Shown: in pieces, positions 1-64,000 of the stretch
How the letters are laid out: each line of letters starts with the position of its first letter
Position numbering within the stretch: position 1 is the first letter of the stretch
Origin: Chthoniobacterales bacterium
GTDB lineage: Bacteria; Verrucomicrobiota; Verrucomicrobiia; Chthoniobacterales; UBA10450
Assembly: GCA_035941955.1 (NCBI GenBank)
Contig: DASZDO010000096.1
Coordinates: 40,534 to 104,533 of the forward strand
Length of the DNA stretch: 64,000 nt
Direction: 5' to 3'
Program-made: the position numbers and the translations under genes
Notes under the pieces: generated by a model
Databases searched by the model: none
The model's input: only the letters and a program-made list of their open reading frames with translations
What the model was told of the DNA's origin: nothing

Positions 1-1034
1 GCACCAAGATCGTCTATCGTAGAAGCGGATCCAGTGGAGGTGTTTTCGTGATGAGTGCCTACGGCGCGAATCCAACGCGTCTGACGACGTCCGGCACGGA
101 TCAGTTCCCGGTCTGGTCGCCTGATGGCACCAAGATCGCCTATCTCAGCAGGCCCGTTAACAGCGAAATCTTCGTGATGAATTCGGACGGCTCGAATCAG
201 ACTAATCTCTCCAACATGTCGGGAGAGGATATAAGGCCAGACTGGCAGCGGATCACACTACCGGCGGCGCAAGCCCTCCAGCTCTCGAGCCGGATGTTTG
301 TTCAGACCGGCGATAATGTTGGCATCGGTGGGTTCATCATCACGGGATCTGTTCCGAAGCAGGTGGTGGTCCGGGCCGTTGGACCCTCGTCCGTGCCCGG
401 TGCGCTCGCCGACCCCGTGCTGGAGCTGCATGGACCTCCCGGATTTGCCACCCTCATCAACGATAATTGCGCCGATGGCCAAATTCCTCCTCCGCCGCCC
501 TTTTGCCAGCCGGGTGGCCTCGACGCCGCGCTTGAGGCGATCCTGAACCCGGGAGCCTATACCGCGATCGTGAGAGGCAATGATAACACTACAGGAGTGG
601 CTTTGGTTGAAGTTTATGACGTGAACCATGGAGTCGACTCGAAACTTGCCAACATAAGTACACGGGCCTTTGTCAATACCGCGGACAACATCGTGATCGC
701 AGGCTTTATCCTCGGCGGCAATAGTGGTGATGACCGGATTGTCCTGCGCGGCATCGGACCGAGCCTGACTGACTTTGGCGTGCCGAATGCGCTGGCCAAT
801 CCCACCCTTGAGCTGCGCGATGAAAATGGAGCGCTCGTGATCTCAAATAACGACTGGCAGGATGATCCGGCCCAGGCGGCAGAGCTGATTGCGGCAGGTC
901 TGGCGCCGGCGAACAACCTCGAGTCGGGCATCGCCGCGACGTTGCCGCCTGGCCCTTACACCGCGCTTCTCGCGGGGCTGAACAACGGCTCCGGTGTCGG
1001 GTTAGTTGAAGTTTACGACCGTGGGGCGCCGTAG
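1..1034 (+). CDS. Secreted PD40/TolB-like beta-propeller repeat protein (5' partial) ending in two copies of a ~120-aa C-terminal domain
   Basis: The frame of the 48..1034 ORF stays open back to base 3 (TKIVYRRSGSSGGVFVMSAY...), so the gene runs off the left edge. PD40-type repeats are present (FPVWSPDGTKIAYLS, IFVMNSDGSNQTNLS). The C-terminal repeats share ANISTR..V.TGDN..IGGFI..G...V.RGIGPSL...ALA(D/N)P.LEL with the ORFs at 20579..22036 and 37320..39413. Confidence 0.7.
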   Translation, partial: TKIVYRRSGSSGGVFVMSAYGANPTRLTTSGTDQFPVWSPDGTKIAYLSRPVNSEIFVMNSDGSNQTNLSNMSGEDIRPDWQRITLPAAQALQLSSRMFVQTGDNVGIGGFIITGSVPKQVVVRAVGPSSVPGALADPVLELHGPPGFATLINDNCADGQIPPPPPFCQPGGLDAALEAILNPGAYTAIVRGNDNTTGVALVEVYDVNHGVDSKLANISTRAFVNTADNIVIAGFILGGNSGDDRIVLRGIGPSLTDFGVPNALANPTLELRDENGALVISNNDWQDDPAQAAELIAAGLAPANNLESGIAATLPPGPYTALLAGLNNGSGVGLVEVYDRGAP

Positions 1035-1135
1035 CGAGGCTTCCATTACCTACTTGAAGCAAGAAAGTCGGCTGCTTGTCTTTACTTTCTGCAAATAGCC
1101 GCGGGCAAATTGGAAGGCTCGATTGGGTCTTCGGA

Positions 1136-1738
1136 TCAACGTCCGGGCAGTCTTGGCTCCATCTTTAGGGAAGCTTCGAGATTATTCTGGAAAGCCCGTC
1201 GAATCACCCAGCCCTTCCCGTGAAGACCTGGCGGCCCTTTGATCTCAGTCCATTTGCCGTCGGCCTTCAGGACCGCGAGACGTGCGCAGCCGTAGTAATC
1301 CGCCTGGTCGCCGCCGGGCTCGTCCAGATGAGCGAAAGAAAGCGCCATGGTGCCGTCGGCGATCTGGTAGATCAGAAGGTGGAGCAGAACGGAGGTGCCG
1401 AGATTTGGCTTATCGATCGTATAATTGCCGGCAATCAACACCTCTTTCGCCCGTTGCAGAGCAAGCGAATCGTAACGGCCATTGAGCTCCGAGCGTATCA
1501 CTCGCATTCCGGAGAGATGCGTGCCCGCCAGGCTGGCGCGAACGACAATCCACCCCTGGACCGGAGAGATGAGCAGAGACTGGTGGAATTGCGGGCTGAT
1601 GGACCTCTTCAAGACCCGGACCGGAATAACATTCAGGTCCGTGAGCGTGCGGACCTCAGAGGGTGACTTGGCCGCGAAACTGTCACCGAGGAAAGTAAAA
1701 AGGATGAGTATGACGAGCAATAATAGAGGCCGCTTCAT
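1136..1738 (-). CDS. Hypothetical secreted protein
   Basis: 200-aa ORF with a clear signal peptide (MKRPLLLLVILILFTFLGDSFA). No family recognised. Confidence 0.5.
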   Translation of the reverse strand: MKRPLLLLVILILFTFLGDSFAAKSPSEVRTLTDLNVIPVRVLKRSISPQFHQSLLISPVQGWIVVRASLAGTHLSGMRVIRSELNGRYDSLALQRAKEVLIAGNYTIDKPNLGTSVLLHLLIYQIADGTMALSFAHLDEPGGDQADYYGCARLAVLKADGKWTEIKGPPGLHGKGWVIRRAFQNNLEASLKMEPRLPGR

Positions 1739-1998
1739 GCGCCAAGCTTAACCGAGGAAAGCAGAGTCGCGAGGTAATTTTCACAGCCTTTTCGGAACAA
1801 ATGTCCCAGGCCGGGCGCTTGTTCCGAAGGCACCACCTTTTCTGGAATCGCAATCCGTAATTCCTTGCCCTTGGAGATGGCAGGCCAATAGAATCGCAGC
1901 CGTTACCCTGAGCGCGGATTGGAAGTGGGCCAGCGGGGACGTCCTCACACTCCATGGCCGTCAACTTTCCTCCACGCTCCTTTTATGATCGTAGAACT

Positions 1999-3432
1999 AT
2001 GAAAATCCCACTCTTGGTGCGCCGTTGCATTTCTATCTGTTTCTTAGCTATCATCCCGGCCTGCCTCCAGGCTGCGGATGCTAATAATTCCGGCGGATAT
2101 GCTCTCAAAGGAACCCTCGTTACTCCGACCGAAATCGTCGAAGACGGAACTATTCTTGTGGTTGGGGACAAGATCCAGGCGATCGGGAAAGACATACCGC
2201 TTCCGACCGGCGTTAAAGTCATTGAAACAAAAGCATTTATTTATCCGGGCCTGATCGATCTTCACAATCACATCACCTGGAATTTCCTGCCGCGTTGGCA
2301 ACCGGGACGGAAGTTTGTCGATCGATACGAATGGCAACAAATCCCGGAATACGCCCTGGCCCTAAAGACTCCCCACGACCAGATCATCCCCTTTCCGCCA
2401 CCAGCTTCAACGCGTCCGCCCGCACAGGAAGACCTGGCTTGCGACGCTAACCGATATGGCGAAGTAAAGGCCATCGTCGGCGGGGCCACCTCCGTCATCG
2501 ACAGTCTGGGCGAACTGAAGACCGACCCGTGCATCAAAGGCCTGGCCAGGAATTTGAACTCCTACTCGGCGCTATATCCGGCCGAAAAACCGGAGCAATT
2601 ATGGAACGCAGTCTTTCCTCTCGAGCTCAAGAACGACGATGTAAAGAAGCTGAATGATAACCTGAGCGATCCTCAACAGCACTATGCGCTGGTGGTTCAT
2701 CTCGCTGAAGGAAAGGCCAGCGATGCCAGTTCGGCGCGGGAGTTTCGCATGTTCAAAGCCCGCGGGTTTCTGCGGGCCGGCGTCTCGATCATCCACGGTG
2801 TCGCCCTGCGTCAGCCTGACTTCGCCGAAATGGCAAAGGCCCAGGTGGGTTTGATCTGGTCTCCCCGCAGCAACATCGAACTATATGGCGAGACCACGGA
2901 CGTGCGCACCGCAAAGCAGAGCGGCGTCAAAATCGCTTTGGCGCCCGATTGGAGCCCATCGGGTAGTGATGGGACCCTGGAGGAATTGAATTATGCCGCC
3001 GTGTGGAATGCCGGACAAAACCCCAGGGTGTTCACTGACGCGGAATTGGTCGAGATGGTGACCGCTAATCCCGCGAAACTTGCCCGGCTGGATGATAAGA
3101 TCGGGAGCCTAAAGTCTGGTTACTTCGCGGATCTCCTGGTCGTTGGCAGTCAGGAAACCGACCCATATCGAGCATTGCCAGGTGCCCGGCCCATGGACAT
3201 CAAACTTGTGGTTGTCGGAGGAAACCCGGTCTATGGCGACGAAGATCTGATGCAGGATTTGGCTCCCGCCGGTCGCTTGGAGCCGGTCTCTTTGTGCGGG
3301 ACAAAGAAGTTACTAAATCTCGAGACCGCCAACCCGCTCCCGGCAAAACCGTGGAAGGATACCGTAAGCGCACTCGCGAAAGCACTAAAACCATCCGGCT
3401 TGCCTCTATCCGAACTCACAACCTGTCCCTGA
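1999..3432 (+). CDS. Amidohydrolase-superfamily metal-dependent hydrolase, secreted
   Basis: HxH metal motif in GLIDLHNHITWN, plus APDWSPSGSD and GSLKSGYFADLLVV blocks typical of the amidohydrolase fold. A signal peptide follows the Met at 1999 (MKIPLLVRRCISICFLAIIPACLQA). Confidence 0.8.
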   Translation: MKIPLLVRRCISICFLAIIPACLQAADANNSGGYALKGTLVTPTEIVEDGTILVVGDKIQAIGKDIPLPTGVKVIETKAFIYPGLIDLHNHITWNFLPRWQPGRKFVDRYEWQQIPEYALALKTPHDQIIPFPPPASTRPPAQEDLACDANRYGEVKAIVGGATSVIDSLGELKTDPCIKGLARNLNSYSALYPAEKPEQLWNAVFPLELKNDDVKKLNDNLSDPQQHYALVVHLAEGKASDASSAREFRMFKARGFLRAGVSIIHGVALRQPDFAEMAKAQVGLIWSPRSNIELYGETTDVRTAKQSGVKIALAPDWSPSGSDGTLEELNYAAVWNAGQNPRVFTDAELVEMVTANPAKLARLDDKIGSLKSGYFADLLVVGSQETDPYRALPGARPMDIKLVVVGGNPVYGDEDLMQDLAPAGRLEPVSLCGTKKLLNLETANPLPAKPWKDTVSALAKALKPSGLPLSELTTCP

Positions 3433-3551
3433 TCGGCAGGACCATCCAGCTAAACTAACAAGTAAAACAGGCTGGCCTTCGGGCGCGAATAACGTCTTCT
3501 TCGCTAACCTGGCCGAGCGCTGGAGCAAGTTATCTGAAACCAGCCGATTGA

Positions 3552-3767
3552 CTACTTCCGCTTTTTTGCCCAAGCCACTATCTTTTCCACCAGCCAATTT
3601 ACAAACGCAATGATTCCGCAAATGACAAGCAGTAATACGCCGCACACCAAAGGCCCGGCGAGTCCCCCATCGTAACCCGCGTAACCTGCATGCGCGGGAC
3701 CTGCAAGAAAGCAAAGCGCGGTAGACAATATGCCCATGCGTAACGCCGCGATTTGTTTCGTTTTCAT
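3552..3767 (-). CDS. Small membrane protein (hypothetical)
   Basis: 71 aa from the internal Met (MKTKQIAALRMGILSTALCFLAGPAHA) plus a second hydrophobic helix and a KKRK tail. No family recognised. Confidence 0.35.
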   Translation of the reverse strand: MKTKQIAALRMGILSTALCFLAGPAHAGYAGYDGGLAGPLVCGVLLLVICGIIAFVNWLVEKIVAWAKKRK

Positions 3768-3860
3768 GTCGCTTTCAATGATAGGCCGCATCATCTCATG
3801 GCTCAACGGGCCACTCGGCGCGTTGGTGCCCGGATTGCCCTTGCCGTTCTTTGGACGGCC

Positions 3861-4229
3861 CTAATACTTGGCGATGGCTACGTAATCCAGAGAAACGTTG
3901 GTATCGAGCTTCACGGGCACACCGTCGTCGCACCTTTTGTGTTGCACCTCGAAACCGTCGAGTCTCTTGTGGAGCGGGTTGAAGTACGTGCAGACGGAAA
4001 TTGGCGAGTATCCGGCTGTATTCGTTGCCTGAACGACGACGGAATAATTCAGGCTCGGCATCGGGCCGTGGGTGAAGATGATGTTGATTCCATCCTTGCC
4101 ACTCGCAAATACGGCCGTTCCGGCCCGATATTGCACGAGTGGAAGTGGCGCCGCTGCCTGTCCGTACGTCAGATCGGCCATAGTGGCCAGGGCTACGAGA
4201 GCCACGGCCAGGGTTAGTAATTTCTTCAT
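3861..4229 (-). CDS. Hypothetical secreted protein
   Basis: 122-aa ORF with signal peptide MKKLLTLAVALVALATMA. No family recognised. Confidence 0.5.
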   Translation of the reverse strand: MKKLLTLAVALVALATMADLTYGQAAAPLPLVQYRAGTAVFASGKDGINIIFTHGPMPSLNYSVVVQATNTAGYSPISVCTYFNPLHKRLDGFEVQHKRCDDGVPVKLDTNVSLDYVAIAKY

Positions 4230-4401
4230 GGGAGGGATTTTTTCTGTTTTGAGGTTATTTAGAACTGTTGACGCGATTATCTACGGCAATGCCGCTTTGA
4301 GGTTCTCCAAAATCCGATCTGATTCGGGGTTCTGGCGAGAACGTCTCCCATATCGAGAGTTGGAGTGATCCAACGGTGTTCCGAAAAAGATTTCCGCTGC
4401 C

Positions 4402-4599
4402 TTACTTCTTGGAGAATGGGACCTCCGGCAAAATGGGAGGCTCGATCAGGTCTTTGCACTCTTCGACCTCTTCGTTCGAATTCACCAGCTGGCCACCGGG
4501 ATTTACCAGGCGCGCGGTGACGAAAATGATGAGGTTTCGTTTGATGTGCTGCTCGGCGTTGGAGCGAAAGAGCTGCTCGAGAACGCACCATTCCAACAT
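4402..4599 (-). pseudogene. C-terminal remnant of a type II/IV secretin (PilQ-like)
   Basis: LEQLFRSNAEQHIKRNLIIFVTARLVNPGGQ matches the extreme C-terminal secretin consensus (LG.LFR...........L.IF.TP.I). Only about the last 55 residues are present, and the reading frame upstream loses all similarity. Confidence 0.5.
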
Positions 4600-4605
4600 A
4601 GCCCA

Positions 4606-4869
4606 TTACTGCGTAGCGGCGTCATCTGCTGGCGCAACTTCCTCAGTTGCAAAAAAGATGCAGCGTGTCTCCGTCGCTACTCTTCCAGCGGCGTCTGAGA
4701 AAGGACCGGTAATTTCAACCGCATACCCACCCAACATTCGCGCTGCAATAGTACCTTTCGTACCATGAGAAACGTCAGAATGGCGCGATCTCAAGATGAC
4801 GACTCGATTATGTTTCTCTAACGGCATATCACAAGCACTACAACCCTGCGTAATACCTTCTCTTTGCAC
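4606..4869 (-). CDS. Small protein, possibly DUF4926-like
   Basis: 87-aa ORF 53 nt downstream of the kinase-HD gene on the same strand. The pattern VVILRS....HGTKGTIAA...GGYAVEI....G resembles DUF4926. This is a weak assignment. Confidence 0.4.
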   Translation of the reverse strand: MQREGITQGCSACDMPLEKHNRVVILRSRHSDVSHGTKGTIAARMLGGYAVEITGPFSDAAGRVATETRCIFFATEEVAPADDAATQ

Positions 4870-4922
4870 TCACAAGTCTCGTTCCAGTTTTGATTCTCGA
4901 AATAAACCCTGGTCGAATCGAG

Positions 4923-7235
4923 TTACTTCGATCGTCCTACCTCCTCCAACAGTGGTCCCCAGTCGTCTGGCGTCATTGCCTTCAACGTACTGTAGTACTT
5001 CGGATGACAGAAAATGTACGCCTGTCTAACAGACTCCAAATAATCATTGGACGCGCCAAGCTTCTCCGGCACATCGTCAAAATCGTTCTTCCTAGAATCC
5101 CATATACGTAATTGACGATAACTATACGTCTCCTTACCTGGTTTGACCGGAGTCTTTTCCACTATAAGATCAAGCTCGGTTATGCCGGGACATCTCGTTT
5201 TCAGGGACTCGGCGATTCGTTTCGATGCGTCGACTGATCCTTGATAGTCTTTTTGATCTAACAAGCGTTGAAAAAAAGTTGACACCGCAAGTGGCTCATT
5301 TTTGCTCGAAAGACTAAACGTGTAGGCGGGTTTGAAAATATCCCGTCCAGCAAACGCAAACGGGGATATCAAGGGCAGTAGATCTGTATGCTTAGTAGCT
5401 TTCACCCGCTGAACGAGGGTCGAAATAAACACGTCATCGGGTAATTCTAGCAACTCAGAGATCACTGTCGGATTATCAACATCGCGCTTCACGTAGTGAT
5501 AGAAGAAATGCTTGAACATGCCTGTACATGCTCTCACCGTTTTGTGCCAATACACCTCCTGATACATGACATTACGACAAGCGAGAAGTGACGGTAGATA
5601 TGATCGCCCCTTCCGATTCAGGCATATGCGCGCGTGGGCTATGTCCAAATATAATGCGTCAATCAATCGATCCGGGTCCAGGGCCCGTCCGTAAGTAACA
5701 CCACAATGAATGCTGTCTCTTATCAGGTAATCTAGCTTGTCGACATCCAAAACCGAATCGATTATCGAATGCGCTACCAACTTCCTCGGATCCGTAAGGT
5801 TTTCCCCACAAATCACATCAGTGACCAAGTTAGGATCCAAATCCCATCGTTCGCTGATAATGGTCTTGATCTTTGAGCGTTCGAGAATCTGCTTGGCGCG
5901 CTGCTCATGACTTGGCAAATTCAAGTTCTGAGGCAGCGGTGCTAACTCTTCTATCCAGTGGGAATACGGATAATGGCCGATATCGTGTAACAGGGCCGAG
6001 AGAGTGACCAGCTTCAACATTTCCGGCACCGGGTCAGCAAAATCGTTAAAGATGGGGAGTCGTGTCAGGCTCTCGAGGTAGCGTAGTGCCAGATGATAAG
6101 TGCCCAATGAGTGTTCAAAACGCGTGTGGTAAGCTCCCGGAAACACAAAAAATGTTGGCCCGAGCTGCCGCGTCCCTCGCAAACGTTGAAAATCGCCTTC
6201 GTCTATTACGGCTTTGACTTCGGGAGTCAGCGAGACGGGCCCGGAAACCGGTAACTGGACCCTGCTGTCAAATACGAAGCGATTCCGTTGACGTGGGAGC
6301 AGAAAATCCCCAGTCCGAAGGCGTAACCCCCACCCCGATCTAGTGAAATACTGCTCTAACGTTCTTTTGAAAAACATGGCGTCTCTAGTAGGAAAGCGCC
6401 TATGCCCGAAAGAGGTTGCAGCCAACAGCGTGTCCTCTAACCCAGAATAACGGGTGGCGTCATAGTCATTCCGGAGAAGTGGCAAGATTTTCCGGAGAAC
6501 AAGCGCAAATTCGAAAATGTCGTTGGCCTCGTATTTCTCTTCTAATATTAAGGTAGGGTTGACGTTTTCAAATCGCCTTATTACGGGGTCTTGCCCAGGG
6601 GATGTGCCGTGGCGCGCGAACCCAAAATCCGCCAAGACAAAGTTCTGATCTTCATCCCGAAACAGAATATTGTCTGCCTTGATATCCTTGTGGGCCAGTT
6701 TTTCGCGATGACAATGAATTATCGCATCCGAGATATGCCGAACGACCTTTTCAAACAAATCGACGCGAAGCGGCTCAAACTGCGGATATATGGGAAGCTC
6801 TGTCTCAGGGTCATAGTCTCTTCGACAAGCCGGAAACATATCTGATAGACGCCGGGACAGATAGTCCATCACATAAAAATAAACGCCGCCGTCTTCGGAA
6901 TCTAATCCTTCGACTAACTGCCACCGCGCCTCAATGTCATTATAGGTCGCCCTTCCCGCCGTCTTAATTCCGACGATGTTCTTATGGTTTGTAGTCGCTA
7001 AAATCTTCACTTCGCGAACGAAATTTCCAATGCTTTCCGTTTCAGACATTGTGACATCTGGTCCCGGGAGGTACAGTTTTAAAGCGAAGGACTTGCCAAT
7101 GGGGTGCATTAACTGATACACGCCGCCCTGTTCACCCTTGCCCAAGCGCTTGACGATTCGGTATGGTCCGAACGCTAAAACTGCTGATTCAGGGTCCTGA
7201 CTAATAGCTTCATCAATGCGGTCAACGATTTTCAT
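4923..7235 (-). CDS. Fusion protein: Hanks-type Ser/Thr protein kinase (N-terminal) + SAMHD1/Dgt-type HD dNTP triphosphohydrolase-like domain (C-terminal)
   Basis: Kinase motifs: LGKGEQGGVY, FALK, HKDIKADNILF, LADFGFAR. HD motifs: YHTRFEHSLGTYHLA, LSALLHDIGHYPYSH, DVDKLDYLIRDSIHCGV. Single uninterrupted 770-aa ORF, visibly more AT-rich than its flanks. Confidence 0.85.
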   Translation of the reverse strand: MKIVDRIDEAISQDPESAVLAFGPYRIVKRLGKGEQGGVYQLMHPIGKSFALKLYLPGPDVTMSETESIGNFVREVKILATTNHKNIVGIKTAGRATYNDIEARWQLVEGLDSEDGGVYFYVMDYLSRRLSDMFPACRRDYDPETELPIYPQFEPLRVDLFEKVVRHISDAIIHCHREKLAHKDIKADNILFRDEDQNFVLADFGFARHGTSPGQDPVIRRFENVNPTLILEEKYEANDIFEFALVLRKILPLLRNDYDATRYSGLEDTLLAATSFGHRRFPTRDAMFFKRTLEQYFTRSGWGLRLRTGDFLLPRQRNRFVFDSRVQLPVSGPVSLTPEVKAVIDEGDFQRLRGTRQLGPTFFVFPGAYHTRFEHSLGTYHLALRYLESLTRLPIFNDFADPVPEMLKLVTLSALLHDIGHYPYSHWIEELAPLPQNLNLPSHEQRAKQILERSKIKTIISERWDLDPNLVTDVICGENLTDPRKLVAHSIIDSVLDVDKLDYLIRDSIHCGVTYGRALDPDRLIDALYLDIAHARICLNRKGRSYLPSLLACRNVMYQEVYWHKTVRACTGMFKHFFYHYVKRDVDNPTVISELLELPDDVFISTLVQRVKATKHTDLLPLISPFAFAGRDIFKPAYTFSLSSKNEPLAVSTFFQRLLDQKDYQGSVDASKRIAESLKTRCPGITELDLIVEKTPVKPGKETYSYRQLRIWDSRKNDFDDVPEKLGASNDYLESVRQAYIFCHPKYYSTLKAMTPDDWGPLLEEVGRSK

Positions 7236-7617
7236 TTGTCTTCAGCGAGTTAGGACATGTGCACGTAATTAATTGCCAATTGTGAAATGACTCGATCACC
7301 GAGCCTCAGGGCCGTGATGGGTTCTCGGCTTGCTTGCTACGGTGGCAGATCGATCATGATGCAACGCGGGTTGGTGGAAGGGGTCTCGAATTGGGGGTTG
7401 AGAAATGGGGTGATGGGAGATTAAACGGTCAGTTGAGCTTATAGGAAGCAGATTTTTCAATTTTCGTCGCTTGTCCAATATCTCATCCCGTATTGACTTC
7501 TTGCTTCATCCGCCGTGATGAACGGGTTACCGGCAGACGGGCAAGTGAAAGCGAAGCGAGGCCGAGTCGAGCCGCCCGTGCTCGACGAAAGACGAGTCCG
7601 ATATAGGAAACAAAGGA

Positions 7618-7652
7618 TTGGGACACCGGAACAGAAAGTTCGCGGTGCCCAA
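7618..7652 (-). terminator. Probable intrinsic terminator of the 7724..8473 gene
   Basis: On the minus strand, TTGGGCACCGCGAAC...GTTCCGGTGTCCCAA forms a ~10-bp stem with one bulge. It is followed by a T-rich run (TCCTTTGTTTCC), about 70 nt after the stop codon. Confidence 0.45.
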
Positions 7653-7723
7653 TCGTTTTGTTCCCCCAGGAACAAGTCTTCCAGATAGGGATTCTGAAGG
7701 CGAATTACAAGCGAAATCGCAAG

Positions 7724-8473
7724 TCAATAACGAAGACCGACGATGGTCTTATACTCTGCGCTACGTCGACCGAACTGGGCTGCGACGGCGGCTTTGGCTT
7801 GCTGGAACTGCGATTTCAAGCCGGTCTGTTCGCCGTCATAAAGCTCGGCGCGAGCGGCGACCGCGTTGCGGACTTCAACCAGCGCTGTGGTAACCGTCTT
7901 GTTGTGGTTTGCGAGAGCCGTCATGGAGGCGGTCAGCGCGGCCGGCTGGAGATCGGTGGCGGTGGGATTGTAGCCGGGCACTTGCGCCGCAGCCGCGGCC
8001 AGGTCGCGCCCGGCCTGCACGAGGGAGCCGTAACTGGCTTCCGATTGTGAAATCTCCTTTTTGTTCGCGTTGGGCCCGCCCGGTGGGGCGGTGACGGGCT
8101 TCTTCGGCGGCCGGTAGTTGCTGATTTTTTGGGTGAGCCGCTGGATCTGTTTGTAGCTGGGCGAGTGCTTGCCGCCCGCCATCGAGCCCGGGGTGTCGCG
8201 CACGCGAGCGGCGAGGGTGGCGAGGCCGGGCACGCCCTGCTTGACATCGCCGAAGTAGGCGAGCCGGCGGCTGGTGCGCGCGTCGGAGAGCGTCTGGCTC
8301 GAGCTCGCGACGGTGTTGTTGGCCGCCTCAACGGCGTCGAGGTGTTGCTTGAATTTGGTCGGAGTCAGGTTGGCATTATCCGGCGAGTAGCCGGCGATTT
8401 TATCAAGCGCGACCTGGAGGGCGCGCCCGTGTTCGAGTCGATTTCCGAAGGTACGTTCTGAGGTTTTAGGCAT
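7724..8473 (-). CDS. Hypothetical protein with internal duplication
   Basis: 249-aa ORF. Its two halves share (I/V)(A/P)GY(S/N)P...L.P... followed by Ala/Thr-rich helical sequence, with a PPKKPVTAPPGGP linker between them. No family recognised. Confidence 0.6.
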   Translation of the reverse strand: MPKTSERTFGNRLEHGRALQVALDKIAGYSPDNANLTPTKFKQHLDAVEAANNTVASSSQTLSDARTSRRLAYFGDVKQGVPGLATLAARVRDTPGSMAGGKHSPSYKQIQRLTQKISNYRPPKKPVTAPPGGPNANKKEISQSEASYGSLVQAGRDLAAAAAQVPGYNPTATDLQPAALTASMTALANHNKTVTTALVEVRNAVAARAELYDGEQTGLKSQFQQAKAAVAAQFGRRSAEYKTIVGLRY

Positions 8474-8766
8474 GATGTGTCCTGGTTAGGGGTTGATGGA
8501 TGGGGAACGTCTGGGGGAGAGGTTCAGGCCCGCCATGACGCGTCCCTGATATGACTAGACTGAATTTTTGCCGCGCAGTGTCAATCTCTTTTCTAAGTCA
8601 AAGCATAGGTATCGGCGAATAGAAGAACGCTATCGCGAGAACGAGCGGGAGTGCCGTCAGTGAATGGATGACAGTGCGCAGATGCAGGAAAATACTCAGC
8701 CGTGATAGAACACCAGGAGCCCAAAGCAATTCTCCAACCAGCGACTTCACTTCGATCAACGGCCCG

Positions 8767-8929
8767 AAAGTATTTCTACATTGACCGAAAGCGCTTCTAC
8801 ATCGGGCAACTGCCACGCCTCAGGCCGCCGATTCTCATCCATATGGGGCTCAAAAGTATTTCTACAGTAGCCGATTGCAGGTCTACAATTTCCGAGTGTA
8901 CTGCTTTAGGCGGCAAGGGCACTTCTATA
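8767..8929. repeat. Cluster of five TTCTA(C/T)A-type direct repeats (iteron-like)
   Basis: AAAGTATTTCTACA occurs at 8767-8780 and 8853-8866. Further (T/G)TCTA(C/T)A cores lie at 8795-8801, 8881-8887 and 8923-8929, in the 550-bp gap upstream of 9025..9264. Confidence 0.3.
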
Positions 8930-9024
8930 TCTGATAAGTATCTTATCGCAGGGCGTTACGTTCCGTCATATCTCTTTGGCTTGGTCAGTAGGCTGACAGC
9001 GAAAATGGCAGGACGGATCAAGAT

Positions 9025-9264
9025 ATGAAATACTGGGAAATCATCGCGGATCGTCTGAGCAAATCAGGCTGGAGTTGGGGGTGCGTCGCAATTACCGCTG
9101 ACCAGGGACGCGCGATTTTTGTTGTTGATGCTCATCGCGACGATGGCCACCGCTACGTCGTGCGTTCGGATGACAAACTGACAGCGTTTCTTGAAATCGA
9201 AACGGTCGCGCGCACTACGCCACCGACGACGCTCAGCTTGGCGGTTCGGGCTCGCCGTCGATGA
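9025..9264 (+). CDS. Small conserved hypothetical protein
   Basis: 79-aa ORF MKYWEIIADRLSKSGWSWGCVAITADQGRAIFVVDAHRDDGHRYVVRSDDKLTAFLEIE. It resembles a widespread uncharacterised small-protein family (recollection only). Its 3' end overlaps 9233..9796 convergently. Confidence 0.45.
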   Translation: MKYWEIIADRLSKSGWSWGCVAITADQGRAIFVVDAHRDDGHRYVVRSDDKLTAFLEIETVARTTPPTTLSLAVRARRR

Positions 9265-9796
9265 CGACGAAAGCATTCGGAATCCTTTTGCCATTCTTTG
9301 TCGGGAAAGCGCTGCCAGCAAAGGCCTTCACATCGTTTATGATAGCTATGACCCGTTTGCGGCTCGGCACGAAGTCGATCAACTCGGCCGCGCTTGGCAG
9401 CGATGTACAGGGATTAATGCACCCGATGCTCGCGAGAAAACCCTGGCCGGGATGGATAAGGATTTCCGAACGCTGACCGGTTTCCTTGAGTTCAAGGCCG
9501 GGCTTGGGCTTAGCAGTTGCGCTCTCCGACTCCTTGTAACCGATCGTGACATACTTTTCGCCGTCCTGAGTAAATACGGGGTAACGCCCTTCCTCGACGC
9601 GGCGGTTGTTCCCAGCAGGCTTGTTGGCGCCAGGCCCGCGGGTTTCTGCAACCCTGCCTGAGAGCCCTGCACCCGTTTGCTTTACCCCGTCGTGGAAGAT
9701 CTGATACTCACCGACCGTTCGCCGTTTACCACTCGGGCGCCTTTGCTCGGACTTCCTGACGATGTGAAATTCCCAACCATCTTTTTCTATGGGCAT
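9233..9796 (-). CDS. YkuD/L,D-transpeptidase-fold protein (Tlde1/DUF2778-like?)
   Basis: ILIHPGQGFLASIGCINPC fits the H-x(n)-S-x-GC(I/V) catalytic signature of the YkuD fold. Size (187 aa) and the GRYPVF motif are reminiscent of Tlde1-type proteins. Tentative. Confidence 0.4.
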   Translation of the reverse strand: MPIEKDGWEFHIVRKSEQRRPSGKRRTVGEYQIFHDGVKQTGAGLSGRVAETRGPGANKPAGNNRRVEEGRYPVFTQDGEKYVTIGYKESESATAKPKPGLELKETGQRSEILIHPGQGFLASIGCINPCTSLPSAAELIDFVPSRKRVIAIINDVKAFAGSAFPTKNGKRIPNAFVVIDGEPEPPS

Positions 9797-9841
9797 TTTT
9801 TGATCTCCCTATTTGCGAGAAGGTGGAATCAAACTCACACG

Positions 9842-10981
9842 TTATTGAGAAACAAAACTGAAGTCGTCAGCCACAAAAGACGTAACGGACCCTGCGTCCT
9901 CCTTCGAACTCAGGCAGAATTTCACCGTCTGACCTTTGAACGCAGTAAGGTCAAAAGTACGGAGCTGGAACCCCCGCTTCGCTTGCAGGTTTGAGAAAGT
10001 AGCCAGCGTTTTCACCGTATTGGATGGCTTTCGTACTTGCACCTTTAATGTATCTAGAGCGCCCGTGGACGTCTGCTCCTCAGAGGAGATATGAAGGAAG
10101 AACGACATTGACGCGGTTGTCGCCGACTCTGGAATCGTAACTTCCCGACAAAGCTTGTCCGTGTGCGGTTCGCCGAACCCGCCCAACCAGGCTTTAAAGG
10201 TTCCGGTTCGTGCAGGTTCACGAGAATCGTCTGTGATAACGCCATTGCTAGCATTCCAAGGGTCCTGACCCTCCTCGAATCCCGCGTTCACCAAGATACG
10301 TTCTACAGACCGAGCAGGACCGGGCGAAGGTCCCCCTGGGCTAGGGTTGAACTCGATCTTCAGGATAGGATGGAGTTCGAGGCCGTTCGTCGCACGGCCC
10401 GTCTGTCCATGTGGGCGATCGAAGAAGCCGACACCCGTGATTCGCACGGGGATTCCTTCTGCATCGGTCCACCCGCTCCCTGTCGCGCGCTCGGGGAACT
10501 TGGCCTCTAGAGCAGCCTTAGCGACAGTCATTTCGTTTGCGAAAACACTCGGTGACGAGACCGTGCTATTTCTACCCATGACGCAATCGGGATCGACGAT
10601 CTCGGCAATAAAGCTGTGCGTCGAACCAGGGTTGCCGGCACCAGAAGCGAACATCAACGTTTCATCTGTAACCACCAGATGGTAATCACTGTCGCCGGTC
10701 TTACCCGCCTCGAGCTTGAACTTGACCAAGAAGCCATCCACCACATAGACGCTTCTCTCCGTGGGGAGTCTCTCAAAGTCGTTACTTGGTATCGGGCCGA
10801 GTTTCTGAACCTGCGACAGATTATGAATTGAGATCGGGATCGGTTGAGTATTGATCTGGCTATCCGGATCGGCGCCAACCTTCACAGCCCAACGCTCGAC
10901 ACCACCACAAGGTTCCTGGGCTGCTACAGGAGCAGCCCAGATTAGCGCGAGTCCGAGGAGAAGCGTGCTTCGGCGCATCAT
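9842..10981 (-). CDS. Hypothetical secreted two-domain protein
   Basis: Signal peptide from the internal Met pair (MMRRSTLLLGLALIWAAPVAAQ). The N-terminal domain has CGGVERWAVKVGADPD and GVGFFDRPHGQTGRATNGLELHPIL. The C-terminal jelly-roll-like domain ends in VTSFVADDFSF. Confidence 0.6.
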   Translation of the reverse strand: MMRRSTLLLGLALIWAAPVAAQEPCGGVERWAVKVGADPDSQINTQPIPISIHNLSQVQKLGPIPSNDFERLPTERSVYVVDGFLVKFKLEAGKTGDSDYHLVVTDETLMFASGAGNPGSTHSFIAEIVDPDCVMGRNSTVSSPSVFANEMTVAKAALEAKFPERATGSGWTDAEGIPVRITGVGFFDRPHGQTGRATNGLELHPILKIEFNPSPGGPSPGPARSVERILVNAGFEEGQDPWNASNGVITDDSREPARTGTFKAWLGGFGEPHTDKLCREVTIPESATTASMSFFLHISSEEQTSTGALDTLKVQVRKPSNTVKTLATFSNLQAKRGFQLRTFDLTAFKGQTVKFCLSSKEDAGSVTSFVADDFSFVSQ

Positions 10982-11044
10982 TTGGTTAGGGGGGTCTTCT
11001 ACAGCGTTACGATTGGGAATCATGACTGGCCTGGATCGAGCCGG

Positions 11045-11809
11045 TCAACGAAAATGTATCCGGACGAGTGTAGGAGAACTCCTACACCGGCAAGGGCTGC
11101 TGTTCCAAATCGGGTCGCGCAGCGATGCCGCGGCGAATGGCTCGTTGAATTCCTTCGCGATCGCGGACGTGATGGAAAAGCCGCCGATCGGAACGCTGCG
11201 TGTGAAAATTTTCCCAGGCTCGACGAAAAGAAGATTGGTGGTGCGCGCACCGATGTCGACGAGAAGCGAGCATCCGGCCAGGTCCGGGTAGTTGAACCGG
11301 AACGCGTTGTAGAGCGCCATGGTCGCGAGATCGACAATCGATGTGCGCAAACCAGTTGCCTCGACGGCCTGGTTAATCTCATCGAGCAGGTCAGCCTTGA
11401 TCGCGACCAGGATCACCTGAATCTGCTCGTCAGCGCTGCTACTGACTTGCTGGTAATCCCAGGCCACCTCGTCGATCGGAAACGGAACGTTTTGCTGCGC
11501 TTCGAAGAAAACAATGCGTTCGATCTTTTCCGCGCCGATTGGCGGCAGGGTCACGAAGCGGGTGAAAACGGACTCCTCGGCTACCGTGTAGTTAACCTCT
11601 CCGCCCTTGATCTGGAGCTCCTCCAGCATCTCGCGCAAGGCGGCGACAATCTGCGTGCGTCGCGTTCCTTCTCTTGCCGGATCGATCAGAAATTCGCGCG
11701 AGCGGTAGCCACACAAAATCAACCCGCCTTGTGGTTGGGCGCGAAACTCCGCCAGCTCGATGCTCTGCGAGCCGAGATTGAGCGTGATGATGCGTGTCCG
11801 GGGGGACAT
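11045..11809 (-). pseudogene. pilM: Type IV pilus assembly ATPase-like protein PilM, 3'-truncated
   Basis: PilM-like over about 228 aa (IITLNLGSQSIELAEF..., ILVAIKADLLDEINQAVEATGL, LLVDIGARTTNLLF, SVPIGGFSITSAIAKEF). Similarity stops near nt 11126 and is followed by 26 unrelated residues and a stop. About 100 C-terminal residues of a normal PilM are missing, and no pilN/O/P follows. Confidence 0.7.
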
Positions 11810-11875
11810 TCACCCGCAAGAATTCCACAATTCGGCCGGGTTACGCCAGCGGAAAAAAAGGATCTCGTTTTGTGA

Positions 11876-11904
11876 TTGACCGGCTGACTTCAAATCGTCA
11901 GAAT
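11876..11904 (+). promoter_or_regulatory. Putative sigma70-type promoter of small secreted protein gene 1
   Basis: TTGACC-N17-CAGAAT. The same architecture is conserved before paralogues 2 and 3. Confidence 0.4.
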
Positions 11905-11983
11905 CGGGTTCGCCCCGGAAAACACCCCTACCCCCTTTTACCCTCCAGAAAACCCCACCAAAACCCCACAGAAAGAAACCCAA

Positions 11984-12367
11984 ATGAAGAGAAAATCCCC
12001 TCTGCTTACCTCCATCGGCGCCTTGGCGCTGTTTGTTTTAGTCGCATTTCCGACTCCGTCTGCCCGCGCAAGTCAAGGACAGTGTGGTGATGTAGTTATT
12101 ACTAACTACTACCCCGCGGGGTGCTTTATGGAGCTGACTGTCGAGCCGGAGGACTGCCTCATCTACTATACCACCACCCTCGACAATGCCAGCATCGTGG
12201 ATCCCTCACGCTCTGGGTATGATCCGGTTCCTCCAACCTTGACTTGTTACTACGGTCAGACATTTACAACTCCCTACGGCCACACCAGGAGAATCAAAGC
12301 GTTTGCCTATAAACCGGCTTGGACGCAATCAGTCCACATCACCTTCGGGCAGCAAACCTGCGACTAG
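11984..12367 (+). CDS. Small secreted Cys-containing protein, chitobiase/hexosaminidase C-terminal (CHB_HEX_C)-like single domain, paralogue 1 (divergent)
   Basis: Signal peptide MKRKSPLLTSIGALALFVLVAFPTPSARA. Mature ~100 aa with CGD..., IYYTTTLD, and C-terminal Cys. Homologous to the genes at 12706, 13871 and 14464. Confidence 0.7.
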   Translation: MKRKSPLLTSIGALALFVLVAFPTPSARASQGQCGDVVITNYYPAGCFMELTVEPEDCLIYYTTTLDNASIVDPSRSGYDPVPPTLTCYYGQTFTTPYGHTRRIKAFAYKPAWTQSVHITFGQQTCD

Positions 12368-12546
12368 CTTTGAGAAGCGACTGCAGCGTTCCCTCCGGAG
12401 TACCGGGTCGTATCCTGCCATTGAGTGACGAGCGGACCGCGCTCAGGCGAATCGTCTGCAAAATTCCGCGGGCCCGATGTTCGCCCGCCAGAATTCCACA
12501 ATTCTCCGGCGTTACGCCAGTGGAAAAATAAGGTCTCGTTTTGTGA

Positions 12547-12575
12547 TTGACCGGCTGACTTCAAATCGTCAGAAT
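12547..12575 (+). promoter_or_regulatory. Putative promoter of paralogue 2
   Basis: TTGACC-N17-CAGAAT, within a block nearly identical to 11870-11915. Confidence 0.4.
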
Positions 12576-12705
12576 CGGGTTCGTCCCGGAAAACACCCCT
12601 TCCCCCTTCAGACAAGCCCACCAAAAACCCCATAACCCCACATCCTACAAAACCCCTCAACCCACGAACAACCAAAAAAAATCCGAACCCTAGAAAGAAA
12701 CCCTC

Positions 12706-13095
12706 ATGAAAACAAAATCCTCCCTTTTCCGCTCAACCGGCGCCCTCCTGGCGCTGTTGGTGTTTATAGCGCTCCCCAGCTCGACCGCCCTGGCGTCTTG
12801 TGGACAGACTGATGATGTGGACATCTATTATGAATATGCATTACCGACCGGAATCCACGTCGAAATGGAGTGCAAGACCACCGGAGCAATCATCTACTAT
12901 ACATTAGACGGGTCAAATCCCACGCACGACGGCAGTGGTAACCCGACCGGAAACACCTATGTTTACGGCTGGCCCATTCCAATACCTTACGGTCAATGTT
13001 TCCATTTCAGGGCGCGTGCCTGGAAACCCGGAATTCCATGCTACTACGATTCGGTGAACATCAGTGACGAGACCATATGCAACCCGATCACTTGA
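12706..13095 (+). CDS. Small secreted Cys-containing CHB_HEX_C-like protein, paralogue 2
   Basis: Signal peptide with possible lipobox (TALASC). IIYYTLDGSNPTHDGS matches the (I/F)YYT.DGS.PT motif of the chitobiase/hexosaminidase C-terminal domain. Ends in ICNPIT. Confidence 0.75.
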   Translation: MKTKSSLFRSTGALLALLVFIALPSSTALASCGQTDDVDIYYEYALPTGIHVEMECKTTGAIIYYTLDGSNPTHDGSGNPTGNTYVYGWPIPIPYGQCFHFRARAWKPGIPCYYDSVNISDETICNPIT

Positions 13096-13156
13096 GAGAC
13101 GGCGGTAGCGTTTCCCACGGGATCGCCCTGTAACTCAAGCACTCCCAGGAAGCGGT

Positions 13157-13184
13157 CCGTGCCTGAAAAACCCTTCAGGCACGG
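13157..13184 (+). terminator. Stem-loop downstream of paralogue 2
   Basis: CCGTGCCTGAA-aaaccc-TTCAGGCACGG: an 11-bp perfect stem with no clear U-tract. Confidence 0.35.
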
Positions 13185-13266
13185 GCCGGCTGAGTTGTCT
13201 TGGAAATCCTGCTACTATCAGTCCGTAAACATCACCTCTGACTCGGTGCACAACCCTAATTTGTGA
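13185..13266 (+). pseudogene. 3' fragment of a further small-secreted-protein paralogue
   Basis: 13201-13266 reads WKSCYYQSVNITSDSVHNPNL*, compared with WKYCYYDSVNITDTTICNPPL* at the end of paralogue 4. There is no upstream coding part. Confidence 0.7.
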
Positions 13267-13766
13267 GAGAGAGCCGTAGCGTTCCGTTGGATTCGCTACG
13301 GCCTGAGAATTCCGATCATCGGACCCCGAAGCCTTTAAAGGAGGGGCTTCGAGGTTTTGATTTTGGAGGAGATAAGATGCGGCATCCGCATCTCCTGCGC
13401 CCGAATATTCTAACGTGCTAATGATCTCTTGAGAAGCCCCGTAAACCCGTTACCCCATTCGATCACTTCGGAATGGAAGCTGCTGCAAAATACGGTACCC
13501 CGCTAAATTTACATGGCTGGACCAATATCAGAGTTTTTTCGACTGTTTCAGGACTACTTTGGTCTGATTCCGCCGCTGATTTTGCTGTTGTGCGGTGCAG
13601 GTTTCTTATTGCGCGATGCGGGATTGGTCATTTGGCACCAACGGGGCCGGCTCTGCGAGCCGAAATTGAGCGTGATGATGCGTGTCCGAGGGGACATTCA
13701 ACCCGTGAGAATTCCACAATTCGGCCGGCGTTGCGCTAGCGGAAAAAAATGAGACGCCGTTTGTTA

Positions 13767-13795
13767 TTGACGGGCTGGCTTCAATTTGTCACAAT
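13767..13795 (+). promoter_or_regulatory. Putative promoter of paralogue 3
   Basis: TTGACG-N17-CACAAT in the duplicated upstream block. Confidence 0.4.
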
Positions 13796-13870
13796 CGGGC
13801 CCGCCCCGAAAAACATCCACTTCTACCCGACAGACAACCCCACCAAAAAACCAACAGAAAGAAAACCCAA

Positions 13871-14272
13871 ATGAAAACAAAATCCGCACTTCTTCCCTCA
13901 ATCGGCGCCGTGGCGCTGCTCGTGTTTGTTGCGTTCCCAAGCACTTCCGCCGTGGCGGCCCCAAGGTGCAGTGAGCCGGATGTTTATTATGAGTACGGTG
14001 GGCCTACTGGGTTACAAGTCGACATGGACAATACAGAGGACAATCTCTGTTTGCCCTGCAGCTCGTCCACGGTGGAACCAATCATCTACTTCACCTCAAC
14101 GGTCGATGTCCCCAACAACACCAATCCAACGCACAGCAGCCCTGTTTTCACCCAGCCGATTCCGGTTCCCTGGGGCCACACGGTCCATTACCGGGTGATC
14201 ACAGCCAAGGCATGCTGCAGCCATGTGGATTCGTACGTCGTCATTTTTGACGTAACCAACCCGGTCCCGTGA
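13871..14272 (+). CDS. Small secreted Cys-rich CHB_HEX_C-like protein, paralogue 3
   Basis: Signal peptide MKTKSALLPSIGAVALLVFVAFPSTSAVA. Contains DVYYEYGGPTGLQVDM, IIYFTSTVD..NTNPTHSS and extra cysteines. Confidence 0.7.
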   Translation: MKTKSALLPSIGAVALLVFVAFPSTSAVAAPRCSEPDVYYEYGGPTGLQVDMDNTEDNLCLPCSSSTVEPIIYFTSTVDVPNNTNPTHSSPVFTQPIPVPWGHTVHYRVITAKACCSHVDSYVVIFDVTNPVP

Positions 14273-14328
14273 GACGTCGATAAGACGTTTCCCTGGAAAG
14301 GTCTCCACGCAGAGACAATGGAATCTGA

Positions 14329-14353
14329 CGGAGGGGGGATCAGCCCCCCTCCG
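14329..14353 (+). terminator. GC-rich stem-loop downstream of paralogue 3
   Basis: CGGAGGGGGG-atcag-CCCCCCTCCG, a 10-bp stem. The same element follows paralogue 4. Confidence 0.4.
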
Positions 14354-14463
14354 CGACCGGTATGGGACGCGAGATCACCATCCATTTCACAAATCTGAGT
14401 CCTCCTCCCCTTGGAACGAAAAACCCTAAAACCACAGAAAGAAACCCTAGAAAGAAAACCCAA

Positions 14464-14841
14464 ATGAAAACAAAATCCTCTCTGTTCCGCTCAATCGGCG
14501 CCCTCCTGGCGCTGTTGTTTGTCACGCTCCCCAGCTCGACCGTCCTCGCGAATTGTGGGCAGTGTGCTGACGTGGACGTCTATTATGAATATGGAGGACC
14601 GACCGGAATCCAGGTCGAAATGGAGTGCGCATATCCCGCCGGAGCAATCATCTTCTATACAACCAACGGCTCGAATCCGACGCACACCGGCAGCACACCG
14701 GGCGCAAACACCATGATCTATATGGGGCCCATTTACGTGCCTTCCAATTCATGTGTGCGTTTCAAGGCGCGGGCCTGGAAGTATTGCTACTACGATTCGG
14801 TGAACATCACTGATACGACCATATGCAACCCCCCCCTATGA
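14464..14841 (+). CDS. Small secreted Cys-containing CHB_HEX_C-like protein, paralogue 4
   Basis: Start placed at MKTKSSLFRSIGALLALLFVTLPSSTVLA; the track ORF starts upstream at 14362. Contains DVDVYYEYGGPTGIQVEMEC, IIFYTTNGSNPTHTGS and ICNPPL. Confidence 0.75.
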   Translation: MKTKSSLFRSIGALLALLFVTLPSSTVLANCGQCADVDVYYEYGGPTGIQVEMECAYPAGAIIFYTTNGSNPTHTGSTPGANTMIYMGPIYVPSNSCVRFKARAWKYCYYDSVNITDTTICNPPL

Positions 14842-14896
14842 GACGCCAATAAGGCGTTTTCCCGAGAGGTCTCCACGCGGAGACAGCGAAATCTGA

Positions 14897-14925
14897 CGGA
14901 GGGGGGCCATCAACCCCCCCCTCCG
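14897..14925 (+). terminator. GC-rich stem-loop downstream of paralogue 4
   Basis: CGGAGGGGGG...CCCCCCTCCG, a paralogous copy of 14329-14353. Confidence 0.4.
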
Positions 14926-15275
14926 CGACCGCAACGACACGGCGGCAGAGCGCCGTGGCTACAGCGCGTTACCTGCAAAATTCCGCCGGCTCTATGCTCC
15001 ACGAACCGGGATTGAGCGTGGTTGATGCGCGTCCGGTAGGACATTTGCCCACCAGAATTCCATAATTTGGCGTCAGATACCGGTCTAAAGGCAGCGAAAA
15101 CCCAGAAAATCAAAGACAACTGCCCGCAATTATACGATATTCAGGAACGGAAGCGTGAAAGAAGCAGCAACGCACTCACAGTTCGGGAAGAAATCTCCTC
15201 TTTTGTCCGAATAACGCCGCCCGGGTGGGCGTCGGAACACGTTCTAATTTGAGACATGAACTCTTTGGCTGATTT

Positions 15276-15488
15276 ATGAGGAACCGGGAACGAAAGAAAT
15301 ATGGAAGGCGAATCGCCGTCGTCGCCGCTGTCATCCTGGCCCTGCTCTCGTGTGGGATATTGATCGCGCTGGACGTACGGAAAGAGGCCGAAGAGAAGAA
15401 GTTTCAGCGGAGATTCCCCGAGGAAAAAACGCTGGCCAAGCCGCCGCCGACGTTTCCGCCACTCGAGAAGCCTGCTGATAAGAACTAG
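15276..15488 (+). CDS. Small single-pass membrane protein (hypothetical)
   Basis: 70-aa ORF with a basic N-terminus and one TM helix (IAVVAAVILALLSCGILIAL). It competes with an antisense ORF, so support is weak. Confidence 0.3.
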   Translation: MRNRERKKYGRRIAVVAAVILALLSCGILIALDVRKEAEEKKFQRRFPEEKTLAKPPPTFPPLEKPADKN

Positions 15489-15530
15489 CGCCGTCTCCGG
15501 CTGCAATCGTTCTCCCAAGTCAGCAATCCA

Positions 15531-16505
15531 TTACAGCGGATAGAAGTAGAGTCTCTTCTGGCCGAAATCGATGATGGTGCCGTTCCTTCCCAGGATGTCC
15601 ATCCCGAGTAGGCCGATCACCTTGCCGCGGGTGCGATCGTAGAACCCAAACCTGGACGTGCGCAAATCGGGCGCCCGCACGTTCACCCCGGCGATCCGGA
15701 ACGAGCGTAACTGAGCCAGCTTCGACGATCTCTCAACGCCCGCGGCGTCAATGCTCCGCACGCGCGAGGGTAACGCTTTCGCCTTGATTTGCGTAATGAA
15801 ACGCTCATCGACCCCAGCCAGGCTGGCGCCGGTGTCTACGAACATGATCCCGGCAGTGCCGTTGATCTCCACGGGCACCAGACAATTCGTTTCAATAATC
15901 GCGAAGGGAACTTCGGCCAGCCCCTGTGCTCTCATCGCGTTACCGATCATGGCCCGGCGTCCGGTGCCCGGCGGGCGGAGATAAAGGCGCAGGTTGTGCA
16001 GATCGATGACGGCGGAGCAGGTCTGGAGGAACCCGGAACCGAGAAATCCATCGGCGCCCACATTTTGGCGCACGTGAGCATGCTGGAGGCTCCCGAGCGT
16101 TCCGAAGAAGAGAGGCACCTGCCGCATTTGGACATTGCCCATGGAGACTGTGTCGGCCACGCCTTTCCTGAAGCCGCCCAATTCATGGCCGCCCGCGGAT
16201 CGGCCAAACCGATTCACCCCTTGCACGGGCGACCGCAGGACCTTCGCGTAGTCGCCACCCACGGTAATGCCCTGGCCGGACCAGCCGGTGTCGACGATGA
16301 GGCGGGCCTTGCGTCCATTGATCGTGGCCGCCACGGTCAGGACGTTGGGCTGCGGCCGATGCAACTCGACCATGCCATAGCCGTCGCGCCGCAAAGCCTC
16401 GAGTGAGATGCGAGCATGGGCCGGGGCGGCAAAGAAGCAGACCGCCAAACTCAGGAGAAGGAGCCGTGCCATTTGCCGGCGCAAAGGCCGTGGCGTGACT
16501 CGCAT
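15531..16505 (-). CDS. Retropepsin-like (clan AA) aspartyl protease, two-domain, secreted
   Basis: Two D(T/S)G active-site motifs (LIVDTGWSG, MFVDTGASL). Signal peptide after the Met at 16505. Confidence 0.7.
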   Translation of the reverse strand: MRVTPRPLRRQMARLLLLSLAVCFFAAPAHARISLEALRRDGYGMVELHRPQPNVLTVAATINGRKARLIVDTGWSGQGITVGGDYAKVLRSPVQGVNRFGRSAGGHELGGFRKGVADTVSMGNVQMRQVPLFFGTLGSLQHAHVRQNVGADGFLGSGFLQTCSAVIDLHNLRLYLRPPGTGRRAMIGNAMRAQGLAEVPFAIIETNCLVPVEINGTAGIMFVDTGASLAGVDERFITQIKAKALPSRVRSIDAAGVERSSKLAQLRSFRIAGVNVRAPDLRTSRFGFYDRTRGKVIGLLGMDILGRNGTIIDFGQKRLYFYPL

Positions 16506-16562
16506 GGCCAGGGAACGCACGGCGGGATGTTTGCCGCTTTTGACGTAGCAAGGCAAGCTCGG

Positions 16563-17546
16563 TTATTCCTGCGAGCGTTCTCCCAACTCGCCGCGCTCGA
16601 GGCAGCCACGGAAATACTCGATCGTCTCGGTGATCCCCTGCTCGAAATCGACCCGCGGCTCCCAGCCGAGGACCTTGCGGGCGCGCCCGATATCCGGCTG
16701 GCGCACTTTCGGATCGTCGACTGGCAGCGGTTTGTACTCGATCTGCGACTTCGTGCCCGTGATCCGGATGATCTCTTCGGCGAACTGCTTGATCGTCATC
16801 TCGCGCGGGTTCCCGATATTGACCGGCTCGTGGAAATCGCTCATGGCGAGCTTGAATATTCCATCGATCAAATCGGAAACGAAACAGAAGGAGCGCGTCT
16901 GCGAGCCGTCGCCAAAGATGGTGAGGGGCGTCCCGCCGAGCGCCTGCCCAATAAACGCGGGGACGACGCGGCCGTCGCGCAAACGCATCCGGGGTCCGTA
17001 GGTGTTAAAGATGCGGACGATCTTCGTGTCCATCTGGTGATAGCGGTGGTAGGCCATCGTCATCGCTTCGGCGAACCGCTTGGCTTCGTCGTATACGCCG
17101 CGCGGACCGATTGGGTTGACGTTGCCCCAGTAATCTTCCTTTTGGGGATGGACGAGCGGGTCGCCGTAGCATTCCGAGGTGGAGGCCAGAAGGAACGTCG
17201 CCTTCTTGGCTTTGGCGAGGCCAAGGGTGTTGTGGGTCCCCAGCGCGCCGACTTTGAGCGTGGGAATCGGCAACTCGAGATAATCGATCGGACTCGCGGG
17301 GGAGGCGAAATGGAAGACGTAATCGAGCTTCTCTTCCGGGAGAAAAATGTAGCTCGAGACGTTGTGCTTGATGAACGAGAAATTCTCGTTGCCGGCGAGG
17401 TGCCCGATGTTCTTCAGGTTGCCGGTGACGAGATTATCGATCGCGATAACTCGATGCCCTTCGGCCAGAAGCCGGTCCGTCAGATGCGATCCGAGAAAAC
17501 CCGCGCCACCTGTAACGACTGAAACCGGTTGCGAATTCGAAGCCAT
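16563..17546 (-). CDS. uxs: UDP-glucuronate decarboxylase (UDP-xylose synthase), SDR family
   Basis: [17 protein letters not shown] Rossmann motif, YDEAKR catalytic Y-x3-K, and overall UXS-like sequence ([26 protein letters not shown]). An alternative start at 17573 is possible. Confidence 0.85.
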
Positions 17547-17751
17547 GGGAGGGTATCTAGCGGGTGCGAACAAGATTTGCGAGCGGAATCAAACCTTGGC
17601 GGCGGAAGCCTCAAGCAGCACCCTCGTTAAGAAATTCGGTGTGCTGCAATTTGTCCTTGGTGACAACGCCGCGACATGCTAGCCAGTAACCCGTCCTCCG
17701 AGATGACGCTTCATCCCGGTTCGGCCATACGCTAACCCCCCGCTTCCCCAT

Positions 17752-19983
17752 ATGAAACGTTTCTCGCCTACGATTCCTGCGTGTTTGCTCATCGTCACCG
17801 CAGTTTCTTCGACTGCGTTCAGCCAATGCCCCGACACCACCTCGTCCCAACAGAGGCAATCGCCCAAAACGTACGGGCCACTACCTGTCGCCTTTGAGGC
17901 AAATCGCGGTCAGAGCGATGCACAGGTGCGCTTCATTTCACGGGGCAGCGGCTATTGTCTCTTCCTAACCTCCAATGAAGCAGTGCTCGCCTTGCATCCA
18001 ACTCTTTCGAAGAGCGAGCAAATGGCCGACCGGCTTTCAGGCTCCAAGGAGACCCGGGACATGGTGTTGCGCATGAAGTTGGCCGACGCCAAGGCAACGC
18101 CGGAAGTGACGGGAATGGAGGAGCTGCCGGGAAAGGTTAACTACTTTATCGGCAATGATGCTACTCAATGGCGCAGAGACATCTCGACCTATGCCAGAGT
18201 CACCTACCACGATGTGTATCCTGGCGTGGATCTAGTTTACCATGGCGAGAAGGGACAACTGGAGTACGACTTGGTCCTCGCTCCCGGTGCCGATCCCGGT
18301 ATTATCGCCGTAGACATCGATGGAAGTAAAACGCTGACTTTGAACCCGGAGGGCGACCTGCTGCTGGATGTGGAAAGCGCTCCGCTGACGATGCGCAAGC
18401 CGCGCGTTTATCAGGAGATCAATGGCAAGAGACACGCGGTGGCTGGCAGTTATGTCCTGAGGGCTCCGCGCCAAATCGGCTTTCTCATAGGTAATTATGA
18501 CAGGACCAAGCCGCTAATAATCGACCCGGTGCTGGTCTACTCCACGTTCCTGGGCGGTGGTCGTGGCACCGGGATCGCGGTGGACAAGGATGCCAACGCG
18601 TATGTTATCGGCACCACTCCTTTTAGCACCTTTGCCACCGTCAGTGCTTTTCAGCCCACCTCCGTCGGCAATTCCGCCATCGTGGCGAAGCTTACCCCGG
18701 CAGGCGACGCTGTAATCTACGCAACCTATCTGGGCGGCAACTCCGCGAGCTACGGCAATGACATTGCCGTGGACAATGACGGCAACGCGTACCTCACCGG
18801 CTTAACCAGCGCTTCTGACTTCCCCACCGTGAATCCCTTTCAAGCCTCCAACGGAGGTGGAGTGGAAGACGCCTTTGTGACCAAGCTCAATTGCCGAGGC
18901 AACGACCTGATTTACTCCACTTACCTGGGTGTTATTAGTTACGACGGCGGAAACGGAATCGCCGTCGATGGGGCGGGCCATGCTTACGTAACAGGTTACA
19001 CCTTTTTCAAGACTTTCCCGCTGCAAAACCCCGCGCAATCCGCGTTTCGTGGAATGGAGGCCTTTGTGACAAAATTCAATCCGGCCGGGAACGGCTTGGT
19101 CTATTCTACCTTTTTGGGCGGCAAGACGTATGATTATGGCTTGGATATCGCTCTGGACGCTGCTGGCAACGCTTACGTCACGGGCTGGACCCTTTCCAAC
19201 GATTTCCCTACCCTCCACCCCGCGCAGTCCACCTACGGCGGTGGCGGTGACGCGTTCATAACCAAACTCAACGCAACGGGCAACCAGTTTATTTACTCCA
19301 CCTATCTGGGTGGCAGTGGTGAAGAGTATGGGTTCGGCATCGCTGTCGATGGGGCCGGCAGCGCATACGTTACGGGCTATACCAAGTCCACCAACTTCCC
19401 CACGGTCAATCCCGCGCAACCCAACTACGGCGGCGAGTTATTTGACGCTTTTGTAACCAAGCTTAATTCAACCGGCAGTCTCTTCGTTTACTCCACCTAC
19501 CTGGGCGGCAGCGGCGGAGACATAGCAAGTGCCATCGCCGTAGATGGGACCGGCAAGGCATACGTTACGGGTTATACGTACTCCACCGATTTTCCCGTCG
19601 TGAATTCATACCAGTCCGCGTTGGCAGGACAGCAGGACGCCTTTGTGACAAGGCTCGATGGACCAGGCAACCTGAGTTTCTCAACCTATCTCGGTGGCAG
19701 CATGACCGACCAATCCGCCGCGATCGCCGTGGACGATGGGGGCATCTATATTACGGGCGCGAGTAATTCCAATGATTTTCCCTTGGTCAATCCCTACCAG
19801 GTGCTGAACAAGGGCGCAGGCGACGGATTTGTGGCTAAGATTTGGATTCCAGATCCTGTTCCGTCGTGCTGTGGTCAGATCGTTATCGCTGGGATCGGCG
19901 CGACGGCGCTTGGAATTGTCTTCATTTTCCTGCGACAACGGAGGCGCTCGACGCAGGAGAGGTCAACTACGCTCGAAACGTGA
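17752..19983 (+). CDS. SBBP (beta-propeller) repeat protein with signal peptide and PEP-CTERM-like C-terminal tail
   Basis: About 8 repeats of YSTYLGG...G.GIAVD..GNAYVTG.T.S.DFPT.NP.Q....DAFVTKLN. The C-terminus has PDPVPS + hydrophobic helix + RQRRR. Confidence 0.8.
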   Translation: MKRFSPTIPACLLIVTAVSSTAFSQCPDTTSSQQRQSPKTYGPLPVAFEANRGQSDAQVRFISRGSGYCLFLTSNEAVLALHPTLSKSEQMADRLSGSKETRDMVLRMKLADAKATPEVTGMEELPGKVNYFIGNDATQWRRDISTYARVTYHDVYPGVDLVYHGEKGQLEYDLVLAPGADPGIIAVDIDGSKTLTLNPEGDLLLDVESAPLTMRKPRVYQEINGKRHAVAGSYVLRAPRQIGFLIGNYDRTKPLIIDPVLVYSTFLGGGRGTGIAVDKDANAYVIGTTPFSTFATVSAFQPTSVGNSAIVAKLTPAGDAVIYATYLGGNSASYGNDIAVDNDGNAYLTGLTSASDFPTVNPFQASNGGGVEDAFVTKLNCRGNDLIYSTYLGVISYDGGNGIAVDGAGHAYVTGYTFFKTFPLQNPAQSAFRGMEAFVTKFNPAGNGLVYSTFLGGKTYDYGLDIALDAAGNAYVTGWTLSNDFPTLHPAQSTYGGGGDAFITKLNATGNQFIYSTYLGGSGEEYGFGIAVDGAGSAYVTGYTKSTNFPTVNPAQPNYGGELFDAFVTKLNSTGSLFVYSTYLGGSGGDIASAIAVDGTGKAYVTGYTYSTDFPVVNSYQSALAGQQDAFVTRLDGPGNLSFSTYLGGSMTDQSAAIAVDDGGIYITGASNSNDFPLVNPYQVLNKGAGDGFVAKIWIPDPVPSCCGQIVIAGIGATALGIVFIFLRQRRRSTQERSTTLET

Positions 19984-20179
19984 TGAGATGCACCGTTGCG
20001 AACTCGAAGCCATCCCGCGGTGTTTTTTACTGCCAATGAAATGCCTGGCGAGAAGGAAGTGAGTCATCTGCGCCGTCGCGTCTCGGGAGATTACGAGTTT
20101 AGCACAGGATCGCGGCCGGCGTTCCGCGCGGCTTCGACCGTGATTTGCGCAAGTGTTGCATGGCCGTAGCTTGGGGATT

Positions 20180-20494
20180 ATGAAAACACTCGGACTGTTC
20201 AGTTTTGCGATCATCGCGGTGTTCGGTCTGTCTCAACCTGTGCAAGCGGACGCCGCCGACAGGAGCGAAGGGTATTATTTTCCTAACGAGTCCACCTACG
20301 ACAGCTGCGGCAGAAAACTAACTGTTCGCCACGTGCAGCTGGCGTTGGAGGAGGATGGTTATTATGTGGGAGATAATCGTGGAAATTTTGGCTTCGAGAC
20401 GAGAGCAGCCGTGAGACGGTATCAGCGGGATAACGGGCTCCGGATCTCCGGCAAAATCGACGATTCGCTCCTCAGGACGCTCCGCCTCCGCTAG
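20180..20494 (+). CDS. Peptidoglycan-binding (PG_binding_1) domain protein, secreted
   Basis: VQLALEEDGYYVGDNRGNFGFETRAAVRRYQRDNGLRISGKIDDSLLRTL fits the PG_binding_1 consensus. Signal peptide MKTLGLFSFAIIAVFGLSQPVQA. Confidence 0.7.
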   Translation: MKTLGLFSFAIIAVFGLSQPVQADAADRSEGYYFPNESTYDSCGRKLTVRHVQLALEEDGYYVGDNRGNFGFETRAAVRRYQRDNGLRISGKIDDSLLRTLRLR

Positions 20495-20578
20495 CATTCA
20501 ACTGCGAAGCAGGCCGGCGATAGGTTCGCACTCGAAAGTCCTTGCCCCCTTCAGCGAAGGCGGCTCGACTGGGTCGTT

Positions 20579-22036
20579 CTATTGAATGTTGTAGACTTCC
20601 ACCAGGCCGATGCCGATTCCGTTGTTCTGGCCCGCGAGGATGGCGGTGAAGGCGCCCGGCGGCAGGGTGACAAAGATTCCCGCCTCCAGATGATGTTGGA
20701 GCCCCAGCCCATTCGCGGTGAGCAAGGCGGCGGAGGCTGGATCGTTCTGCCAGTTGTCGTTCGCGACCAGCAACGTCCCGTTGCTGTCGCGCAACTCCAA
20801 GGTCGGATTCGACAGGAGGTTGCTCAAGCCTGACTGGCTGAGGGAGGGCCCGAGGCCGCGAATCGCCACTCGGGAGTTGCCAGTGCCGCCGCCGAGGATG
20901 AAGCCCCCGATCATGACGTTGTTCCCTGTGCGGACAAAACCGCGCGTGCTGAGGTTGGCCAGCCGCGAATCGGCAGCCGGTTCATTATCGTAGACTTCCA
21001 CCAAACCCACGCCGGTGGTTCGATTCAACCCGGTGAGGACGGCGGTATACGCTCCCGGCTGGAGCGTCTGGATGATGGCGGACTCGAGATCGTCACTTGG
21101 CTGATAGATGGTGCCTTGGATCATTTGTTCCTGGGTGTCTCTCCAGTTGTTGTTTTGGAAAATCAGCGCGCCATTGGCTCCATGCAGCGCCAGAACGGGA
21201 TCGGCCAGGGCATCGGTGATGCCGAAATCCATGAGCGATGGCCCGATCCCACGCAGCACCACTGTCTTGGGAGCGTTCCCGGTAATGATGAACCCGCCGA
21301 TCATCGCATTTTCGTCCAATTCCACCCGCAGACGGGTGGCGATGTTCAGCGCATCGGCCGGCGCCGTCCCTGTGCCACAGGCGCCATGAACGTTGAACAC
21401 GATGTGCATATTTGGGTAGCCAATGGCCGAGGTCTCCACGGGGGTCGGAGTACCGCAGTCCACAGCGCTGATGTAACTGGGGGCCGTTTGCGTGGCGGCG
21501 TTTGAGCCGATAAAAAAGGAGTGGCCAGAAGCTTGCCCGCTCGGGCTAAAGACTTCCATCACCAGCTCGGACGTTCCGGCAGGGACAATGACGGACAAAG
21601 GCACATTAAGGATCGTGTGCACTTGGTCCATCACCGTAAGGCTGGTCGTGGCAATCTGGGTCCGGGTCCCATCCGGGAACGCCGCCCCATTGTTGGTGTA
21701 GAGGCGGACGGTCAATGGCTGCCCCGCCCCGGCCCCGGAGCTAGCCTGCTCGATACCAAACGAGACCGACGTGACGTTGTACTGGGCCGAACCGCTGAAT
21801 GTCGCCATGTTGAACGCACGCCAGTAACTGTTGTCATAATGAAGAAAATCAGGCGGACCGCTGTAACAGGCTACGGAGTTTTCTGGGGTAATCGCCTGGC
21901 TGCTGGAGTGCGTAATTGTCGAAGGACATGCCCCCGCCGGTGCAGCAGGAGACGGCGGTTCAACCGCCGCTTGAGCGACGATCCGCCCGCCGCCCAGGAG
22001 CAACAAAGCGGCAGCGATATTGTGAGCTCGCGTCAT
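20579..22036 (-). CDS. Secreted protein with unknown N-terminal domain and two copies of the shared ~120-aa C-terminal domain
   Basis: Signal peptide present. Residues from about 229 to the end are two repeats homologous to the C-termini of 1..1034 and 37320..39413. Confidence 0.7.
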   Translation of the reverse strand: MTRAHNIAAALLLLGGGRIVAQAAVEPPSPAAPAGACPSTITHSSSQAITPENSVACYSGPPDFLHYDNSYWRAFNMATFSGSAQYNVTSVSFGIEQASSGAGAGQPLTVRLYTNNGAAFPDGTRTQIATTSLTVMDQVHTILNVPLSVIVPAGTSELVMEVFSPSGQASGHSFFIGSNAATQTAPSYISAVDCGTPTPVETSAIGYPNMHIVFNVHGACGTGTAPADALNIATRLRVELDENAMIGGFIITGNAPKTVVLRGIGPSLMDFGITDALADPVLALHGANGALIFQNNNWRDTQEQMIQGTIYQPSDDLESAIIQTLQPGAYTAVLTGLNRTTGVGLVEVYDNEPAADSRLANLSTRGFVRTGNNVMIGGFILGGGTGNSRVAIRGLGPSLSQSGLSNLLSNPTLELRDSNGTLLVANDNWQNDPASAALLTANGLGLQHHLEAGIFVTLPPGAFTAILAGQNNGIGIGLVEVYNIQ

Positions 22037-22220
22037 CTTGTATGAATCGGGCTCCAGTTGTCCCGAGGACGCATTCGCCCCGTCTAAGCGAAATCGCGAC
22101 GGAGCGGACCAATTTTTCGCTGCTACTCGCCTGGTTCCTTGAACCGCTTATTCGCGGCCGGCGCATAAATTCCGTTGCCTGCTCCTCGAGGCGCGAGTAA
22201 AACCGAACGGATTGTCTTTT

Positions 22221-23894
22221 ATGGCGCACGACGTTTTCATTTCGCACTCCGCGCAGAACCGAGACGTAGCCGACGCTGTTTGCGAGGCCCTCGAAAAGGC
22301 GGGCATCCGATGCTGGGTCGCTCCCCGGGACGTTCGACCGGGCCGCACATTCCCGGGCGAGATCACGCGAGCTATCCAAAAAAGCAGAGTGATGCTCCTG
22401 ATTTTCTCGAGCCATTCGAACAATTCCGAACAGGTGCTGCGCGAAGTGCAGTTGGCCACGGATTCCCGGCTGGCCATCATACGCTTTCGGATCGAGGACG
22501 TCGCTTTGACCGACGACCTGCGGTACTTCTTGAGCTCGCCGCACTGGCTGGATGCCCTGACACCTCCCCTCTCAAATCACATCGCTCGCCTTGAAGTCGC
22601 GATCAAAGAGTTGCTGGGCTCGTCTACCGAGGTCAGCGGCAAAAACACCGTGGACGACCCGGTTGAGCCGGAAGTATCGCCCGTGACGCCGCCCGCCCCG
22701 GCCGTGGCGCCGCCCACGCTGGCGCCCGCAATGCCGCCACCGCCTCCACCGAGAGAATCGATCGCGCAAAAGCCTGCGGAACCAGTTACTCCCGTGTCTG
22801 CGGCGCGAGAGCGCGAACCCGTCGCCAAGAGATCTTTGACTCCGTGGATCCTGCTGGGCGTTGGCGCGGTGGTGCTTTTCGTCGCAGTGCTCGGCGTCAT
22901 CTTCTTCGTGCTGCGGCAGCCGAAAGCATCCAGGCAACAGGCATCAACCACCCCCGCGCCGGCGGCTCAAACGCCGGAGTCGAAGCCAAATCCCGACCTG
23001 CCCCCGGCCCGGACAGCCAAGGTGACGCAGAGCCCCGGGTCGCAGCCGGTCCGATCGTCGCAGACAACGCCGGCGGCAGAGCCCGAGCATTCCAGTGAAC
23101 CCGAAAGCGCCTCGGCGTTTGAGCGCGCCGGCGCCCTGCGGCGCCCCCCAAGTGAGCACAGTGCCCTCGCACGGGATACTCTCCTCGCTTTCAACAACGC
23201 CGTGCAGGAAAAAAGTTTCGCGGGGTTCTACCGGGAGCAAACCTCACCTACGTTTCGTAAACAATTTTCCCTCGAAAAATTTTCCGCGGCGTTTCAGGTC
23301 TTTATCGAGAAAGGCTACGACATCTCGAATATCGCAAAGGCGGAACCAGTTTTCGACCCGGCACCCGCCGTCGACAGCGACGGTGTCCTCGTCCTGAAAG
23401 GGCACTACGCGACACGACCGAACAAGGTCACGTTCCTGCTCAGATATCTTCGCGAGGGATCGCGCTGGAAAGTTTTGGGGATCAACGTGCAGGCGGTGCC
23501 CTTTGTGGAGAACACTGGCACGGTCCCGTCGAACAAAGAGGTGAAAGGGCTCGTGCTGGATTCTCTGCTGGCGTTCAACAAAGCCGTTCAATCGGAGAGC
23601 TTCACGAATTTTTATGGCCGGATCGCGGAGCTGTGGGCCAAAGAGACCACTCCGGAAAAATTGCAGGAGATCTTCCAAACTTTTATCGATAAAAAAATCA
23701 ACATTGCCCAGATCGCCAGGATGGACCCGGTCTTCGACGGGCCGCCGGCAATCAACACGGACGGATTCCTGGTCGCGAAGGGTTCCTACGCAACCAAGCC
23801 GAGCAAGGTGTTTTTCGAACTCAAGTACGTCGACCAGGACGGAGCCTGGAAGCTGATAGCAATAAATGTGAACGTGAAGCCAGTCGCGGATTAG
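22221..23894 (+). CDS. TIR-domain protein with Pro-rich linker, one TM helix and two tandem ~115-aa C-terminal (predicted extracytoplasmic) domains
   Basis: N-terminus DVFISHSAQNRDVADAVCEALEKAGIRCWVAPRDVRPG...MLLIFSSHSNNSEQVLREVQLA matches the bacterial TIR_2 pattern, including the Glu. TM helix is WILLGVGAVVLFVAVLGVIFFVL. The two repeats start DTLLAFNNAVQEKSFAGFY and LVLDSLLAFNKAVQSESFTNFY. The ATG at 22221 is preferred over the TTG at 22212. Confidence 0.8.
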   Translation: MAHDVFISHSAQNRDVADAVCEALEKAGIRCWVAPRDVRPGRTFPGEITRAIQKSRVMLLIFSSHSNNSEQVLREVQLATDSRLAIIRFRIEDVALTDDLRYFLSSPHWLDALTPPLSNHIARLEVAIKELLGSSTEVSGKNTVDDPVEPEVSPVTPPAPAVAPPTLAPAMPPPPPPRESIAQKPAEPVTPVSAAREREPVAKRSLTPWILLGVGAVVLFVAVLGVIFFVLRQPKASRQQASTTPAPAAQTPESKPNPDLPPARTAKVTQSPGSQPVRSSQTTPAAEPEHSSEPESASAFERAGALRRPPSEHSALARDTLLAFNNAVQEKSFAGFYREQTSPTFRKQFSLEKFSAAFQVFIEKGYDISNIAKAEPVFDPAPAVDSDGVLVLKGHYATRPNKVTFLLRYLREGSRWKVLGINVQAVPFVENTGTVPSNKEVKGLVLDSLLAFNKAVQSESFTNFYGRIAELWAKETTPEKLQEIFQTFIDKKINIAQIARMDPVFDGPPAINTDGFLVAKGSYATKPSKVFFELKYVDQDGAWKLIAINVNVKPVAD

Positions 23895-24188
23895 CGAGGC
23901 AAGAACGCGGCCGACGACGACGAAGAATAGCCCTGCCAAGCTAGTTCGCGATCAAAAGCGGCCGGTTCCGTCCGCACGATGTTGTCTCCACGCTGGCGAG
24001 GCGGAGTTGCGAATGGTTTCCGCAAACTGCGGCGTGATCTACTGATTTCGATTAGCAGAAGGTCCGTCGTGTCCGCACCAAACTCGATCCCAAACCGATC
24101 TCTTGGTGCCTTGGATCTACCCAGGTCGCCGTGACGCGTATTGCGTCGACAGGTTCCAGGAGAATCCTATTTTGAGCGAGTTGGAGGT

Positions 24189-27100
24189 ATGATGACGGAC
24201 GAACAAGACGATTTAGCGAGGCTTTCCTCTCTAAAGCAAGTCGGTGAACTATACCAAGCTCGAAAATTCAGGGAAGCGGTTCCCATCGCGCAAAAATCTC
24301 TGGAACTTTCCGAGAAAGCCCTCGGCCCCGATCACCCAGACACCGTCCGGGCCCTTAACAATCTGGCGGGACTGCATTATTCTCTTGGCGACTACGCCCA
24401 AGCCGAACCGCTCTATCAGCGCGCGCTCAAGATCAGAGAGAAAGCCCTCGGTCCCGATCACCCGGACACCGCCCAGGCCCTTAACAATGTGGCTGTGGTG
24501 TATGATTCTCTGGGTGATTATGCCAAAGCCGAACCGCTCCATCAGCGCGCGCTCAAGATCAGAGAGAAAGCCCTCGGCCTCGATCACCCAGACACCGCAG
24601 GCTCCCTGAACAATCTTGGGGAACTCTATCGCTCCAAGGGCGATTACGCCCAAGCCGAGCCACTTTATCAGCGGGCACTGAAGATCAGCGAGAAAGCACT
24701 CGGCCCCGATCACCCAGACACCGGTCCTGCCTTAAATAATCTAGCGGCGCTGTATTATTCCATGGGTAATTACGCCAAAGCCGAACCACTCTATCAGCGC
24801 GCGCTCAAGATCAGCGAGAAGGCGCTCGGTCCCGATCACCCAGACACCGCCCAAGCCCTTAACAATCTGGCCCTGCTCTATTATTCCAGGGGCGATTACG
24901 CCAAACCTGAACCGCTCTATCAGCGCGCGCTGAAAATCAGGGAGAAAGCCAGCCCCGATCACCCAGGCACCGCCACGGTTCTCAGCAATCTGGCGGAGCT
25001 GTATAATTCCCAGGGCAATTATGCCAAAGCCGAACGGCTCGTTCAGCGCGCGCTCAAGATCAGAGAGAAAGCGCTCGGCCCCGATCACCCGGATACCGCT
25101 ACAGACCTAACCAGTCTGGCGCTGCTCTATCGTTGCCTGGCTGATTACGCCAAAGCCGAACCACTCTATCAGCGCGCGCTCAAGATCAGAGAGAAAGCCC
25201 TCGGCCTCGATCACCCAGACAGTGCCGATGCCCTCAACAATCTGGCGGAGCTATATCGTTCCATGGCTGACTACGCCAAAGCCGAACGGCTCCTTCAGCA
25301 CGCGCTCAAGATCAGAGAAAAAGCCTTCGGCCCCGATCACCCGGACACCGCTCTGGCCTTTAACAATCTGGCGGGGCTGTACTATTCCATGGGCGATTAC
25401 GGCCAAGCCGAACCGCTCTTTCAGCGCGCGCTCAAGATTGACGAGAAAGCGCTTGGTCCCGATCACCCAGCTACCGCTACGATCCTAAACAATCTGGCGG
25501 AGCTATATCGCTGCGTGGCTGATTATGCCAAAGCGGAACGGCTCCTTCAGCGCGCGCTCAAGATCAGAGAGAAAGCCTTCGGCCCCGATCACCCAGCCAT
25601 CGCTACGACCCTAAACACTTTGGCGAAGCTATACAGTTCCATGGGTGATTACGCCAAAGCCGAACCGCTCCTGCAGCGCGCGCTCAACATCAGAGACGAA
25701 GTCCTCGGCTCCGATCATCCAGCCACCGCCACGGTTCTCAATAATTTGGCGGCGATCAGGATCGACCTCGGGGATGCAAGAGACGCTTTCGCTTCAGCCA
25801 CGCGCGCGGGAGAGGCGGAAGAGAAATATTTATCGAATATTCTTTCATTCACCTCCGAACAACAGCGCCTGATTTTTCAGAAAACAACCCAGCCGTACAC
25901 ACTATTTGCAACGTTAGGCAGTGCTGCCGAACTCGCGCAGACAGTGCTTCGGCAAAAAGGCGTCGTGCTGGATTCGCTGCTGGAAGACCGGCTCGCAGCA
26001 GAAGCAAGTGGTGACCCGAAGCAGCGTGAAGTTATTACTAAACTGCGCGGTGCGAAGCAGCGACTGATGCAATTGGTTCTGGAAGTTCCGAAAGACCTAT
26101 CCGAAGCGGCCCAGAAACACCGCGCGGCTGAAAAAGAAAGACTCTCCACGGAAGTCGAGCAACTTGAGGGCGGCCTTGCTCGTCAGGTGGCGGGACTCGG
26201 GAAAGCCAGGCGCGCCCTAAGTGTCACCGTCCCGCAAATTCAGTGCGTTCTTCCAAAACAGGCAGTGTTAATCGAGTTGTTGCGCTACTCCCATTATCTT
26301 GGAAAAGGAAAATTCGAAACCAGCTACGGCGCGGTGGTAATTCCTGCGCGTGGGAAGCCAGAATGGGTCCCGCTCGGCGCCGCTGCGGAGATAGAAAAGG
26401 ATGTCAAACTCTATCAAAAATCTGTGCGTGGAGAAACAGACGAACCAACGCTCAGATACGTTCTCAAGGCCCTGGAGGAGCGAGTCTGGGCGCCAATCGA
26501 GAAGGCTCTGCCGGAGAAGAGTAAAACGGTCATTCTAAGCCCCGATGGAGAACTGAGTTTTGTTTCGTTTGCGACGCTGCTGACTCCTGACGATCGGTTT
26601 CTTGGCGAGAAGTATTCCATTCGCTATGTCGCCAGCGGCCGTGACTTGCTGCGGGAGACTAAACCATCGAGCGATCCGATGACGGTCGTCTTCGCTAACC
26701 CGGACTTTGACAGCCAGGCAATTACTCGAACGACTGGCCCATCAAGCGCTGTTGTCCTGCGCTCACTTGAAATGCGAGCTCTGCAAAGTATTCGCCTCGA
26801 TGCGCTGCCTGGCACCGCGGACGAAGCCGCTGCCCTTAAAAAACGGGGAGGGAAAGCAGTGAAGGTTTTTTTGGGACCAAAAGCGACGGAAGTTAAGCTG
26901 GGGCAAGTGAACTCTCCTCGCGTTCTCCATCTGGCCACCCATGGTTTTTTCCTGCCCGAAACTGAGTTAGGAAAACAAACCGACCCACTGCATCAACCAG
27001 GCGAAAGTCCCAAAACAATGCCGGAGCATCCCATGCACCGCAGCGGGCTGGCCCTGGCAGGAGCGCAGCGCACGTTCAACGCCTGGAGCCGAGGTGAAGT

Positions 27101-27485
27101 GCCGCCGATAGAGAACGACGGTATCGTCACAGCCGAAGAAGTGGGCGGACTGAAACTCAATGGCACGTGGCTGGTCGTCCTCTCTGCTTGTGACACTGGC
27201 TCGGGCGAAGGACGCGCCGGTGAGGGGGTGATGGGCCTAAGGCGAGGTTTCGTCCAGGCCGGCGGGCAGAACCTTCTGATGACGCTATGGCCAATCAGCG
27301 ATGAGACGACCGTGCAGATCATGCTCGATTTCTACGCAACGGCGGAGAAGACCCGCAACGCACCTAAAGCCCTCGCAGAGGTGCAGCGCACCTGGCTGGT
27401 TAAGCTTCGCAAAGAGTTCGGCTTGTCCGACGCCGTTGAATTGGCCGGCCCGTTTATCATGAGTTCGCAGGGCAAACCGTGGTAA
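24189..27485 (+). CDS. TPR (12 x 42-aa TPR_12/kinesin-light-chain-like repeats) - coiled coil - CHAT (caspase-like) protease domain protein
   Basis: GGAGG precedes the ATGATG at 24189. The repeats read AEPLYQRALKIREKALGPDHPDTAxALNNLAxLYxSxGDYAK. The CHAT dyad context is VLHLATHGFFL (His) and WLVVLSACDTGSGE (Cys). Confidence 0.85.
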   Translation: MMTDEQDDLARLSSLKQVGELYQARKFREAVPIAQKSLELSEKALGPDHPDTVRALNNLAGLHYSLGDYAQAEPLYQRALKIREKALGPDHPDTAQALNNVAVVYDSLGDYAKAEPLHQRALKIREKALGLDHPDTAGSLNNLGELYRSKGDYAQAEPLYQRALKISEKALGPDHPDTGPALNNLAALYYSMGNYAKAEPLYQRALKISEKALGPDHPDTAQALNNLALLYYSRGDYAKPEPLYQRALKIREKASPDHPGTATVLSNLAELYNSQGNYAKAERLVQRALKIREKALGPDHPDTATDLTSLALLYRCLADYAKAEPLYQRALKIREKALGLDHPDSADALNNLAELYRSMADYAKAERLLQHALKIREKAFGPDHPDTALAFNNLAGLYYSMGDYGQAEPLFQRALKIDEKALGPDHPATATILNNLAELYRCVADYAKAERLLQRALKIREKAFGPDHPAIATTLNTLAKLYSSMGDYAKAEPLLQRALNIRDEVLGSDHPATATVLNNLAAIRIDLGDARDAFASATRAGEAEEKYLSNILSFTSEQQRLIFQKTTQPYTLFATLGSAAELAQTVLRQKGVVLDSLLEDRLAAEASGDPKQREVITKLRGAKQRLMQLVLEVPKDLSEAAQKHRAAEKERLSTEVEQLEGGLARQVAGLGKARRALSVTVPQIQCVLPKQAVLIELLRYSHYLGKGKFETSYGAVVIPARGKPEWVPLGAAAEIEKDVKLYQKSVRGETDEPTLRYVLKALEERVWAPIEKALPEKSKTVILSPDGELSFVSFATLLTPDDRFLGEKYSIRYVASGRDLLRETKPSSDPMTVVFANPDFDSQAITRTTGPSSAVVLRSLEMRALQSIRLDALPGTADEAAALKKRGGKAVKVFLGPKATEVKLGQVNSPRVLHLATHGFFLPETELGKQTDPLHQPGESPKTMPEHPMHRSGLALAGAQRTFNAWSRGEVPPIENDGIVTAEEVGGLKLNGTWLVVLSACDTGSGEGRAGEGVMGLRRGFVQAGGQNLLMTLWPISDETTVQIMLDFYATAEKTRNAPKALAEVQRTWLVKLRKEFGLSDAVELAGPFIMSSQGKPW
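24273..25781 (+). repeat. Twelve tandem 126-bp coding repeats (TPR units) with high DNA identity
   Basis: The same 126-nt unit (one 41-aa variant) is read directly in the sequence. Long stretches such as CAGCGCGCGCTCAAGATCAGAGAGAAAGC recur. Confidence 0.9.
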
Positions 27486-27572
27486 GACCGCAATTCCGGG
27501 GGAGGAAAATTAGAAGGGATTGGAGTAGCTTTGGTGTTGCGATTCGGAGCCTTTAATTGATGGCGAGAAATC

Positions 27573-27836
27573 ATGAATGAACATTGCACCCACTTGGAGC
27601 AGATTAGAGACGACATCGTTCCCAGCGCGGATGGGTGTGAGGAGTGTTTGAAGATCGGTTCGCCCTGGGTCCATTTGCGGCTCTGCCTGACGTGCGGACA
27701 CGTAGGTTGCTGCGACTCTTCGCCGAACCGCCACGCCACGAAACATTTTCACGCCACCGGGCATCCAATCGTCCGATCTTTTCAGCCGGGCGAAGACTGG
27801 GCGTGGTGTTACGTCGATGAAATGTTCCTAAGCTGA
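27573..27836 (+). CDS. UBP-type zinc-finger (ZnF-UBP) domain protein
   Basis: CTHL...CEECLKIGSPWVHLRLCLTCGHVGCCDSSPNRHATKHFHATGHPIVRSFQPGEDWAWCYVDE carries the full Cys/His pattern of bacterial stand-alone ZnF-UBP proteins. Confidence 0.8.
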   Translation: MNEHCTHLEQIRDDIVPSADGCEECLKIGSPWVHLRLCLTCGHVGCCDSSPNRHATKHFHATGHPIVRSFQPGEDWAWCYVDEMFLS

Positions 27837-27977
27837 GTCAGAGTCCAAAGGGAGCCCACCCGACTTTCACGGTGCCTAAGAATTCCCATCGCCCCTCGTT
27901 CGCCCCTCGTTCCCAAGTTGCACTTGGGAACGCGCCTGTCTCCGAGGCTGCGCTTCGTGAGCTCGATCTGAGGCGCG

Positions 27978-29492
27978 CTACGCGCTGCGATCGGCTGAAA
28001 ATCCCCGGCGCCAGACGAAGTAAACGGGGATGCCTGTCAGCACCAGCAGGTATCCGATTCCGGAAGTGGTGGGCGCGAGATAGGCCAGGTCGAAGATCAA
28101 GAGAGCGGCGAGGAAAGCAGAAACGATGGGGACGATCGGATATCCCCAGGTGCGATACGGACGTTCCGCGTCCGGTTTCTTCCGCCGGAGGACCATGACC
28201 GCGACTGCGAGCAGGATGTAGAAGACAAGGTCGGCCGAGACGATGTACTCGAGGAGTTGGGTGTAAACGTTGCCGTAGCTGGCGGCGCCAGTGGCCGGGT
28301 TCGTGGTCGCCGTCCGCGGAAGGGTAAGAAACGCGGCCCAAATACCCTGGGCGACCAATGCGGCGGCCGGAACGTTGCGCGAGTTGATCGTTCCGATGCG
28401 GCGGAAAAACAAACGGTCGCGCGCCATCGCGTAATAGACGCGCGCGCCGGCCAGGATGAGCCCGTTGTTGCAGCCGAAAGTGGAAATCATGATCGCGCCG
28501 GCCATGGCCAGCGCACCTGGCCGGCCAAAGACGGAATTCATCGCGGCGACCGCCACGCGATTTTGGGGCGCGTGTTGAATACCCTCGAGTGGCAGGGTGG
28601 CGATATAAGCGAGGTTCGCCAGGACGTAGAGAACAACGACCAGCCCGCACCCGGCCAGGAGCGCGCGAGAGAGGTTTCGGCCGGGATCGCGGACCTCACT
28701 TCCGATGAAAGTCACGTTCGTCCAGGCAGTTTGCGCGAAAAGCGGTCCCACCATCGCTTTTCCGAGCAGCAAAACGAGCGCTAGCCCTCCGACGACGGTG
28801 AAACCGGGTTGCGCCGTCTGCGGGCTCCACCCGTTTTTCCACGAATCCCACCAATCGGCGGAAAGTGCCGCGCTCTCGGCCTTCCAGCCTAACGAAAGGC
28901 CGATGACGATCAGGGCGAGAAGCGCCGCAGTCTTCGCGAAGGTAAAGGTGTTCTGGACAAACTTTCCCGTTTCAAGACCGCGCGTGTTTGTCCAGGTGAG
29001 CAAAAAGATCAGCGCGACGGCCACGAGTTGTTCAGTCGACAGACTGATGGCGTAGCCGCCAAAGAGATGAATGGGGCTGATGAGATAATGATCGGTGGCG
29101 ACGGCGGGCGCGAAGACTCCCACAAACTTCGCGAATGCAATCGCGACCGCGGCGATCGTTCCGGTTTGGATGACGAGAAAAAGCGTCCAGCCAAAAAGGA
29201 AACCGAGCGAGGGCCCGTAAGCTTCGCGCAGGAAAACGTAAACTCCGCCGGCGCGTGGCATCATTGCCGCCAGTTCGGAGCAGCAGAGCGCGCCGGTTAT
29301 GGTCATCAAGCCCGCCAGCGCCCAAGCCAGCAGCAGCCAGCCCGGCGCGCCGGTCAGCCGCGTGGACTCAGCCGAGGTAATAAATATGCCGGACCCAATC
29401 ATCGAGCCGACCACGATCATGGTCGCGTCGAGTGGTCCGAGACCGCGCACCAATCTCTGATCTTCGCCGCGCGATGCTTCAGGCTCTGGCAT
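27978..29492 (-). CDS. APC-family amino acid permease
   Basis: 504 aa with about 12 hydrophobic helices. The N-terminal motif GSMIGSGIF.TS is typical of the APC superfamily. Confidence 0.8.
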   Translation of the reverse strand: MPEPEASRGEDQRLVRGLGPLDATMIVVGSMIGSGIFITSAESTRLTGAPGWLLLAWALAGLMTITGALCCSELAAMMPRAGGVYVFLREAYGPSLGFLFGWTLFLVIQTGTIAAVAIAFAKFVGVFAPAVATDHYLISPIHLFGGYAISLSTEQLVAVALIFLLTWTNTRGLETGKFVQNTFTFAKTAALLALIVIGLSLGWKAESAALSADWWDSWKNGWSPQTAQPGFTVVGGLALVLLLGKAMVGPLFAQTAWTNVTFIGSEVRDPGRNLSRALLAGCGLVVVLYVLANLAYIATLPLEGIQHAPQNRVAVAAMNSVFGRPGALAMAGAIMISTFGCNNGLILAGARVYYAMARDRLFFRRIGTINSRNVPAAALVAQGIWAAFLTLPRTATTNPATGAASYGNVYTQLLEYIVSADLVFYILLAVAVMVLRRKKPDAERPYRTWGYPIVPIVSAFLAALLIFDLAYLAPTTSGIGYLLVLTGIPVYFVWRRGFSADRSA

Positions 29493-29538
29493 GGGAGTTT
29501 GGATCAGCTGTTCTTGCGCTGGTCTCCGAGATCATTTT

Positions 29539-29680
29539 GGTAGGGCGAGACTCTGTCGAGCCGGACGTGGCGAAACAATCCACCGGCTCGACAGAGTCTC
29601 GCCCTACCAACACAACAGAGCCTCGCCCTACCAACGCAATACAGTCTCGCCCTACCAACAGAACAGAGTCTCGCCCTACC
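29539..29680. repeat. Perfect 26-bp-stem hairpin followed by three 24-bp tandem repeats of its distal arm
   Basis: GGTAGGGCGAGACTCTGTCGAGCCGG (29539-29564) pairs with CCGGCTCGACAGAGTCTCGCCCTACC (29583-29608). Then AAC.CAA.ACAG(A/T)(G/C)(C/T)CTCGCCCTACC occurs three times, up to 29680. Confidence 0.9.
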
Positions 29681-29697
29681 AGGAAATGTGCTCATTG

Positions 29698-30444
29698 TTA
29701 AGTGGGCGCTTGAATCGACACGCCGCTGTTTTCCAGGCTTGCGCGAAGGGCGCGGACAAAGGCAACCGCGCCGGGTGTGTCGCCGTGCACGCAAATGGTC
29801 TCGGCGCGGACTTGGACATCCTTTCCGTCGACCGAACGAACCACGCCTTCGCGCAGCATTCGGAGCACTCTCTTCGCGGCTTCCTCGGGATCGTGCAGCA
29901 GCGCGTCAGGCCGTGTGCGCGGGACGAGCGATCCATCCGAGAGGTAATTCCTATCGGCAAAAACTTCCCGCACGACGCGCAGCTTCGCGGATTGGGCGGC
30001 GCGCTCGAGCACGCTTTCGCCTGGCGCGAAGAAGAGCAAGGATGAATCGATCGCCAGGACGGCATGCGCGATCGCTTCCGCCAGTTTCTCATCGCGCACC
30101 GCCATGTTGTAAAGCGCGCCGTGGGCTTTCACATGATTTGCCCGGGTGCCAGCCGCCGTGGCCAGGGCGTGGAATGCGCCCAGCTGGTACGCGACAAGGG
30201 CGAAAACTTCGACTGCCGGAAGCGCGATCTCTTTTCGGCCAAAATTTTCCCGATCCATGAAACTTGGATGTGCTCCCACGGCCACGCCACGCTCACGGGC
30301 CGCGCGAATCGACGCCAGGATGGAGACCGGATCGCCGGCGTGAAAGCCGCAGGCAATGCTGGCTGAACTCACCAGCTGCAATAGCTCATCATCGTGGCCG
30401 GCGCCTTCGCCCAGGTCGGCATTGAGATCGACGCGCATGTTCAT
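29698..30444 (-). CDS. pxpA: 5-oxoprolinase subunit A (LamB/YcsF family)
   Basis: VDLNADLGEGAGHDDELLQLVSSASIACGFHAGDP is the canonical PxpA N-terminus. Last gene of a pxpB-C-A arrangement. Confidence 0.85.
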   Translation of the reverse strand: MNMRVDLNADLGEGAGHDDELLQLVSSASIACGFHAGDPVSILASIRAARERGVAVGAHPSFMDRENFGRKEIALPAVEVFALVAYQLGAFHALATAAGTRANHVKAHGALYNMAVRDEKLAEAIAHAVLAIDSSLLFFAPGESVLERAAQSAKLRVVREVFADRNYLSDGSLVPRTRPDALLHDPEEAAKRVLRMLREGVVRSVDGKDVQVRAETICVHGDTPGAVAFVRALRASLENSGVSIQAPT

Positions 30445-31442
30445 TCCAGGTGCAGATCGATTCCAATGCGGAAGCGCGCGAAGTCCTCTTCGCGTTCGCG
30501 CAGGAGATTTTGCGCCTCGGCCAACGAGACTTCATGAAAACGAACGAGATCGCCGGGCCAAAGCTGCGCGGCAATTGACAGGTCCACCGTGATCACGTGC
30601 GCGATTTTCGGATAACCACCGATGGTTTGGCAATCACCGAGCAAGAGAATCGGCTTCCCGCTGGGCGGAACTTGCAACGTGCCGGGAACGACGGCCTCTG
30701 AAAGCAGATCGGCCGAATCGACCCGATCCAGCTTCGGTCCATCGAGACGGACGCCCATGCGATCGGAATCGGATAACACGGTAAAGGGTGCGCTGAACAA
30801 TGAAGTCTGCGCTTCTGTGGTGAAGCGGTTCCAGTCCGCCCCTCGAACGACGCGCAGAAAACGGTCGCGGTGCGCCGTCGCCGCCCATGGAGCGGGCGCA
30901 CTCCATTCAGAAACCCAGGAAGCGGCGGTTTGCGATCGCCGACCAATCAAAAGGGCGGTTTCAAACCGCCGCTCCTTGGCGCCGAGCGGCATCTGGTCGC
31001 CGTCACGCAGAGCCCGCCCCTCATGGCCGCCAAAGTTCCCGCGCAAATCCGTGGAGCGGCTGCCGAGGATCGGCGGCACATCGATGCCGCCCGAAATTGC
31101 CAGCCAGGCCCGCGAGCCGGTTTTCGGGGCGGTCATGACAAGCTCTTCGTCCTTCGCGATGAGTCCGGCGTGGCCGGACGGAAGATTTCCATCGCCGATG
31201 CGAACGGTAAACGCGCCACCGCACCACGCTACGACGCGTTGATCGTCAAAGCGGAGGCGCAGGTTGCCGAGCGTAGCCTCCAGACCGGCGGCTGAATCTT
31301 CGTTGCCAACCAGCGCGTTCGCGACCCGCATCGCATGGGAATCCAACGCGCCGCCGATTGAAATCCCCGACTGCCGGAAGCCGGTCCGCCCCAGGTCCTG
31401 CACGGAGGTGACAAAGCCGGCTGACAGGATGTTTACGTTCAT
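30441..31442 (-). CDS. pxpC: 5-oxoprolinase subunit C (KipA / allophanate hydrolase subunit 2 family)
   Basis: The N-terminus ILSAGFVTSVQDLGRTGFRQSGISIGGALD is typical of PxpC, as is its position between pxpB and pxpA. Confidence 0.8.
   Translation of the reverse strand: MNVNILSAGFVTSVQDLGRTGFRQSGISIGGALDSHAMRVANALVGNEDSAAGLEATLGNLRLRFDDQRVVAWCGGAFTVRIGDGNLPSGHAGLIAKDEELVMTAPKTGSRAWLAISGGIDVPPILGSRSTDLRGNFGGHEGRALRDGDQMPLGAKERRFETALLIGRRSQTAASWVSEWSAPAPWAATAHRDRFLRVVRGADWNRFTTEAQTSLFSAPFTVLSDSDRMGVRLDGPKLDRVDSADLLSEAVVPGTLQVPPSGKPILLLGDCQTIGGYPKIAHVITVDLSIAAQLWPGDLVRFHEVSLAEAQNLLREREEDFARFRIGIDLHLE
30916..30979. repeat. REP-like CAAGGAGCGGCGGTT-family element lying inside the pxpC reading frame
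   Basis: CAGGAAGCGGCGGTTT...GGGCGGTTTCAAACCGCCGCTCCTTGG has the same architecture as the intergenic copies at 33894, 52842 and 53638. It is translated as ...GAKERRFETALLIGRRSQTAAS... Confidence 0.5.
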
Positions 31443-31463
31443 TTCATCGCGGCCGCCGCGCGC

Positions 31464-32168
31464 TCATTTTCTCGCGGATTCAAATTCTTCGCGCGAAATT
31501 TGGCGGAAACGCACCCGATCGCCTGCCTGAAGAATCGTGGGAGGTTCGCGCCGAACGTCGAACAAACAGAGCGGGGTGCGTCCGATCAGATTCCAACCGC
31601 CCGGCGAACTTCGCGGGTAGATCCCCGTTTGCGCGCCGCCGATCCCGACGGAACCCGCGGGAACTTCTTTGCGGGGCGCTGCCCGGCGCGGGGTGGCGAG
31701 TTCCGGCGGCAGACCGCTCAAGAATGGAAAGCCCGCGATGAATCCCACACAGTTGACCCGATAGGCCGCGTTCGAATGGCGATGAATCACTTCGCTATCA
31801 GCCAGGCCGGCAACTCTTGCGACATCATCAAGATCCGGTGCAAACTCGCGATCGTAGCAAACCGGGATCTCAATCAGGGGCGCCTCGAGGTCCCCTTCGC
31901 TTTCAACGGAACGAACTTCGAGCGCGCTCTCGATTCTTGTTCTGAGCCAGGCGGTGGGATCGGCCCCAGGCGTCGCGACCCTGGCTGGATCAAAAAAAAC
32001 GCCAACCGTGGAGTAAGCCGGTGCCAACTCGGTCACGCCTGGAATCGCTGCTTCCTCAAGAGCGCGAAGGGCGGCGAGCACCGCATTCACAGAGGCGTCG
32101 GGGTCGCGCGCGAAATCGTCGACGACGCGAACAATCAGCGCCGAATCTCCCAGCGGATCGATTTGCAT
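31464..32168 (-). CDS. pxpB: 5-oxoprolinase subunit B (KipI / allophanate hydrolase subunit 1 family)
   Basis: PLGDSALIV, VPVCYD-like IPVCYD and GFxxGFPFL motifs. Lies upstream of pxpC. Confidence 0.8.
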   Translation of the reverse strand: MQIDPLGDSALIVRVVDDFARDPDASVNAVLAALRALEEAAIPGVTELAPAYSTVGVFFDPARVATPGADPTAWLRTRIESALEVRSVESEGDLEAPLIEIPVCYDREFAPDLDDVARVAGLADSEVIHRHSNAAYRVNCVGFIAGFPFLSGLPPELATPRRAAPRKEVPAGSVGIGGAQTGIYPRSSPGGWNLIGRTPLCLFDVRREPPTILQAGDRVRFRQISREEFESARK

Positions 32169-32172
32169 GGCC

Positions 32173-32457
32173 TCATCCGCGAGCGGCGTTACCGGATGAA
32201 TCTTCCGCCGAAACCGCGATAGCCACGTCTTTCACGTCCTTTTTTATCTTTTCGACCGCGGGATGGACTTCCTGGAGCAGGTCATGCTCGACCTTGGACA
32301 ATGTCTCTATCCGCTTGGCCACTTCCTGCAATTCCTCCAACATCGCTTGCTGGCGGCACGAGAGACGATGCATCCACCAAAAGCAGCCCACCCAGCAACC
32401 GGTTCCGATCCAGCCGAGGATAAGGGCCATCGTCTGCACATCGAAGCGCGTATTCAT
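32173..32457 (-). CDS. Small membrane protein (hypothetical), first gene of the pxp cluster
   Basis: 94 aa with one TM helix (ALILGWIGTGCWVGCFWW) followed by a helical tail. Its stop lies 5 nt before the pxpB start. Confidence 0.45.
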   Translation of the reverse strand: MNTRFDVQTMALILGWIGTGCWVGCFWWMHRLSCRQQAMLEELQEVAKRIETLSKVEHDLLQEVHPAVEKIKKDVKDVAIAVSAEDSSGNAARG

Positions 32458-32548
32458 TCAGCTGGTCTTGCACGGGATTTGAAATGTCGTGTCATCCGGA
32501 TAATAGGCAGGGAATTAATCGCCGCACTTTGAGCGAAAGCCAACTCCA

Positions 32549-33181
32549 ATGACCTACCTGCTCGCACTCCTGGCTAACGGCGCGGGAATGCTCTTTATCT
32601 ATTCGCTGATGGCGTTCGCGCTCGTTCGGCTTCATTGGCACGGGCGCGGCACCCTGGCCGTGCTCGCGGCGATGGTCGTCGCGGGACAATTTTGGATCGG
32701 ACCGACTCTGATTGTCCGCCATTCAAGTGCCGCCGGTCTCGCGTCCTACTCACTCTCGTTCTGTAACTGGTTGATCTCGGGATTCAGCATCATCGTGCTC
32801 TCCCAGGCCGTCAGATGGATTCCGCGACAACTGGAAGATTCCGCGCGCCTCGATGGTTGCAGCTGGTTCGGAACTTACTGGCACGTACTTTTACCGCTGG
32901 TCAGGCGCGAGCTTTGGTTAATCGGTTTTTTGACCCTGATGGGAACGTCGGTTCTTCTGCTCACTCCACTCGTGGTCTTTGATGGTGGATTCCTGACCCA
33001 GGGGTTTGCTTTGCTGTTTCCGGCCTGGAAGGGCGGACTCGCCCCCACCCGAAACATCGGCTTAATGATGGGCGCTTCGCTGATCGCGGCCTTGCCGGTA
33101 ATCGTGGTTTTCTTTTTCGCGAAACATTATCTTCAGCAGAAGACGGCTGGAGGGACGACCGCTGTGTCGTCCATACGGTAG
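32549..33181 (+). CDS. ABC transporter permease (BPD_transp_1, MalG-like), short and orphan
   Basis: EAA-loop-like EDSARLDGCSWFGTYWHVLLPLVRRE. Only 210 aa, and no cognate ATPase or binding protein is nearby. Confidence 0.55.
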   Translation: MTYLLALLANGAGMLFIYSLMAFALVRLHWHGRGTLAVLAAMVVAGQFWIGPTLIVRHSSAAGLASYSLSFCNWLISGFSIIVLSQAVRWIPRQLEDSARLDGCSWFGTYWHVLLPLVRRELWLIGFLTLMGTSVLLLTPLVVFDGGFLTQGFALLFPAWKGGLAPTRNIGLMMGASLIAALPVIVVFFFAKHYLQQKTAGGTTAVSSIR

Positions 33182-33225
33182 GACGCCGCGGCGGGCGTCC
33201 CTCCAGAAGACATCACAACCGCCCC

Positions 33226-33813
33226 TTATTTCGCGCGCGCCGCTTCGATTTCGATCTCGACCGAAACGTCGTCGCCGATCATAAATTCGCCGCCGGTGCC
33301 CTTCCCTACCCCGAAGTCGCTCCGTTTGAGTGGTGCCGTGGTGACACGCCAGCGGGTCGTTGGGGTTTCCGCAGCCGGTTTGGCATCGCTCAGCAATTGA
33401 ACCTTTAGAGTTATCGGGCGCGTCACACCGTGCATCGTCAGGTCCCCGGCGATTTCTCCCGCGTTCGGCCCTGTTGTTTTCACCCCCCGGCTCTTGAAGG
33501 TGATCTCCGGATATTTGCGAACGTCGAAGAAATCCGCGGTGCGCAGATGGTCGTCGCGTTTCGGATTTGCGGTATCGATGCTCGCCGCCTGGATCGTCGC
33601 GACGACCGACGATTTTTCCGGGTGTTCGCGGTCGACCTCGATGGTCCCGTTGAACTTCGTAAATCTTCCTTTCGCCGTCCCAAGGAGGTGCCGGACCTTG
33701 AAGGCGATCGTCGAATGCGTGGGATCGAATTTAAAAATCTCATTCGCACAAACTGAGGAACCACCGACCACCAGAGACAAACCAATCGCGAGCAGGAGAC
33801 GAGAGGGTTTCAT
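33226..33813 (-). CDS. yceI: YceI-family periplasmic protein
   Basis: FKFDPTHSTIAFKVRHLLGTAKGRFTKFNGTIEVD and the C-terminal VSVEIEIEA are hallmark YceI motifs. Signal peptide present. Confidence 0.85.
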   Translation of the reverse strand: MKPSRLLLAIGLSLVVGGSSVCANEIFKFDPTHSTIAFKVRHLLGTAKGRFTKFNGTIEVDREHPEKSSVVATIQAASIDTANPKRDDHLRTADFFDVRKYPEITFKSRGVKTTGPNAGEIAGDLTMHGVTRPITLKVQLLSDAKPAAETPTTRWRVTTAPLKRSDFGVGKGTGGEFMIGDDVSVEIEIEAARAK

Positions 33814-33893
33814 GGGACAAATTGGTTCAGACCGACGCGGGTTGGCAAGTGGCCGATAGTAACAGCGCCGTTACAATTCCGATAAAGCGGCAG

Positions 33894-33952
33894 CCAAGGA
33901 GCGGCGGTTTACAAACCGCCGTTGGGGGCGATTTGGAAATCGCCCTTCCTTG
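33894..33952. repeat. REP-like element, CAAGGAGCGGCGGTT family
   Basis: CCAAGGAGCGGCGGTTTACAAACCGCCG...GGGCGATTTGGAAATCGCCCTTCCTTG: two internal hairpins enclosed by CAAGGA/TCCTTG. Confidence 0.8.
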
Positions 33953-33985
33953 ATGGACCGCTGCGCGGGGCGAAGCGGCACTGGC

Positions 33986-34531
33986 TTAGCGCGGTGAAAG
34001 GGCCTTACGCAGATCCGCCCGCGAACCCGGCAGCCGGCCGAAAAGATTCGCGAGCGCCAGCGCCGGATTGCTCTTGATCATTGTGGTGTCGTGCACGCCG
34101 GCGATCCTTGCCAGCTCGGTTTCGAAATGGAGCACCGCGCGAAGATTGGGGTCTTTCGAACTTAAATAGGTGAAGGCGCGCCGGAGCAGTGCGAAGAGCT
34201 CCGGCTCGTGATGGTCGGACTCGGTGCAAATCTCGATTAACTCGACGAAATAGGAGGCAGCCTGCGTCCGGCGAAAATTTTCCCGAATACCGCCAAACGG
34301 GTTCTTGAGCGCGACTTCCGTGAGCGTGTGCAGGTTCGATTTCCTGCTGCGCGCGATCTGGATTTCTGCCTCGAAGAACAGATCAAGCTTGCCGGCAAAC
34401 GGGCTCTTCGCGCGCCGGGCGCCCCGTGCGACTGTTTGAATGCAGCCCAGCGACTCGGTGCACCACGAGACGATGAGACTGGTGTCGCTCAGCTTGCGCT
34501 TTCGCAGCAGGATGCCGGTCGTGCTTTCCAC
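33986..34531 (-). CDS. recO: DNA repair protein RecO (short form)
   Basis: GILLRKRKLSDTSLIVSWCTESLGCIQTVARGARRAKSPFAGKLDLFFEAEI matches the RecO OB-fold N-terminus. Confidence 0.75.
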   Translation of the reverse strand: MESTTGILLRKRKLSDTSLIVSWCTESLGCIQTVARGARRAKSPFAGKLDLFFEAEIQIARSRKSNLHTLTEVALKNPFGGIRENFRRTQAASYFVELIEICTESDHHEPELFALLRRAFTYLSSKDPNLRAVLHFETELARIAGVHDTTMIKSNPALALANLFGRLPGSRADLRKALSPR

Positions 34532-34576
34532 GCTGCACTGTTACCGCCATATGGCCGTGCGTGCATCCGCTGGCGG

Positions 34577-36139
34577 CTAGTCCCATTTTTTCGTTTTCGG
34601 CCAAAGCGCTTGCAGGGTGGTGTTCAGGTCGCGGCACAGGAAAATTTCGAAATGCTCGTCGCGCCGCGAGTAGGGGTGGTAAGTGCGTCCGGCTGCCTCC
34701 ACGCTCGCGAAGTGTTCCCGATCGCCGCTGCCGTCGCTGCCAAGCACGAGCACACTCTCGCCGGCATAGCCTCGCGGCCCCCAAAGCCAATAGCTTTGAT
34801 GATTGCTGATCGCCTTCGGCAATCCGTACTTCTTCCCAAAGAAATCGATCGCGCCGGCCTGGCCGTAACTGTTGGCAAAGATCGCGGTCGCCGCGCGCTG
34901 CTCCGGCGGCAGCTCGTGATAAACTCGCGCCACTTCCCGGGCCATTTCCTTCCACCCAAATTCGTCGGCGAAGTGTTGGGGCAATGGACCGGTCGGTTGA
35001 TTCTCGGCCTTGGGCGGTTCCAACCCGATCGCCTTTTGATATCGGATGTAAGTCTCAGCGGGAAGGACGGGCGCCGCCATCGGCGCAAGGAGACAAGTCG
35101 CCGTCACAATCAAACCAACATAAACACCGCGGCTCCATCGGCCCCTCTCGCGAGTGATCCACTCAAACGCCACCGCACCGCCTGCGAACAACATCGGGTA
35201 GGCGGCGGAGAGGTAGTAATTCTTCCCTTTCAACGCCATGAACGCGACCAGCATCAGCGTGTAGGTCCAGCCCAGGATGCGATAGCGGCCTCCCTTCCGG
35301 TTCAGGAACAGCCAGAAAAGCCCGCCGAGCCAGAGCGGGAACAAGATCGGATTCATCAGCATTGCTTGATCGGCGATGAAGGCGACCGGGCCGCGCACAA
35401 CATCGCGCCCGCTCCCCCGAATATTGTGCATCAGTTCAAGGAACGGAAAATCGTGGCGGATGAGCCAGATCAGGTTCGGGAGAAAAATCAGGAGCGAGCA
35501 AAGGGCGCCGATCCAGATCCAGGCGTTCGAGAGAAAACGCCGCTGGGGTGTGAGGAGCAATGAGACGAAAACGGCCAGGGCGAAAAAGGCCGTGCTGTAT
35601 TTGTTTTCCATCCCCAGGCCAATGAGGAGGCCGAACCAAAGCCAGGAGCGCGGGTCGCCCTGATCGATCGCCCGGACAATGCACCAGGCGCAACCGAGCC
35701 AGATGAGCGGCTCGAAAGCATTCATCGTCAGCCAATGGTGGAATAAAAGGAAAACGGGAGCGGCGATGACCGCGAGGGCGGCAAGCCCCTGGGCAAAAAC
35801 GCGGCCGCCCATTTCGCGCGCCAGTTTTCCGGCCAACCACACCGTCGCGGCGCCCGCAAGCGCGGGCAACAGTCGCAACCCGAGGAGCGATTCGCCGAAA
35901 AGATGGCGAGCGATCCAGGCGATGACGGCAATCAATGGCGGCTGATCGACGTAGCCGAAGTCGAGGTGCTCGGAGCAGGCGAGATAATACAACTCGTCGC
36001 GGAAGATTCCGTAACTGCCCGCGGTGAGCAGATGGAAAACGAACTTCACGATGGCCAGCAACCACACGATGGCTGGACCGGAGAAAAACCCGTGCGTCGC
36101 TGGCGGGCTGGCGCGCGTAAGATGAATTGCCCTTTCCAT
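34577..36139 (-). CDS. Glycosyltransferase family 39 (ArnT/PMT-like) membrane protein
   Basis: The FRDELYYLACSEHLDFGYVDQPPL motif, about 11 TM helices and a soluble C-terminal domain fit the GT39/PMT_2 architecture. Confidence 0.8.
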   Translation of the reverse strand: MERAIHLTRASPPATHGFFSGPAIVWLLAIVKFVFHLLTAGSYGIFRDELYYLACSEHLDFGYVDQPPLIAVIAWIARHLFGESLLGLRLLPALAGAATVWLAGKLAREMGGRVFAQGLAALAVIAAPVFLLFHHWLTMNAFEPLIWLGCAWCIVRAIDQGDPRSWLWFGLLIGLGMENKYSTAFFALAVFVSLLLTPQRRFLSNAWIWIGALCSLLIFLPNLIWLIRHDFPFLELMHNIRGSGRDVVRGPVAFIADQAMLMNPILFPLWLGGLFWLFLNRKGGRYRILGWTYTLMLVAFMALKGKNYYLSAAYPMLFAGGAVAFEWITRERGRWSRGVYVGLIVTATCLLAPMAAPVLPAETYIRYQKAIGLEPPKAENQPTGPLPQHFADEFGWKEMAREVARVYHELPPEQRAATAIFANSYGQAGAIDFFGKKYGLPKAISNHQSYWLWGPRGYAGESVLVLGSDGSGDREHFASVEAAGRTYHPYSRRDEHFEIFLCRDLNTTLQALWPKTKKWD

Positions 36140-36172
36140 TTCGCGATCGTTCGGTGAAGACGAGCGGCCGGG

Positions 36173-37192
36173 TTAGTCGCCGCTCTTGCGGACTGTCATG
36201 ATAGCCGGTGTTTTCCCCGGCCGATAAACGGAGGCTCCGTAACAAACCGCGGCCGTTCCTTCCCGCGCATAACGCACTTTCGCCAAGCTGGCGTCCCAGC
36301 GTTCCAGATAGCTGCAGTTCGCGGTCTTGCTGCTGTCGGGAATGGGGACATAACGCACATAGGCCATGGCCAAAAACGCAGGTTCGCCGGGCAATGGAAT
36401 GGGGGCGGCCCAGTTCGGTGACAACCGCACAAAGCGCCGATTCGCCAGGTCGAGCGCGTAATCCGTATCGCCGTCGGTGCTGTTCAGGTACACTCCGAAA
36501 AACGCGAGCCGGAGCGGCGGCTCAATCAGAAAACGATCGTCCCTCCCCTTCCCCTTCAACTGGAGCTGCTCGACCGCGCCTTCAAATCCGGGGAGCTTCC
36601 AGAATTCAATCTGCTTTCCTGACTTCAACTCGCGCAGGAGGTAATGCTTTCCGTGGCCCGGGCCGTTGATCGAGTCGTCTTCGTCCTGCTTTATTTCGCG
36701 CAGAATGAGCTCCACCGAACCATCTGGCGCACGAAAGCGAGGACCACGCTGCCCGAAAGGCGTTGCGTCTTCATTGTCCCCCGAGCCCGCATCCGGCCAG
36801 CCGAAGTAGGGCGAGCTCGTCGCGTCGGAATACCATTCCGGTGCGGCCTCCAGGCGCTTTAGGCCTTCACCACTCAGCTGGACGCTCCAGAACTCGAACT
36901 TGCTTTCGCTGAGCTCGCGCACGAAGACGACGGTTTCGCCGTCCGGCGCGAACATCGGATCCAGATCCTGGCCGGAATCGTCCTTCGTCAATTGCCGGAC
37001 CAGCGTTCCGTCTTCGCGATAGAGGAAGAGGTGGGCATGGCTTTCGCCTTCTGCCTGGAGATAGCGGATCGCGACAACGATTTTCGATTCGCCGCGGACC
37101 GGAGCTGAGCAAACAGCCAGCACGGCGACCGCGAGCAAGGCAAGGCGGACTCTCACAAGGGCCGGTTTGCCGAAAGCCGCGGCCTTTGTCAA
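36173..37192 (-). CDS. Hypothetical secreted protein with PD40-like repeats
   Basis: Signal peptide (LALLAVAVLAVCSAPVRG) and a DLDPMFAPDGETVVFVRE PD40-type motif. Confidence 0.55.
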   Translation of the reverse strand: MTKAAAFGKPALVRVRLALLAVAVLAVCSAPVRGESKIVVAIRYLQAEGESHAHLFLYREDGTLVRQLTKDDSGQDLDPMFAPDGETVVFVRELSESKFEFWSVQLSGEGLKRLEAAPEWYSDATSSPYFGWPDAGSGDNEDATPFGQRGPRFRAPDGSVELILREIKQDEDDSINGPGHGKHYLLRELKSGKQIEFWKLPGFEGAVEQLQLKGKGRDDRFLIEPPLRLAFFGVYLNSTDGDTDYALDLANRRFVRLSPNWAAPIPLPGEPAFLAMAYVRYVPIPDSSKTANCSYLERWDASLAKVRYAREGTAAVCYGASVYRPGKTPAIMTVRKSGD

Positions 37193-37319
37193 TCATCGCG
37201 GGAGCTCACGATAGCCTGGTCAGCAAGCTCTTGTTCTTAGATACTCAAGGCGTAAAAAGGTGTATCCTTGCATGTCTCAGTTGCCCAATGTGCCGACGAT
37301 TTTGAAAAAAAGTTCAATT

Positions 37320-39413
37320 ATGCGCCCGTTCCTAGCCTCCTTGACTCTCTCTCCGGTAGCAATTGTCACCCTGTTTTTCGCGGCGGCCGCCAGTGTCCAA
37401 GGCGTCCACGCAGCCACCCTTGTGGTTACCACCACCGCTGACAGCGGCGCGGGCTCGTTACGCGATACCATCGCCGCGGCCAGCGATGGGGACACGATTC
37501 AGTTCGATGCCGCGCTCAATGGGCAGACGATCACTCTCACCAGCGCGGAACTGCTGATAAACAAGAATCTCATCATCGATGGCCCGGGCGCGCATCAGTT
37601 AACCGTGCAGCGGAGCACGGCCACTGGCACTCCGGCCTTCCGCATTTTTAACGCCTCCGGAAGTTTCGGCGTCACCATTGCTGGCCTCACCATCGCCAAT
37701 GGCAGTGCTCCGGACGCCGGCGGCGGAGGCATTGCCAGCACTGTCCTGACCTTGACGGTCGCAAACTGTGTTATCTCAGGCAACAACGCCCAGGGCGGTG
37801 GCGGTATCTTGTGCGCTGCCCCTTCGTTGAACCAGTCAACGGTGAGTATTGCTAATTGCACGATCTCCGGCAACAGCGCCGCGAGCGGTGGCGGGATTCA
37901 TAATGATGGACCTATTGGAATGTTTTACCGCGGCAGTGTGCTCACAATCACAAACAGCACCATCTCCGGTAACGCAGCGACTTTCATGGGCGATGGCCTT
38001 AGTCAAGGCGGTGGGATCGCTAATCTGGGCCGGTTGACGGTCATCAATAGCACCATCTCCGACAACGTCGTGGCCGTGGACGAGTCCCGGGGCGGCGGCG
38101 GCATTTATACCACCGGCACATTGGCGATGACCAATACCACCATTTCCGGGAACTCGGCGAACCTCGGCGGCGGAATCAGAAATTTGGGCACCCACGCTAT
38201 TCATAATCCGGGCGCGTTGGCGATCACAAACAGCACCGTCTCAGGAAATTCGGCCAGCGAGGGCGGTGGCCTGCTTGGCGGGGGGCAATCCAGGAACGCG
38301 ATCATCGCCTTGAATACATCCGCGAATGGTCCAGATGTGAACGGCACGCTCAGATCGGAAGGTTTCAACCTCATCGGTAACAACTCTGGCGCGATCATTT
38401 TCGCCCAACAACCTTCAGATCAAATCGGCACCCCGGCTTCGCCCATCGATCCGCTCCTCGGGCCCTTGCAAAACAACGGCGGGCCGACTTTCACTCACGC
38501 ATTGCTCCAGGGCAGCCCGGCCCTGGACCAAGGCGAATCCAGCGGCTCGACGACTGATCAACGGGGTTTCCATCGCCCGGTGGACTTCCCTGATATCGCG
38601 AATGAAGCTGGTGGCGACGGCGCCGACATTGGCGCGTTTGAATCTGCTCCCGCAACGCTCGCAAATATTTCCACCCGCCTTCGCGTTGAGACCGGCGACA
38701 ACGCCATGATTGGCGGATTTATCATTACGGGAACCGAGCCAAAAACCGTGATCGTTCGTGGGATTGGGCCTTCGCTCTCCCTCCCTGGTGCGCTAGCCGA
38801 TCCGATCATCGAAGTCCATGGTCCCTCCGGCGAGCTTCTCGCCACTAATGACAATTGGAGGGATGGATTATATGCCCAACAAGTCGCCCAGACGCTGCCA
38901 CCGGCGAGCGATTTGGAGTCGGCGCTGCATGGGACCATCAATCCCGGAGCTTATACGGTCGTCGTCCGGGGGACGAACAACACCACGGGCATAGCCTTGT
39001 TCGAAGTCTACGATCTGGATCCAACGGCCGCCTCCAAGCTGGGTAATATTTCCACGCGCGGTTTCGTCTCTACGGGCGATAACGTGATGATCGGCGGCGT
39101 CATCCTCGTGGGGAGCGCTCCGGCGAGAGTCCTCTTCCGCGCGATAGGTCCCAGCCTGACGAATTTTGGTGTGCCCAATGCGTTGGCAGATCCAATCCTG
39201 GAACTGTATGACGCCAACGGCGGACTCATCGCCGTCAATTACAACTGGCGGGATGATCAGGAGGCGGAGATTCTGGCCACCGGCATTCCGCCGTCGAACG
39301 ATTTGGAGGCGGCGATCGTGAGAGATTTCGCGCCGGGCAATTACACCGCCATCGTTCGCGGCTTGAACAACGCCACCGGCATGGCCTTGGTCGAAGCGTA
39401 CGACTTGAATTAG
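37320..39413 (+). CDS. Secreted right-handed beta-helix (polymorphic-outer-membrane-protein-like repeat) protein ending in two copies of the shared C-terminal domain
   Basis: Signal peptide after the Met at 37320. Repeated I.N.TISGN.A..GGGI units. From about nt 38653 there are two ANISTR...GIGPSL... domains. Confidence 0.75.
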   Translation: MRPFLASLTLSPVAIVTLFFAAAASVQGVHAATLVVTTTADSGAGSLRDTIAAASDGDTIQFDAALNGQTITLTSAELLINKNLIIDGPGAHQLTVQRSTATGTPAFRIFNASGSFGVTIAGLTIANGSAPDAGGGGIASTVLTLTVANCVISGNNAQGGGGILCAAPSLNQSTVSIANCTISGNSAASGGGIHNDGPIGMFYRGSVLTITNSTISGNAATFMGDGLSQGGGIANLGRLTVINSTISDNVVAVDESRGGGGIYTTGTLAMTNTTISGNSANLGGGIRNLGTHAIHNPGALAITNSTVSGNSASEGGGLLGGGQSRNAIIALNTSANGPDVNGTLRSEGFNLIGNNSGAIIFAQQPSDQIGTPASPIDPLLGPLQNNGGPTFTHALLQGSPALDQGESSGSTTDQRGFHRPVDFPDIANEAGGDGADIGAFESAPATLANISTRLRVETGDNAMIGGFIITGTEPKTVIVRGIGPSLSLPGALADPIIEVHGPSGELLATNDNWRDGLYAQQVAQTLPPASDLESALHGTINPGAYTVVVRGTNNTTGIALFEVYDLDPTAASKLGNISTRGFVSTGDNVMIGGVILVGSAPARVLFRAIGPSLTNFGVPNALADPILELYDANGGLIAVNYNWRDDQEAEILATGIPPSNDLEAAIVRDFAPGNYTAIVRGLNNATGMALVEAYDLN

Positions 39414-39437
39414 CACACCATCGCCTCACCCTGCAAA

Positions 39438-39462
39438 GGTAGGGCGAGACTCTGTCGAGCCG
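39438..39462. repeat. Solo copy of the GGTAGGGCGAGACTCTGTCGAGCC repeat
   Basis: 24 of 25 nt identical to the left arm of the hairpin at 29539. Confidence 0.8.
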
Positions 39463-39482
39463 AGGCACTGATTAGATAGCGA

Positions 39483-40895
39483 TCAGCGATTGCCGATGTG
39501 GAGGGCCCTCTTCTCCACGGCAAGCGCGGCTTCTTTCACGGCTTCGCTGAGCGTGGGATGCGCGTGAACGGTGCGGCCGAGGTCTTCCGAGCTGCCGCCG
39601 AACTCCATCACCGCGACCGTTTCCGCGATCAGCTCGGAGGCGGCGTGGGAGAGAATATGCGCGCCGAGAATCCGGTCGGTCTCCTCGTCGGCCACGAATT
39701 TCACGACGCCTTCGTAATCTTCGTTCGCCACCGCCCGGCCATTCGCGCGGAAAGGAAACTTCCCAATGCGAACCTTCATGCCCTTCTCTTTCGCCAAGTC
39801 TTCCGTGAGGCCGACGCCGGCCAGTTCCGGATTCGTGTAAATGATTCCCGGAATGACTTCGTAATTCACGTGCCCGGCTTTGCCGGCGATCGTTTCAACG
39901 CAGGCAATGCCTTCTTCCTCGGCTTTGTGCGCCAGCATCGGACCGGCGATGACGTCGCCGATCGCATAGACGCTCTCGACGTTTGTGCGGAAATGCTCGT
40001 CCACTTTGATCCGCCCACGGTCGTCGATCGCCACGCCGAGCTTCTCGGCGAAGACTCCCTTGGCAAAGGCACGCCGGCCGACAGAAACGAGGACTTTATC
40101 GGCTTCGAACTTCAGCTCCTCGCCGCCTTTCGTTGCGGTGGCCACGGCGCGACCGTTTTCAACTGTAACAGAGCCGACTTTCGTCTCCAGATGGAACGCC
40201 ATGCCCTGGGCGGTCAGCGATTTCTGCAATAGATTCGCCAGCTCCAGATCGAAGCCGAGCGCGATGCGCGGGAGAAACTCCAGCACGATCACTTCCGAGC
40301 CGAGCCGGCTCCAGACCGAGCCCAGTTCCAAACCGATCGCGCCGCCGCCGATGACGAGAAGTTTCTCCGGCGCTTTCCCAAAGGTAAGCGCTTCGGTGCT
40401 GCTCACGATCACGTCGCCATCGAACTTCATGTTCGCCAATTCCACCGGCACGCTTCCGGTCGCGATGACGATGTGCGCCGCCTCGATCTCCTGGCTGTCG
40501 CCTTCGTCGGGCTTGATCGCGACACGGCCCGGCGCCGTCACTGTTCCCAAGCCTTGGAAGGTCGTGATCTTGTTGCCCTTCATCAGGGCTTTTACGCCGC
40601 CGTTCATGGTCTTCACGACCTTGTCCTTGCGGGCGAGCATCTTCGCCAAATCCAGGCCCACGTTGTCCAGAACGATGCCGTGTTTGGCAGCCTCCTTTTT
40701 CGCGAAAACGAAATGGTCGCTCGAAGTGAGGAGCGCCTTGCTCGGGATGCATCCGATGTTCAGGCAGGTGCCGCCGAGTTCCTTGTCTTTCTCGACGATG
40801 GCCGTTTTCAAACCGAGCTGGGCCGCGCGAATAGCGGCAACGTAACCACCTGGACCCGAACCGATGATGACGATATCAAACTTCTCTACGGCCAT
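39483..40895 (-). CDS. lpdA: Dihydrolipoyl dehydrogenase (E3)
   Basis: FAD motif IIGSGPGGYVAAIRAAQLG, redox-active GGTCLNIGCIPSK, and C-terminal HAHPTLSE. Confidence 0.95.
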   Translation of the reverse strand: MAVEKFDIVIIGSGPGGYVAAIRAAQLGLKTAIVEKDKELGGTCLNIGCIPSKALLTSSDHFVFAKKEAAKHGIVLDNVGLDLAKMLARKDKVVKTMNGGVKALMKGNKITTFQGLGTVTAPGRVAIKPDEGDSQEIEAAHIVIATGSVPVELANMKFDGDVIVSSTEALTFGKAPEKLLVIGGGAIGLELGSVWSRLGSEVIVLEFLPRIALGFDLELANLLQKSLTAQGMAFHLETKVGSVTVENGRAVATATKGGEELKFEADKVLVSVGRRAFAKGVFAEKLGVAIDDRGRIKVDEHFRTNVESVYAIGDVIAGPMLAHKAEEEGIACVETIAGKAGHVNYEVIPGIIYTNPELAGVGLTEDLAKEKGMKVRIGKFPFRANGRAVANEDYEGVVKFVADEETDRILGAHILSHAASELIAETVAVMEFGGSSEDLGRTVHAHPTLSEAVKEAALAVEKRALHIGNR

Positions 40896-40939
40896 TTTAT
40901 GAGTCGTATAAGTCTCATGCGACCAATAATCTGTCTACC

Positions 40940-41494
40940 ATGCCCCAGAACTTTATTCCGCCGCATGGCGGTTACCAGGACCTGCTTTCCTTTCAGAAAG
41001 CCAGGATTGTCTATGACGGGACGGTGCGGTTTTGCGAACGCTTTCTCGACAGGCGGGACCGGACCGTCGGTCAGATGGTACAGGCAGCTCGATCCGGGAA
41101 GCAGAATATCCTCGAAGGGAGCCAGGCTTCGGGAACTTCCAAGGAAGCTGAGATAAAGCTAATTAATGTGGCCCGCGCCAGTTTGGAGGAACTGCTGGAA
41201 GATTACCGGGATTTTCTGCGGGTGCGGAAGCTAGCCCTCTGGGATAAGAACAGCCGGGAAGCGCGATTCGTGCGGCGCCTGGGCAGCAGAGAAAATCGGT
41301 CCTATGAATCCTATGCGACCTATATCGAAACGCGCCCGGCTCAAGTTGTCGCCAACATCCTCATTTGCCTGATCCACCAGACCAATTACCTGCTGGACCA
41401 ACAGCTACGACAGTTGGAAAAAGCATTCTTGGCGGAAGGCGGCCTGCGCGAACGCATGACCCGCGCCCGCCTTTCGGCCCGATCGAAAAGCTAA
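40940..41494 (+). CDS. Four-helix-bundle protein with suffix domain (23S rRNA IVS-protein superfamily)
   Basis: [79 protein letters not shown] matches the four-helix-bundle-suffix family. It is antisense to the flanking lpdA and sucB, and its 3' end overlaps the sucB stop. Confidence 0.75.
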
Positions 41495-42723
41495 AAATCG
41501 AGCGGCAACTTCTTCGGGTCCTCGATGCACTGTTTCACCGTAACGAGGAATGTGACGGCTTCCTTTCCATCGACGGCTCGGTGATCGTAGCTCAGCGCGA
41601 GATACATCATCGGGCGGATAACGACCTCGTCTTTCACCGCAACCGGCCGCTTTTGAATCGCGTGCATGCCGAGGATGCCGCTTTGGGGAGGATTCAGGAT
41701 TGGGGTGCCCATCATCGAACCGTAAACGCCCCCGTTCGAAATCGTGAACGTCCCGCCCTGTAGATCTTCGATCTTGATCTTCCCATCGCGCGCCCGTGTC
41801 GCGTAATCGGCGATGTCGCGCTCAATTTCGGCAAAGCTTTTTTTGTCTGCATCGCGCACCACCGGCACGACCAACCCTCGCTCCGTCCCAACCGCGACCC
41901 CGATGTCGTAGAAATGGTTCTGAATCATGTCGTCGCCCTCGATCCGGCTGTTGATCGGCGGCACCGCTTTCAACGCTTCGACGGTCGCTTTGATGAAGAA
42001 CGACATGAAGCCAAGCTTCAGGCCGTTCTTTTTCGTGAAGGCGTCCTGCGCCTTCACGCGGAGAGCTTGCACCTCCGACATATCGCATTCGTTAAAGGTC
42101 GTGAGGATCGCGGCGGTGTGCTGCGCCATGACGAGTTGTGCCGCGATCTTGCGCCGGAGCGGCGACATTTTCTTGCGCGTGAACCGCTCGTTCTCCGATG
42201 GAGCAGCCGGTTTTTCTTCGGCCCGCTCGCCGGCCGAACCATCCGGCGCGGTCGAAGGCTCCGGAGCCGCCTCGCGATTTTTCGCGGCGGCCAGCGCATC
42301 GCCTTTGGTCACCCTGCCGTCCTTGCCGCTTCCGCTGATCTTCTCGGGATCAAGCTTTTCCTCCGCGACCACGCGTCGTACCGCCGGGGACATGGCGTCC
42401 GGGGATTTTTTTGCGGCGGTCGGGACTGGCTTGGTGTCTCCTTTGGACGCGCTCGGCTCCGCCGCCGGCGGTTTCGCAGCGCTGTCGGACCCTTCTTCGA
42501 TCACCGCCACGACTTCGCCGATCTTCACCTCCGCGCCTTCCGCCACCTTGGTTTGCAACACGCCGTCTTTCTCGGCCGTGATTTCCGTTGAGACTTTGTC
42601 CGTCTCCAAAGTGAAGAGCGCGTCGCCGGCCTTGACCTGGTCGCCGGATTTCTTGTGCCACACGGAAACGATCCCGCTGGTAATCGATTCGCCGACCGCC
42701 GGAACTTTCACTTCGGTGCTCAT
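41491..42723 (-). CDS. sucB: Dihydrolipoyllysine-residue succinyltransferase (E2 of 2-oxoglutarate dehydrogenase)
   Basis: Lipoyl domain ([10 protein letters not shown]), Ala/Pro linker, and catalytic domain with the SYDHRAVDG motif. Confidence 0.9.
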
Positions 42724-42753
42724 GAAGGCGTTACATTATGCGCAAATGCGGAA

Positions 42754-42818
42754 AGTGAATAGTGATCAGTGAATCGTGAATGGAGAAAATAATTCACTGA
42801 TCGCCATTCACTTATCAC
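42754..42818. repeat. Inverted repeat built from GTGAAT-type words between sucA and sucB
   Basis: AGTGAATAGTGATCAGTGAATCGTGAATGG ... ATTCACTGATCGCCATTCACTTATCAC. The pairings GATCAGTGAAT/ATTCACTGATC and GTGAATGG/CCATTCAC are perfect. Confidence 0.8.
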
Positions 42819-42823
42819 CATCC

Positions 42824-45574
42824 CTACAGACTAAAGGCTTCGGCGATCAATTGCGCCTGCTCGCGCTTATGGATCACGAGCGAACCGACCGCCGGACTGG
42901 CACTGGCGTTGCGGCCGGCATAGGTGATTTCGCGGCTGAAAAGCGCCCACAACCGCGGCTCCATGTAGGTCCAGGCGCCCATGTTCTGCGATTCTTCCTG
43001 GCACCAGATCAACTTCGCCTTTTTCGGGAACGGTTCGATCGCGTCGCGCAATTTCTTTTCGGCGAGCGGATAGAGTTGCTCGACGCGAACGATCGCGGCG
43101 TTCGTGATCTTCTCGTTTTCCCGATGATTCAACAGATCGTAATAGACTTTGCCCGAGCAAAGGATCACGCGTTTTATTTTTTCCGGTGGCCCCGCTTCGG
43201 GCGACCCGAGAATTTCTTCGAACCCGCCGCTCGTAAAATCTTCCGTGCGCGACGAAGCCTGTTCGGAGCGCAGCAAACTTTTTGGCGTCATAACGATGAG
43301 CGGTTTGACGAACTCGCGCTTCATCTGGCGGCGGAGAAGGTGAAAATACTGGGCGGAAGTCGTCACGTTGCAGACCTGCATGTTGAACTCCGCGCAGGCC
43401 TGTAAGAAACGCTCGAGCCGCGCGCTGGAATGCTCAGGGCCCTGGCCTTCGTAGCCATGCGGCAGCAGCAACACGATGCCGCTCGGCCGCTGCCATTTCG
43501 ATTCCGCCGGCGCGATGAATTGATCGATGATGACCTGGGCCCCGTTCGCGAAATCGCCAAACTGCGCTTCCCAGAGGCAGAGCATGTTCGGATAGTCGAG
43601 CGAGTAACCGTAATCGAACCCGAGGACCGCGGCCTCGGAGAGGAGGCTGTTGTAAACGCAAATGCGCGCCTGTTTCTCCGCGAGATGGAGCAACGGGATG
43701 TAGGGCTTCCCCGTCTTCGCGTCGTAGATGACCGAGTGGCGGGTGCTGAACGTCCCGCGCCGGCTGTCCTGCCCGGAAAGGCGGACCGGAATCCCTTCGA
43801 GGAGCAACGATCCGAAGGCGAGCGCTTCCGCGTAATGCCATTCGTACGGGCCGCCCGCTTCGAAAACCTCGCGGCGCCGGTCGAGCACCGTGCGGCGAAT
43901 TTTCGGGATGACGTCAAAGTCTTCTGGAACGCGCGTGAGTCCGTCGACGATCTGGCGCAGCGTCTCGAGGCTGATCTTCGTCGGCGCACCCTCATCCGTG
44001 TATTGCGGCTGAAACACCGCGGTCGATTCCTTGAAGCGCTCCTGGCCGCCCGCCGTTTCTTCCTCGATCGACTTCACTTCCTGCAAGACCAGCTCGAGAC
44101 GCATCTCGAACTCCGCTTCCAGGCTGGCGGCTTCGTCCTCGCTCAGTGTCCGCGCATCGATGAGCTCTTTCTTGTAGAGTTTGGCGACGGAAGGGCGCTC
44201 CTGGATTTGCGCATAGAGATCGGGCTGGGTAAACGAAGGCTCGTCTCCTTCGTTATGGCCGAAGCGCCGGTAACAATACATGTCGATCACGGCGTCACGT
44301 CCGAACTCCTGCCGGAAATCGAGCGACATCTGCGTGACAAACAAGACCGCGAGCGGGTCGTCGCCATTCACGTGGAGAATCGGCACCTCGATCATCTTCG
44401 CGACGTCCGTCGCGTACATCGACGACCGCGCGTCCTCGGGCAGGGTCGTGAAACCGATCTGATTGTTTACGACCACGTGCAGAGTCCCGCCGGTGCCGTA
44501 ACCGGGGAGCTGCGACATGTTGAGCGTCTCCGCCACGATCCCCTGGCCCGCAAAAGCGGCGTCGCCGTGAATGAGCAATGGCAACACTTTCCGCCTCAGT
44601 TCCGTGTCGCCATGCATGCGCTGCCGGGCCCGCGCCGTTCCTTCCACGACCGGATTGACGGCTTCGAGGTGGCTGGGATTGGCGGCGAGCCGGATCTCAA
44701 CTTCGGCGTTATCCTCGAGTTTGCGGACCGTTCTATATCCCAGGTGATATTTCACATCGCCGTCGCCCGCGACGAGGTTCGGAATGAAGTTGGTCGAAAA
44801 TTCCGTGAAGATGACCTGGAGCGATTTTTTCAGAAAATTCGCCAGGACATTGAGCCGGCCGCGATGGGCCATGCCCATGCAAATTTCCTCGATCCCCTTC
44901 CCCGGGCAGCGTTGCAAAACCGTGTCGAGAATGACCATGAGCGACTCAGCGCCCTGGAGCGAGAAACGCTTTTGCCCGACGTACCGCGTGTGCAGGAAAG
45001 TTTCGAACGTCTCGGCTTCCAGGAGGGTGCGGAGGATCGCGATCTGCGCTTCTCGTGAGGTGTTGAGCTTGGCCGGACGCGATTCGAGCCGATGCAGGAC
45101 CCAATTACGAATGCGCGGGTTCTGAATGTGCTGAAACTCGGCGCCGATCGTGTCCGCATAAATGCCTTCGAGCGCCGCGATCATTTCGCGCAGCGTCATC
45201 TTGCGATTGTCCAGGAAGAACTTGGACGAGACCTGCATATCCAGGTCCTTCTCGCTAAAGCCAAGCTCGCGCAGGCTCAGCAGCGGATTTTCCGGCCGCT
45301 TTTTCGCGAGGGGATCGAGGCGCGCAATGGTGTGCCCGAGGGTCCGATACGCATAGACCAGCCCATCGATCCGAGTCTGAAGCGGACTTTCGCAAATCTC
45401 CGGACCCGGCTGCGCCGCTGCCGCCGCGCCGTTGAGCAAATGGAGATCGCCGAGCTCGAAGCCTTCGAAAAACGCCGACCAGCTTGAATCGACCGATTGG
45501 GGATCGTTTTGCCAGCGCTCATAGTTTTCCTCGAGCAGGTTGAGGTTCAGTCGAGTGGCGAAAGAGGGGCGCAT
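42824..45574 (-). CDS. sucA: 2-oxoglutarate dehydrogenase E1 component
   Basis: SucA-like sequence begins at MRPSFATRLNLNLLEENYERWQNDPQSVDSSW (ATG at 45574). The 1212-aa track ORF is an upstream over-extension. Confidence 0.9.
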   Translation of the reverse strand: MRPSFATRLNLNLLEENYERWQNDPQSVDSSWSAFFEGFELGDLHLLNGAAAAAQPGPEICESPLQTRIDGLVYAYRTLGHTIARLDPLAKKRPENPLLSLRELGFSEKDLDMQVSSKFFLDNRKMTLREMIAALEGIYADTIGAEFQHIQNPRIRNWVLHRLESRPAKLNTSREAQIAILRTLLEAETFETFLHTRYVGQKRFSLQGAESLMVILDTVLQRCPGKGIEEICMGMAHRGRLNVLANFLKKSLQVIFTEFSTNFIPNLVAGDGDVKYHLGYRTVRKLEDNAEVEIRLAANPSHLEAVNPVVEGTARARQRMHGDTELRRKVLPLLIHGDAAFAGQGIVAETLNMSQLPGYGTGGTLHVVVNNQIGFTTLPEDARSSMYATDVAKMIEVPILHVNGDDPLAVLFVTQMSLDFRQEFGRDAVIDMYCYRRFGHNEGDEPSFTQPDLYAQIQERPSVAKLYKKELIDARTLSEDEAASLEAEFEMRLELVLQEVKSIEEETAGGQERFKESTAVFQPQYTDEGAPTKISLETLRQIVDGLTRVPEDFDVIPKIRRTVLDRRREVFEAGGPYEWHYAEALAFGSLLLEGIPVRLSGQDSRRGTFSTRHSVIYDAKTGKPYIPLLHLAEKQARICVYNSLLSEAAVLGFDYGYSLDYPNMLCLWEAQFGDFANGAQVIIDQFIAPAESKWQRPSGIVLLLPHGYEGQGPEHSSARLERFLQACAEFNMQVCNVTTSAQYFHLLRRQMKREFVKPLIVMTPKSLLRSEQASSRTEDFTSGGFEEILGSPEAGPPEKIKRVILCSGKVYYDLLNHRENEKITNAAIVRVEQLYPLAEKKLRDAIEPFPKKAKLIWCQEESQNMGAWTYMEPRLWALFSREITYAGRNASASPAVGSLVIHKREQAQLIAEAFSL

Positions 45575-45613
45575 GGCGGCTTCAATCTGCAAAGATTCGG
45601 TGGGTGCGGCAAG

Positions 45614-45642
45614 TTGACAGTGCGAAGAGTGTTCCGTTACTT
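45614..45642 (+). promoter_or_regulatory. Putative promoter of the HtrA-like gene in the sucA/htrA divergent gap
   Basis: TTGACA-N17-TTACTT, ending 10 nt before the ATG at 45653. Confidence 0.35.
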
Positions 45643-45652
45643 GCAGCGCAAA

Positions 45653-46822
45653 ATGATTCTGAGAGGAAAATTGCCGCCCTGGTTGAGGAACAGCGCGTGG
45701 GGCATTTGGCTGCTCGCCGCGTCTGTTCCGTCTGTTTTGGCCCAGGCCGACCCTGCCACCGAGCCGGCGGTGCTGGCCGTGGCCAAGGTCTTGCCCGCCG
45801 TGGTCAATATCAATACCGAGCGGATTGTCCGGCGCCGGGTGCGCGACCCGTTTGAAGATTTCGCCGCGCAATACTTCGGCAATTACCGCAGCCGCCGGCC
45901 CCGCGAAATCCGGCAAACGCTTCAGAGCCTGGGCTCGGGATTTATCGTCGATCCCGCGGGTTATATCGTGACGAACGAGCACGTGGTACAACGCGCCGCC
46001 GATTTGAAGATCGAGGTGACGATGAACGACGGGAAAACCTATAATGCCCACTACATCACGGGCGACCAAAAGAACGACCTCGCCTTCATCAAGATCGACG
46101 CCAAAGCGGATTTTCCGTTTATCAATCTCGACAACGTTTCGCCAAACCTCCTCGGCCAGACGGTGCTCGTAGTCGGAAACGCCGCCGGATACGGCAGCTC
46201 GATCAGCCGGGGCATCTTGAGCGGCACAAAACGCGAAATCACCATCGACGAAACCGACTACAAGGATTTGCTCCAAACCGACGCCGCCATCAATCCGGGC
46301 AACAGCGGCGGCCCGCTCATCGATCTCTCCGGACGGCTTGTCGGCGTCAGCTCGGCCAAGATGGCTTTTACCGCACAAGGCGTCCCGACCCAGGGCCTGG
46401 GCTTCGCCATTCCCGCGGAAACGGTCCGCGCCAGCGTCGCCCAGTTTAAAATCGCGGCGCAAAACCAGCCATCACCAAAACCCAAACCGGCCGAAAGCGA
46501 AGCGACCGCCTCGCAAGCCGGGCGGCTGTTCGGACTGCAACTGCAAAACCTGACACCGGATCTGACCGATGCGCTCGGGTATGTCCAAGGCCGGGGTGTG
46601 CTGGTTAGCGCGGTCGAGCCCGAGAGTCCCGCGGATCACGCGGGAATCCGGCGCGGCCTCGTAATTTATCGCGTCGGGCGCTACAATGTTTCGTCCATCA
46701 AACAACTGGAGAACCTGCTCGCGCGGGTGGAACCTGGCACCAGCGTCGTTTTCACCGTCGGCATCGTGCGCGCGAACGGACGGGGCGAACAAGTCGAGAC
46801 AGTTCCTTTGACCGCGCGCTAG
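45653..46822 (+). CDS. HtrA/DegP-family (S1C) serine protease with one PDZ domain
   Basis: Catalytic triad contexts TNEHV, NDLAFIK and GNSGGPL. PDZ region GVLVSAVEPESPADHAGIRRGLVI. Signal peptide after the Met at 45653. Confidence 0.85.
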   Translation: MILRGKLPPWLRNSAWGIWLLAASVPSVLAQADPATEPAVLAVAKVLPAVVNINTERIVRRRVRDPFEDFAAQYFGNYRSRRPREIRQTLQSLGSGFIVDPAGYIVTNEHVVQRAADLKIEVTMNDGKTYNAHYITGDQKNDLAFIKIDAKADFPFINLDNVSPNLLGQTVLVVGNAAGYGSSISRGILSGTKREITIDETDYKDLLQTDAAINPGNSGGPLIDLSGRLVGVSSAKMAFTAQGVPTQGLGFAIPAETVRASVAQFKIAAQNQPSPKPKPAESEATASQAGRLFGLQLQNLTPDLTDALGYVQGRGVLVSAVEPESPADHAGIRRGLVIYRVGRYNVSSIKQLENLLARVEPGTSVVFTVGIVRANGRGEQVETVPLTAR

Positions 46823-46837
46823 GAACTGCAGGCGAAG

Positions 46838-46930
46838 CAGTGGAGCAATGGAGTAATGGAGTGGTGGAGTAATGAATGATAAGTCTTCCAATACTCCAGC
46901 ACTCCATTGCTCCATTGCTGCATTACTCCA
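46838..46930. repeat. ORF-less long hairpin built from ATGGAG(C/T)A words
   Basis: The left arm GCAGTGGAGCAATGGAGTAATGGAGTGGTGGAGTAATG faces the right arm ATACTCCAGCACTCCATTGCTCCATTGCTGCATTACTCC across a ~15-nt loop. Confidence 0.8.
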
Positions 46931-47013
46931 AAGTGAGTCCGCGATGAGACTTTCCGATGGATGAAAAATCTCAACGCCATGCGGGTTCAGTTGTCTGACA
47001 GCATTACCAATTC

Positions 47014-47949
47014 ATGATCAAAGTCGAAAACCTCACCAAACGCTACGCGGGCCAGACCGCGATTCAGGACCTGAATTTCGAGGTCGGCAAGGGCGAGATC
47101 ATGGGGTTTCTCGGGCCCAACGGCGCTGGAAAAAGCACGACGATGCGGATCCTTTCGAGCTTCATGCCGCCCACTTCCGGGCGCGCATCCGTCGCCGGTT
47201 TCGACATTTTCGAGCAATCGCTCCAAGCCCGGGCCCATCTCGGTTACATGCCGGAAAACGTCCCGCTCTATAACGACATGCGGGTGACCGAGTACCTCGA
47301 TTACCGCGCGGCCTTGAAAGGCGTGCCGCATCGGCGGGTCGCGGAGCGCGTCGGCGACGTGAAAGAACTGTGCGGGCTCAAAGAGGTGGAGAAAAAAATG
47401 ATCGGCGCGCTTTCCAAGGGTTACCGGCAGCGGGTCGGCCTGGCGGATGCGCTCGTCCACGAACCCGACCTGCTTATTCTCGACGAGCCGACCAGCGGGC
47501 TGGATCCCAATCAGATTCGCCAGGTCCGCGACCTGATCAAGAACCTCGGCAAGCTTCACACCATTCTGCTTTCCACCCACATTCTGCCCGAAGTCGAGAT
47601 GACCTGCAGCCGCGTGATCATAATTAACAAAGGACGCATCGAGGCCTGCGATACGCCCGAAAATTTGCTCGGCCGGATCAGGACGGCGAGCGGAGTCATC
47701 GTCGAAGCGAAGGTCGGGTCGGACAACGGCGCCGAGGAACTGAAGAAGATTTCAGGGGTTCGCGATGTGATCCCGTCAGCCGATGGAGAGTGGCAGATTT
47801 TCGCGTTGCGTGTGGAAGCCGACACGGACGTGCGCGAGGAAATCTTTCGCCTGGCCAGCGCGCGCCGCTGGACCTTGCGCGAACTATCGCAGCGCAAAGC
47901 GACGCTCGAAGATGTGTTCGTCGAAATCACGCATCCGGATGCGGTCTGA
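47014..47949 (+). CDS. ABC transporter ATP-binding protein (GldA-like)
   Basis: Walker A GPNGAGKST, signature LSKGYRQR and Walker B LLILDEP. Confidence 0.9.
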   Translation: MIKVENLTKRYAGQTAIQDLNFEVGKGEIMGFLGPNGAGKSTTMRILSSFMPPTSGRASVAGFDIFEQSLQARAHLGYMPENVPLYNDMRVTEYLDYRAALKGVPHRRVAERVGDVKELCGLKEVEKKMIGALSKGYRQRVGLADALVHEPDLLILDEPTSGLDPNQIRQVRDLIKNLGKLHTILLSTHILPEVEMTCSRVIIINKGRIEACDTPENLLGRIRTASGVIVEAKVGSDNGAEELKKISGVRDVIPSADGEWQIFALRVEADTDVREEIFRLASARRWTLRELSQRKATLEDVFVEITHPDAV

Positions 47950-47952
47950 GCG

Positions 47953-48476
47953 GGAGTGGAGCAATGGAGTAATAGAGTAATGGAGTAATGGAACGTTACC
48001 AGACAGAGCTTCGGAATAAGAACCGCGGGTACATGAAGTTAATCGTTTGGCAGAAAGCTATGGAGCTGTTTGGACTCGTCTGGAAGCTGACCTACGTGGA
48101 AGCACAAATTGATTTCAAACTTCGGGCGCAAGTGGCCGATGCAGCCCAATCAATTTCCGCGAACATTGCCGAGGGATATGGCCGGCGATCGGTTAAGGAG
48201 TACCTGCAGTTTCTCTATGTCGCACTTGGATCGTCGGCAGAGACCATGACGCGGACGCTGGGACTTAATTTAGTCCATCAACTCTCCGGCGAACGAATTC
48301 GCGAGTTCGATCTTCTCCACTATGAGGTTGAAAACCGCCTGCTGCGCCTGATCGAGAAGCTCGAACAAAAGCGGGATGACGAAGATTGGATCGCGCGCAT
48401 CTCAGAAGACCCGTCCGAGTACGATCCCGGTCCCATTACTCCATTACTCCATCACTCCACTACTCCCCCACTCCGC
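47953..48476 (+). mobile_element. Inverted-repeat-flanked four-helix-bundle ORF cassette (IVS-like insertion) between ABC ATPase and permease genes
   Basis: The left arm GGAGTGGAGCAATGGAGTAATAGAGTAATGGAGTAATGG (47953-47991) is the near reverse complement of the right arm CCATTACTCCATTACTCCATCACTCCACTACTCCCCCACTCC (48433-48476). The ORF fills the loop. Mobility is inferred, not shown. Confidence 0.35.
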
Positions 48477-48491
48477 TCCGTCCATGCGTAA
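47988..48491 (+). CDS. Four-helix-bundle protein (23S rRNA intervening-sequence protein family)
   Basis: LIVWQKAMEL...FKLRAQVADAAQSISANIAEGYGRRSVKEYLQFLYVALGSSAET is the family signature. Both the start codon and the C-terminal tail lie inside the repeat arms. Confidence 0.8.
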   Translation: MERYQTELRNKNRGYMKLIVWQKAMELFGLVWKLTYVEAQIDFKLRAQVADAAQSISANIAEGYGRRSVKEYLQFLYVALGSSAETMTRTLGLNLVHQLSGERIREFDLLHYEVENRLLRLIEKLEQKRDDEDWIARISEDPSEYDPGPITPLLHHSTTPPLRSVHA

Positions 48492-49239
48492 ATTCTACAC
48501 TCTTCTCTCCCGCGAAATTCGGAGCCATTTTTACTCGCCGATCGCTTACATCGTTCTCGTCTTTTTCTCCCTCCTTACCGGAGCCGATTTCTACCTTCAG
48601 CTCTCTTTCATGAATGGGCAGCCTGTCTCCTATTCACTCCAGGAAGCGTTCTTCAATTCCGTTTTCTTCTGGTTCGCCTTTGTCCTGATCTTTCCGCTTA
48701 TCACGATGCGCTTGTTTGCGGAGGAATTTAAGCTGGGCACGATCGAACCGCTCATGACCGCGCCGGTGCGCGATTGGCAGGTGGTGCTGGCGAAATTCTT
48801 CGGAGCGCTCTTCTTTTACGTGATTCTTTGGCTCCCGACGCTCCGTTATTTCAGGGTTTTCCAAGCGATAACAAATCAGTCAGCCGCGAACTCGACCGGC
48901 GCCTACCTCGGCGCGTATTTGATGCTGCTCTTGCTCGGCATGTTTTACCTCTCGATCGGCTGTCTCGCCTCGGTCCTGACCAAAAACCAGATCGTCGCGG
49001 CGGTCATTGCTTTTTGCGCCATCACGCTCCATTTTTTCTCCGGCCTCATCTCGTTTGTGCTCAAGGAAGTGAGTTCCGAAGCCCGGCAATTACTCGGCTA
49101 CTTCTCCGCGATCGAACAAATGGGAACGCTCTCACGCGGTGAGATCGATACGCGGCCGATGGTTCTCTACGTCAGCATGACGATCGTGATGTTGACGCTG
49201 ACCTATCAGGCGTTCCAATCGCGCAAATGGAGACTGTAA
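48484..49239 (+). CDS. ABC-2 type transporter permease (GldF-like)
   Basis: Start at MRKFYTLLSREIRSHFYSPIAY. Six hydrophobic helices. Confidence 0.8.
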   Translation: MRKFYTLLSREIRSHFYSPIAYIVLVFFSLLTGADFYLQLSFMNGQPVSYSLQEAFFNSVFFWFAFVLIFPLITMRLFAEEFKLGTIEPLMTAPVRDWQVVLAKFFGALFFYVILWLPTLRYFRVFQAITNQSAANSTGAYLGAYLMLLLLGMFYLSIGCLASVLTKNQIVAAVIAFCAITLHFFSGLISFVLKEVSSEARQLLGYFSAIEQMGTLSRGEIDTRPMVLYVSMTIVMLTLTYQAFQSRKWRL

Positions 49240-50774
49240 AGATGGCCGCGCACGATTCGCCCACCGACAAACCGCAGGAGATCCACCGCGTTCGGATCGG
49301 TCTGAACGTTCTGGTGCAGGTCGCCATCGTGCTCGTCCTGGCGTTGATGGTAAATTACCTCGGGTTCGAACATTACCGCCGCTGGGACCTGACTCGCGAC
49401 CAGAAATTCGCGCTTTCGGACAAAACAAAGCGCTTTCTCCAGAGCATGAAAGGCAAAGCGCGGATCACGGTTCTCTTCCTCTCCAATGACCCCATCGCTT
49501 CCGATGTGCAGGGAATGCTGACGGAATTTCAATACGCCGCGAAAAAGAAACTCGATGTCGAGCACATCAATTTGGAACGCAATCCGACCCGGGCGAAAGA
49601 GCTTTTCAACAAGTACAAGGTCGTCACCGGCGAGAACCTGCTGATCATCGATTACGAGGGGCGCAACAAAACCGTGAAGGCGTCTGAGATGGCTGAGATC
49701 GATCCGGGACAACCGATGTTCGGCGATCCGCCGAAAGTGGTGGCCTTCAAGGGCGAGCAGGCACTGACGAGCGCATTGATGGAACTGGTTGAAGGGACCA
49801 AGAACACGCTCGGTTACGTGGTGGGACATAAAGAACCGTCGATCGCAGAAGCGCCGCCGCCCAATCCGATGACGCCGGAAACGAAGACCAGCCCGATCCG
49901 CGTGCTAAAAACCTTTATCGAGAACGAGAACGTCAAGTTCCAGGAACTGAATCTTTTCGAAGTCGGCGTGATCCCGCCGGAGCTGAAGGCTGTCATGATC
50001 GCCGGCCCGCAGTACGATTTTTCCGACCGCGAAATGGAGCTGCTCCGCGCTTTTTGGGAAAAGCAGGGGCGCATTCTGCTCCTGCTCGATCCCGCGGCGA
50101 AAACCCCCAAGCTCCACGCATTTCTCCAGGAGCTGGACGTGAAGGTAAACGACGACCGGCTGCTGGCCTGGGCCAAAACGGGCATTCAGGAAGTGGCCCT
50201 GGTCCGGGACGTGCAAGCGGTTTTCCTCGGCGAAAATCCGATCACAAAACGCCTGGCTGACGCCCGGAGTATTTTCCCTGGCGGCGTTAGTTCACTCACG
50301 CTCGAGCCGGAACGGGTGCGCGTCGCGAACATCCGCTTGCAGCCGCTCGTGCGCGCCGAGAAGGGTTACTGGGCCGAGACCGATTATAACTCGGACGACC
50401 AGGCGAAGTTTCAGGCCAACGCGTTGGAGAATGGCGAAGCGCTCCACACGATCGCGGCCTCGATCGAGAAAGGCGGCAGCGGCGACGAACGCGTCCAGAC
50501 CAATTCATCGCGAATGGTGTTGGTGGCCAACTCGATGTTCATCGAAGACTCCGTTATTAGTCAGGGGCAGCAGCCGCTCGATTTCATCTCAGGCTGCGTG
50601 AACTGGCTCTTGAATCGGGAACAGCTCATCGGCATCGCGCCGAAAATCCCGCAGACCCTCACCTTCAGTCTCGACGAAGACGCGCTGCGGAACTTGCGCT
50701 GGATGGTCCTCGTGATCATGCCGCTCATTCCGGCGGTCGTCGGCTTCGCCGTCTGGTGGCGCCGCCGCACCTAA
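49227..50774 (+). CDS. GldG-family ABC-transporter auxiliary protein
   Basis: N- and C-terminal TM anchors and a large periplasmic domain. Its position after the GldA/F-like genes is as in GldG clusters. Confidence 0.7.
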   Translation: METVKMAAHDSPTDKPQEIHRVRIGLNVLVQVAIVLVLALMVNYLGFEHYRRWDLTRDQKFALSDKTKRFLQSMKGKARITVLFLSNDPIASDVQGMLTEFQYAAKKKLDVEHINLERNPTRAKELFNKYKVVTGENLLIIDYEGRNKTVKASEMAEIDPGQPMFGDPPKVVAFKGEQALTSALMELVEGTKNTLGYVVGHKEPSIAEAPPPNPMTPETKTSPIRVLKTFIENENVKFQELNLFEVGVIPPELKAVMIAGPQYDFSDREMELLRAFWEKQGRILLLLDPAAKTPKLHAFLQELDVKVNDDRLLAWAKTGIQEVALVRDVQAVFLGENPITKRLADARSIFPGGVSSLTLEPERVRVANIRLQPLVRAEKGYWAETDYNSDDQAKFQANALENGEALHTIAASIEKGGSGDERVQTNSSRMVLVANSMFIEDSVISQGQQPLDFISGCVNWLLNREQLIGIAPKIPQTLTFSLDEDALRNLRWMVLVIMPLIPAVVGFAVWWRRRT

Positions 50775-50777
50775 ACG

Positions 50778-50982
50778 CAGCAATGGAGCAATGGAGCAAC
50801 GGAGTGATGGAGTAGTGGAGTAATGGGTTACTGCCAAACAGGAGGAGAAAGCGTGCGAACCGCCGGCGATCCATCCGGATCGGTCACTGGTCAATCGCGT
50901 TCGAGCCGCAACACTCCAACACTCCATTACTCCATTACTCCAACACTCCAACACTCCATTGCTCCATTGCTCCATTGCTCCC
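50778..50982. repeat. ATGGAG(C/T)A-word inverted repeat with ~85-nt non-coding core
   Basis: The left arm GCAGCAATGGAGCAATGGAGCAACGGAGTGATGGAGTAGTGGAGTAATGG (50778-50826) faces the right arm ACACTCCAACACTCCATTACTCCATTACTCCAACACTCCAACACTCCATTGCTCCATTGCTCCATTGCTCC (50910-50982). Confidence 0.8.
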
Positions 50983-50997
50983 TTCCAACGGATCGTC

Positions 50998-52833
50998 ATG
51001 AAGACTAAGACGACGCTCCTTTTGCTCGCGGTGGTAGTTGCGCTCGGCCTCTACATCAAGCTCTACGAAAGCAAACGCCCGAACACGGCCGAAGCCAGGC
51101 GGCAGGCGCAGAACGTGGTGAATTTCGAGCGGGAAAACCTCGACGGCATCGTTATTCAAAATGGCGATGACAAGATCGAATTGAAGCGTCTGGAGGGAAA
51201 GTGGCGGATCGAAGCGCCCTTCAAAGACCAGGCGGATAGCGGCGCGATTGAGAGTTTGCTGGGCAACCTGGAGGATTGGCAAAAGCAGGACACGATTCCG
51301 GCGGACGAAATCGACAAGGACAAGAGCCGCCTCGACGAATTCGGGCTGAGCAAAGCAAAACTTCGGCTGAAGCTGCTAGGCAAGGATGCCCCGCCCGAAA
51401 TCATTTTTGGAAACGACGCCGCGCTCGAGGGCAAGATGTACGTGCGCCTGGCAACCGCCAGCGACGTCTTTCTCGCCCCACAATCGGTCCGAAACGACAT
51501 TGCCAAAAAGCCCGAGGAATTCCGCGACAAGAAGCTGACGGATCTGACCACCGCCCAGGTGGCACGCGCCCTCTTAAAGACGGCGGCAGGCGAAATGGAA
51601 TTGGAGAAGAAGACGGACCACTGGGAAATCGTGAAACCACTCCGGGCGCGCGGCGACGATCAGAAGATCGGCGATCTGCTCGCGCAAGTCACCACGGCGC
51701 GCATCGAGCAATTCGTCGCGGAAGACCGGGGGGACCTGCAACCCTACGGTCTGACCGAGCCGCGCGGTTCCATCACGCTTTTCTCGGCCACCGATAAGGA
51801 GGGACAGATGCTCCAGATCGGCGGCGTACCCGAGAAGGAGAAGGAGCAGGTCTACGTGCGCTTTGCCGCGCGCAATGCTGTCTACACCCTCCCGAAAAAA
51901 ATCGAAGAAATCCTCGCCTTGAAACCGTCCGATTTGCGCGACCGGCATCTCGTCCGGCTCGATCAGGACATTCTCGATCGCATTACGATCGATGCGGCCG
52001 GGAAGGGAAAAACCGTGCTGGCGCGCAAAGACGAAACCTGGACGATCGCGAGCCGGGAAAATCAGCCGGCGCCTTCAGGTGAAGTGAAACGGTTGCTCGA
52101 TCTGCTCCAGGCCGAACAGGTGACGAAATTCGTCGAGGACGTGGCCTCTGACCTCCCTAAGTACGGGCTCGATAACCCGCAGCTCCAATTAACCTTCAGT
52201 TCTTTCGCCTCGGAAAACACCGCCGAGACGACCGCGGGCGAACATCCTTTTGCGACGGTCGCGTTCGGAAAAACGGAGGGCGATAACGTTTATGCGCGCC
52301 TGGGAGATGAGCCCTTCATTGTCGCGGTGCGCCGTGGATTGCTCGACAGCATTTTCGCCGATCCGCTCCAGTGGCAGGAGCTGACGATCTTCCGCTTCAA
52401 GCCAGAAGAAGTGCAGACTGTTACCGTGGTAACAGATCGGGAATCGGCCTTGGTTCGCAACGCCGGGAAAGAGTGGACCTGGGCAGAGGGAACCGAGCCG
52501 CTCAATCAGGTGAACCTGCAATCGCTGCTGAACACGCTCACCGGTTTGCGCGCCGTGCGTTGGGCGGGCGCGACCACTCCGGCACACGCTTTCGACAAAC
52601 CGCAGGTCACCGTCACCTTCACGGCTTCACCTGACGACAAGAAGATGCACAAACTGGTCGTCGGCGGCTCCGCGGGCGAGGCCATGTGGTTCGCGCGAAC
52701 CGATGAACGCGAAGGCACCTTCATCATAAGCAACCCGGATCTTAACGCCTTACGGTTGCCGCTGGTGGCCGCTCCGGCGGGCAGTCCGACACCAACGGCA
52801 GCAGGCACGCCCGGATCGACCCCCGCACGCTAA
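50998..52833 (+). CDS. DUF4340-like protein (GldG-cluster associated)
   Basis: Start at MKTKTTLLLLAVVVALGLYI. Repeated beta-rich modules. DUF4340 proteins typically follow GldG genes (recollection). Confidence 0.6.
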   Translation: MKTKTTLLLLAVVVALGLYIKLYESKRPNTAEARRQAQNVVNFERENLDGIVIQNGDDKIELKRLEGKWRIEAPFKDQADSGAIESLLGNLEDWQKQDTIPADEIDKDKSRLDEFGLSKAKLRLKLLGKDAPPEIIFGNDAALEGKMYVRLATASDVFLAPQSVRNDIAKKPEEFRDKKLTDLTTAQVARALLKTAAGEMELEKKTDHWEIVKPLRARGDDQKIGDLLAQVTTARIEQFVAEDRGDLQPYGLTEPRGSITLFSATDKEGQMLQIGGVPEKEKEQVYVRFAARNAVYTLPKKIEEILALKPSDLRDRHLVRLDQDILDRITIDAAGKGKTVLARKDETWTIASRENQPAPSGEVKRLLDLLQAEQVTKFVEDVASDLPKYGLDNPQLQLTFSSFASENTAETTAGEHPFATVAFGKTEGDNVYARLGDEPFIVAVRRGLLDSIFADPLQWQELTIFRFKPEEVQTVTVVTDRESALVRNAGKEWTWAEGTEPLNQVNLQSLLNTLTGLRAVRWAGATTPAHAFDKPQVTVTFTASPDDKKMHKLVVGGSAGEAMWFARTDEREGTFIISNPDLNALRLPLVAAPAGSPTPTAAGTPGSTPAR

Positions 52834-52841
52834 GTCGAAAT

Positions 52842-52907
52842 CAAGGAGCGGCGGTTTCTAAACCGCCGACCCAAAAACACGGCGGTCTGGAGACCGCCGC
52901 TCCTTGG
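52842..52907. repeat. REP-like element, CAAGGAGCGGCGGTT family
   Basis: CAAGGAGCGGCGGTTTCTAAACCGCCG...CGGCGGTCTGGAGACCGCCGCTCCTTGG: nested hairpins immediately downstream of ubiE. Confidence 0.85.
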
Positions 52908-52918
52908 ATTGGAAGCCG

Positions 52919-53632
52919 CTACGCCTTCCGCGCGGTGTAGATCGTTGCGATTCCGCCGGTCAGCGGCCGGGCCGACGCCATGGCAAATCCGTTTCCCTCG
53001 ATTAGCCGAATCATTTCATTTCCGCTGGGAAATTTCTCAATCGAGCCGCCGAGATAATCGTAGGCCGTCTTCTGACCCGTCACGATCGAAGCCAGGCTCG
53101 GCAGGCAGCGGTGCAGATAGAATCGATAGGCCGGGCGAAGCGCCCCGGCCGGCAACGAAAAATCGAGAACAAGCAAGTGCCCATCCGAGCTCAAGACGCG
53201 GGCCATTTCGCGGAGCGCCAGATGCCAATCCGACATATTGCGCAATCCGAACGCGACCGTGACGCAGTCGAATGATTCCGCCTCGAATGGAAGGCAAAGT
53301 GCGTCGGCCAATACTGTTTCTCGAACACCTTTGCGTTGGGCCACGCTCAACATTTCGGGCGAAAAATCCGCTGCGGTAATCGCGGCCTCGGGCAGCCGGC
53401 GCTGCATCGCCAGGGCCAGGTCTCCGCTTCCAGCCGCCAGGTCGAGAATCCGCTGTGGGTGCCAGGCTTCGACGATCTTCGCCGCGCGCCTGCGCCACAG
53501 AAAATCGGCGCCGCCGCTCAGAAGATGATTCGCGAGATCGTATCGCTGCGCGATCCGTCCGAACATCGCGCGAACAGCGTCGGGATCGCGCGAAACTTCA
53601 GACGTGCTCAAAGATTTAGGAGTTGGATTCAA
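52919..53632 (-). CDS. ubiE: Demethylmenaquinone/ubiquinone C-methyltransferase
   Basis: VRAMFGRIAQRYDLANHLLSGGADFLWRR and the SAM motif ILDLAAGSGDL. A TTG start is predicted at 53632. Confidence 0.85.
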   Translation of the reverse strand: MNPTPKSLSTSEVSRDPDAVRAMFGRIAQRYDLANHLLSGGADFLWRRRAAKIVEAWHPQRILDLAAGSGDLALAMQRRLPEAAITAADFSPEMLSVAQRKGVRETVLADALCLPFEAESFDCVTVAFGLRNMSDWHLALREMARVLSSDGHLLVLDFSLPAGALRPAYRFYLHRCLPSLASIVTGQKTAYDYLGGSIEKFPSGNEMIRLIEGNGFAMASARPLTGGIATIYTARKA

Positions 53633-53637
53633 GGAAA

Positions 53638-53699
53638 CAAGGAGCGGCGGTTGTAACCGCCGTATTAACAGGCCGGCGGTTGAAAACCGCCGCTCCTTG
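53638..53699. repeat. REP-like element, CAAGGAGCGGCGGTT family
   Basis: CAAGGAGCGGCGGTTGTAACCGCCG...CGGCGGTTGAAAACCGCCGCTCCTTG, immediately upstream of ubiE. Confidence 0.85.
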
Positions 53700-53716
53700 A
53701 GGCGGCAAAAATCACC

Positions 53717-54214
53717 TCACTCCAGGGGCGGTTCCACGCGTTCCTCTTCGCGTGGGACAAGTTTGTTTTGCGTGATGATGCGCGCGCAGGTGTTCCAGCG
53801 CAGCAAGGCATCATCGTTTCCGGGCGGACGAACGGCCTCCGCCTTTTCGAACCAGTTCATCGCGTCACGAAAGCCATCGTAGGCGTAGAACCTCGACCCG
53901 GGAGTGCCCTGCGCGAGTTTCGCTTTGGCGCGGCGCTCCGCCAAAATACCGGCATAGTAGGCGCGCTCATATTCGCCCTTCACCCGCGCGAGAAATTCCT
54001 TCGACTGCGTGTCGCTGACGCCATAGCCCTTGCCGAAGCGATCGCTCACCGCGAGCAGCAGCGTGACCAGGGCCTGCTGGTTCTCCGGGTCGGCTTTCAA
54101 GACGTCGAGGCAAATGCTTTCCGCCTCGGCCGGCTCATTGAGAAGGCGATAGCGCTCGGCTTTCTCCAGCGCTGCTGGAATCGCTTCCGTCGAGAGTGGT
54201 TTCAGGTCGAACAT
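53717..54214 (-). CDS. Hypothetical helical (TPR-like) protein
   Basis: 165-aa ORF between sdhB and ubiE on the same strand. No family recognised. Confidence 0.55.
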   Translation of the reverse strand: MFDLKPLSTEAIPAALEKAERYRLLNEPAEAESICLDVLKADPENQQALVTLLLAVSDRFGKGYGVSDTQSKEFLARVKGEYERAYYAGILAERRAKAKLAQGTPGSRFYAYDGFRDAMNWFEKAEAVRPPGNDDALLRWNTCARIITQNKLVPREEERVEPPLE

Positions 54215-54227
54215 GTGGAGCAGGTTA

Positions 54228-54326
54228 AAGCGTTACAAAGTTGAAGCGTTGAAGCGAGGGAAACTTGTTTCGTTACACGCTTCAACGCTTCAACGCTCAA
54301 ACCCTTCAACCCCTCAACCCTTCAAC
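54228..54326. repeat. Inverted repeat built from GTTGAAGC words, with a CCTTCAAC-type direct-repeat tail running into the sdhB stop
   Basis: GTTGAAGCGTTGAAGCG (54240-54256) pairs perfectly with CGCTTCAACGCTTCAAC (54278-54294). The following CCCTTCAACCCCTCAACCCTTCAAC encodes the last sdhB residues (KLKG*). Confidence 0.85.
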
Positions 54327-55054
54327 TTCCTCCAAATCCAGCCCAGCGGATCATAAAACTGATCCACCACGCGCTCCTTCAAGGGAATAATCGCGTTGTC
54401 CGTGATCTGAATGTTCTCCGGGCAAACCTTGGTGCAACACTTCGTTATGTTGCAATAGCCGATCCCCTGCGTCGCCTTCAATTCCGGGATGCGATCCTCG
54501 GTGTCGAGCGGGTGCATCTCCAGCGCGGCAACGTAAATCAGGTAGCGCGGTCCGATGAATTCATCGTGCTTCCGATGATCGCGCAGAACGTGGCAAACAT
54601 CCTGGCAAAGGAAGCACTCGATGCATTTCCGGAATTCCTGGACGCGATCGATATCTTCCTGGGCCATCCGCCAGGTGCCATCGGCCGCGTCGGGCGCTCG
54701 CGGCTTGAATCTTTTGATCTTCTTCTTCACCTGGAAATTCCAGGAGACGTCGGTGATCAGGTCTTTCAGCAGCGGAAAAGCTTTGATGGGCTCGATCGTG
54801 ATCGGCTTCTCGAGCGGCAGATCGCTCATGCGCGTCATGCACATCAGTTTCGGCATGCCATTCACTTCCGCGGAACAGGAACCGCACTTGCCGGCTTTGC
54901 AGTTCCAGCGGCACGCCAGGTCGTTCGCCTGCTTCGCCTGGATGTCGTGCACCGCGTCGAGGACGACCATGCCTTCGGAAATTTCGGTTATGTAGTCGCG
55001 GAACTCGCCAGCGTTTGCGTCGCCGCGCCAGATCTTGAAGGTGGCGTTGGTCAT
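54314..55054 (-). CDS. sdhB: Succinate dehydrogenase/fumarate reductase iron-sulfur subunit
   Basis: Cys clusters CRWNCKAGKCGSC, CIECFLCQDVC and CTKVCP. Confidence 0.9.
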   Translation of the reverse strand: MTNATFKIWRGDANAGEFRDYITEISEGMVVLDAVHDIQAKQANDLACRWNCKAGKCGSCSAEVNGMPKLMCMTRMSDLPLEKPITIEPIKAFPLLKDLITDVSWNFQVKKKIKRFKPRAPDAADGTWRMAQEDIDRVQEFRKCIECFLCQDVCHVLRDHRKHDEFIGPRYLIYVAALEMHPLDTEDRIPELKATQGIGYCNITKCCTKVCPENIQITDNAIIPLKERVVDQFYDPLGWIWRKLKG

Positions 55055-55086
55055 AACGCCTAGCGCAACGCGCCGCCCCCTTTGCT

Positions 55087-55206
55087 GTCATCCCGAGTCG
55101 CACAGACGATGAGGGACCTCTCCGTTGGAAATTGCGTCACGCCGCCCTCAAGACGCGCCCATTTGCAATTGCGAGGTCCCTCGCCGTCTGCGCGGCTCGG
55201 GATGAT
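55087..55206. repeat. Long imperfect hairpin (34-nt arms) between sdhA and sdhB
   Basis: GTCATCCCGAGTCGCACAGACGATGAGGGACCTC (55087-55120) faces GAGGTCCCTCGCCGTCTGCGCGGCTCGGGATGAT (55173-55206). There are three mismatch or wobble positions. Confidence 0.85.
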
Positions 55207-55223
55207 AAGGCTTTCGCGCACGC

Positions 55224-57035
55224 TCATTTCATCTCCTCAATCACCTGCTTCAAATACTCCGGCATTTCCGGCAGCGGTTCCAACCGGATTTGCATCGAGC
55301 CATCCGCGGCTTTGGAAATCATCGTGTTCACCTTGGCGAAGCGATCGCTCTTGTCCGGATAATCGTCGCGGAACTGCGCGCCCCGGCTCTCTTTCCGTTC
55401 GAGCGCCGCTAACGTGATCGCCTCGGAAACCGTCAGGAGCGTTTTCAAATCGACCGCGGTGTGCCATCCGGGATTGAATTCGCGATGCCCGGCCACGCCG
55501 GCGCGGTTCGCCCGCTCCCAAAAGCCTTTCAATTTCTCGAGGGCGGTCCTCATCTCCGATTCAGTTCGAACAATCCCGACGAGATCCTGCATCGCTTCCT
55601 GCAAATCGCGCTGGACCGAGTACGGATTTTCGCCGGCCGTTCTCTCAAACGGCGCGACCGCTTCACTCGCCACCCGCTCGATCTCGCCCTGGTCGATCTG
55701 GCCTAACGAATTCTCCTGCGCGAATTTCGCCGCATATTCGCCGGCGCGCTTCCCGAAAACGACGATGTCCGAGAGCGAATTGCCACCGAGCCGATTCGCG
55801 CCATTGATCCCGGCGGCACATTCCCCGGCCGCGAACAGACCGGGAATGCGCGACATCTGGGTATCGGCGTCGACGTGGATTCCGCCCATCGCGTAATGGG
55901 TGGTCGGGCCGACTTCCATGGCTTGCTCCGTGATGTCGATGTCCGCCAGTTGTTTGAACTGGTGATACATGCTGGGCAGTTTCCTTTTGATGTGGTCAGC
56001 CGAGTTCGATATTTTTTCTTTGATCCAGGCGATGTCGAGATACACGCCGCCGTGCGGACTTCCCCTGCCCTCCTTGATCTCGCGCACAATGCAGCGGGCC
56101 ACGTGATCGCGGGTCAATAGCTCCGGCGGCCGCCGTGCGTTCTTGTCTCCCTGGCAATAACGCCAGCCTTCCTCTTCGTTGTCGGCGGTTTGCGCGCGAT
56201 AATTCTCCGGGATCTGTTCGAACATGAAGCGCTTCCCCTCCTGGTTCGTCAGGATTCCACCTTCACCGCGTACGCCTTCGGTCACCAAAATTCCCACCAC
56301 GCTCGGCGGCCAAATCATGCCGGTGGGGTGAAACTGGACGAACTCCATGTCGATCAATTCCGCGCCCGCGTCGTAGGCCAGGGAAAGACCGTCTCCGGTC
56401 GATTCCCAACTGTTGCTCGTGATCTTGTAAGCGCGGCCCAGCCCGCCAGTCGCCAGCACAATCGCCTTGGCCCGAAAGATCCTGAAACGGCCGCGCTCGC
56501 GTTCGTAGCCAAACGCGCCGACGACGCGCCCGCCCTCTTTCAGCAGGGCGAGAATCGTGTGCTCCATGTAAACCTCGATGCCCTGATGAATGCCATGATC
56601 CTGGAGAGTGCGAATCATCTCCAGGCCGGTGCGGTCGCCGACGTGGGCGAGGCGCGGATACTTGTGGCCGCCGAAATTCCTTTGCAGAATGCGCCCGTCC
56701 TTCGTGCGATCGAAAACCGCGCCCCAGGCTTCCAGTTCGCGCACGCGATCGGGCGCTTCCTTGGCGTGCAGTTCCGCCATGCGCCACTGATTGACATATT
56801 GGCCGCCGCGCATCGTATCGGCGAAATGGACTTTCCAATTGTCCCGATCGTCCACATTCCCGAGCGCGGCCGCGATGCCGCCTTCCGCCATGACAGTGTG
56901 CGCTTTTCCGAGGAGCGATTTACAAACGAGCCCGACGGAAACTCCGGCAGTTGACGCCTCGATCGCGGCGCGCAAGCCAGCGCCGCCCGCGCCGATGACG
57001 AGAACGTCGTGCTGAAAAGTTTGGTAGTCGGCCAT
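55224..57035 (-). CDS. sdhA: Succinate dehydrogenase/fumarate reductase flavoprotein subunit
   Basis: FAD motif VIGAGGAGLRAA, HTVMAEGG (covalent-FAD His context) and HPTG. 603 aa. Confidence 0.95.
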   Translation of the reverse strand: MADYQTFQHDVLVIGAGGAGLRAAIEASTAGVSVGLVCKSLLGKAHTVMAEGGIAAALGNVDDRDNWKVHFADTMRGGQYVNQWRMAELHAKEAPDRVRELEAWGAVFDRTKDGRILQRNFGGHKYPRLAHVGDRTGLEMIRTLQDHGIHQGIEVYMEHTILALLKEGGRVVGAFGYERERGRFRIFRAKAIVLATGGLGRAYKITSNSWESTGDGLSLAYDAGAELIDMEFVQFHPTGMIWPPSVVGILVTEGVRGEGGILTNQEGKRFMFEQIPENYRAQTADNEEEGWRYCQGDKNARRPPELLTRDHVARCIVREIKEGRGSPHGGVYLDIAWIKEKISNSADHIKRKLPSMYHQFKQLADIDITEQAMEVGPTTHYAMGGIHVDADTQMSRIPGLFAAGECAAGINGANRLGGNSLSDIVVFGKRAGEYAAKFAQENSLGQIDQGEIERVASEAVAPFERTAGENPYSVQRDLQEAMQDLVGIVRTESEMRTALEKLKGFWERANRAGVAGHREFNPGWHTAVDLKTLLTVSEAITLAALERKESRGAQFRDDYPDKSDRFAKVNTMISKAADGSMQIRLEPLPEMPEYLKQVIEEMK

Positions 57036-57036
57036 C

Positions 57037-57366
57037 TCAAAAAATTGCTTCGAAAAATCGGCGTAAGACTCTTTGTGCCTGGCGCACGTCGTTCTCGGTC
57101 AATTTTCCGAGCTTCCGAATAACCGTCGACTTCGCGACCGTGGCGAGCTTGGACATGCGTGCAGTGGAAGGCAAGCGTAGTCCGGCAGCGCGCCAGTCCA
57201 TCACTATCACATCTTCGCTGCCGCGTGATGGATGACTTGTGATTGGAACCACGAGTAAATCAAGATCGCCTGCATCATGTACGGTGAGAACAGGTCGTTT
57301 CTTGGCTCCGCTTCCTTCAGAAAAAACTATCGGCACCAGCAGCACATCCCCGAAACGAAAGGCCAC
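57037..57366 (-). CDS. PemK/MazF-family type II toxin
   Basis: FGDVLLVPIVFSEGSGAKKRPVLTV...LLVVPITSHP...LPSTARMSKLATVAKSTVIRKLGKL follows the PemK/MazF pattern. Its stop is 1 nt from the sdhA start codon. Confidence 0.75.
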   Translation of the reverse strand: MAFRFGDVLLVPIVFSEGSGAKKRPVLTVHDAGDLDLLVVPITSHPSRGSEDVIVMDWRAAGLRLPSTARMSKLATVAKSTVIRKLGKLTENDVRQAQRVLRRFFEAIF

Positions 57367-57372
57367 GTCGCA

Positions 57373-57549
57373 CTAGTCCTCGTCGTAGACTGAGTCTTCC
57401 GCGGCGTATTGGCTGGCCAGCTCATTGGTGGAAAACCGAGCCCAACTTCTCTGTTCGTTCTCCGCCATCTGAAACAGCCGTTCCATCAGCCAACGCCGCT
57501 GATCTTCTGGCAAGGCCTCGATCTCGTGCAGCAATTCGTTGGCACTCAT
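57373..57549 (-). CDS. Putative antitoxin (addiction-module component, Unstab_antitox-like)
   Basis: 58 aa from MSANELLHEIEALPEDQRRWLMERLFQ, with an acidic C-terminus. Lies 6 nt upstream of the toxin gene and 10 nt downstream of the sdhC stop. Confidence 0.6.
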   Translation of the reverse strand: MSANELLHEIEALPEDQRRWLMERLFQMAENEQRSWARFSTNELASQYAAEDSVYDED

Positions 57550-57559
57550 GAACTCAACT

Positions 57560-58366
57560 TCACAAAATTCGCCAGTCTGTCCACACGCCCATCGAGCAGA
57601 GCCGCACATAGAGATCGGAAAATCCGACCCAGAACAAACTCAGCCACGCCCAAAGCATATGGCGGCGATTGAAGCAGCTCACGCAAGCGTAGGCGCGATA
57701 GCCGGTGGGCGATTTCGAAATCTGATCGCGAAATCCGCCGATCAAATGGCGTAACGCGTGGCAGCCAAAAGTGAAGCCGCCCAGCAAAACGACATTCAAA
57801 GCGAGAACGAGTGTGCCGACCCCGATTCCAAAAGAAGTTTTCCCCGTCGCTGGATCGGCAAACCAGAATGCCTTCCAAACGTCCCAGGTCAGCACGAAAA
57901 TAAACAGGATCGCGAGATAGAGAAAATAGCGATGCACGTTCTGCATGATCAGAGGAAACGAACGTTCGCCGAGATACGTTTTTCTCGGCTCGCCCACGGT
58001 GCAGGCCGGCGGGTCCGCCCAGAAGGCTTTGTAGTACGCGCCCCGGTAGTAATAACAGGTGAGCCGCAATCCCCCGGGCGCCCAAAGAATCAGCAGCGCG
58101 GGTGAAAACAAAAGCCAGCCGGGCCACCACGCCGGTTTCGGTCCAAACCAACTGTGCGATGACGCGCCGAAAATCTCCGGCGAATAAAAGGGCGAGAGAT
58201 ACGGCCCGAAATAATAGTGATTACCCTGAAACGCGGCCCAGGTGGAATAGACGATGAAACTGGCCAGGCCGAGAAAGATGAGGAACGGCTGCGCCCACCA
58301 CGCGTCCGGCCGCATGGTTTGGCCAAACGTTCGCGGCGGCAGGGTGGTTGTTTGTGCGTGAACCAT
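57560..58366 (-). CDS. sdhC: Succinate dehydrogenase cytochrome b subunit (b558-type, 5 TM)
   Basis: 268-aa polytopic membrane protein with conserved His-bearing helices, in first position of the sdh cluster. Confidence 0.7.
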   Translation of the reverse strand: MVHAQTTTLPPRTFGQTMRPDAWWAQPFLIFLGLASFIVYSTWAAFQGNHYYFGPYLSPFYSPEIFGASSHSWFGPKPAWWPGWLLFSPALLILWAPGGLRLTCYYYRGAYYKAFWADPPACTVGEPRKTYLGERSFPLIMQNVHRYFLYLAILFIFVLTWDVWKAFWFADPATGKTSFGIGVGTLVLALNVVLLGGFTFGCHALRHLIGGFRDQISKSPTGYRAYACVSCFNRRHMLWAWLSLFWVGFSDLYVRLCSMGVWTDWRIL

Positions 58367-58461
58367 GAGTGAATTAAGCCGTGCTTAGATAGCGACGCGC
58401 CATCCGCTTTTCAAGAAAACTTCGGAGGGATTCGCCGCGGCGAGCCCGGGCCCTCCGATCC

Positions 58462-58785
58462 CTATTCCTCAATTGGCTCGAAGCCGGCGAACATCGTCTC
58501 CGCTTCGGGGACCTCTTTCAGCGGCACGCAATCGCAGAGCGCGAAGAATTTGTCCCACATCGCGAGGACGCGCGGGTTCTTGTGCGCTTCCTCAATCGCT
58601 TCGTGCGATTTCCACTCCGAGACCTCAATGATCGTGCCGTCTTTTGCGCGCATGATCACGGGAACGCGATCGGACACGAGACCTTCCTTGCGCAAAGTGG
58701 GCACGCGGTTGCGCACGATTTCCAACAACTCCTCTTCGCGCCCGGACTTCGGCCGATACGCCACGATGACAATGATGCCGTGCAT
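58462..58785 (-). CDS. ABM/Dabb-fold small protein (antibiotic-biosynthesis-monooxygenase-like)
   Basis: 107 aa from MHGIIVIVAYRPKSGREEELLEIV...EVSEWKSHEAIEEAH, a typical ferredoxin-like ABM pattern. Confidence 0.5.
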   Translation of the reverse strand: MHGIIVIVAYRPKSGREEELLEIVRNRVPTLRKEGLVSDRVPVIMRAKDGTIIEVSEWKSHEAIEEAHKNPRVLAMWDKFFALCDCVPLKEVPEAETMFAGFEPIEE

Positions 58786-59015
58786 TGAAAGCCAGAGCTT
58801 ACAACTTTTTTGAGCAATTGCGTATTTTTTGTTGACCGGTCGATCCGGAGTTTCAAATTGTCGTAACCCCAGATGGCCTTCCTCTCCCATCCTCCGCCTT
58901 TCACCGTCCTCGCCTCAGAGGGCGCCCCAGCCATTCTCGGTCTTGCCCTACCCGGTTCCTTACACCCGAAGATCCTCCCGGAACCCAACCCCAAACCTAG
59001 AAATAATGAGACATC

Positions 59016-59441
59016 ATGAAAAAAGAAATCGTTGCCCAATCCACCTCCCAAGAGTCGGCCCCTAAGATGCGCGGAGGGCGTCGGCCAGTGGCCACCTTAT
59101 TGGCGGTCGTTGCGCTCATCGTCTATGCATCGTCTTCCGCGCTCGCCACACAATGCGAGGTAGCGGAATTCAATGAGAACGGGGCCCACTACCCGCAAAC
59201 CATTTACGTTTACGTCACCACCGCGACCCCCGGGGCGACTATCTTCGCCACGGTCGGCAATCATTTCATTCCGCAGAACCCGACCCACAATGGCGCCACA
59301 CCGACCGGCACTACCTTCATCTGCGGCGGAACCTTTGCGGTCTTCGCCGGCGACTACAAGTATATCAAGGCCATCGTCTACAAGGCCGGTATGACCGATT
59401 CCGCCCAGACCGAGTATTACGTAGATAACACCGCAAACTGA
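59016..59441 (+). CDS. Small secreted CHB_HEX_C-like protein, divergent paralogue 5
   Basis: Long basic N-region plus hydrophobic core (VATLLAVVALIVYASSSALA). ATIFATVGNHFIPQNPTHNGATPTG and YKYIKAIVYKAGMTDS match the family pattern. Confidence 0.65.
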   Translation: MKKEIVAQSTSQESAPKMRGGRRPVATLLAVVALIVYASSSALATQCEVAEFNENGAHYPQTIYVYVTTATPGATIFATVGNHFIPQNPTHNGATPTGTTFICGGTFAVFAGDYKYIKAIVYKAGMTDSAQTEYYVDNTAN

Positions 59442-59647
59442 GCGTCACCCACGGGTCGAATCATATCGCGCCGAGCAGGCGAGATCTGCCACTCGCGACC
59501 TGCGCGCCATTGGCCACGAAACGGCGCGCTGCGATCGGCGGCGCCGAGTGCGGGTTCCATCCCCGCATTCCGGCGCTTTGACTCGACAAAACACTCTCGC
59601 GACCTTGTAATGTCGCCGAGTCGGGGCACGGAGCCCCTCCCACATTT

Positions 59648-60259
59648 ATGGCCACCAAAGATCCGAGAATCGACGCTTACATTGCAAAATCGGCGGACTT
59701 CGCGAAACCAATCCTGAAGCACCTCCGCAAAGTAGTCCACGCCGGTTGTCCGGACGTCGTGGAAACGTTGAAGTGGTCGATGCCCCACTTCGATCACAAA
59801 GGCGTGATGTGCGGGATGGCGGCCTTCAAGGAACATGGCGCGTTTGGTTTCTGGAAAGAGTCACTGGTTTTCGATCGCGACAAGGCCGCGGAAAAAACGG
59901 CGATGGGCAGCTTTGGATGCATCAAGTCGCTCGCGGATCTGCCAAGCGAAAAGAGGCTGATCGGCTACGTGAAGAAAGCGGCCGCGCTCAACGAAGCTGG
60001 AATCAAGACGCCGGGCCGCACCCAACCAAAAAAGAAGGAAGCGCTCTCCGTCCCCGACTACTTCAGCGCGGCGTTGAAAAAAAACGCGAAGGCGCGGAAA
60101 ACATTCGAGAACTTTCCGCCCAGCAAACAACGGGAATATCTCGAGTGGGTCACGGAAGCAAAACGCGAGCAAACCCGCAAAGAAAGGTTGGCGACTTCGA
60201 TCAAGTGGCTGGCCGACGGCAAACCACGGCACTGGGAATATATGCCGGCGAAGAAATAG
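59648..60259 (+). CDS. DUF1801 + YdeI/OmpD-associated domain protein
   Basis: The N-terminus DPRIDAYIAKSADFAKPILKHLRKVVHAGCPDVVETLKWSMPHF is DUF1801-like. The C-terminus has FENFPPSKQREYLEWVTEAKREQTRKERL (YdeI-like). Confidence 0.75.
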   Translation: MATKDPRIDAYIAKSADFAKPILKHLRKVVHAGCPDVVETLKWSMPHFDHKGVMCGMAAFKEHGAFGFWKESLVFDRDKAAEKTAMGSFGCIKSLADLPSEKRLIGYVKKAAALNEAGIKTPGRTQPKKKEALSVPDYFSAALKKNAKARKTFENFPPSKQREYLEWVTEAKREQTRKERLATSIKWLADGKPRHWEYMPAKK

Positions 60260-60357
60260 GTTTCGCGCTGCGAATCGCAAGCCAACGCAGCCAAAGTCAC
60301 TTCGGAACGCACGAGACGGGTGTAGGAATTCTCCTATACCCCTTCGGACGTTTCTTG

Positions 60358-60387
60358 TTGATTGGCTAAATCCAGGTTGGCCATAAT
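60358..60387 (+). promoter_or_regulatory. Putative promoter of paralogue 6
   Basis: TTGATT-N18-CATAAT. The same layout occurs before paralogue 7. Confidence 0.4.
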
Positions 60388-60431
60388 CCGGGGTGTAACC
60401 CTAAACATCACCCTAACGGAAAGAACACCCC

Positions 60432-60845
60432 ATGAAAAAAACATCCGCTCGTGAATCGGCCTTCTTCACTCCACGCATCTCAGTCGGTTGCCGCTTTGGT
60501 GCGATTGCTGTCGCCCTGACATTGCTGGCGTTTTTCGCACTCCCAACGCACTCCGCCCAGGCGTCTCGAGGATACTGTTCGGACGTGGACATCTATTATA
60601 CGTACGGCGGCCCTACCGGACTCTACGTCGAGATGGAAAGCCATACGCTCACCAACCCGTCTTACGCATGCACGGTTTTCTATACCACGGACGGGTCAAA
60701 TCCCACCCACAGTAGCTCAGTCTACTCCGGGCCGATTCCCATCCCTTACCTGCAATGCAAGCTTTTCAAGGCACGCGGATGGCTGCTGTATTATACGGAT
60801 TCGCAAAACATCACCTCTCTATATGTGTGTAATCCGCCGGACTGA
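60432..60845 (+). CDS. Small secreted Cys-containing CHB_HEX_C-like protein, paralogue 6
   Basis: CSDVDIYYTYGGPTGLYVEME, VFYTTDGSNPTHSS and YVCNPPD. Signal sequence with a long N-region. Confidence 0.75.
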   Translation: MKKTSARESAFFTPRISVGCRFGAIAVALTLLAFFALPTHSAQASRGYCSDVDIYYTYGGPTGLYVEMESHTLTNPSYACTVFYTTDGSNPTHSSSVYSGPIPIPYLQCKLFKARGWLLYYTDSQNITSLYVCNPPD

Positions 60846-60901
60846 TCTTCGAACGGTAGAGATTATTGCCGTCACGAAGTCCGGCGCGGTTTAGAAGGAA
60901 G

Positions 60902-60951
60902 TGCTCACAAGAGGAGTCAAACCTCCACGGCTTTCCCCATACGGTTCTGAG
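60902..60951 (-). pseudogene. Degenerate copy of the 3' 50 nt of tRNA-Leu(CAG)
   Basis: Aligns with 61583-61632 (acceptor 3' strand, T-arm, variable arm, 3' anticodon stem and loop) with about 4-5 substitutions. The 5' half is absent. Confidence 0.8.
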
Positions 60952-61030
60952 AAGCCAACGCAGCCAAAGGCACCTCGGACGCGCGAGACGGGTGTAGGAA
61001 TTCTCCTACATCCTCTTAAAACGTTTCTTC

Positions 61031-61060
61031 TTGTTCGGCCAAACCCAAGTTGGCCATAAT
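61031..61060 (+). promoter_or_regulatory. Putative promoter of paralogue 7
   Basis: TTGTTC-N18-CATAAT. Confidence 0.4.
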
Positions 61061-61092
61061 CCGGTTATTAACCCCAAAAAAGAAAGAACCCC

Positions 61093-61527
61093 ATGAAAAA
61101 AACATCCGGCCGTGAATCGGCCTTCTTCACTCCACGCATCTCAGGCGCTTGCCGCTTTGGTGCGATTGCTGTCGCCCTGACGTTGCTGGCGTTTTTCGCA
61201 CTCCCAACGCACTCCGCCCAGGCGTCTCGAGGATACTGTTCGGACGTGGAAATCTATTATGAGTACGGCGGCCCTACCGGAATCCAAATCGAGATGGAAA
61301 GCTATACGCTCACCGACCCGTCTTACGAATGCATGGTTTTCTTTACCACAGACGGTTCAAATCCCACGCACAGTGGCCCGACTCCGACCGGCAACACCTC
61401 GGTCTACTACGGGCCGCTTTCCGTCCCTTACCTGCAATGCAAGTTAGTTAAGGCACTCGGATGGCTGCTCTATTATTCGAATTCGCAAAACATCACCTCT
61501 GATTATATCTGTAACCCGCCGCAGTGA
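61093..61527 (+). CDS. Small secreted Cys-containing CHB_HEX_C-like protein, paralogue 7
   Basis: CSDVEIYYEYGGPTGIQIEME, VFFTTDGSNPTHSGPTPTG and YICNPPQ. The N-terminal 45 residues are nearly identical to paralogue 6. Confidence 0.75.
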   Translation: MKKTSGRESAFFTPRISGACRFGAIAVALTLLAFFALPTHSAQASRGYCSDVEIYYEYGGPTGIQIEMESYTLTDPSYECMVFFTTDGSNPTHSGPTPTGNTSVYYGPLSVPYLQCKLVKALGWLLYYSNSQNITSDYICNPPQ

Positions 61528-61582
61528 TCTTCGAGCGATAAGAATTATTGCCGTCACGAAGTCCGGCGCGGTTTAGGGGAAA

Positions 61583-61663
61583 TGCTCACGAGAGGAGTCG
61601 AACCTCCACGGGTTTCCCCATACGGTCCTGAGCCGTACGCGTCTGCCATTCCGCCACGTGAGC
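61583..61663 (-). tRNA. tRNA-Leu (anticodon CAG)
   Basis: The reverse complement GCTCACGTGGCGGAATGGCAGACGCGTACGGCTCAGGACCGTATGGGGAAACCCGTGGAGGTTCGACTCCTCTCGTGAGCA folds by hand. It gives a 7-bp acceptor stem, 3-bp D stem, anticodon stem TACGG/CCGTA with loop CTCAGGA, a 13-nt variable arm and a T-arm GGAGG-TTCGACT-CCTCT. No CCA is encoded. Confidence 0.85.
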
Positions 61664-61754
61664 CGCTGTCGGGAAGTGGTTGCTAAGGTGCGCGCGGGGC
61701 CGATTTCGCGCAAGGGCAAAGGAGCAAACGGCCAGGGTGGATCCAACGCTCCAC

Positions 61755-62633
61755 CTACTGGCGGCGTTTCTTGCGCGCGCGCTCTTCGAGCTGATTCGCC
61801 TGCCGGGCCTTGCCTAATGAGCGTAAGAGATCGGCGTAATTGGACGCCACGATTTCGTAATCCTCCGGTGGTTTTTCCGTCGCCTCTTCCCACGCCTTGA
61901 TCGAGGCGCGGTAGAGCTCCGAGGCCCGCGCATAATCGCCGTTGGAATGATAGACCACGGCCAGGTTGCACTTTGACTGCGCGATATCGGGATGCGTCGG
62001 CGGGTGGGCCTTTTCGCGAATGGCGAGCGCGCGGAGATGCGTTTTTTCCGCTTCGGCAAAACGCCGCTCGTTCGTGTAAAAAACGGCCAGGTTGTTCAGG
62101 ACGGAAGCGACATCCGGATGATCCGGCCCCAACTGCTTTTCGTAGATGTCGAGAGCGTGCAGATAATACGGCTCGGCCGCCTTTTGCCGCCCAGTCTTCC
62201 GATAGATCAAGGCGACGTTGTTCAGCATCGTTCCGAGATCGGAGTAAGGGATGTCCTCCATTTTGGAGCCGGTCTTGAAGGCCGTCTCATAATACCCGAC
62301 GGCGGCGTCGGTCTCGCCGAGGTTGTCGCAGAGAAAGCCAAGGCGGCGGGCGGAACGAAAAAGAGCGCGCTGGTCGACCGGGTCGGCCTTTTCCAGGAAG
62401 CCGTGTGCTTTGACGAGGAAAGGTTTGGCCGCGACGCGATCGCCCGCCTGGTCGTGAAGCTGGCCGAGCTTCTCCAGACTAAGGATGTATTTGGGGTCGC
62501 CCGGCTGGAACGCGCGCTTCGCCAGATCGAGCGAGGTCTCGGCTATGCGGATGGCCTCAGGCAGCCGATTGCTGGCACGCAGCATGTCCAGCTTGTCGTT
62601 GAGGATGCCCCATAACTTTTCCTCGCCCTTCAT
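61755..62633 (-). CDS. TPR-repeat protein
   Basis: Six or more TPR_12-like units (AEPYYLHALDIYEKQLGPDHPDVASVLNNLAVFY and others). Confidence 0.75.
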   Translation of the reverse strand: MKGEEKLWGILNDKLDMLRASNRLPEAIRIAETSLDLAKRAFQPGDPKYILSLEKLGQLHDQAGDRVAAKPFLVKAHGFLEKADPVDQRALFRSARRLGFLCDNLGETDAAVGYYETAFKTGSKMEDIPYSDLGTMLNNVALIYRKTGRQKAAEPYYLHALDIYEKQLGPDHPDVASVLNNLAVFYTNERRFAEAEKTHLRALAIREKAHPPTHPDIAQSKCNLAVVYHSNGDYARASELYRASIKAWEEATEKPPEDYEIVASNYADLLRSLGKARQANQLEERARKKRRQ

Positions 62634-62639
62634 TCCACA

Positions 62640-63146
62640 TTACCAACCCTCGCTCAGTTGGCTCACCAGGCGCCCCGCCAATTCCTCGGCAGCCAGGGGC
62701 AGCGCCTGCCGTTCGTCCGTAGCCACATCCGCCCCTACGAAAAAGCTCGTCGACCCGCCTGCTTCCGCCGGCCCCGCGAGCACCTTCCCGTCCCGTCCGA
62801 CCAGCGTATATCGCACCCGGAGCAAAAGATTGAATTCAGTGGTGGCGAGCACGTTGCCGCGAACGGAACGCGCGGGCGACCGGCCGACGGCAACGATTTC
62901 GCCTTTCAGGGTCGCGTCGGCGTTGCCTTCATTTGTAATGCGAAAGGTCCCGTCCTGTTGGAATTGCTTTATCACGGTGCCAGTAACCAAAGCCTCCACT
63001 CGCGGCACCAGCGTTACGTTTCGGAACGTCGGCACCGCGATCGAATGGATGTCGCGCAGGTAAGACGGCGTGGCTGGGCCGAGATGGTAACCGGCGCACC
63101 CGCTCAAGAAAAGCCCAAGCAGGAGAGTGGAGAGAGCTTTTTTCAC
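62640..63146 (-). CDS. lptE: LPS-assembly lipoprotein LptE-like
   Basis: Lipobox LFLSGC followed by AGYHLG. The size and IAVPTFRN...ALV...IKQF pattern are as in LptE. Lies downstream of a bamD-like gene. Confidence 0.65.
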   Translation of the reverse strand: MKKALSTLLLGLFLSGCAGYHLGPATPSYLRDIHSIAVPTFRNVTLVPRVEALVTGTVIKQFQQDGTFRITNEGNADATLKGEIVAVGRSPARSVRGNVLATTEFNLLLRVRYTLVGRDGKVLAGPAEAGGSTSFFVGADVATDERQALPLAAEELAGRLVSQLSEGW

Positions 63147-64000
63147 GACTCCGGCGTGGCCGTCGTTTCCGGCGACGGCGCGGGCGTCGGCAGATCAGTC
63201 GTAGACGATGGGGGCGCGGTGGTATTGTCGGGCAAAAGCGAGGCGGGCGGTGGCAACGACGTGTCGATGTCCGGAGGCGGCAGAGGCGCCGTCTCGTTCA
63301 TCTCGCTCTCGGAACGCGGGCTCTGCGTTGTCGCCGTCTTTTTGGTTCTCTGTTTGGCCGTGGCCGCGGTCACGGCGGGCGGTTGAAGCGCAGCGTCGCC
63401 GAGCTTTGCCCGCAGTTCGGAAATTCGTTTTTTCGCGCGTTCGCCTTCGACAGATCCGGGTTGCTGGCGGATGACATCATTATAATAGATGGCGGCCGCC
63501 CGATAACGTTTTTGTTTGTCGTAAAACTTCGCGATCTCGAAAGCCGTATTGGTCTGCTTGGTGTCCACGTTTTTCAAGTTCTCCCGGGCCTGCGCCGATT
63601 TTTCGCTTTGGGGATAGCGATAGAGAAAATCTTGAAAGCCAGTCTTTGCCCGCGCCGCGGCGTTCGGGTCGTACGTGCCCGATTTCAGCGCCTTGGTCCA
63701 GATGTACCCGATCTGGTACTGCGCGTCGACAGCGAGCGGGTCATTTGGAAACTTTTCCACGACTTGCTGGTATGCGGCCAGGGCCGCCTCGTTCGCCCCC
63801 TGTTTTTCGCGGGCCCGGCCCGTGTCGAAGTGCGCGCGCGCCGTGTACTTCCCGTAGGGGGCGGTGCGAATGATGGAGGCGAAAATATTGCAGGCCTCCT
63901 CCATCGACGCCTTGAAGGGAATGCCGAATATCTTCACCTTGCGGCCGGCCAGATAGATCTCGCCGATCCGGAAGAGTGCTTCAATGGATTCATCGAAGCG
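63143..64000 (-). CDS. bamD: Outer-membrane protein assembly factor BamD-like (5' partial, runs off the right edge) with a Pro/Thr-rich C-terminal tail
   Basis: The frame stays open to base 64000 (RFDESIEALFRIGEIYLAGRKVKIFGIPFK...). TPR-like helices include DAQYQIGYIW, FLYRYPQSEKSAQA and AKFYDKQKRYRAAAIYYNDV. Confidence 0.7.
   Translation of the reverse strand, partial: RFDESIEALFRIGEIYLAGRKVKIFGIPFKASMEEACNIFASIIRTAPYGKYTARAHFDTGRAREKQGANEAALAAYQQVVEKFPNDPLAVDAQYQIGYIWTKALKSGTYDPNAAARAKTGFQDFLYRYPQSEKSAQARENLKNVDTKQTNTAFEIAKFYDKQKRYRAAAIYYNDVIRQQPGSVEGERAKKRISELRAKLGDAALQPPAVTAATAKQRTKKTATTQSPRSESEMNETAPLPPPDIDTSLPPPASLLPDNTTAPPSSTTDLPTPAPSPETTATPES

Follow-up and report, generated by a model that had tools for sequence, protein, structure and literature searches.

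A Hanks-type kinase joined to a SAMHD1/EF1143-type HD domain in a Chthoniobacterales bacterium: a candidate conflict protein of rare and scattered occurrence

Humans and bacteria both counter viruses with HD dNTPases that deplete nucleotides, SAMHD1 in the former and dGTPases in the latter. The function of SAMHD1 is controlled by Ser/Thr phosphorylation at T592, and in cycling cells the enzyme is tuned by CDK phosphorylation. How bacterial HD dNTPases are held inactive and then turned on is, to our knowledge, little understood. A gene within a 64,000-nucleotide stretch of DNA from a Chthoniobacterales MAG (the whole stretch is referred to here as the window) raises the question of whether such a switch can be built into the enzyme itself. 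The original prediction for this locus was that a Hanks-type kinase is joined to a SAMHD1/EF1143-type HD core, and Pfam, PDB sequence and profile matches, and Foldseek all back that assignment.

The fusion gene lies on the reverse strand at 4923..7235, starts with ATG and encodes 770 residues plus a stop codon. Its product is NCBI HEV2842928.1 and a 100% match to P0001. The kinase motifs on which the prediction was based (LGKGEQGGVY, FALK, HKDIKADNILF and LADFGFAR), and likewise its three HD signature blocks (YHTRFEHSLGTYHLA, LSALLHDIGHYPYSH and DVDKLDYLIRDSIHCGV), are all found in the 770-residue translation. Pfam gave the expected order of an N-terminal Pkinase domain (residues 25-219, E = 1.6e-19) and a C-terminal HD domain (372-504, E = 1.4e-10), followed by HD_assoc_2 (520-614, E = 3.5e-5). 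Across 44 aligned homologs, the catalytic residues of both domains are all invariant. An AF2 model of the fusion reached a pLDDT of 90.6 and a pTM of 0.83, the latter suggesting a defined geometry between the two domains. The linker (residues ~296-323; 6267..6350, reverse strand) leads from the kinase C-lobe to the N-terminal hairpin of the HD domain and is conserved in family alignments; it is also kept in the kinase-less relatives P0101, P0111, P0113, P0114, P0117 and P0119, which start within or just before it. In comparison with the closest homolog, the gene has 217/152/506 differences by codon position and its two halves share 65% and 69% amino acid identity, a pattern that points to similar purifying selection on both.

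The kinase half (residues ~25-295; 6351..7163, reverse strand) was delimited by Pfam, conservation, the AF2 model and PDB profile matches, which include CDPK1, PknB, MARK2 and PKR. It carries a G-loop at 32-39, K53, E75, the catalytic stretch H182-K-D184-I-K186-x-x-N189, D203-F-G205 and D239 of helix aF. K53, E75, H182, D184, N189, D203, G205 and D239 are invariant in the 44 homologs, K186 is present in 43, and G32, G34 and G37 are mostly kept. The activation loop (205-226) includes S212, a position occupied by Ser or Thr in 32 of the 44 sequences, and the model has low pLDDT in the kinase region solely at 214-217. The Pfam match spans profile positions 1-158 of 263 and no clear APE motif was found in the C-lobe, which the model shows as compact, with aE, aF and two more helices. 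The kinase is apparently active. An exhaustive search found this kinase clade in the HD fusion alone, with no close kinase outside the fusion family, and for this reason a modular kinase with swappable effectors was rejected.

The remainder of the protein (residues 324-770; 4926..6266, reverse strand) is a SAMHD1/EF1143/Aq_1910-type HD triphosphohydrolase core with a C-terminal lobe, as assigned by PDB matches, by Foldseek at target-normalised TM 0.66-0.83, and by conservation. Against PDB sequences, phmmer matched the fusion to 2hek (1e-33), EF1143 (1.5e-22) and SAMHD1 (2e-16), and a profile search over positions 328-635 matched the same three (4e-52, 8e-43 and 1e-36). The HD half of the AF2 model superposes on SAMHD1, EF1143 and 2hek, and the best Foldseek matches were SAMHD1, 2hek, EF1143, fungal SAMHD1 and BT4208 (E ~1e-15; target-normalised TM 0.60-0.83 over 440-510 aligned columns). 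The region had been predicted to be of SAMHD1 type rather than of the HD-GYP, (p)ppGpp hydrolase or tRNA nucleotidyltransferase types, and so it proved: only SAMHD1/EF1143-type structures matched in the PDB at E<=0.01, with no HD-GYP, SpoT or CCA-type match at that threshold.

Alignment to SAMHD1 showed that the catalytic residues are kept. The metal ligands H375, H417-D418 and D499 align with H167, H206-D207 and D311 of SAMHD1 and are present in 44/44 homologs, as are H421, H426 and H443, the equivalents of H210, H215 and H233. The invariant HD residues include R372, H375, H417, D418, H421, H426, H443, D499, Y503, Y562, H564 and K565. The residues with which SAMHD1 reads the deoxyribose and triphosphate (Q149/L150, R164, K312, Y315, D319, R366 and Y374) correspond to Q357/L358, R372, K500, Y503, D507, R554 and Y562; Q357, L358, R372, Y503 and Y562 are found in all 44 homologs, and the less strict positions are K500 (40 K and 4 R), D507 (43/44) and R554 (38/44). 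At allosteric site 1 (AS1), the D137/Q142/R145 triad is mostly kept, as D345 (39/44), Q350 (44/44) and R353 (39/44). At AS2, H376 and K377 have the invariant equivalents H564 and K565, and the equivalent of N119 (Q/R327) is not conserved in the fusion family. The HD half is a predicted dNTP triphosphohydrolase, a function we infer from residue conservation and fold.

How does this protein compare with known enzymes? Human SAMHD1 shares with it an alignable catalytic core (Foldseek TM ~0.7), with the metal ligands, catalytic His and dNTP-binding residues in common and the AS1 triad mostly kept, and in each an N-terminal accessory domain precedes the HD core. That domain is a protein kinase in the fusion and a SAM domain in SAMHD1, so that the kinase would act in cis rather than as a separate CDK. 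A conserved E-x-T695-P-x-K motif in the fusion is a candidate counterpart of SAMHD1 T592-P-Q-K. The hosts of the fusion, unlike those of SAMHD1, are prokaryotic. The closest relatives of the HD half in sequence and structure are the standalone COG1078-type proteins Aq_1910 of Aquifex (2hek; TM 0.83), EF1143 of E. faecalis (2o6i/3irh/4lrl) and BT4208 of B. thetaiotaomicron (2q14), of which EF1143 is described as a tetramer with dNTPase activity that dGTP activates (Vorontsov et al. 2011, 2014, as cited in PMC13519002). These proteins have neither kinase nor linker and, among the GTDB matches listed, are frequent on the chromosomes of Planctomycetota, Gemmatimonadota and Chlorobi, in contrast to the rare, AT-rich and non-syntenic fusion clade.

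The anti-phage dGTPases of the Dgt family (the dGTPases of Tal et al., the Vdg octamer and Clover CloA) fall in the same predicted mechanism class, HD dNTP hydrolysis that starves phage replication, but belong to a different HD subfamily. No PADLOC dGTPase model matched the HD half of the fusion, which also scored below cutoff with the NCBIfam anti-phage deoxyguanosine triphosphatase NF003701 (15 bits; cutoff 383) and dGTP_triPase TIGR01353 (18.8 bits; cutoff 152). The dGTPases of Tal et al. do not align directly to SAMHD1 according to their authors, whereas the fusion does, and some anti-phage dGTPases reside within type I R-M operons, to which one fusion locus described below may be compared (bioRxiv 10.1101/2021.04.26.441389). 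Nucleotide regulation is known for Vdg, by dAMP (PMC13519002), and is described for CloA/CloB (PMC12265719). The defensive dCTP deaminase of Tal et al. resembles the fusion in that one chain combines a "kinase" at the N-terminus with an enzyme at the C-terminus that depletes nucleotides, and both of its domains are needed for defence; its N-terminus is described only as a predicted kinase domain containing a nucleotide-binding motif (bioRxiv 10.1101/2021.04.26.441389). The two differ in the effector, a deaminase as opposed to an HD hydrolase, and the N-terminus of the fusion is a protein kinase of Hanks type.

PADLOC kinase models PD-T4-6, MADS MAD6 and Mokosh MkoA match the kinase half at E ~1e-16 to 1e-17, matches that illustrate the use of eukaryote-like kinases in phage defence and amount to generic, partial similarity of the kinase core, no better than that of Pfam Pkinase. 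Stk2 is another Hanks-kinase-based defence protein. None of PD-T4-6, MADS, Mokosh and Stk2 is known to carry an HD dNTPase, no partner genes of MADS, PD-T4-6 or Mokosh are present in the window, and the MAD6 equivalog scored 50.9 bits against a cutoff of 460. No model in PADLOC 2.0 or NCBIfam spans the whole fusion protein. The original prediction did not recognise the fusion as a described system, and we likewise found none with this architecture in PADLOC, NCBIfam or the literature searched; the domains recorded in a 2026 survey as fused to dGTPases are SAM, NLR, TIR, CARD, death and SIR2, with no protein kinase among them (PMC13519002).

The fusion gene stands out from its surroundings in base composition. 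Its GC content of 0.485 (GC3 0.53) is the lowest of 35 long ORFs in the window (mean GC 0.589, sd 0.031; mean GC3 0.691, sd 0.073; z about -3.4), so the AT-richness that had been noticed by eye is real on computation. The AT-rich patch spans only about 4.6-7.7 kb, and the gene is AT-richer than its flanks at 12 of 13 loci in which it was compared. By composition it appears to be foreign and horizontally acquired. The 488 bp upstream (7236..7723, reverse strand; GC 0.48-0.51) are AT-rich and presumed to hold the promoter or regulatory DNA; an Rfam search of this region gave no match, promoter and terminator signals around the gene occurred at chance level, and no conservation was found with the upstream regions of homologs at the 13 loci. 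Beyond it, a 249-residue ORF (7724..8473, reverse strand; GC 0.64) without a family match belongs to the conserved flank outside the AT-rich unit. Its homolog in L001, the contig with the closest relative, shares 81% nt and ~85% aa identity with it and is separated by about 6 kb from the L001 fusion, on the upstream side; the window and L001 share flanking genes around differing cassettes. No integrase, flanking direct or inverted repeats, clear att repeats or nearby tRNA were found in the window, the sole tRNA being at 61.6 kb, and PADLOC matched none of the neighbours of the fusion.

On the downstream side lies orf87 (4606..4869, reverse strand), 87 residues long, all-beta, and with a probable true start at the internal ATG 4827, where its conserved part begins, which would give 73 residues. 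The original prediction pointed to this ORF, 53 nt downstream on the same strand. It is a real gene, but it is linked to the fusion in the closest relative only, and a role as its general partner is not supported. A homolog with 66% amino acid identity adjoins the fusion in L001/L002, upstream and divergent there as opposed to downstream and co-directional in the window, and the codon-position differences between the two (19/16/41) indicate purifying selection. Pfam, PADLOC, PHROG and NCBIfam gave no match to orf87, a search of 5.8 billion proteins brought up no homologs, and a single-sequence AF2 model (pLDDT 61) was too poor for a fold search. An all-versus-all comparison of small ORFs and upstream DNA at the 13 loci found no conserved partner gene or upstream element except the window-L001 pair, and at the 11 other loci neither an orf87-like nor any other recurrent small ORF adjoins the fusion.

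The downstream edge of the fusion and orf87 unit is a ~175-bp repeat (4382..4570, reverse strand) that reads as a decaying secretin-type 3' end (...IFVTARLVNPGGQLVNS...EPPILPEVPFSKK, then a stop) and has a weak match to the C-terminal part of Pfam Secretin (E 0.0023). L001 has five intergenic copies, one starting 57 bp past the fusion stop, and two copies flank the orf87 and fusion pair there. The repeat shows no hairpin (ssDNA folding z -0.68) and thus is not attC-like; an integron cassette was rejected on this ground, together with the coding origin of the repeat. The claim that the unit replaced the middle of a pilus operon needs revision, because the supposed secretin remnant is one copy of this repeat. 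The C-terminally truncated pilM at the far edge of the ~6.4-kb non-pilus segment is real (11045..11809, reverse strand; PilM_2 E 2.5e-22, profile positions 4-230 of 340).

The fusion family is small and scattered. A set of 1.84 billion representatives contained about 25-30 clusters of it at 50% identity; its members are always of kinase-HD architecture, and they occur in Verrucomicrobiota, Bacteroidota, Spirochaetota, Desulfobacterota, Marinimicrobia and Asgard archaea. A GTDB scan gave one full fusion among the 600 candidates listed, and a metagenome scan with a kinase-only alignment added five fusion loci, all on short contigs. Split pairs of kinase and HD genes were rejected: the kinase-less relative in L010, with IMPDH and SAHH genes around it, has kept the linker and has no kinase gene next to it, which indicates kinase loss. 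The existence of such derivatives means that the HD half is evidently able to work without the kinase. A viral origin was also rejected, the IMG/VR relatives being HD-only at 25-32% identity.

The 13 loci available for context, a small sample with no formal background comparison, proved non-syntenic and not mainly conserved housekeeping neighbourhoods. Two are dense defence islands: in L189, the fusion is 118 bp downstream of type I R-M hsdS-hsdR and adjoined by PDC-M36 and a NACHT/STAND gene, and in L188 the neighbours are PDC-S60, a CARF-like gene, a type II MTase, PDC-S01 and MNT/HEPN. Another two (L186 and L005) are mobile-element-like, L186 having an integrase on each side of the fusion, and nine have no recognisable defence or MGE genes. 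At 3/13 loci the fusion is found beside genes of dTMP or dCTP metabolism: it falls between DHFR and thymidylate synthase in L007, adjoins dCTP deaminase in L186, and has dCMP deaminase and ThyX nearby in L188.

What, then, is the fusion for? The reading we favour, and to which we give about an even chance, is that of a self-contained, horizontally transferred anti-phage or anti-MGE conflict protein in which a competent Hanks kinase is linked to a SAMHD1/EF1143-type dNTPase. The HD core would hydrolyse dNTPs to deoxynucleoside and triphosphate; it is probably oligomeric and, because the AS1 residues are kept, probably nucleotide-activated. Phosphorylation by the fused kinase, at activation-loop Ser212 and/or sites in the HD half as candidates, would switch HD activity and thereby couple dNTP depletion to a signal such as infection. 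What we infer is that the HD half is an active dNTPase, in which direction and by what logic the kinase controls it, and that the protein serves in defence. Speaking for conflict are the domains and fold, the invariant catalytic sets, the conserved residues that read deoxyribose and triphosphate, the similar purifying selection on both halves, the inter-domain geometry suggested by the pTM, the fusion-only kinase clade, the spread over bacteria and Asgard archaea, the AT-richness, the contexts of L186, L188 and L189, and the cassette differences between the window and L001, with precedents in the dGTPases of type I R-M operons and the dCTP deaminase that depends on a kinase-like domain (bioRxiv 10.1101/2021.04.26.441389). 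Against it stand the nine of 13 neighbourhoods without defence or MGE genes, the lack of PADLOC matches and of integrase, tRNA or clear att repeats by the window gene, and the kinase-less derivatives. A stricter form, in which a dedicated Hanks kinase senses infection and switches on the dNTPase in cis by phosphorylation as a new class of single-protein immune effector in prokaryotes, is a tentative proposal that we would somewhat sooner doubt than accept.

The thymidylate and dCTP genes at three loci fit a metabolic role equally well, that of a regulated housekeeping or stress enzyme of the dNTP pool whose kinase makes dNTP catabolism responsive to growth phase, dormancy, DNA damage or the cell cycle, comparable to the tuning of SAMHD1 by CDKs in cycling cells. 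Metabolic or hypothetical genes make up most contexts, the standalone relatives listed from GTDB are common chromosomal genes, and the L010 derivative sits among the IMPDH and SAHH genes named above; we nevertheless consider this role unlikely, given a family so rare, scattered and without synteny, its AT-richness at 12/13 loci, its variable region between conserved flanks, and the two dense defence islands. That orf87 and the fusion form a two-gene module in this lineage, with orf87 as inhibitor, immunity factor, antitoxin-like partner or trigger adaptor, would fit their adjacency in the window and L001/L002 despite rearrangement, the place of the L001 pair between repeat copies, and the purifying selection on the orf87 frame. 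A shared cassette may alone account for that linkage, and with no orf87-like ORF beside the fusion at the 11 other loci, no homologs among the 5.8 billion proteins and no family or structure assignment, such a module seems quite improbable. It is distinctly improbable, too, that the HD half acts on NTPs, a signalling nucleotide or nucleic acid, with the protein as an effector in signalling or of nuclease type. In favour are the breadth of the HD superfamily, the binding of ssRNA and ssDNA by SAMHD1 (PDB titles), and the lack of an assigned activity for the best structural matches 2hek and 2q14, which also tells against the conflict reading; yet at E<=0.01 only SAMHD1/EF1143-type structures match, and the positions aligned with L150 and Y374 of SAMHD1, which serve 2'-OH exclusion and sugar stacking, and with its triphosphate-binding residues are invariant or nearly so.

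The fusion carries a putative regulatory module within its own polypeptide, a catalytically intact kinase permanently joined to a core that aligns directly with human SAMHD1. If the kinase gates the dNTPase, the protein would offer a small and genetically tractable system for studying how phosphorylation regulates dNTP depletion, and would be a new entry among defence architectures, absent from PADLOC 2.0, NCBIfam and the 2026 survey of dGTPase fusions (PMC13519002), and its Asgard archaeal members would be relevant to how the regulation of SAMHD1 arose in evolution. If the immune-effector reading is true, the family would offer a bacterial and Asgard-archaeal precedent for SAMHD1 phospho-control and, of the prokaryotic SAMHD1 relatives so far linked to antiviral defence, would be the closest. 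A dNTPase under kinase control, even one without an immune role, would still represent a new way for prokaryotes to control their dNTP pools.

The kinase-HD fusion is encoded by a single uninterrupted ORF of 770 aa on the minus strand (4923-7235), and its translation contains every sequence motif quoted in the original prediction. The identical protein in NCBI is HEV2842928.1, annotated as an "HD domain-containing protein" and derived from a Chthoniobacterales MAG. Pfam placed the domains at the ends where they had been expected, with Pkinase at residues 25-219 (E 1.6e-19) and HD at residues 372-504 (E 1.4e-10), and added HD_assoc_2 at residues 520-614 (E 3.5e-5). An AlphaFold2 model built from an alignment of 44 homologs (mean pLDDT 90.6, pTM 0.83) gives a defined predicted arrangement of the two domains. 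Both halves are under similar purifying selection, being 65% and 69% identical to their counterparts in the closest homolog (67% identity), which is encoded at the loci L001/L002.

Every catalytic hallmark of a Ser/Thr kinase is found in the N-terminal half and the family alignment, as the claim of a complete Hanks core had held: the glycine loop, K53, E75, H182-x-D184-I-K186-x-x-N189, D203-F-G205 and the aF aspartate D239. A lysine two residues after the catalytic aspartate is the signature of Ser/Thr kinases. Because all of these hallmarks are present, this half would appear to be an active kinase and not a pseudokinase. Its C-lobe is compact, with no recognisable APE motif, and the Pfam match ends at position 158 of the 263 in the Pkinase profile. 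The sole low-confidence stretch of the model, residues 214-217, lies in the activation loop, where a Ser/Thr occupies position 212 in 32 of the 44 sequences.

By every feature of sequence and predicted structure that could be tested, the HD half groups with the SAMHD1/EF1143/Aq_1910 (COG1078) proteins. As a single sequence it matched Aquifex Aq_1910 (2hek, E 1e-33), B. thetaiotaomicron BT4208 (2q14, 2e-27), E. faecalis EF1143 (2o6i, 1.5e-22), fungal SAMHD1 (9mr6, 2e-21) and human SAMHD1 (2e-16) in the PDB, and the 44-sequence profile gave 4e-52 for 2hek, 3e-37 for BT4208, 8e-43 for EF1143, 4e-37 for fungal SAMHD1 and 1e-36 for human SAMHD1, the alignment to SAMHD1 covering profile positions 328-635. 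The SAMHD1/EF1143-type assignment made originally is borne out by these solved structures, all of the SAMHD1 type, with HD-GYP, SpoT/RelA and CCA-type HD structures absent from the PDB matches. The best PDB neighbours of the AlphaFold2 model are likewise SAMHD1, 2hek, EF1143, fungal SAMHD1 and BT4208 (target-normalised TM 0.60-0.83), and the 440-510 aligned columns mean that the structural match takes in the C-terminal lobe. The catalytic site is intact, the metal tetrad H375, H417-D418 and D499 being invariant or nearly so across the family. The same holds for the equivalents of SAMHD1 R164, H210, H215, H233, K312, Y315, D319, R366 and Y374, of Q149/L150, of the D137/Q142/R145 triad of allosteric site 1 (D345, Q350 and R353 in the fusion) and of H376/K377 of allosteric site 2 (H564/K565). 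A conserved E-x-T-P-x-K is also present in the C-terminal lobe (residues 693-698, nt ~5142-5159; T695 in 36/44 sequences, P696 in 42/44, K/R698 in 31/44), and it recalls, by motif only, the SAMHD1 CDK site T592-P-Q-K.

Over 100 clusters (90% identity) have the full architecture, with 36-67% identity over the whole length. By source annotation, members come from at least Chthoniobacterales, Bacteroidota/Chitinophagaceae, Treponema, Desulfobacteraceae and Marinimicrobia among bacteria, and from Promethearchaeota (Lokiarchaeota), Heimdallarchaeaceae and an uncultured archaeon among archaea; IMG/VR viral contigs yielded no kinase-HD fusion. In an exhaustive phmmer search of 1.84 billion representatives with the kinase and linker (residues 1-330), whole-length matches fell into only about 25-30 clusters at 50% identity, all of them 730-865-aa fusions or contig-end fragments running into the HD motif, and the next matches were partial alignments to generic kinases. 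The kinase clade is therefore confined to the fusion, which rules out a kinase that serves as a sensor for swappable effectors. Six kinase-less relatives are 46-49% identical to the HD half (P0101, P0111, P0113, P0114, P0117 and P0119). They begin within or just before the fusion linker and keep it, sometimes with C-lobe remnants, as in P0119, and from these sequences they look like derivatives that lost the kinase. A kinase-less relative lies in housekeeping surroundings (IMPDH, SAHH) at L010 (9998-11407), with no kinase gene adjacent.

The gene is of foreign composition. Its GC content of 0.485 (GC3 0.53) is the lowest among the window's 35 long ORFs (mean GC 0.589, sd 0.031; mean GC3 0.691, sd 0.073; z about -3.4), which puts a figure on the AT-richness noticed by eye. 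The AT-rich patch spans only about 4.6-7.7 kb, as GC content rises to 0.64 in the next ORF, orf249 (7724-8473, minus strand, Ala-rich). At 12 of the 13 loci compared, GC content is lower in the fusion gene than in its flanks, for example 0.295 vs 0.549 at L190, 0.414 vs 0.568 at L007 and 0.448 vs 0.584 at L003. Low GC relative to the flanks thus marks the gene as foreign or accessory DNA across the family and is not special to the window.

The surrounding region is variable between conserved flanks, since the window and L001/L002 share orf249 (81% nucleotide identity) and, on the other side, a PD40-type gene (48-1034; 72%), and the genes between them differ. The orf249 match in L001 (1323-2070) is split over two frames (tblastn HSPs 1323-1580 and 1582-2070), which suggests a frameshift or a sequencing error. 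The original prediction of a replaced pilus operon stood in part. A truncated pilM is indeed present (11045-11809, minus strand; PilM_2 profile 4-230 of 340), its C-terminus missing and an unrelated 393-aa secreted-protein ORF (9842-11023) directly following, and its usual followers pilN, pilO, pilP and pilQ are absent between it and the secretin-like fragment at 4382-4570. That fragment, read as a secretin remnant, is however a repeat of ~175 bp with a weak Secretin C-terminal match, present once in the window and five times in L001 (4417-4591, 6288-6468, 7425-7493, 10370-10558 and 12392-12430), where the copies separate successive unrelated genes and one starts 57 bp after the fusion stop. 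To varying degrees all copies keep one frame and the same stop (...IFVTARLVNPGGQLVNS...EPPILPEVPF.KK*), one being frameshifted and two truncated, which identifies them as copies of a secretin-type 3' end in decay. The repeat looks like one that marks boundaries or recombination points in a variable, cassette-like region, which may be what the supposed remnant is; replacement of a pilus operon is still plausible. An attC-like hairpin was rejected (folding z -0.68), and the window showed neither an integrase nor a tRNA close by nor flanking repeats.

Tandem paralogous genes for small secreted proteins occupy 11740-15000 (11984-12367, 12706-13095, 13871-14272 and another from near 14464), at least one with CHB_HEX_C_1/Fn3_assoc domains, and repeats of 91-94% identity lie upstream of them. 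The repeat at 11762-11815, found again at 13650-13703, takes in the first ~16 codons of pilM and thus indicates local duplications beside the truncated gene. A 187-aa ORF (9233-9796, minus strand) has weak similarity to DUF5675 (E 3.6e-4, below cutoff) and to phrog_1501 (E 3.9e-7, of unknown function), a hint of phage-related DNA within the non-pilus segment; a 79-aa ORF (9025-9264, plus strand) overlaps its end on the opposite strand.

The 87-aa ORF reported 53 nt downstream of the fusion on the same strand lies at 4606-4869. Its homolog (66% identical) directly adjoins the fusion in L001/L002, where it is upstream and divergent, whereas in the window it is downstream and co-directional. Differences between the two by codon position (19/16/41) reflect purifying selection, so orf87 is a real gene; its conserved part begins at an internal ATG at 4827. 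Family and protein searches detected no homologs elsewhere, no counterpart adjoins the fusion in the other 11 loci, and the model, predicted as all-beta, was unusable (pLDDT 61). orf87 may be a partner of the fusion specific to this lineage, or it may simply share a cassette with it.

Across 13 neighbourhoods, the window included, no conserved partner gene of the fusion was found; the following are raw counts from a small sample without a formal background. Two loci are dense defence islands. At L189 the fusion lies 118 bp downstream of type I R-M hsdS-hsdR and beside PDC-M36 and a NACHT/STAND gene, and L188 carries PDC-S60, a CARF-like gene, a type II methyltransferase, PDC-S01 and an MNT/HEPN pair. 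Two more resemble mobile elements, with a tyrosine integrase on each side of the fusion (L186) or a Bro-N gene and a methylase fragment (L005). The window and eight other loci have no recognisable defence genes, and PADLOC returned no matches for the window's own neighbours of the fusion. Pyrimidine-dNTP genes adjoin or lie near the homolog in three loci: DHFR and ThyA on either side (L007, 7264-11090), a 203-aa dCTP deaminase (L186, 6351-6962), and dCMP deaminase with ThyX (L188, 10759-11259 and 17515-18186). Either a functional connection with dNTP metabolism or nucleotide modules like those of phages could explain them. At L003 a 514-aa gene with weak Metallophos similarity (10321-11865), without PADLOC matches, begins on the same strand 17 bp past the fusion stop and may be co-transcribed with it.

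The HD half lies outside the Dgt-type anti-phage dGTPase families, as NCBIfam scores fell far under cutoff and PADLOC did not match it; similarity of the kinase half to the PD-T4-6, MAD6 and MkoA models is merely generic. In agreement with the view that this is not a described system, a full-text literature search found no account of a kinase-HD dNTPase, and the fusion partners that a 2026 survey records for dGTPases are SAM, NLR, TIR, CARD, death and SIR2 domains, with no protein kinase among them (PMC13519002).

We give roughly even credence to the reading of the fusion as a conflict protein that moves horizontally and combines, in a single polypeptide, a SAMHD1-like dNTP triphosphohydrolase with the kinase that controls it. 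The HD half would hydrolyse dNTPs, gated by phosphorylation through autophosphorylation at S212 or sites on the HD half, and the protein would act in defence. Tal et al. (bioRxiv 10.1101/2021.04.26.441389) provide precedents in type I R-M operons that contain defensive dGTPases and in a dCTP deaminase whose role in defence requires its own N-terminal kinase-like domain. A non-immune regulator of dNTP pools, which we consider rather unlikely, would fit the neighbouring thymidylate genes and the numerous contexts outside defence; the defence islands at L188 and L189 speak against it. A two-gene module of fusion and orf87 in this subclade, with adjacency in L001/L002 and changed orientation, is improbable, and a different substrate for an HD half with the conserved SAMHD1-type residues is about equally improbable. 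As a conflict protein, the fusion would join to the known nucleotide-depleting HD effectors a fused regulatory kinase, which we rate as previously unreported.

What the first reader, a model, noticed from the sequence alone, without database searches (positions are those of the whole stretch)
22221..27836. Membrane-spanning TIR protein + 12xTPR-CHAT caspase-like protease + ZnF-UBP: candidate envelope-sensing conflict/signalling module
Seen:
- Three consecutive same-strand genes.
- Gene 1 has an N-terminal TIR domain (DVFISHS...GIRCWVAPRDVRPG...LLIFSS.S..SEQVLREVQLA, Glu retained), a Pro-rich linker and a single TM helix. After a Pro/Ser/Thr linker come two tandem ~115-aa domains that are clearly paralogous (DTLLAFNNAVQEKSFAGFY...WKVLGINVQ and DSLLAFNKAVQSESFTNFY...WKLIAINVN). 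I cannot assign them to a family.
- Gene 2 starts 294 nt downstream. It is a TPR array + coiled coil + CHAT domain with the His (HLATHG) and Cys (LSACDTG) dyad.
- Gene 3 is a stand-alone UBP-type zinc finger.

Established:
- Bacterial TIR domains are NAD+-consuming or signal-generating enzymes in Thoeris, CBASS effectors and related systems.
- CHAT domains are caspase-fold proteases, and TPR-CHAT is the protease partner of type III-E CRISPR systems.
- TIR, TPR and CHAT modules co-occur in the conflict systems catalogued by comparative genomics.
- ZnF-UBP domains bind free C-terminal tails in eukaryotes.

Inference:
- A TIR whose regulatory domains face the periplasm would couple an extracytoplasmic cue (phage adsorption, envelope damage, a kin or non-kin signal) to cytoplasmic NAD-derived signalling or depletion.
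- The TPR-CHAT protease, and possibly the ZnF-UBP reader of newly cut C-termini, would be downstream or parallel effectors.
- I do not recognise this three-gene layout as a named system.
Basis: partly seen in the sequence, partly recalled or inferred. Interest (0 to 1): 0.78.

Follow-up and report, generated by a model that had tools for sequence, protein, structure and literature searches.

The report
Membrane TIR protein beside unrelated genes
The three genes exist as described, but related genomes show they do not travel together: the caspase-like protease gene is a recent insertion next to a conserved membrane-spanning TIR protein, so this is not a three-part sensing system.

Summary
Three same-strand ORFs encode:
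- a TIR / one TM helix / two paralogous ~115-aa domains protein (22221-23894);
- a 12xTPR-CHAT protein (24189-27485);
- an 87-aa zf-UBP protein (27573-27836).

The catalytic-type Glu (E75) and the CHAT His/Cys dyad are present. The two unknown domains model confidently as NTF2-like.

The three-gene module is not supported.
- In five orthologous contexts of the TIR gene (81-86% identity), TPR-CHAT occurs only in this window. A 3.67-kb segment here replaces 88 nt in a relative.
- No CHAT gene lies within 10 kb of any of 87 related TIR loci.
- The nearest TPR-CHAT homologues sit in tandem paralogue arrays, without TIR or zf-UBP.
- zf-UBP is a ubiquitous small protein. It stays with the right-hand amino-acid-permease/LamB block even where there is no TIR gene.

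What remains is gene 1. It belongs to a large, multi-paralogue family in the Chthoniobacterales (Verrucomicrobiota): N-terminal TIR, one TM helix, then a variable outside domain. Its outside module also occurs on transmembrane Ser/Thr kinases and as free signal-peptide proteins. It therefore looks like a single-gene, receptor-like TIR protein. Its signalling chemistry is inferred, not shown.

The parts
22221..23894 (+). Gene 1: a 557-aa single-pass membrane TIR protein. Order: TIR, linker, TM helix, P/S/T stalk, two NTF2-like domains.
   Evidence: ORF. A 100% identical protein, P0001, is named a TIR domain-containing protein of a Chthoniobacterales MAG. Orthologues at 81-86% identity come from nine assemblies.
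22233..22556 (+). TIR_2 domain (aa 5-112). It contains RDVRPG (22326-22343) and the catalytic-type Glu E75 (22443-22445).
   Evidence: Pfam E 9.7e-21. Alignment to PdTIR 3H16. The AF2 model (pLDDT 70) hits TIR structures at E 3e-6 to 1e-3. The region is nearly invariant across the family.
22845..22913 (+). Single transmembrane helix (aa 209-231).
   Evidence: Hydropathy scan. 68 related TIR proteins have a helix at about the same place.
23112..23132 (+). Conserved stalk motif SAFERAG (aa 298-304), outside the membrane.
   Evidence: A299, F300, A303 and G304 are invariant in 18 sequences. The motif is duplicated as SAFDRAGG in the 335-aa forms.
23175..23510 (+). NTF2-like repeat 1 (aa 319-~430).
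   Evidence: Internal repeat. AF2 pLDDT 92, with helices followed by three long strands. Fold hits are NTF2-like or cystatin-like.
23559..23891 (+). NTF2-like repeat 2 (aa 447-557).
   Evidence: Same evidence as repeat 1. This repeat also matches the single repeat of the TIR-TM-1xrepeat paralogues L012, L015, L047 and L057.
23883..27554 (.). A 3.67-kb segment present here but replaced by 88 nt in the orthologous locus L004. It carries the whole of gene 2 and its upstream region.
   Evidence: blastn of the window against L004. The segment is also absent from L094, L093 and L001. Gene 2 has GC3 0.59-0.63, against 0.70-0.78 for gene 1 and most flanking core genes.
24189..27485 (+). Gene 2: a TPR-CHAT caspase-fold protease of 1098 aa, or 1114 aa from TTG 24141.
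   Evidence: Pfam TPR_10 x12, TPR_12 x11, CHAT E 1.9e-58. There are more than 100 homologues at 56-85% identity, several per contig.
24186..25868 (+). TPR array encoded by 126-nt DNA repeats (11-13 units, 75-81% nucleotide identity).
26928..27200 (+). CHAT catalytic dyad region: HLATHG (26928-26945) and LSACDTG (27180-27200).
27573..27836 (+). Gene 3: an 87-aa stand-alone zf-UBP protein.
   Evidence: Pfam E 1.2e-15. 73% identical to PDB 2IDA. More than 8000 close homologues occur in many phyla.
20153..20494 (+). Small secreted PG_binding_1 protein. It is the best-conserved same-strand neighbour upstream of the TIR gene. This is a lead only.
   Evidence: Pfam. Present upstream of the TIR gene in L001, L004, L008, L011, L013, L093 and L094.

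Best explanation
The three genes are neighbours by genome history, not parts of one system.

Gene 1 is a vertically inherited, single-gene, receptor-like membrane protein.
- It has an N-terminal cytoplasmic TIR domain with the catalytic-type Glu, one TM helix, a Pro/Ser/Thr stalk and two periplasmic NTF2-like domains.
- It belongs to a large family with the layout N-terminal TIR, one TM helix, then a variable outside domain. The family has several paralogues per Chthoniobacterales genome.
- Its outside module is a portable sensor module. The same module is fused to transmembrane Ser/Thr kinases and also exists as a free secreted or periplasmic protein.

Most likely mechanism (inferred from established TIR enzymology, not shown here):
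- Binding of an envelope-derived ligand or partner changes the clustering of the outside domains.
- This brings the cytoplasmic TIR domains together.
- The clustered TIR domains cleave NAD+ or make an ADP-ribose-derived signal.

Gene 2 is a lineage-specific insertion of one copy of a multi-copy TPR-CHAT protease family.

Gene 3 is a ubiquitous small zf-UBP protein of unknown function. It belongs to the right-hand synteny block (amino-acid permease, LamB/YcsF, CT_A_B, CT_C_D).

My confidence is about 0.8 that this is not a three-gene module. It is about 0.5-0.6 that the TIR domain signals enzymatically in this way.
For: TPR-CHAT is not linked to the TIR gene.
- There are five orthologous contexts of the TIR-TM-2xrepeat gene:
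  - window: TIR | TPR-CHAT | UBP | AA permease;
  - L094: TIR | UBP;
  - L004: TIR | UBP | ... | AA permease;
  - L093: TIR | TPR(-) | AA permease;
  - L001: TIR | 297-aa unknown | PGI.
- Window 23883-27554 replaces 88 nt of L004.
- tblastn finds no CHAT homologue in 85 TIR loci.
- A profile HMM finds none among 5,996 ORFs of 87 TIR loci.
- The nearest TPR-CHAT homologues (80-85% identity) lie in tandem TPR-CHAT arrays without TIR or UBP.
- Gene 2 has GC3 0.59-0.63. Gene 1 and most flanking core genes have 0.70-0.78.

zf-UBP belongs to the right-hand block.
- Close zf-UBP orthologues (84-89% identity) sit at the edge of the same AA-permease/LamB/CT_A_B/CT_C_D block. Upstream of them is an IRK channel gene (L086/87) or a PhzF gene (L175), not a TIR gene.
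- None of 80 metagenome zf-UBP loci has a TIR or CHAT gene in its flanks.

Gene 1 is a core gene of receptor-like build.
- The upstream synteny (epimerase, PG_binding_1) is kept.
- Among orthologues the TIR region is 93-96% identical, against 69-76% for the linker and 80-86% for the repeats.
- 68 of the related TIR ORFs have a TM helix after the N-terminal TIR. Their outside domains fall into at least 10 groups plus 27 singletons.
- No neighbouring gene family is shared across these groups above chance.
- The repeat module occurs on Ser/Thr kinases (P0103, P0108) and behind signal peptides (P0096, P0109, P0116).
- The repeat family has 2,667 representatives at 50% identity clustering.
- PADLOC finds no defence system in the window. 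There is no CRISPR array.
Against: - TIR and zf-UBP are adjacent on the same strand in three of five orthologous contexts.
- They are also adjacent in one distant relative, L068, with a 19-nt gap. There the TIR is 47% identical and the outside domain is different. About 0.02 such cases would be expected by chance in 80 loci.
- Lack of synteny does not exclude a coupling that arose newly in this one lineage, or partners that act in trans.
- There is no predicted terminator between g1 and g2.
- The positive-inside bias around the TM helix is weak: mean K+R 3.1 on the N side against 2.3 on the C side.
- NADase activity, topology, ligand and co-transcription are all untested.
- All comparison genomes are MAGs or metagenome contigs.
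Confidence: 0.55

Rival explanations
1. The three genes form one envelope-sensing module: the membrane TIR senses an outside cue and makes an NAD-derived signal, which activates the TPR-CHAT protease. The zf-UBP protein then reads the newly cut C-termini. This would be a membrane-coupled analogue of type IV Thoeris.
For: The genes are on the same strand and close together. The catalytic Glu and the His/Cys dyad are intact. A TIR plus caspase-like protease system exists in nature: type IV Thoeris (bioRxiv 10.1101/2024.10.24.620036). No terminator-like site lies between g1 and g2.
Against: TPR-CHAT is next to the TIR gene in one of five orthologous contexts and in none of 87 related TIR loci. 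It is a 3.67-kb indel with deviant GC3. Its closest relatives lie in paralogue arrays without TIR or UBP. None of 80 zf-UBP loci has a TIR or CHAT gene. Gene 2 has no domain after CHAT that could bind a signal, unlike the type IV Thoeris effector. The locus is not in a defence island.
Confidence: 0.05
2. The real unit is a two-gene pair: membrane TIR plus zf-UBP. TPR-CHAT inserted between them in this genome. The zf-UBP protein would be a cytoplasmic partner or regulator of the TIR domain.
For: TIR and zf-UBP are adjacent on the same strand with gaps of 19-75 nt in L094, L004 and the distant L068. Chance expectation for an immediate downstream neighbour is about 1 in 4000 per locus.
Against: zf-UBP is absent next to the TIR gene in L001 and L093. 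It is also absent next to all 335-aa orthologues (L007-L011) and next to L064 and L081, which share L068's outside domain. Close zf-UBP orthologues keep the AA-permease block but have other upstream genes. None of 80 zf-UBP loci has a TIR gene. zf-UBP is 70-80% identical across phyla that lack this TIR family.
Confidence: 0.12
3. Gene 1 is a stand-alone membrane protein, as in the best explanation, but its TIR domain is a non-enzymatic assembly or scaffold domain. It might, for example, recruit cytoplasmic proteins to an envelope structure. No NAD-derived signal would be made.
For: The TIR region is nearly invariant, and the gene is a syntenic core gene with several paralogues per genome. This fits a housekeeping interaction surface better than an arms-race enzyme. 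The BB-loop carries RDxxPG, the Box 2 motif of metazoan receptor and adaptor TIRs (PMC7075850). No conserved effector gene lies nearby.
Against: The catalytic-type Glu is invariant. From my own knowledge, bacterial TIR domains with this Glu that have been tested, such as AbTir, BtpA and PdTIR, cleave NAD+.
Confidence: 0.2

Closest known systems
Type IV Thoeris: a short TIR protein plus the caspase-like protease ThsE, signalling through N7-cADPR (Rousset et al., bioRxiv 10.1101/2024.10.24.620036)
   Same: A TIR-domain gene with the catalytic Glu lies next to a caspase-fold protease gene with a His/Cys dyad.
   Different: In type IV Thoeris the TIR protein is short and the two genes form an abundant, conserved operon near defence systems. 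The protease there carries a C-terminal domain thought to bind the signal. Here the TIR protein is a 557-aa membrane protein and the protease is TPR-CHAT with nothing after CHAT. The pairing is unique to one genome, and the context is housekeeping.
Type III-E CRISPR TPR-CHAT (Csx29, 'Craspase')
   Same: The domain order is TPR then CHAT.
   Different: There is no CRISPR array and no cas match in the window. PADLOC gives only generic TPR hits for gene 2. No solved structure shows sequence similarity to gene 2, even with a profile. The TPRs are of the TPR_10/TPR_12 (NPHP3-like) type, in 12 near-identical 42-aa units.
Metazoan Toll-like and IL-1 receptors
   Same: [quoted passage not shown] The RDxxPG Box 2 motif is also present.
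   Different: The orientation is reversed, with the TIR domain at the N-terminus. The outside domains are NTF2-like rather than LRR or Ig. The bacterial TIR_2 type keeps the catalytic Glu. No adaptor homologues are known.
Bacterial transmembrane Ser/Thr receptor kinases (PknB-like build)
   Same: The very same two-repeat NTF2-like module sits outside the membrane on kinases P0103 and P0108, at 57-58% identity. This indicates a shared sensor module with exchangeable cytoplasmic outputs.
   Different: The output domain here is TIR, not a kinase.
Soluble bacterial TIR NADases (PdTIR 3H16, AbTir, BtpA) and Thoeris ThsB
   Same: The TIR fold and the Glu position match.
   Different: Those proteins are soluble. 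This one is membrane-anchored with an outside domain. Matches to ThsB models are below threshold.
Bacterial zf-UBP mini-proteins (PDB 2IDA; listed as conserved hypothetical mini-proteins in PMC2602986)
   Same: Gene 3 is a typical member, 73% identical to 2IDA.
   Different: Nothing distinguishes gene 3 from other members. The function of the family is unknown.

Membership tests
Type IV Thoeris (TIR + caspase-like ThsE) | A conserved two-gene operon of a TIR gene and a caspase-like protease gene, recurring across genomes. | tested here: not met
   The adjacency occurs in one of five orthologous contexts. No CHAT gene lies within 10 kb in 87 related TIR loci. The nearest CHAT homologues lack a TIR neighbour.
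Type IV Thoeris (TIR + caspase-like ThsE) | A short, soluble TIR protein. | tested here: not met
   The protein is 557 aa with a TM helix and outside domains.
Type IV Thoeris (TIR + caspase-like ThsE) | The protease carries a C-terminal domain proposed to bind the signal. | tested here: not met
   The CHAT match ends 28 residues from the C-terminus, and the extra domains are N-terminal TPRs.
Type IV Thoeris (TIR + caspase-like ThsE) | Located near defence systems or on mobile elements. | tested here: not met
   The neighbours are an epimerase, a PG-binding protein, an AA permease, LamB/YcsF, RecO and a PMT_2 protein. PADLOC gives only generic single-domain hits.
Type IV Thoeris (TIR + caspase-like ThsE) | The TIR protein makes N7-cADPR, which activates the protease. 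| not testable with these tools
   This needs biochemistry.
Type III-E CRISPR TPR-CHAT (Csx29) | Encoded next to gRAMP/Cas7-11 and a CRISPR array. | tested here: not met
   There is no CRISPR-like repeat array in the 64 kb. No cas model is among the 25 PADLOC families listed of 42 that matched the 53 ORFs.
Type III-E CRISPR TPR-CHAT (Csx29) | Sequence relationship to Csx29. | tested here: not met
   Neither phmmer nor a profile search of PDB chains gives a hit at E <= 1. PADLOC gives generic TPR models only.
TIR domain (Pfam TIR_2), NADase-competent type | TIR fold with a significant profile match. | tested here: met
   TIR_2 E 9.7e-21. Fold hits are to TIR structures.
TIR domain (Pfam TIR_2), NADase-competent type | A conserved Glu at the catalytic position. 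| tested here: met
   E75 aligns with the Glu of PdTIR 'QKEL' and is invariant in the family. That this position is the catalytic one rests on my knowledge of the W/V-x-x-K/R-E motif.
TIR domain (Pfam TIR_2), NADase-competent type | NAD+ cleavage activity. | not testable with these tools
   This needs an enzyme assay.
CHAT caspase-fold proteases (Pfam PF12770) | A profile match plus the His and Cys dyad. | tested here: met
   E 1.9e-58. The His residues of HLATHG and the Cys of LSACDTG are invariant in 12 homologues.
NTF2-like superfamily (for the two C-terminal repeats) | An alpha+beta cone fold: helices packed on a curved sheet. | tested here: inconclusive
   The model is confident (pLDDT 92): 4-5 helices and three long strands per repeat. 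The best fold hits are all NTF2-like or cystatin-like, but weak (E 4e-3 to 0.15, TM about 0.42-0.49 for single-domain targets). Relatives hit DUF3887 and DUF4864 below the Pfam threshold.
zf-UBP (Pfam PF02148) | A profile match and a Cys/His-rich zinc-finger pattern. | tested here: met
   E 1.2e-15. 73% identical to 2IDA. The Cys/His positions are listed. Binding of free C-termini was not tested.

The most novel reading that the evidence does not exclude
Gene 1 would represent a family of bacterial receptors built like Toll-like receptors.
- The proteins are single-pass, with a cytoplasmic, catalytically competent TIR domain and exchangeable periplasmic sensor domains. Here the sensors are two NTF2-like domains also used by receptor Ser/Thr kinases.
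- The family is vertically inherited and has several paralogues per genome.
- It would carry out everyday transmembrane signalling through NAD-derived messengers, not phage defence.
Probability: 0.3. Interest if true: 0.75.

Novelty: new variant of a known kind. Interest (0 to 1): 0.32.

Why it matters
The main result is corrective. A layout that looks like a membrane-coupled version of the TIR-caspase (type IV Thoeris) logic is an accident of gene order in one genome. It should not be catalogued as a system.

Gene 1 is the part worth keeping.
- Bacterial TIR proteins studied so far are soluble sensors or effectors of phage defence.
- This family instead has a membrane anchor and variable outside domains.
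- Its TIR domain is almost invariant.
- It sits in core-genome synteny and has many paralogues.
- These features point to TIR signalling used for reading the cell's surroundings.
- If confirmed, TIR would join kinases and cyclases as an output domain of bacterial transmembrane receptors. It would also be a bacterial parallel to the build of animal Toll-like receptors.

Tried and rejected
- PADLOC on the three proteins and on 53 window ORFs gave only generic TIR, TPR, kinase and ABC-ATPase domain hits, and no system.
- NCBIfam gave nothing specific. The FxSxx_TPR hit on gene 2 covers only TPR repeats.
- A search for a universal partner of the TIR-TM family clustered all ORFs within 3 kb of 80 loci.
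  - The only widely shared family is the multi-copy 'up485' secreted-protein family, at roughly its background density.
  - The other shared families are lineage synteny.
- The same clustering around 80 zf-UBP genes found no general partner. The commonest neighbour, in 10 of 80 loci, is a receiver-domain plus thioredoxin-reductase-like fusion.
- Sequence searches of the CHAT half against the PDB found nothing, with a single sequence or a profile.
- I looked for repeats, IS ends or a tRNA at the borders of the 3.67-kb insertion and found none. How it inserted is therefore unknown.
- The promoter and terminator scan was uninformative. There is a weak promoter-like site at 24146-24173, and terminator-like sites are fewer than in shuffles.
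- Literature searches found no description of bacterial membrane TIR receptors in the held library. That is not proof that none exists.
- I considered that a stand-alone two-repeat gene next to the 335-aa TIR forms was the source of the fusion. No such gene lies within 10 kb of L007-L011.
- The AF2 model of the TIR domain alone reached only pLDDT 70, from a shallow alignment. I used it only to confirm the fold.


Full report
**What is in the sequence**

Three + strand ORFs lie at 22221-23894, 24189-27485 and 27573-27836.

Gene 1, 557 aa:
- Pfam TIR_2 covers aa 5-112, E 9.7e-21.
- A single hydrophobic helix spans aa 209-231.
- Pro/Ser/Thr-rich linkers lie on both sides of the helix.
- Two C-terminal repeats are 44% identical over 122 aa, E 7e-28.
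- E75 aligns with the Glu of the bacterial TIR PdTIR (3H16). It is invariant in the family.

Gene 2:
- It has 12 TPR_10/TPR_12 units and a CHAT domain, E 1.9e-58.
- The His residues of HLATHG and the Cys of LSACDTG are invariant among homologues.

Gene 3:
- It is an 87-aa zf-UBP protein, E 1.2e-15.
- It is 73% identical to the solved bacterial protein 2IDA.

The source is a Chthoniobacterales (Verrucomicrobiota) MAG, where P0001 is 100% identical to gene 1.

**The two unknown domains**

- A model of aa 310-557, built on 24 homologues, has pLDDT 92. Each repeat is four or five helices followed by three long strands.
- The fold hits are weak (E 4e-3 and up) but uniform: NTF2-like proteins, the NTF2-like N-terminal domain of PBP2a, the CaMKII hub, ketosteroid isomerase and cystatin-like proteins.
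- Relatives match DUF3887 and DUF4864 below threshold.
- A profile search finds 2,667 representatives at 50% clustering, with one to four repeats per protein.
- The module occurs in three settings:
  - behind cleavable signal peptides as a ~310-aa free protein (P0096, P0109, P0116);
  - after a TM helix on Ser/Thr kinases (P0103, P0108);
  - after a TM helix on TIR.
- This is the behaviour of an extracytoplasmic sensor module with exchangeable cytoplasmic outputs. It is also the best evidence for the TIR-in, repeats-out topology.
- The positive-inside signal is only weak.

**The family of gene 1**

- The nearest relatives are mostly ~335-aa proteins: the same TIR, the TM helix and a P/S/T tail with SAFERAG-type motifs, but no repeats.
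- The fused form is a small clade of nine proteins at 81-86% identity.
- A scan of one genome per species found 164 relatives, and I kept 80 loci.
- In 68 of the related TIR ORFs, an N-terminal TIR is followed by a TM helix. The helix is followed by outside domains falling into at least 10 unrelated groups plus 27 singletons.
- Single genomes carry several paralogues.
- A second paralogue group, with 49-54% TIR identity, carries one copy of the same repeat (L012, L015, L047, L057).
- Among orthologues the TIR region is 93-96% identical. The linker is 69-76% identical and the repeats 80-86%.
- The gene keeps its left-hand synteny. That block holds an epimerase and a small PG_binding_1 protein. 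It often also holds a 485-aa secreted protein.
- This is a core gene under strong constraint, not a mobile defence gene.

**Test of the three-gene module**

The five orthologous contexts read as follows:

| Locus | Gene order after the TIR gene |
|---|---|
| window | TPR-CHAT, UBP, AA permease |
| L094 | UBP |
| L004 | UBP, then further genes, AA permease |
| L093 | TPR gene on the minus strand, AA permease (no UBP) |
| L001 | 297-aa unknown, PGI (no UBP) |

The zf-UBP gene in L004 had been missed by the public gene call.

TPR-CHAT:
- At nucleotide level, window 23883-27554 (3.67 kb) replaces 88 nt of L004.
- Gene 2 has GC3 0.59-0.63. Gene 1 and most flanking core genes have 0.70-0.78.
- No CHAT homologue is found in any TIR locus by tblastn.
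- None is found by a profile HMM over 5,996 ORFs.
- The closest TPR-CHAT proteins (80-85% identity) lie in tandem arrays of two to five paralogues, with no TIR or zf-UBP gene.
- TPR-CHAT is therefore a lineage-specific insertion of a multi-copy family.

zf-UBP:
- This is a very widespread small protein, 70-80% identical across phyla. It has been listed among conserved hypothetical mini-proteins since 2008 (PMC2602986).
- Its close orthologues stay at the edge of the AA-permease/LamB/CT_A_B/CT_C_D block. Upstream of them is an IRK channel gene or a PhzF gene, not a TIR gene.
- None of 80 metagenome zf-UBP loci has a TIR or CHAT gene nearby.
- One observation points the other way. In the distant L068, a TIR-TM protein with a different outside domain is followed after 19 nt by a zf-UBP gene.
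- The two other members of that outside-domain group lack this neighbour.
- I keep a TIR + zf-UBP pair as a minor rival.

**Context**

- The neighbours are housekeeping or surface genes.
- PADLOC finds only generic domain hits in 53 ORFs.
- There is no CRISPR array.
- The only RNA gene is a tRNA-Leu 34 kb away.

**Mechanism**

Shown:
- the architecture;
- the retained Glu;
- the modular outside domain;
- the core-gene behaviour.

Inferred from established TIR biochemistry, in which activity needs self-association:
- the outside domains bind an envelope-derived ligand or partner;
- clustering brings the TIR domains together;
- NAD+ is cleaved or converted into a signal.

A non-enzymatic scaffold role is the main alternative. 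For TPR-CHAT I can only say that it is an intact caspase-fold protease with a large TPR platform. It belongs to a family that multiplies within genomes.

**Comparison with known systems**

It pairs a short TIR protein with the caspase-like ThsE protease and signals through N7-cADPR.
- Four of its defining features were tested here and none is met.
- Type III-E TPR-CHAT (Csx29) shares only the domain order.
- Gene 1 works most like a one-component transmembrane receptor. It shares its sensor module with receptor kinases and mirrors the build of Toll-like receptors.

**Verdict**

- The finding as framed, a three-gene module, is not supported.
- The remaining interest lies in the membrane TIR family.
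- I found no description of that family in the held literature.

Noticed in passing
L004 11758-12039 (+), also L005: The zf-UBP gene is missing from the public gene call. That call lists a minus-strand 81-aa ORF (11722-11967) over the same DNA. Surveys based on called genes would miss this neighbour.
   Followed up: yes
window 46881-46928, 48426-48481, 50901-50988: Three tracts of tandem 8-nt units (CATTACTC / CAACACTC type). Most lie just upstream of ORF starts (47014, 50959). The middle tract lies inside the ORF listed from 48376. They could be repeated binding sites or a contingency-type repeat.
   Followed up: no
window 29582-29701: Four tandem 24-nt units (ACCAACnnAACAGAGnCTCGCCCT) in the spacer between the AA-permease and LamB/YcsF genes.
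   Followed up: no
window 48-1034 (+), 20579-22036 (-), 37260-39413 (+): Three paralogous secreted proteins share a ~260-aa C-terminal domain (51-53% identity) with no Pfam, NCBIfam or PADLOC match. The family is very abundant in these genomes, at about one copy per 20 kb. It lies near 24 of 80 TIR loci, roughly its background density.
   Followed up: partly
L025, L032, L042, L045 near position 10001; window 60370-61755: Relatives carry another TIR-TM paralogue between the homologues of window ORFs 59746-60369 and 61755-62633. In that interval the window instead has two small ORFs and tRNA-Leu (61583-61663).
   Followed up: partly
window 23112-23132 (g1 aa 298-304): SAFERAG is a short motif in the extracytoplasmic stalk and is invariant across the family. 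It is duplicated as SAFDRAGG in the 335-aa forms. It may be a docking or processing site.
   Followed up: no
window 20153-20494 (+): A small signal-peptide protein with a PG_binding_1 domain is the most consistently kept same-strand neighbour upstream of the TIR gene (seven other loci). All cases lie within one order, so this may be plain synteny.
   Followed up: partly
L095-L174 (metagenome zf-UBP loci): In 10 of 80 loci, the gene just upstream of zf-UBP on the same strand is a receiver-domain plus thioredoxin-reductase-like fusion of ~590 aa. This is the commonest partner seen for this mini-protein.
   Followed up: no
window 24186-25868: The TPR array of gene 2 is encoded by 11-13 DNA repeats of 126 nt at 75-81% nucleotide identity. 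Homologues range from 569 to 1228 aa. The array therefore seems to expand and contract.
   Followed up: partly
window 22326-22343 (g1 aa 36-41): The TIR BB-loop reads RDVRPG. This is the 'Box 2' RDxxPG motif that PMC7075850 describes as typical of metazoan receptor and adaptor TIRs and usually absent from prokaryotic TIRs.
   Followed up: no
window 4923-7235 (-): A 770-aa protein with an N-terminal Ser/Thr kinase domain accounts for all the PD-T4-6, mad6 and MkoA PADLOC hits in the window. ABC-ATPase ORF 47014-47949 accounts for the mad3, mad8 and AriA hits. None forms a system.
   Followed up: partly
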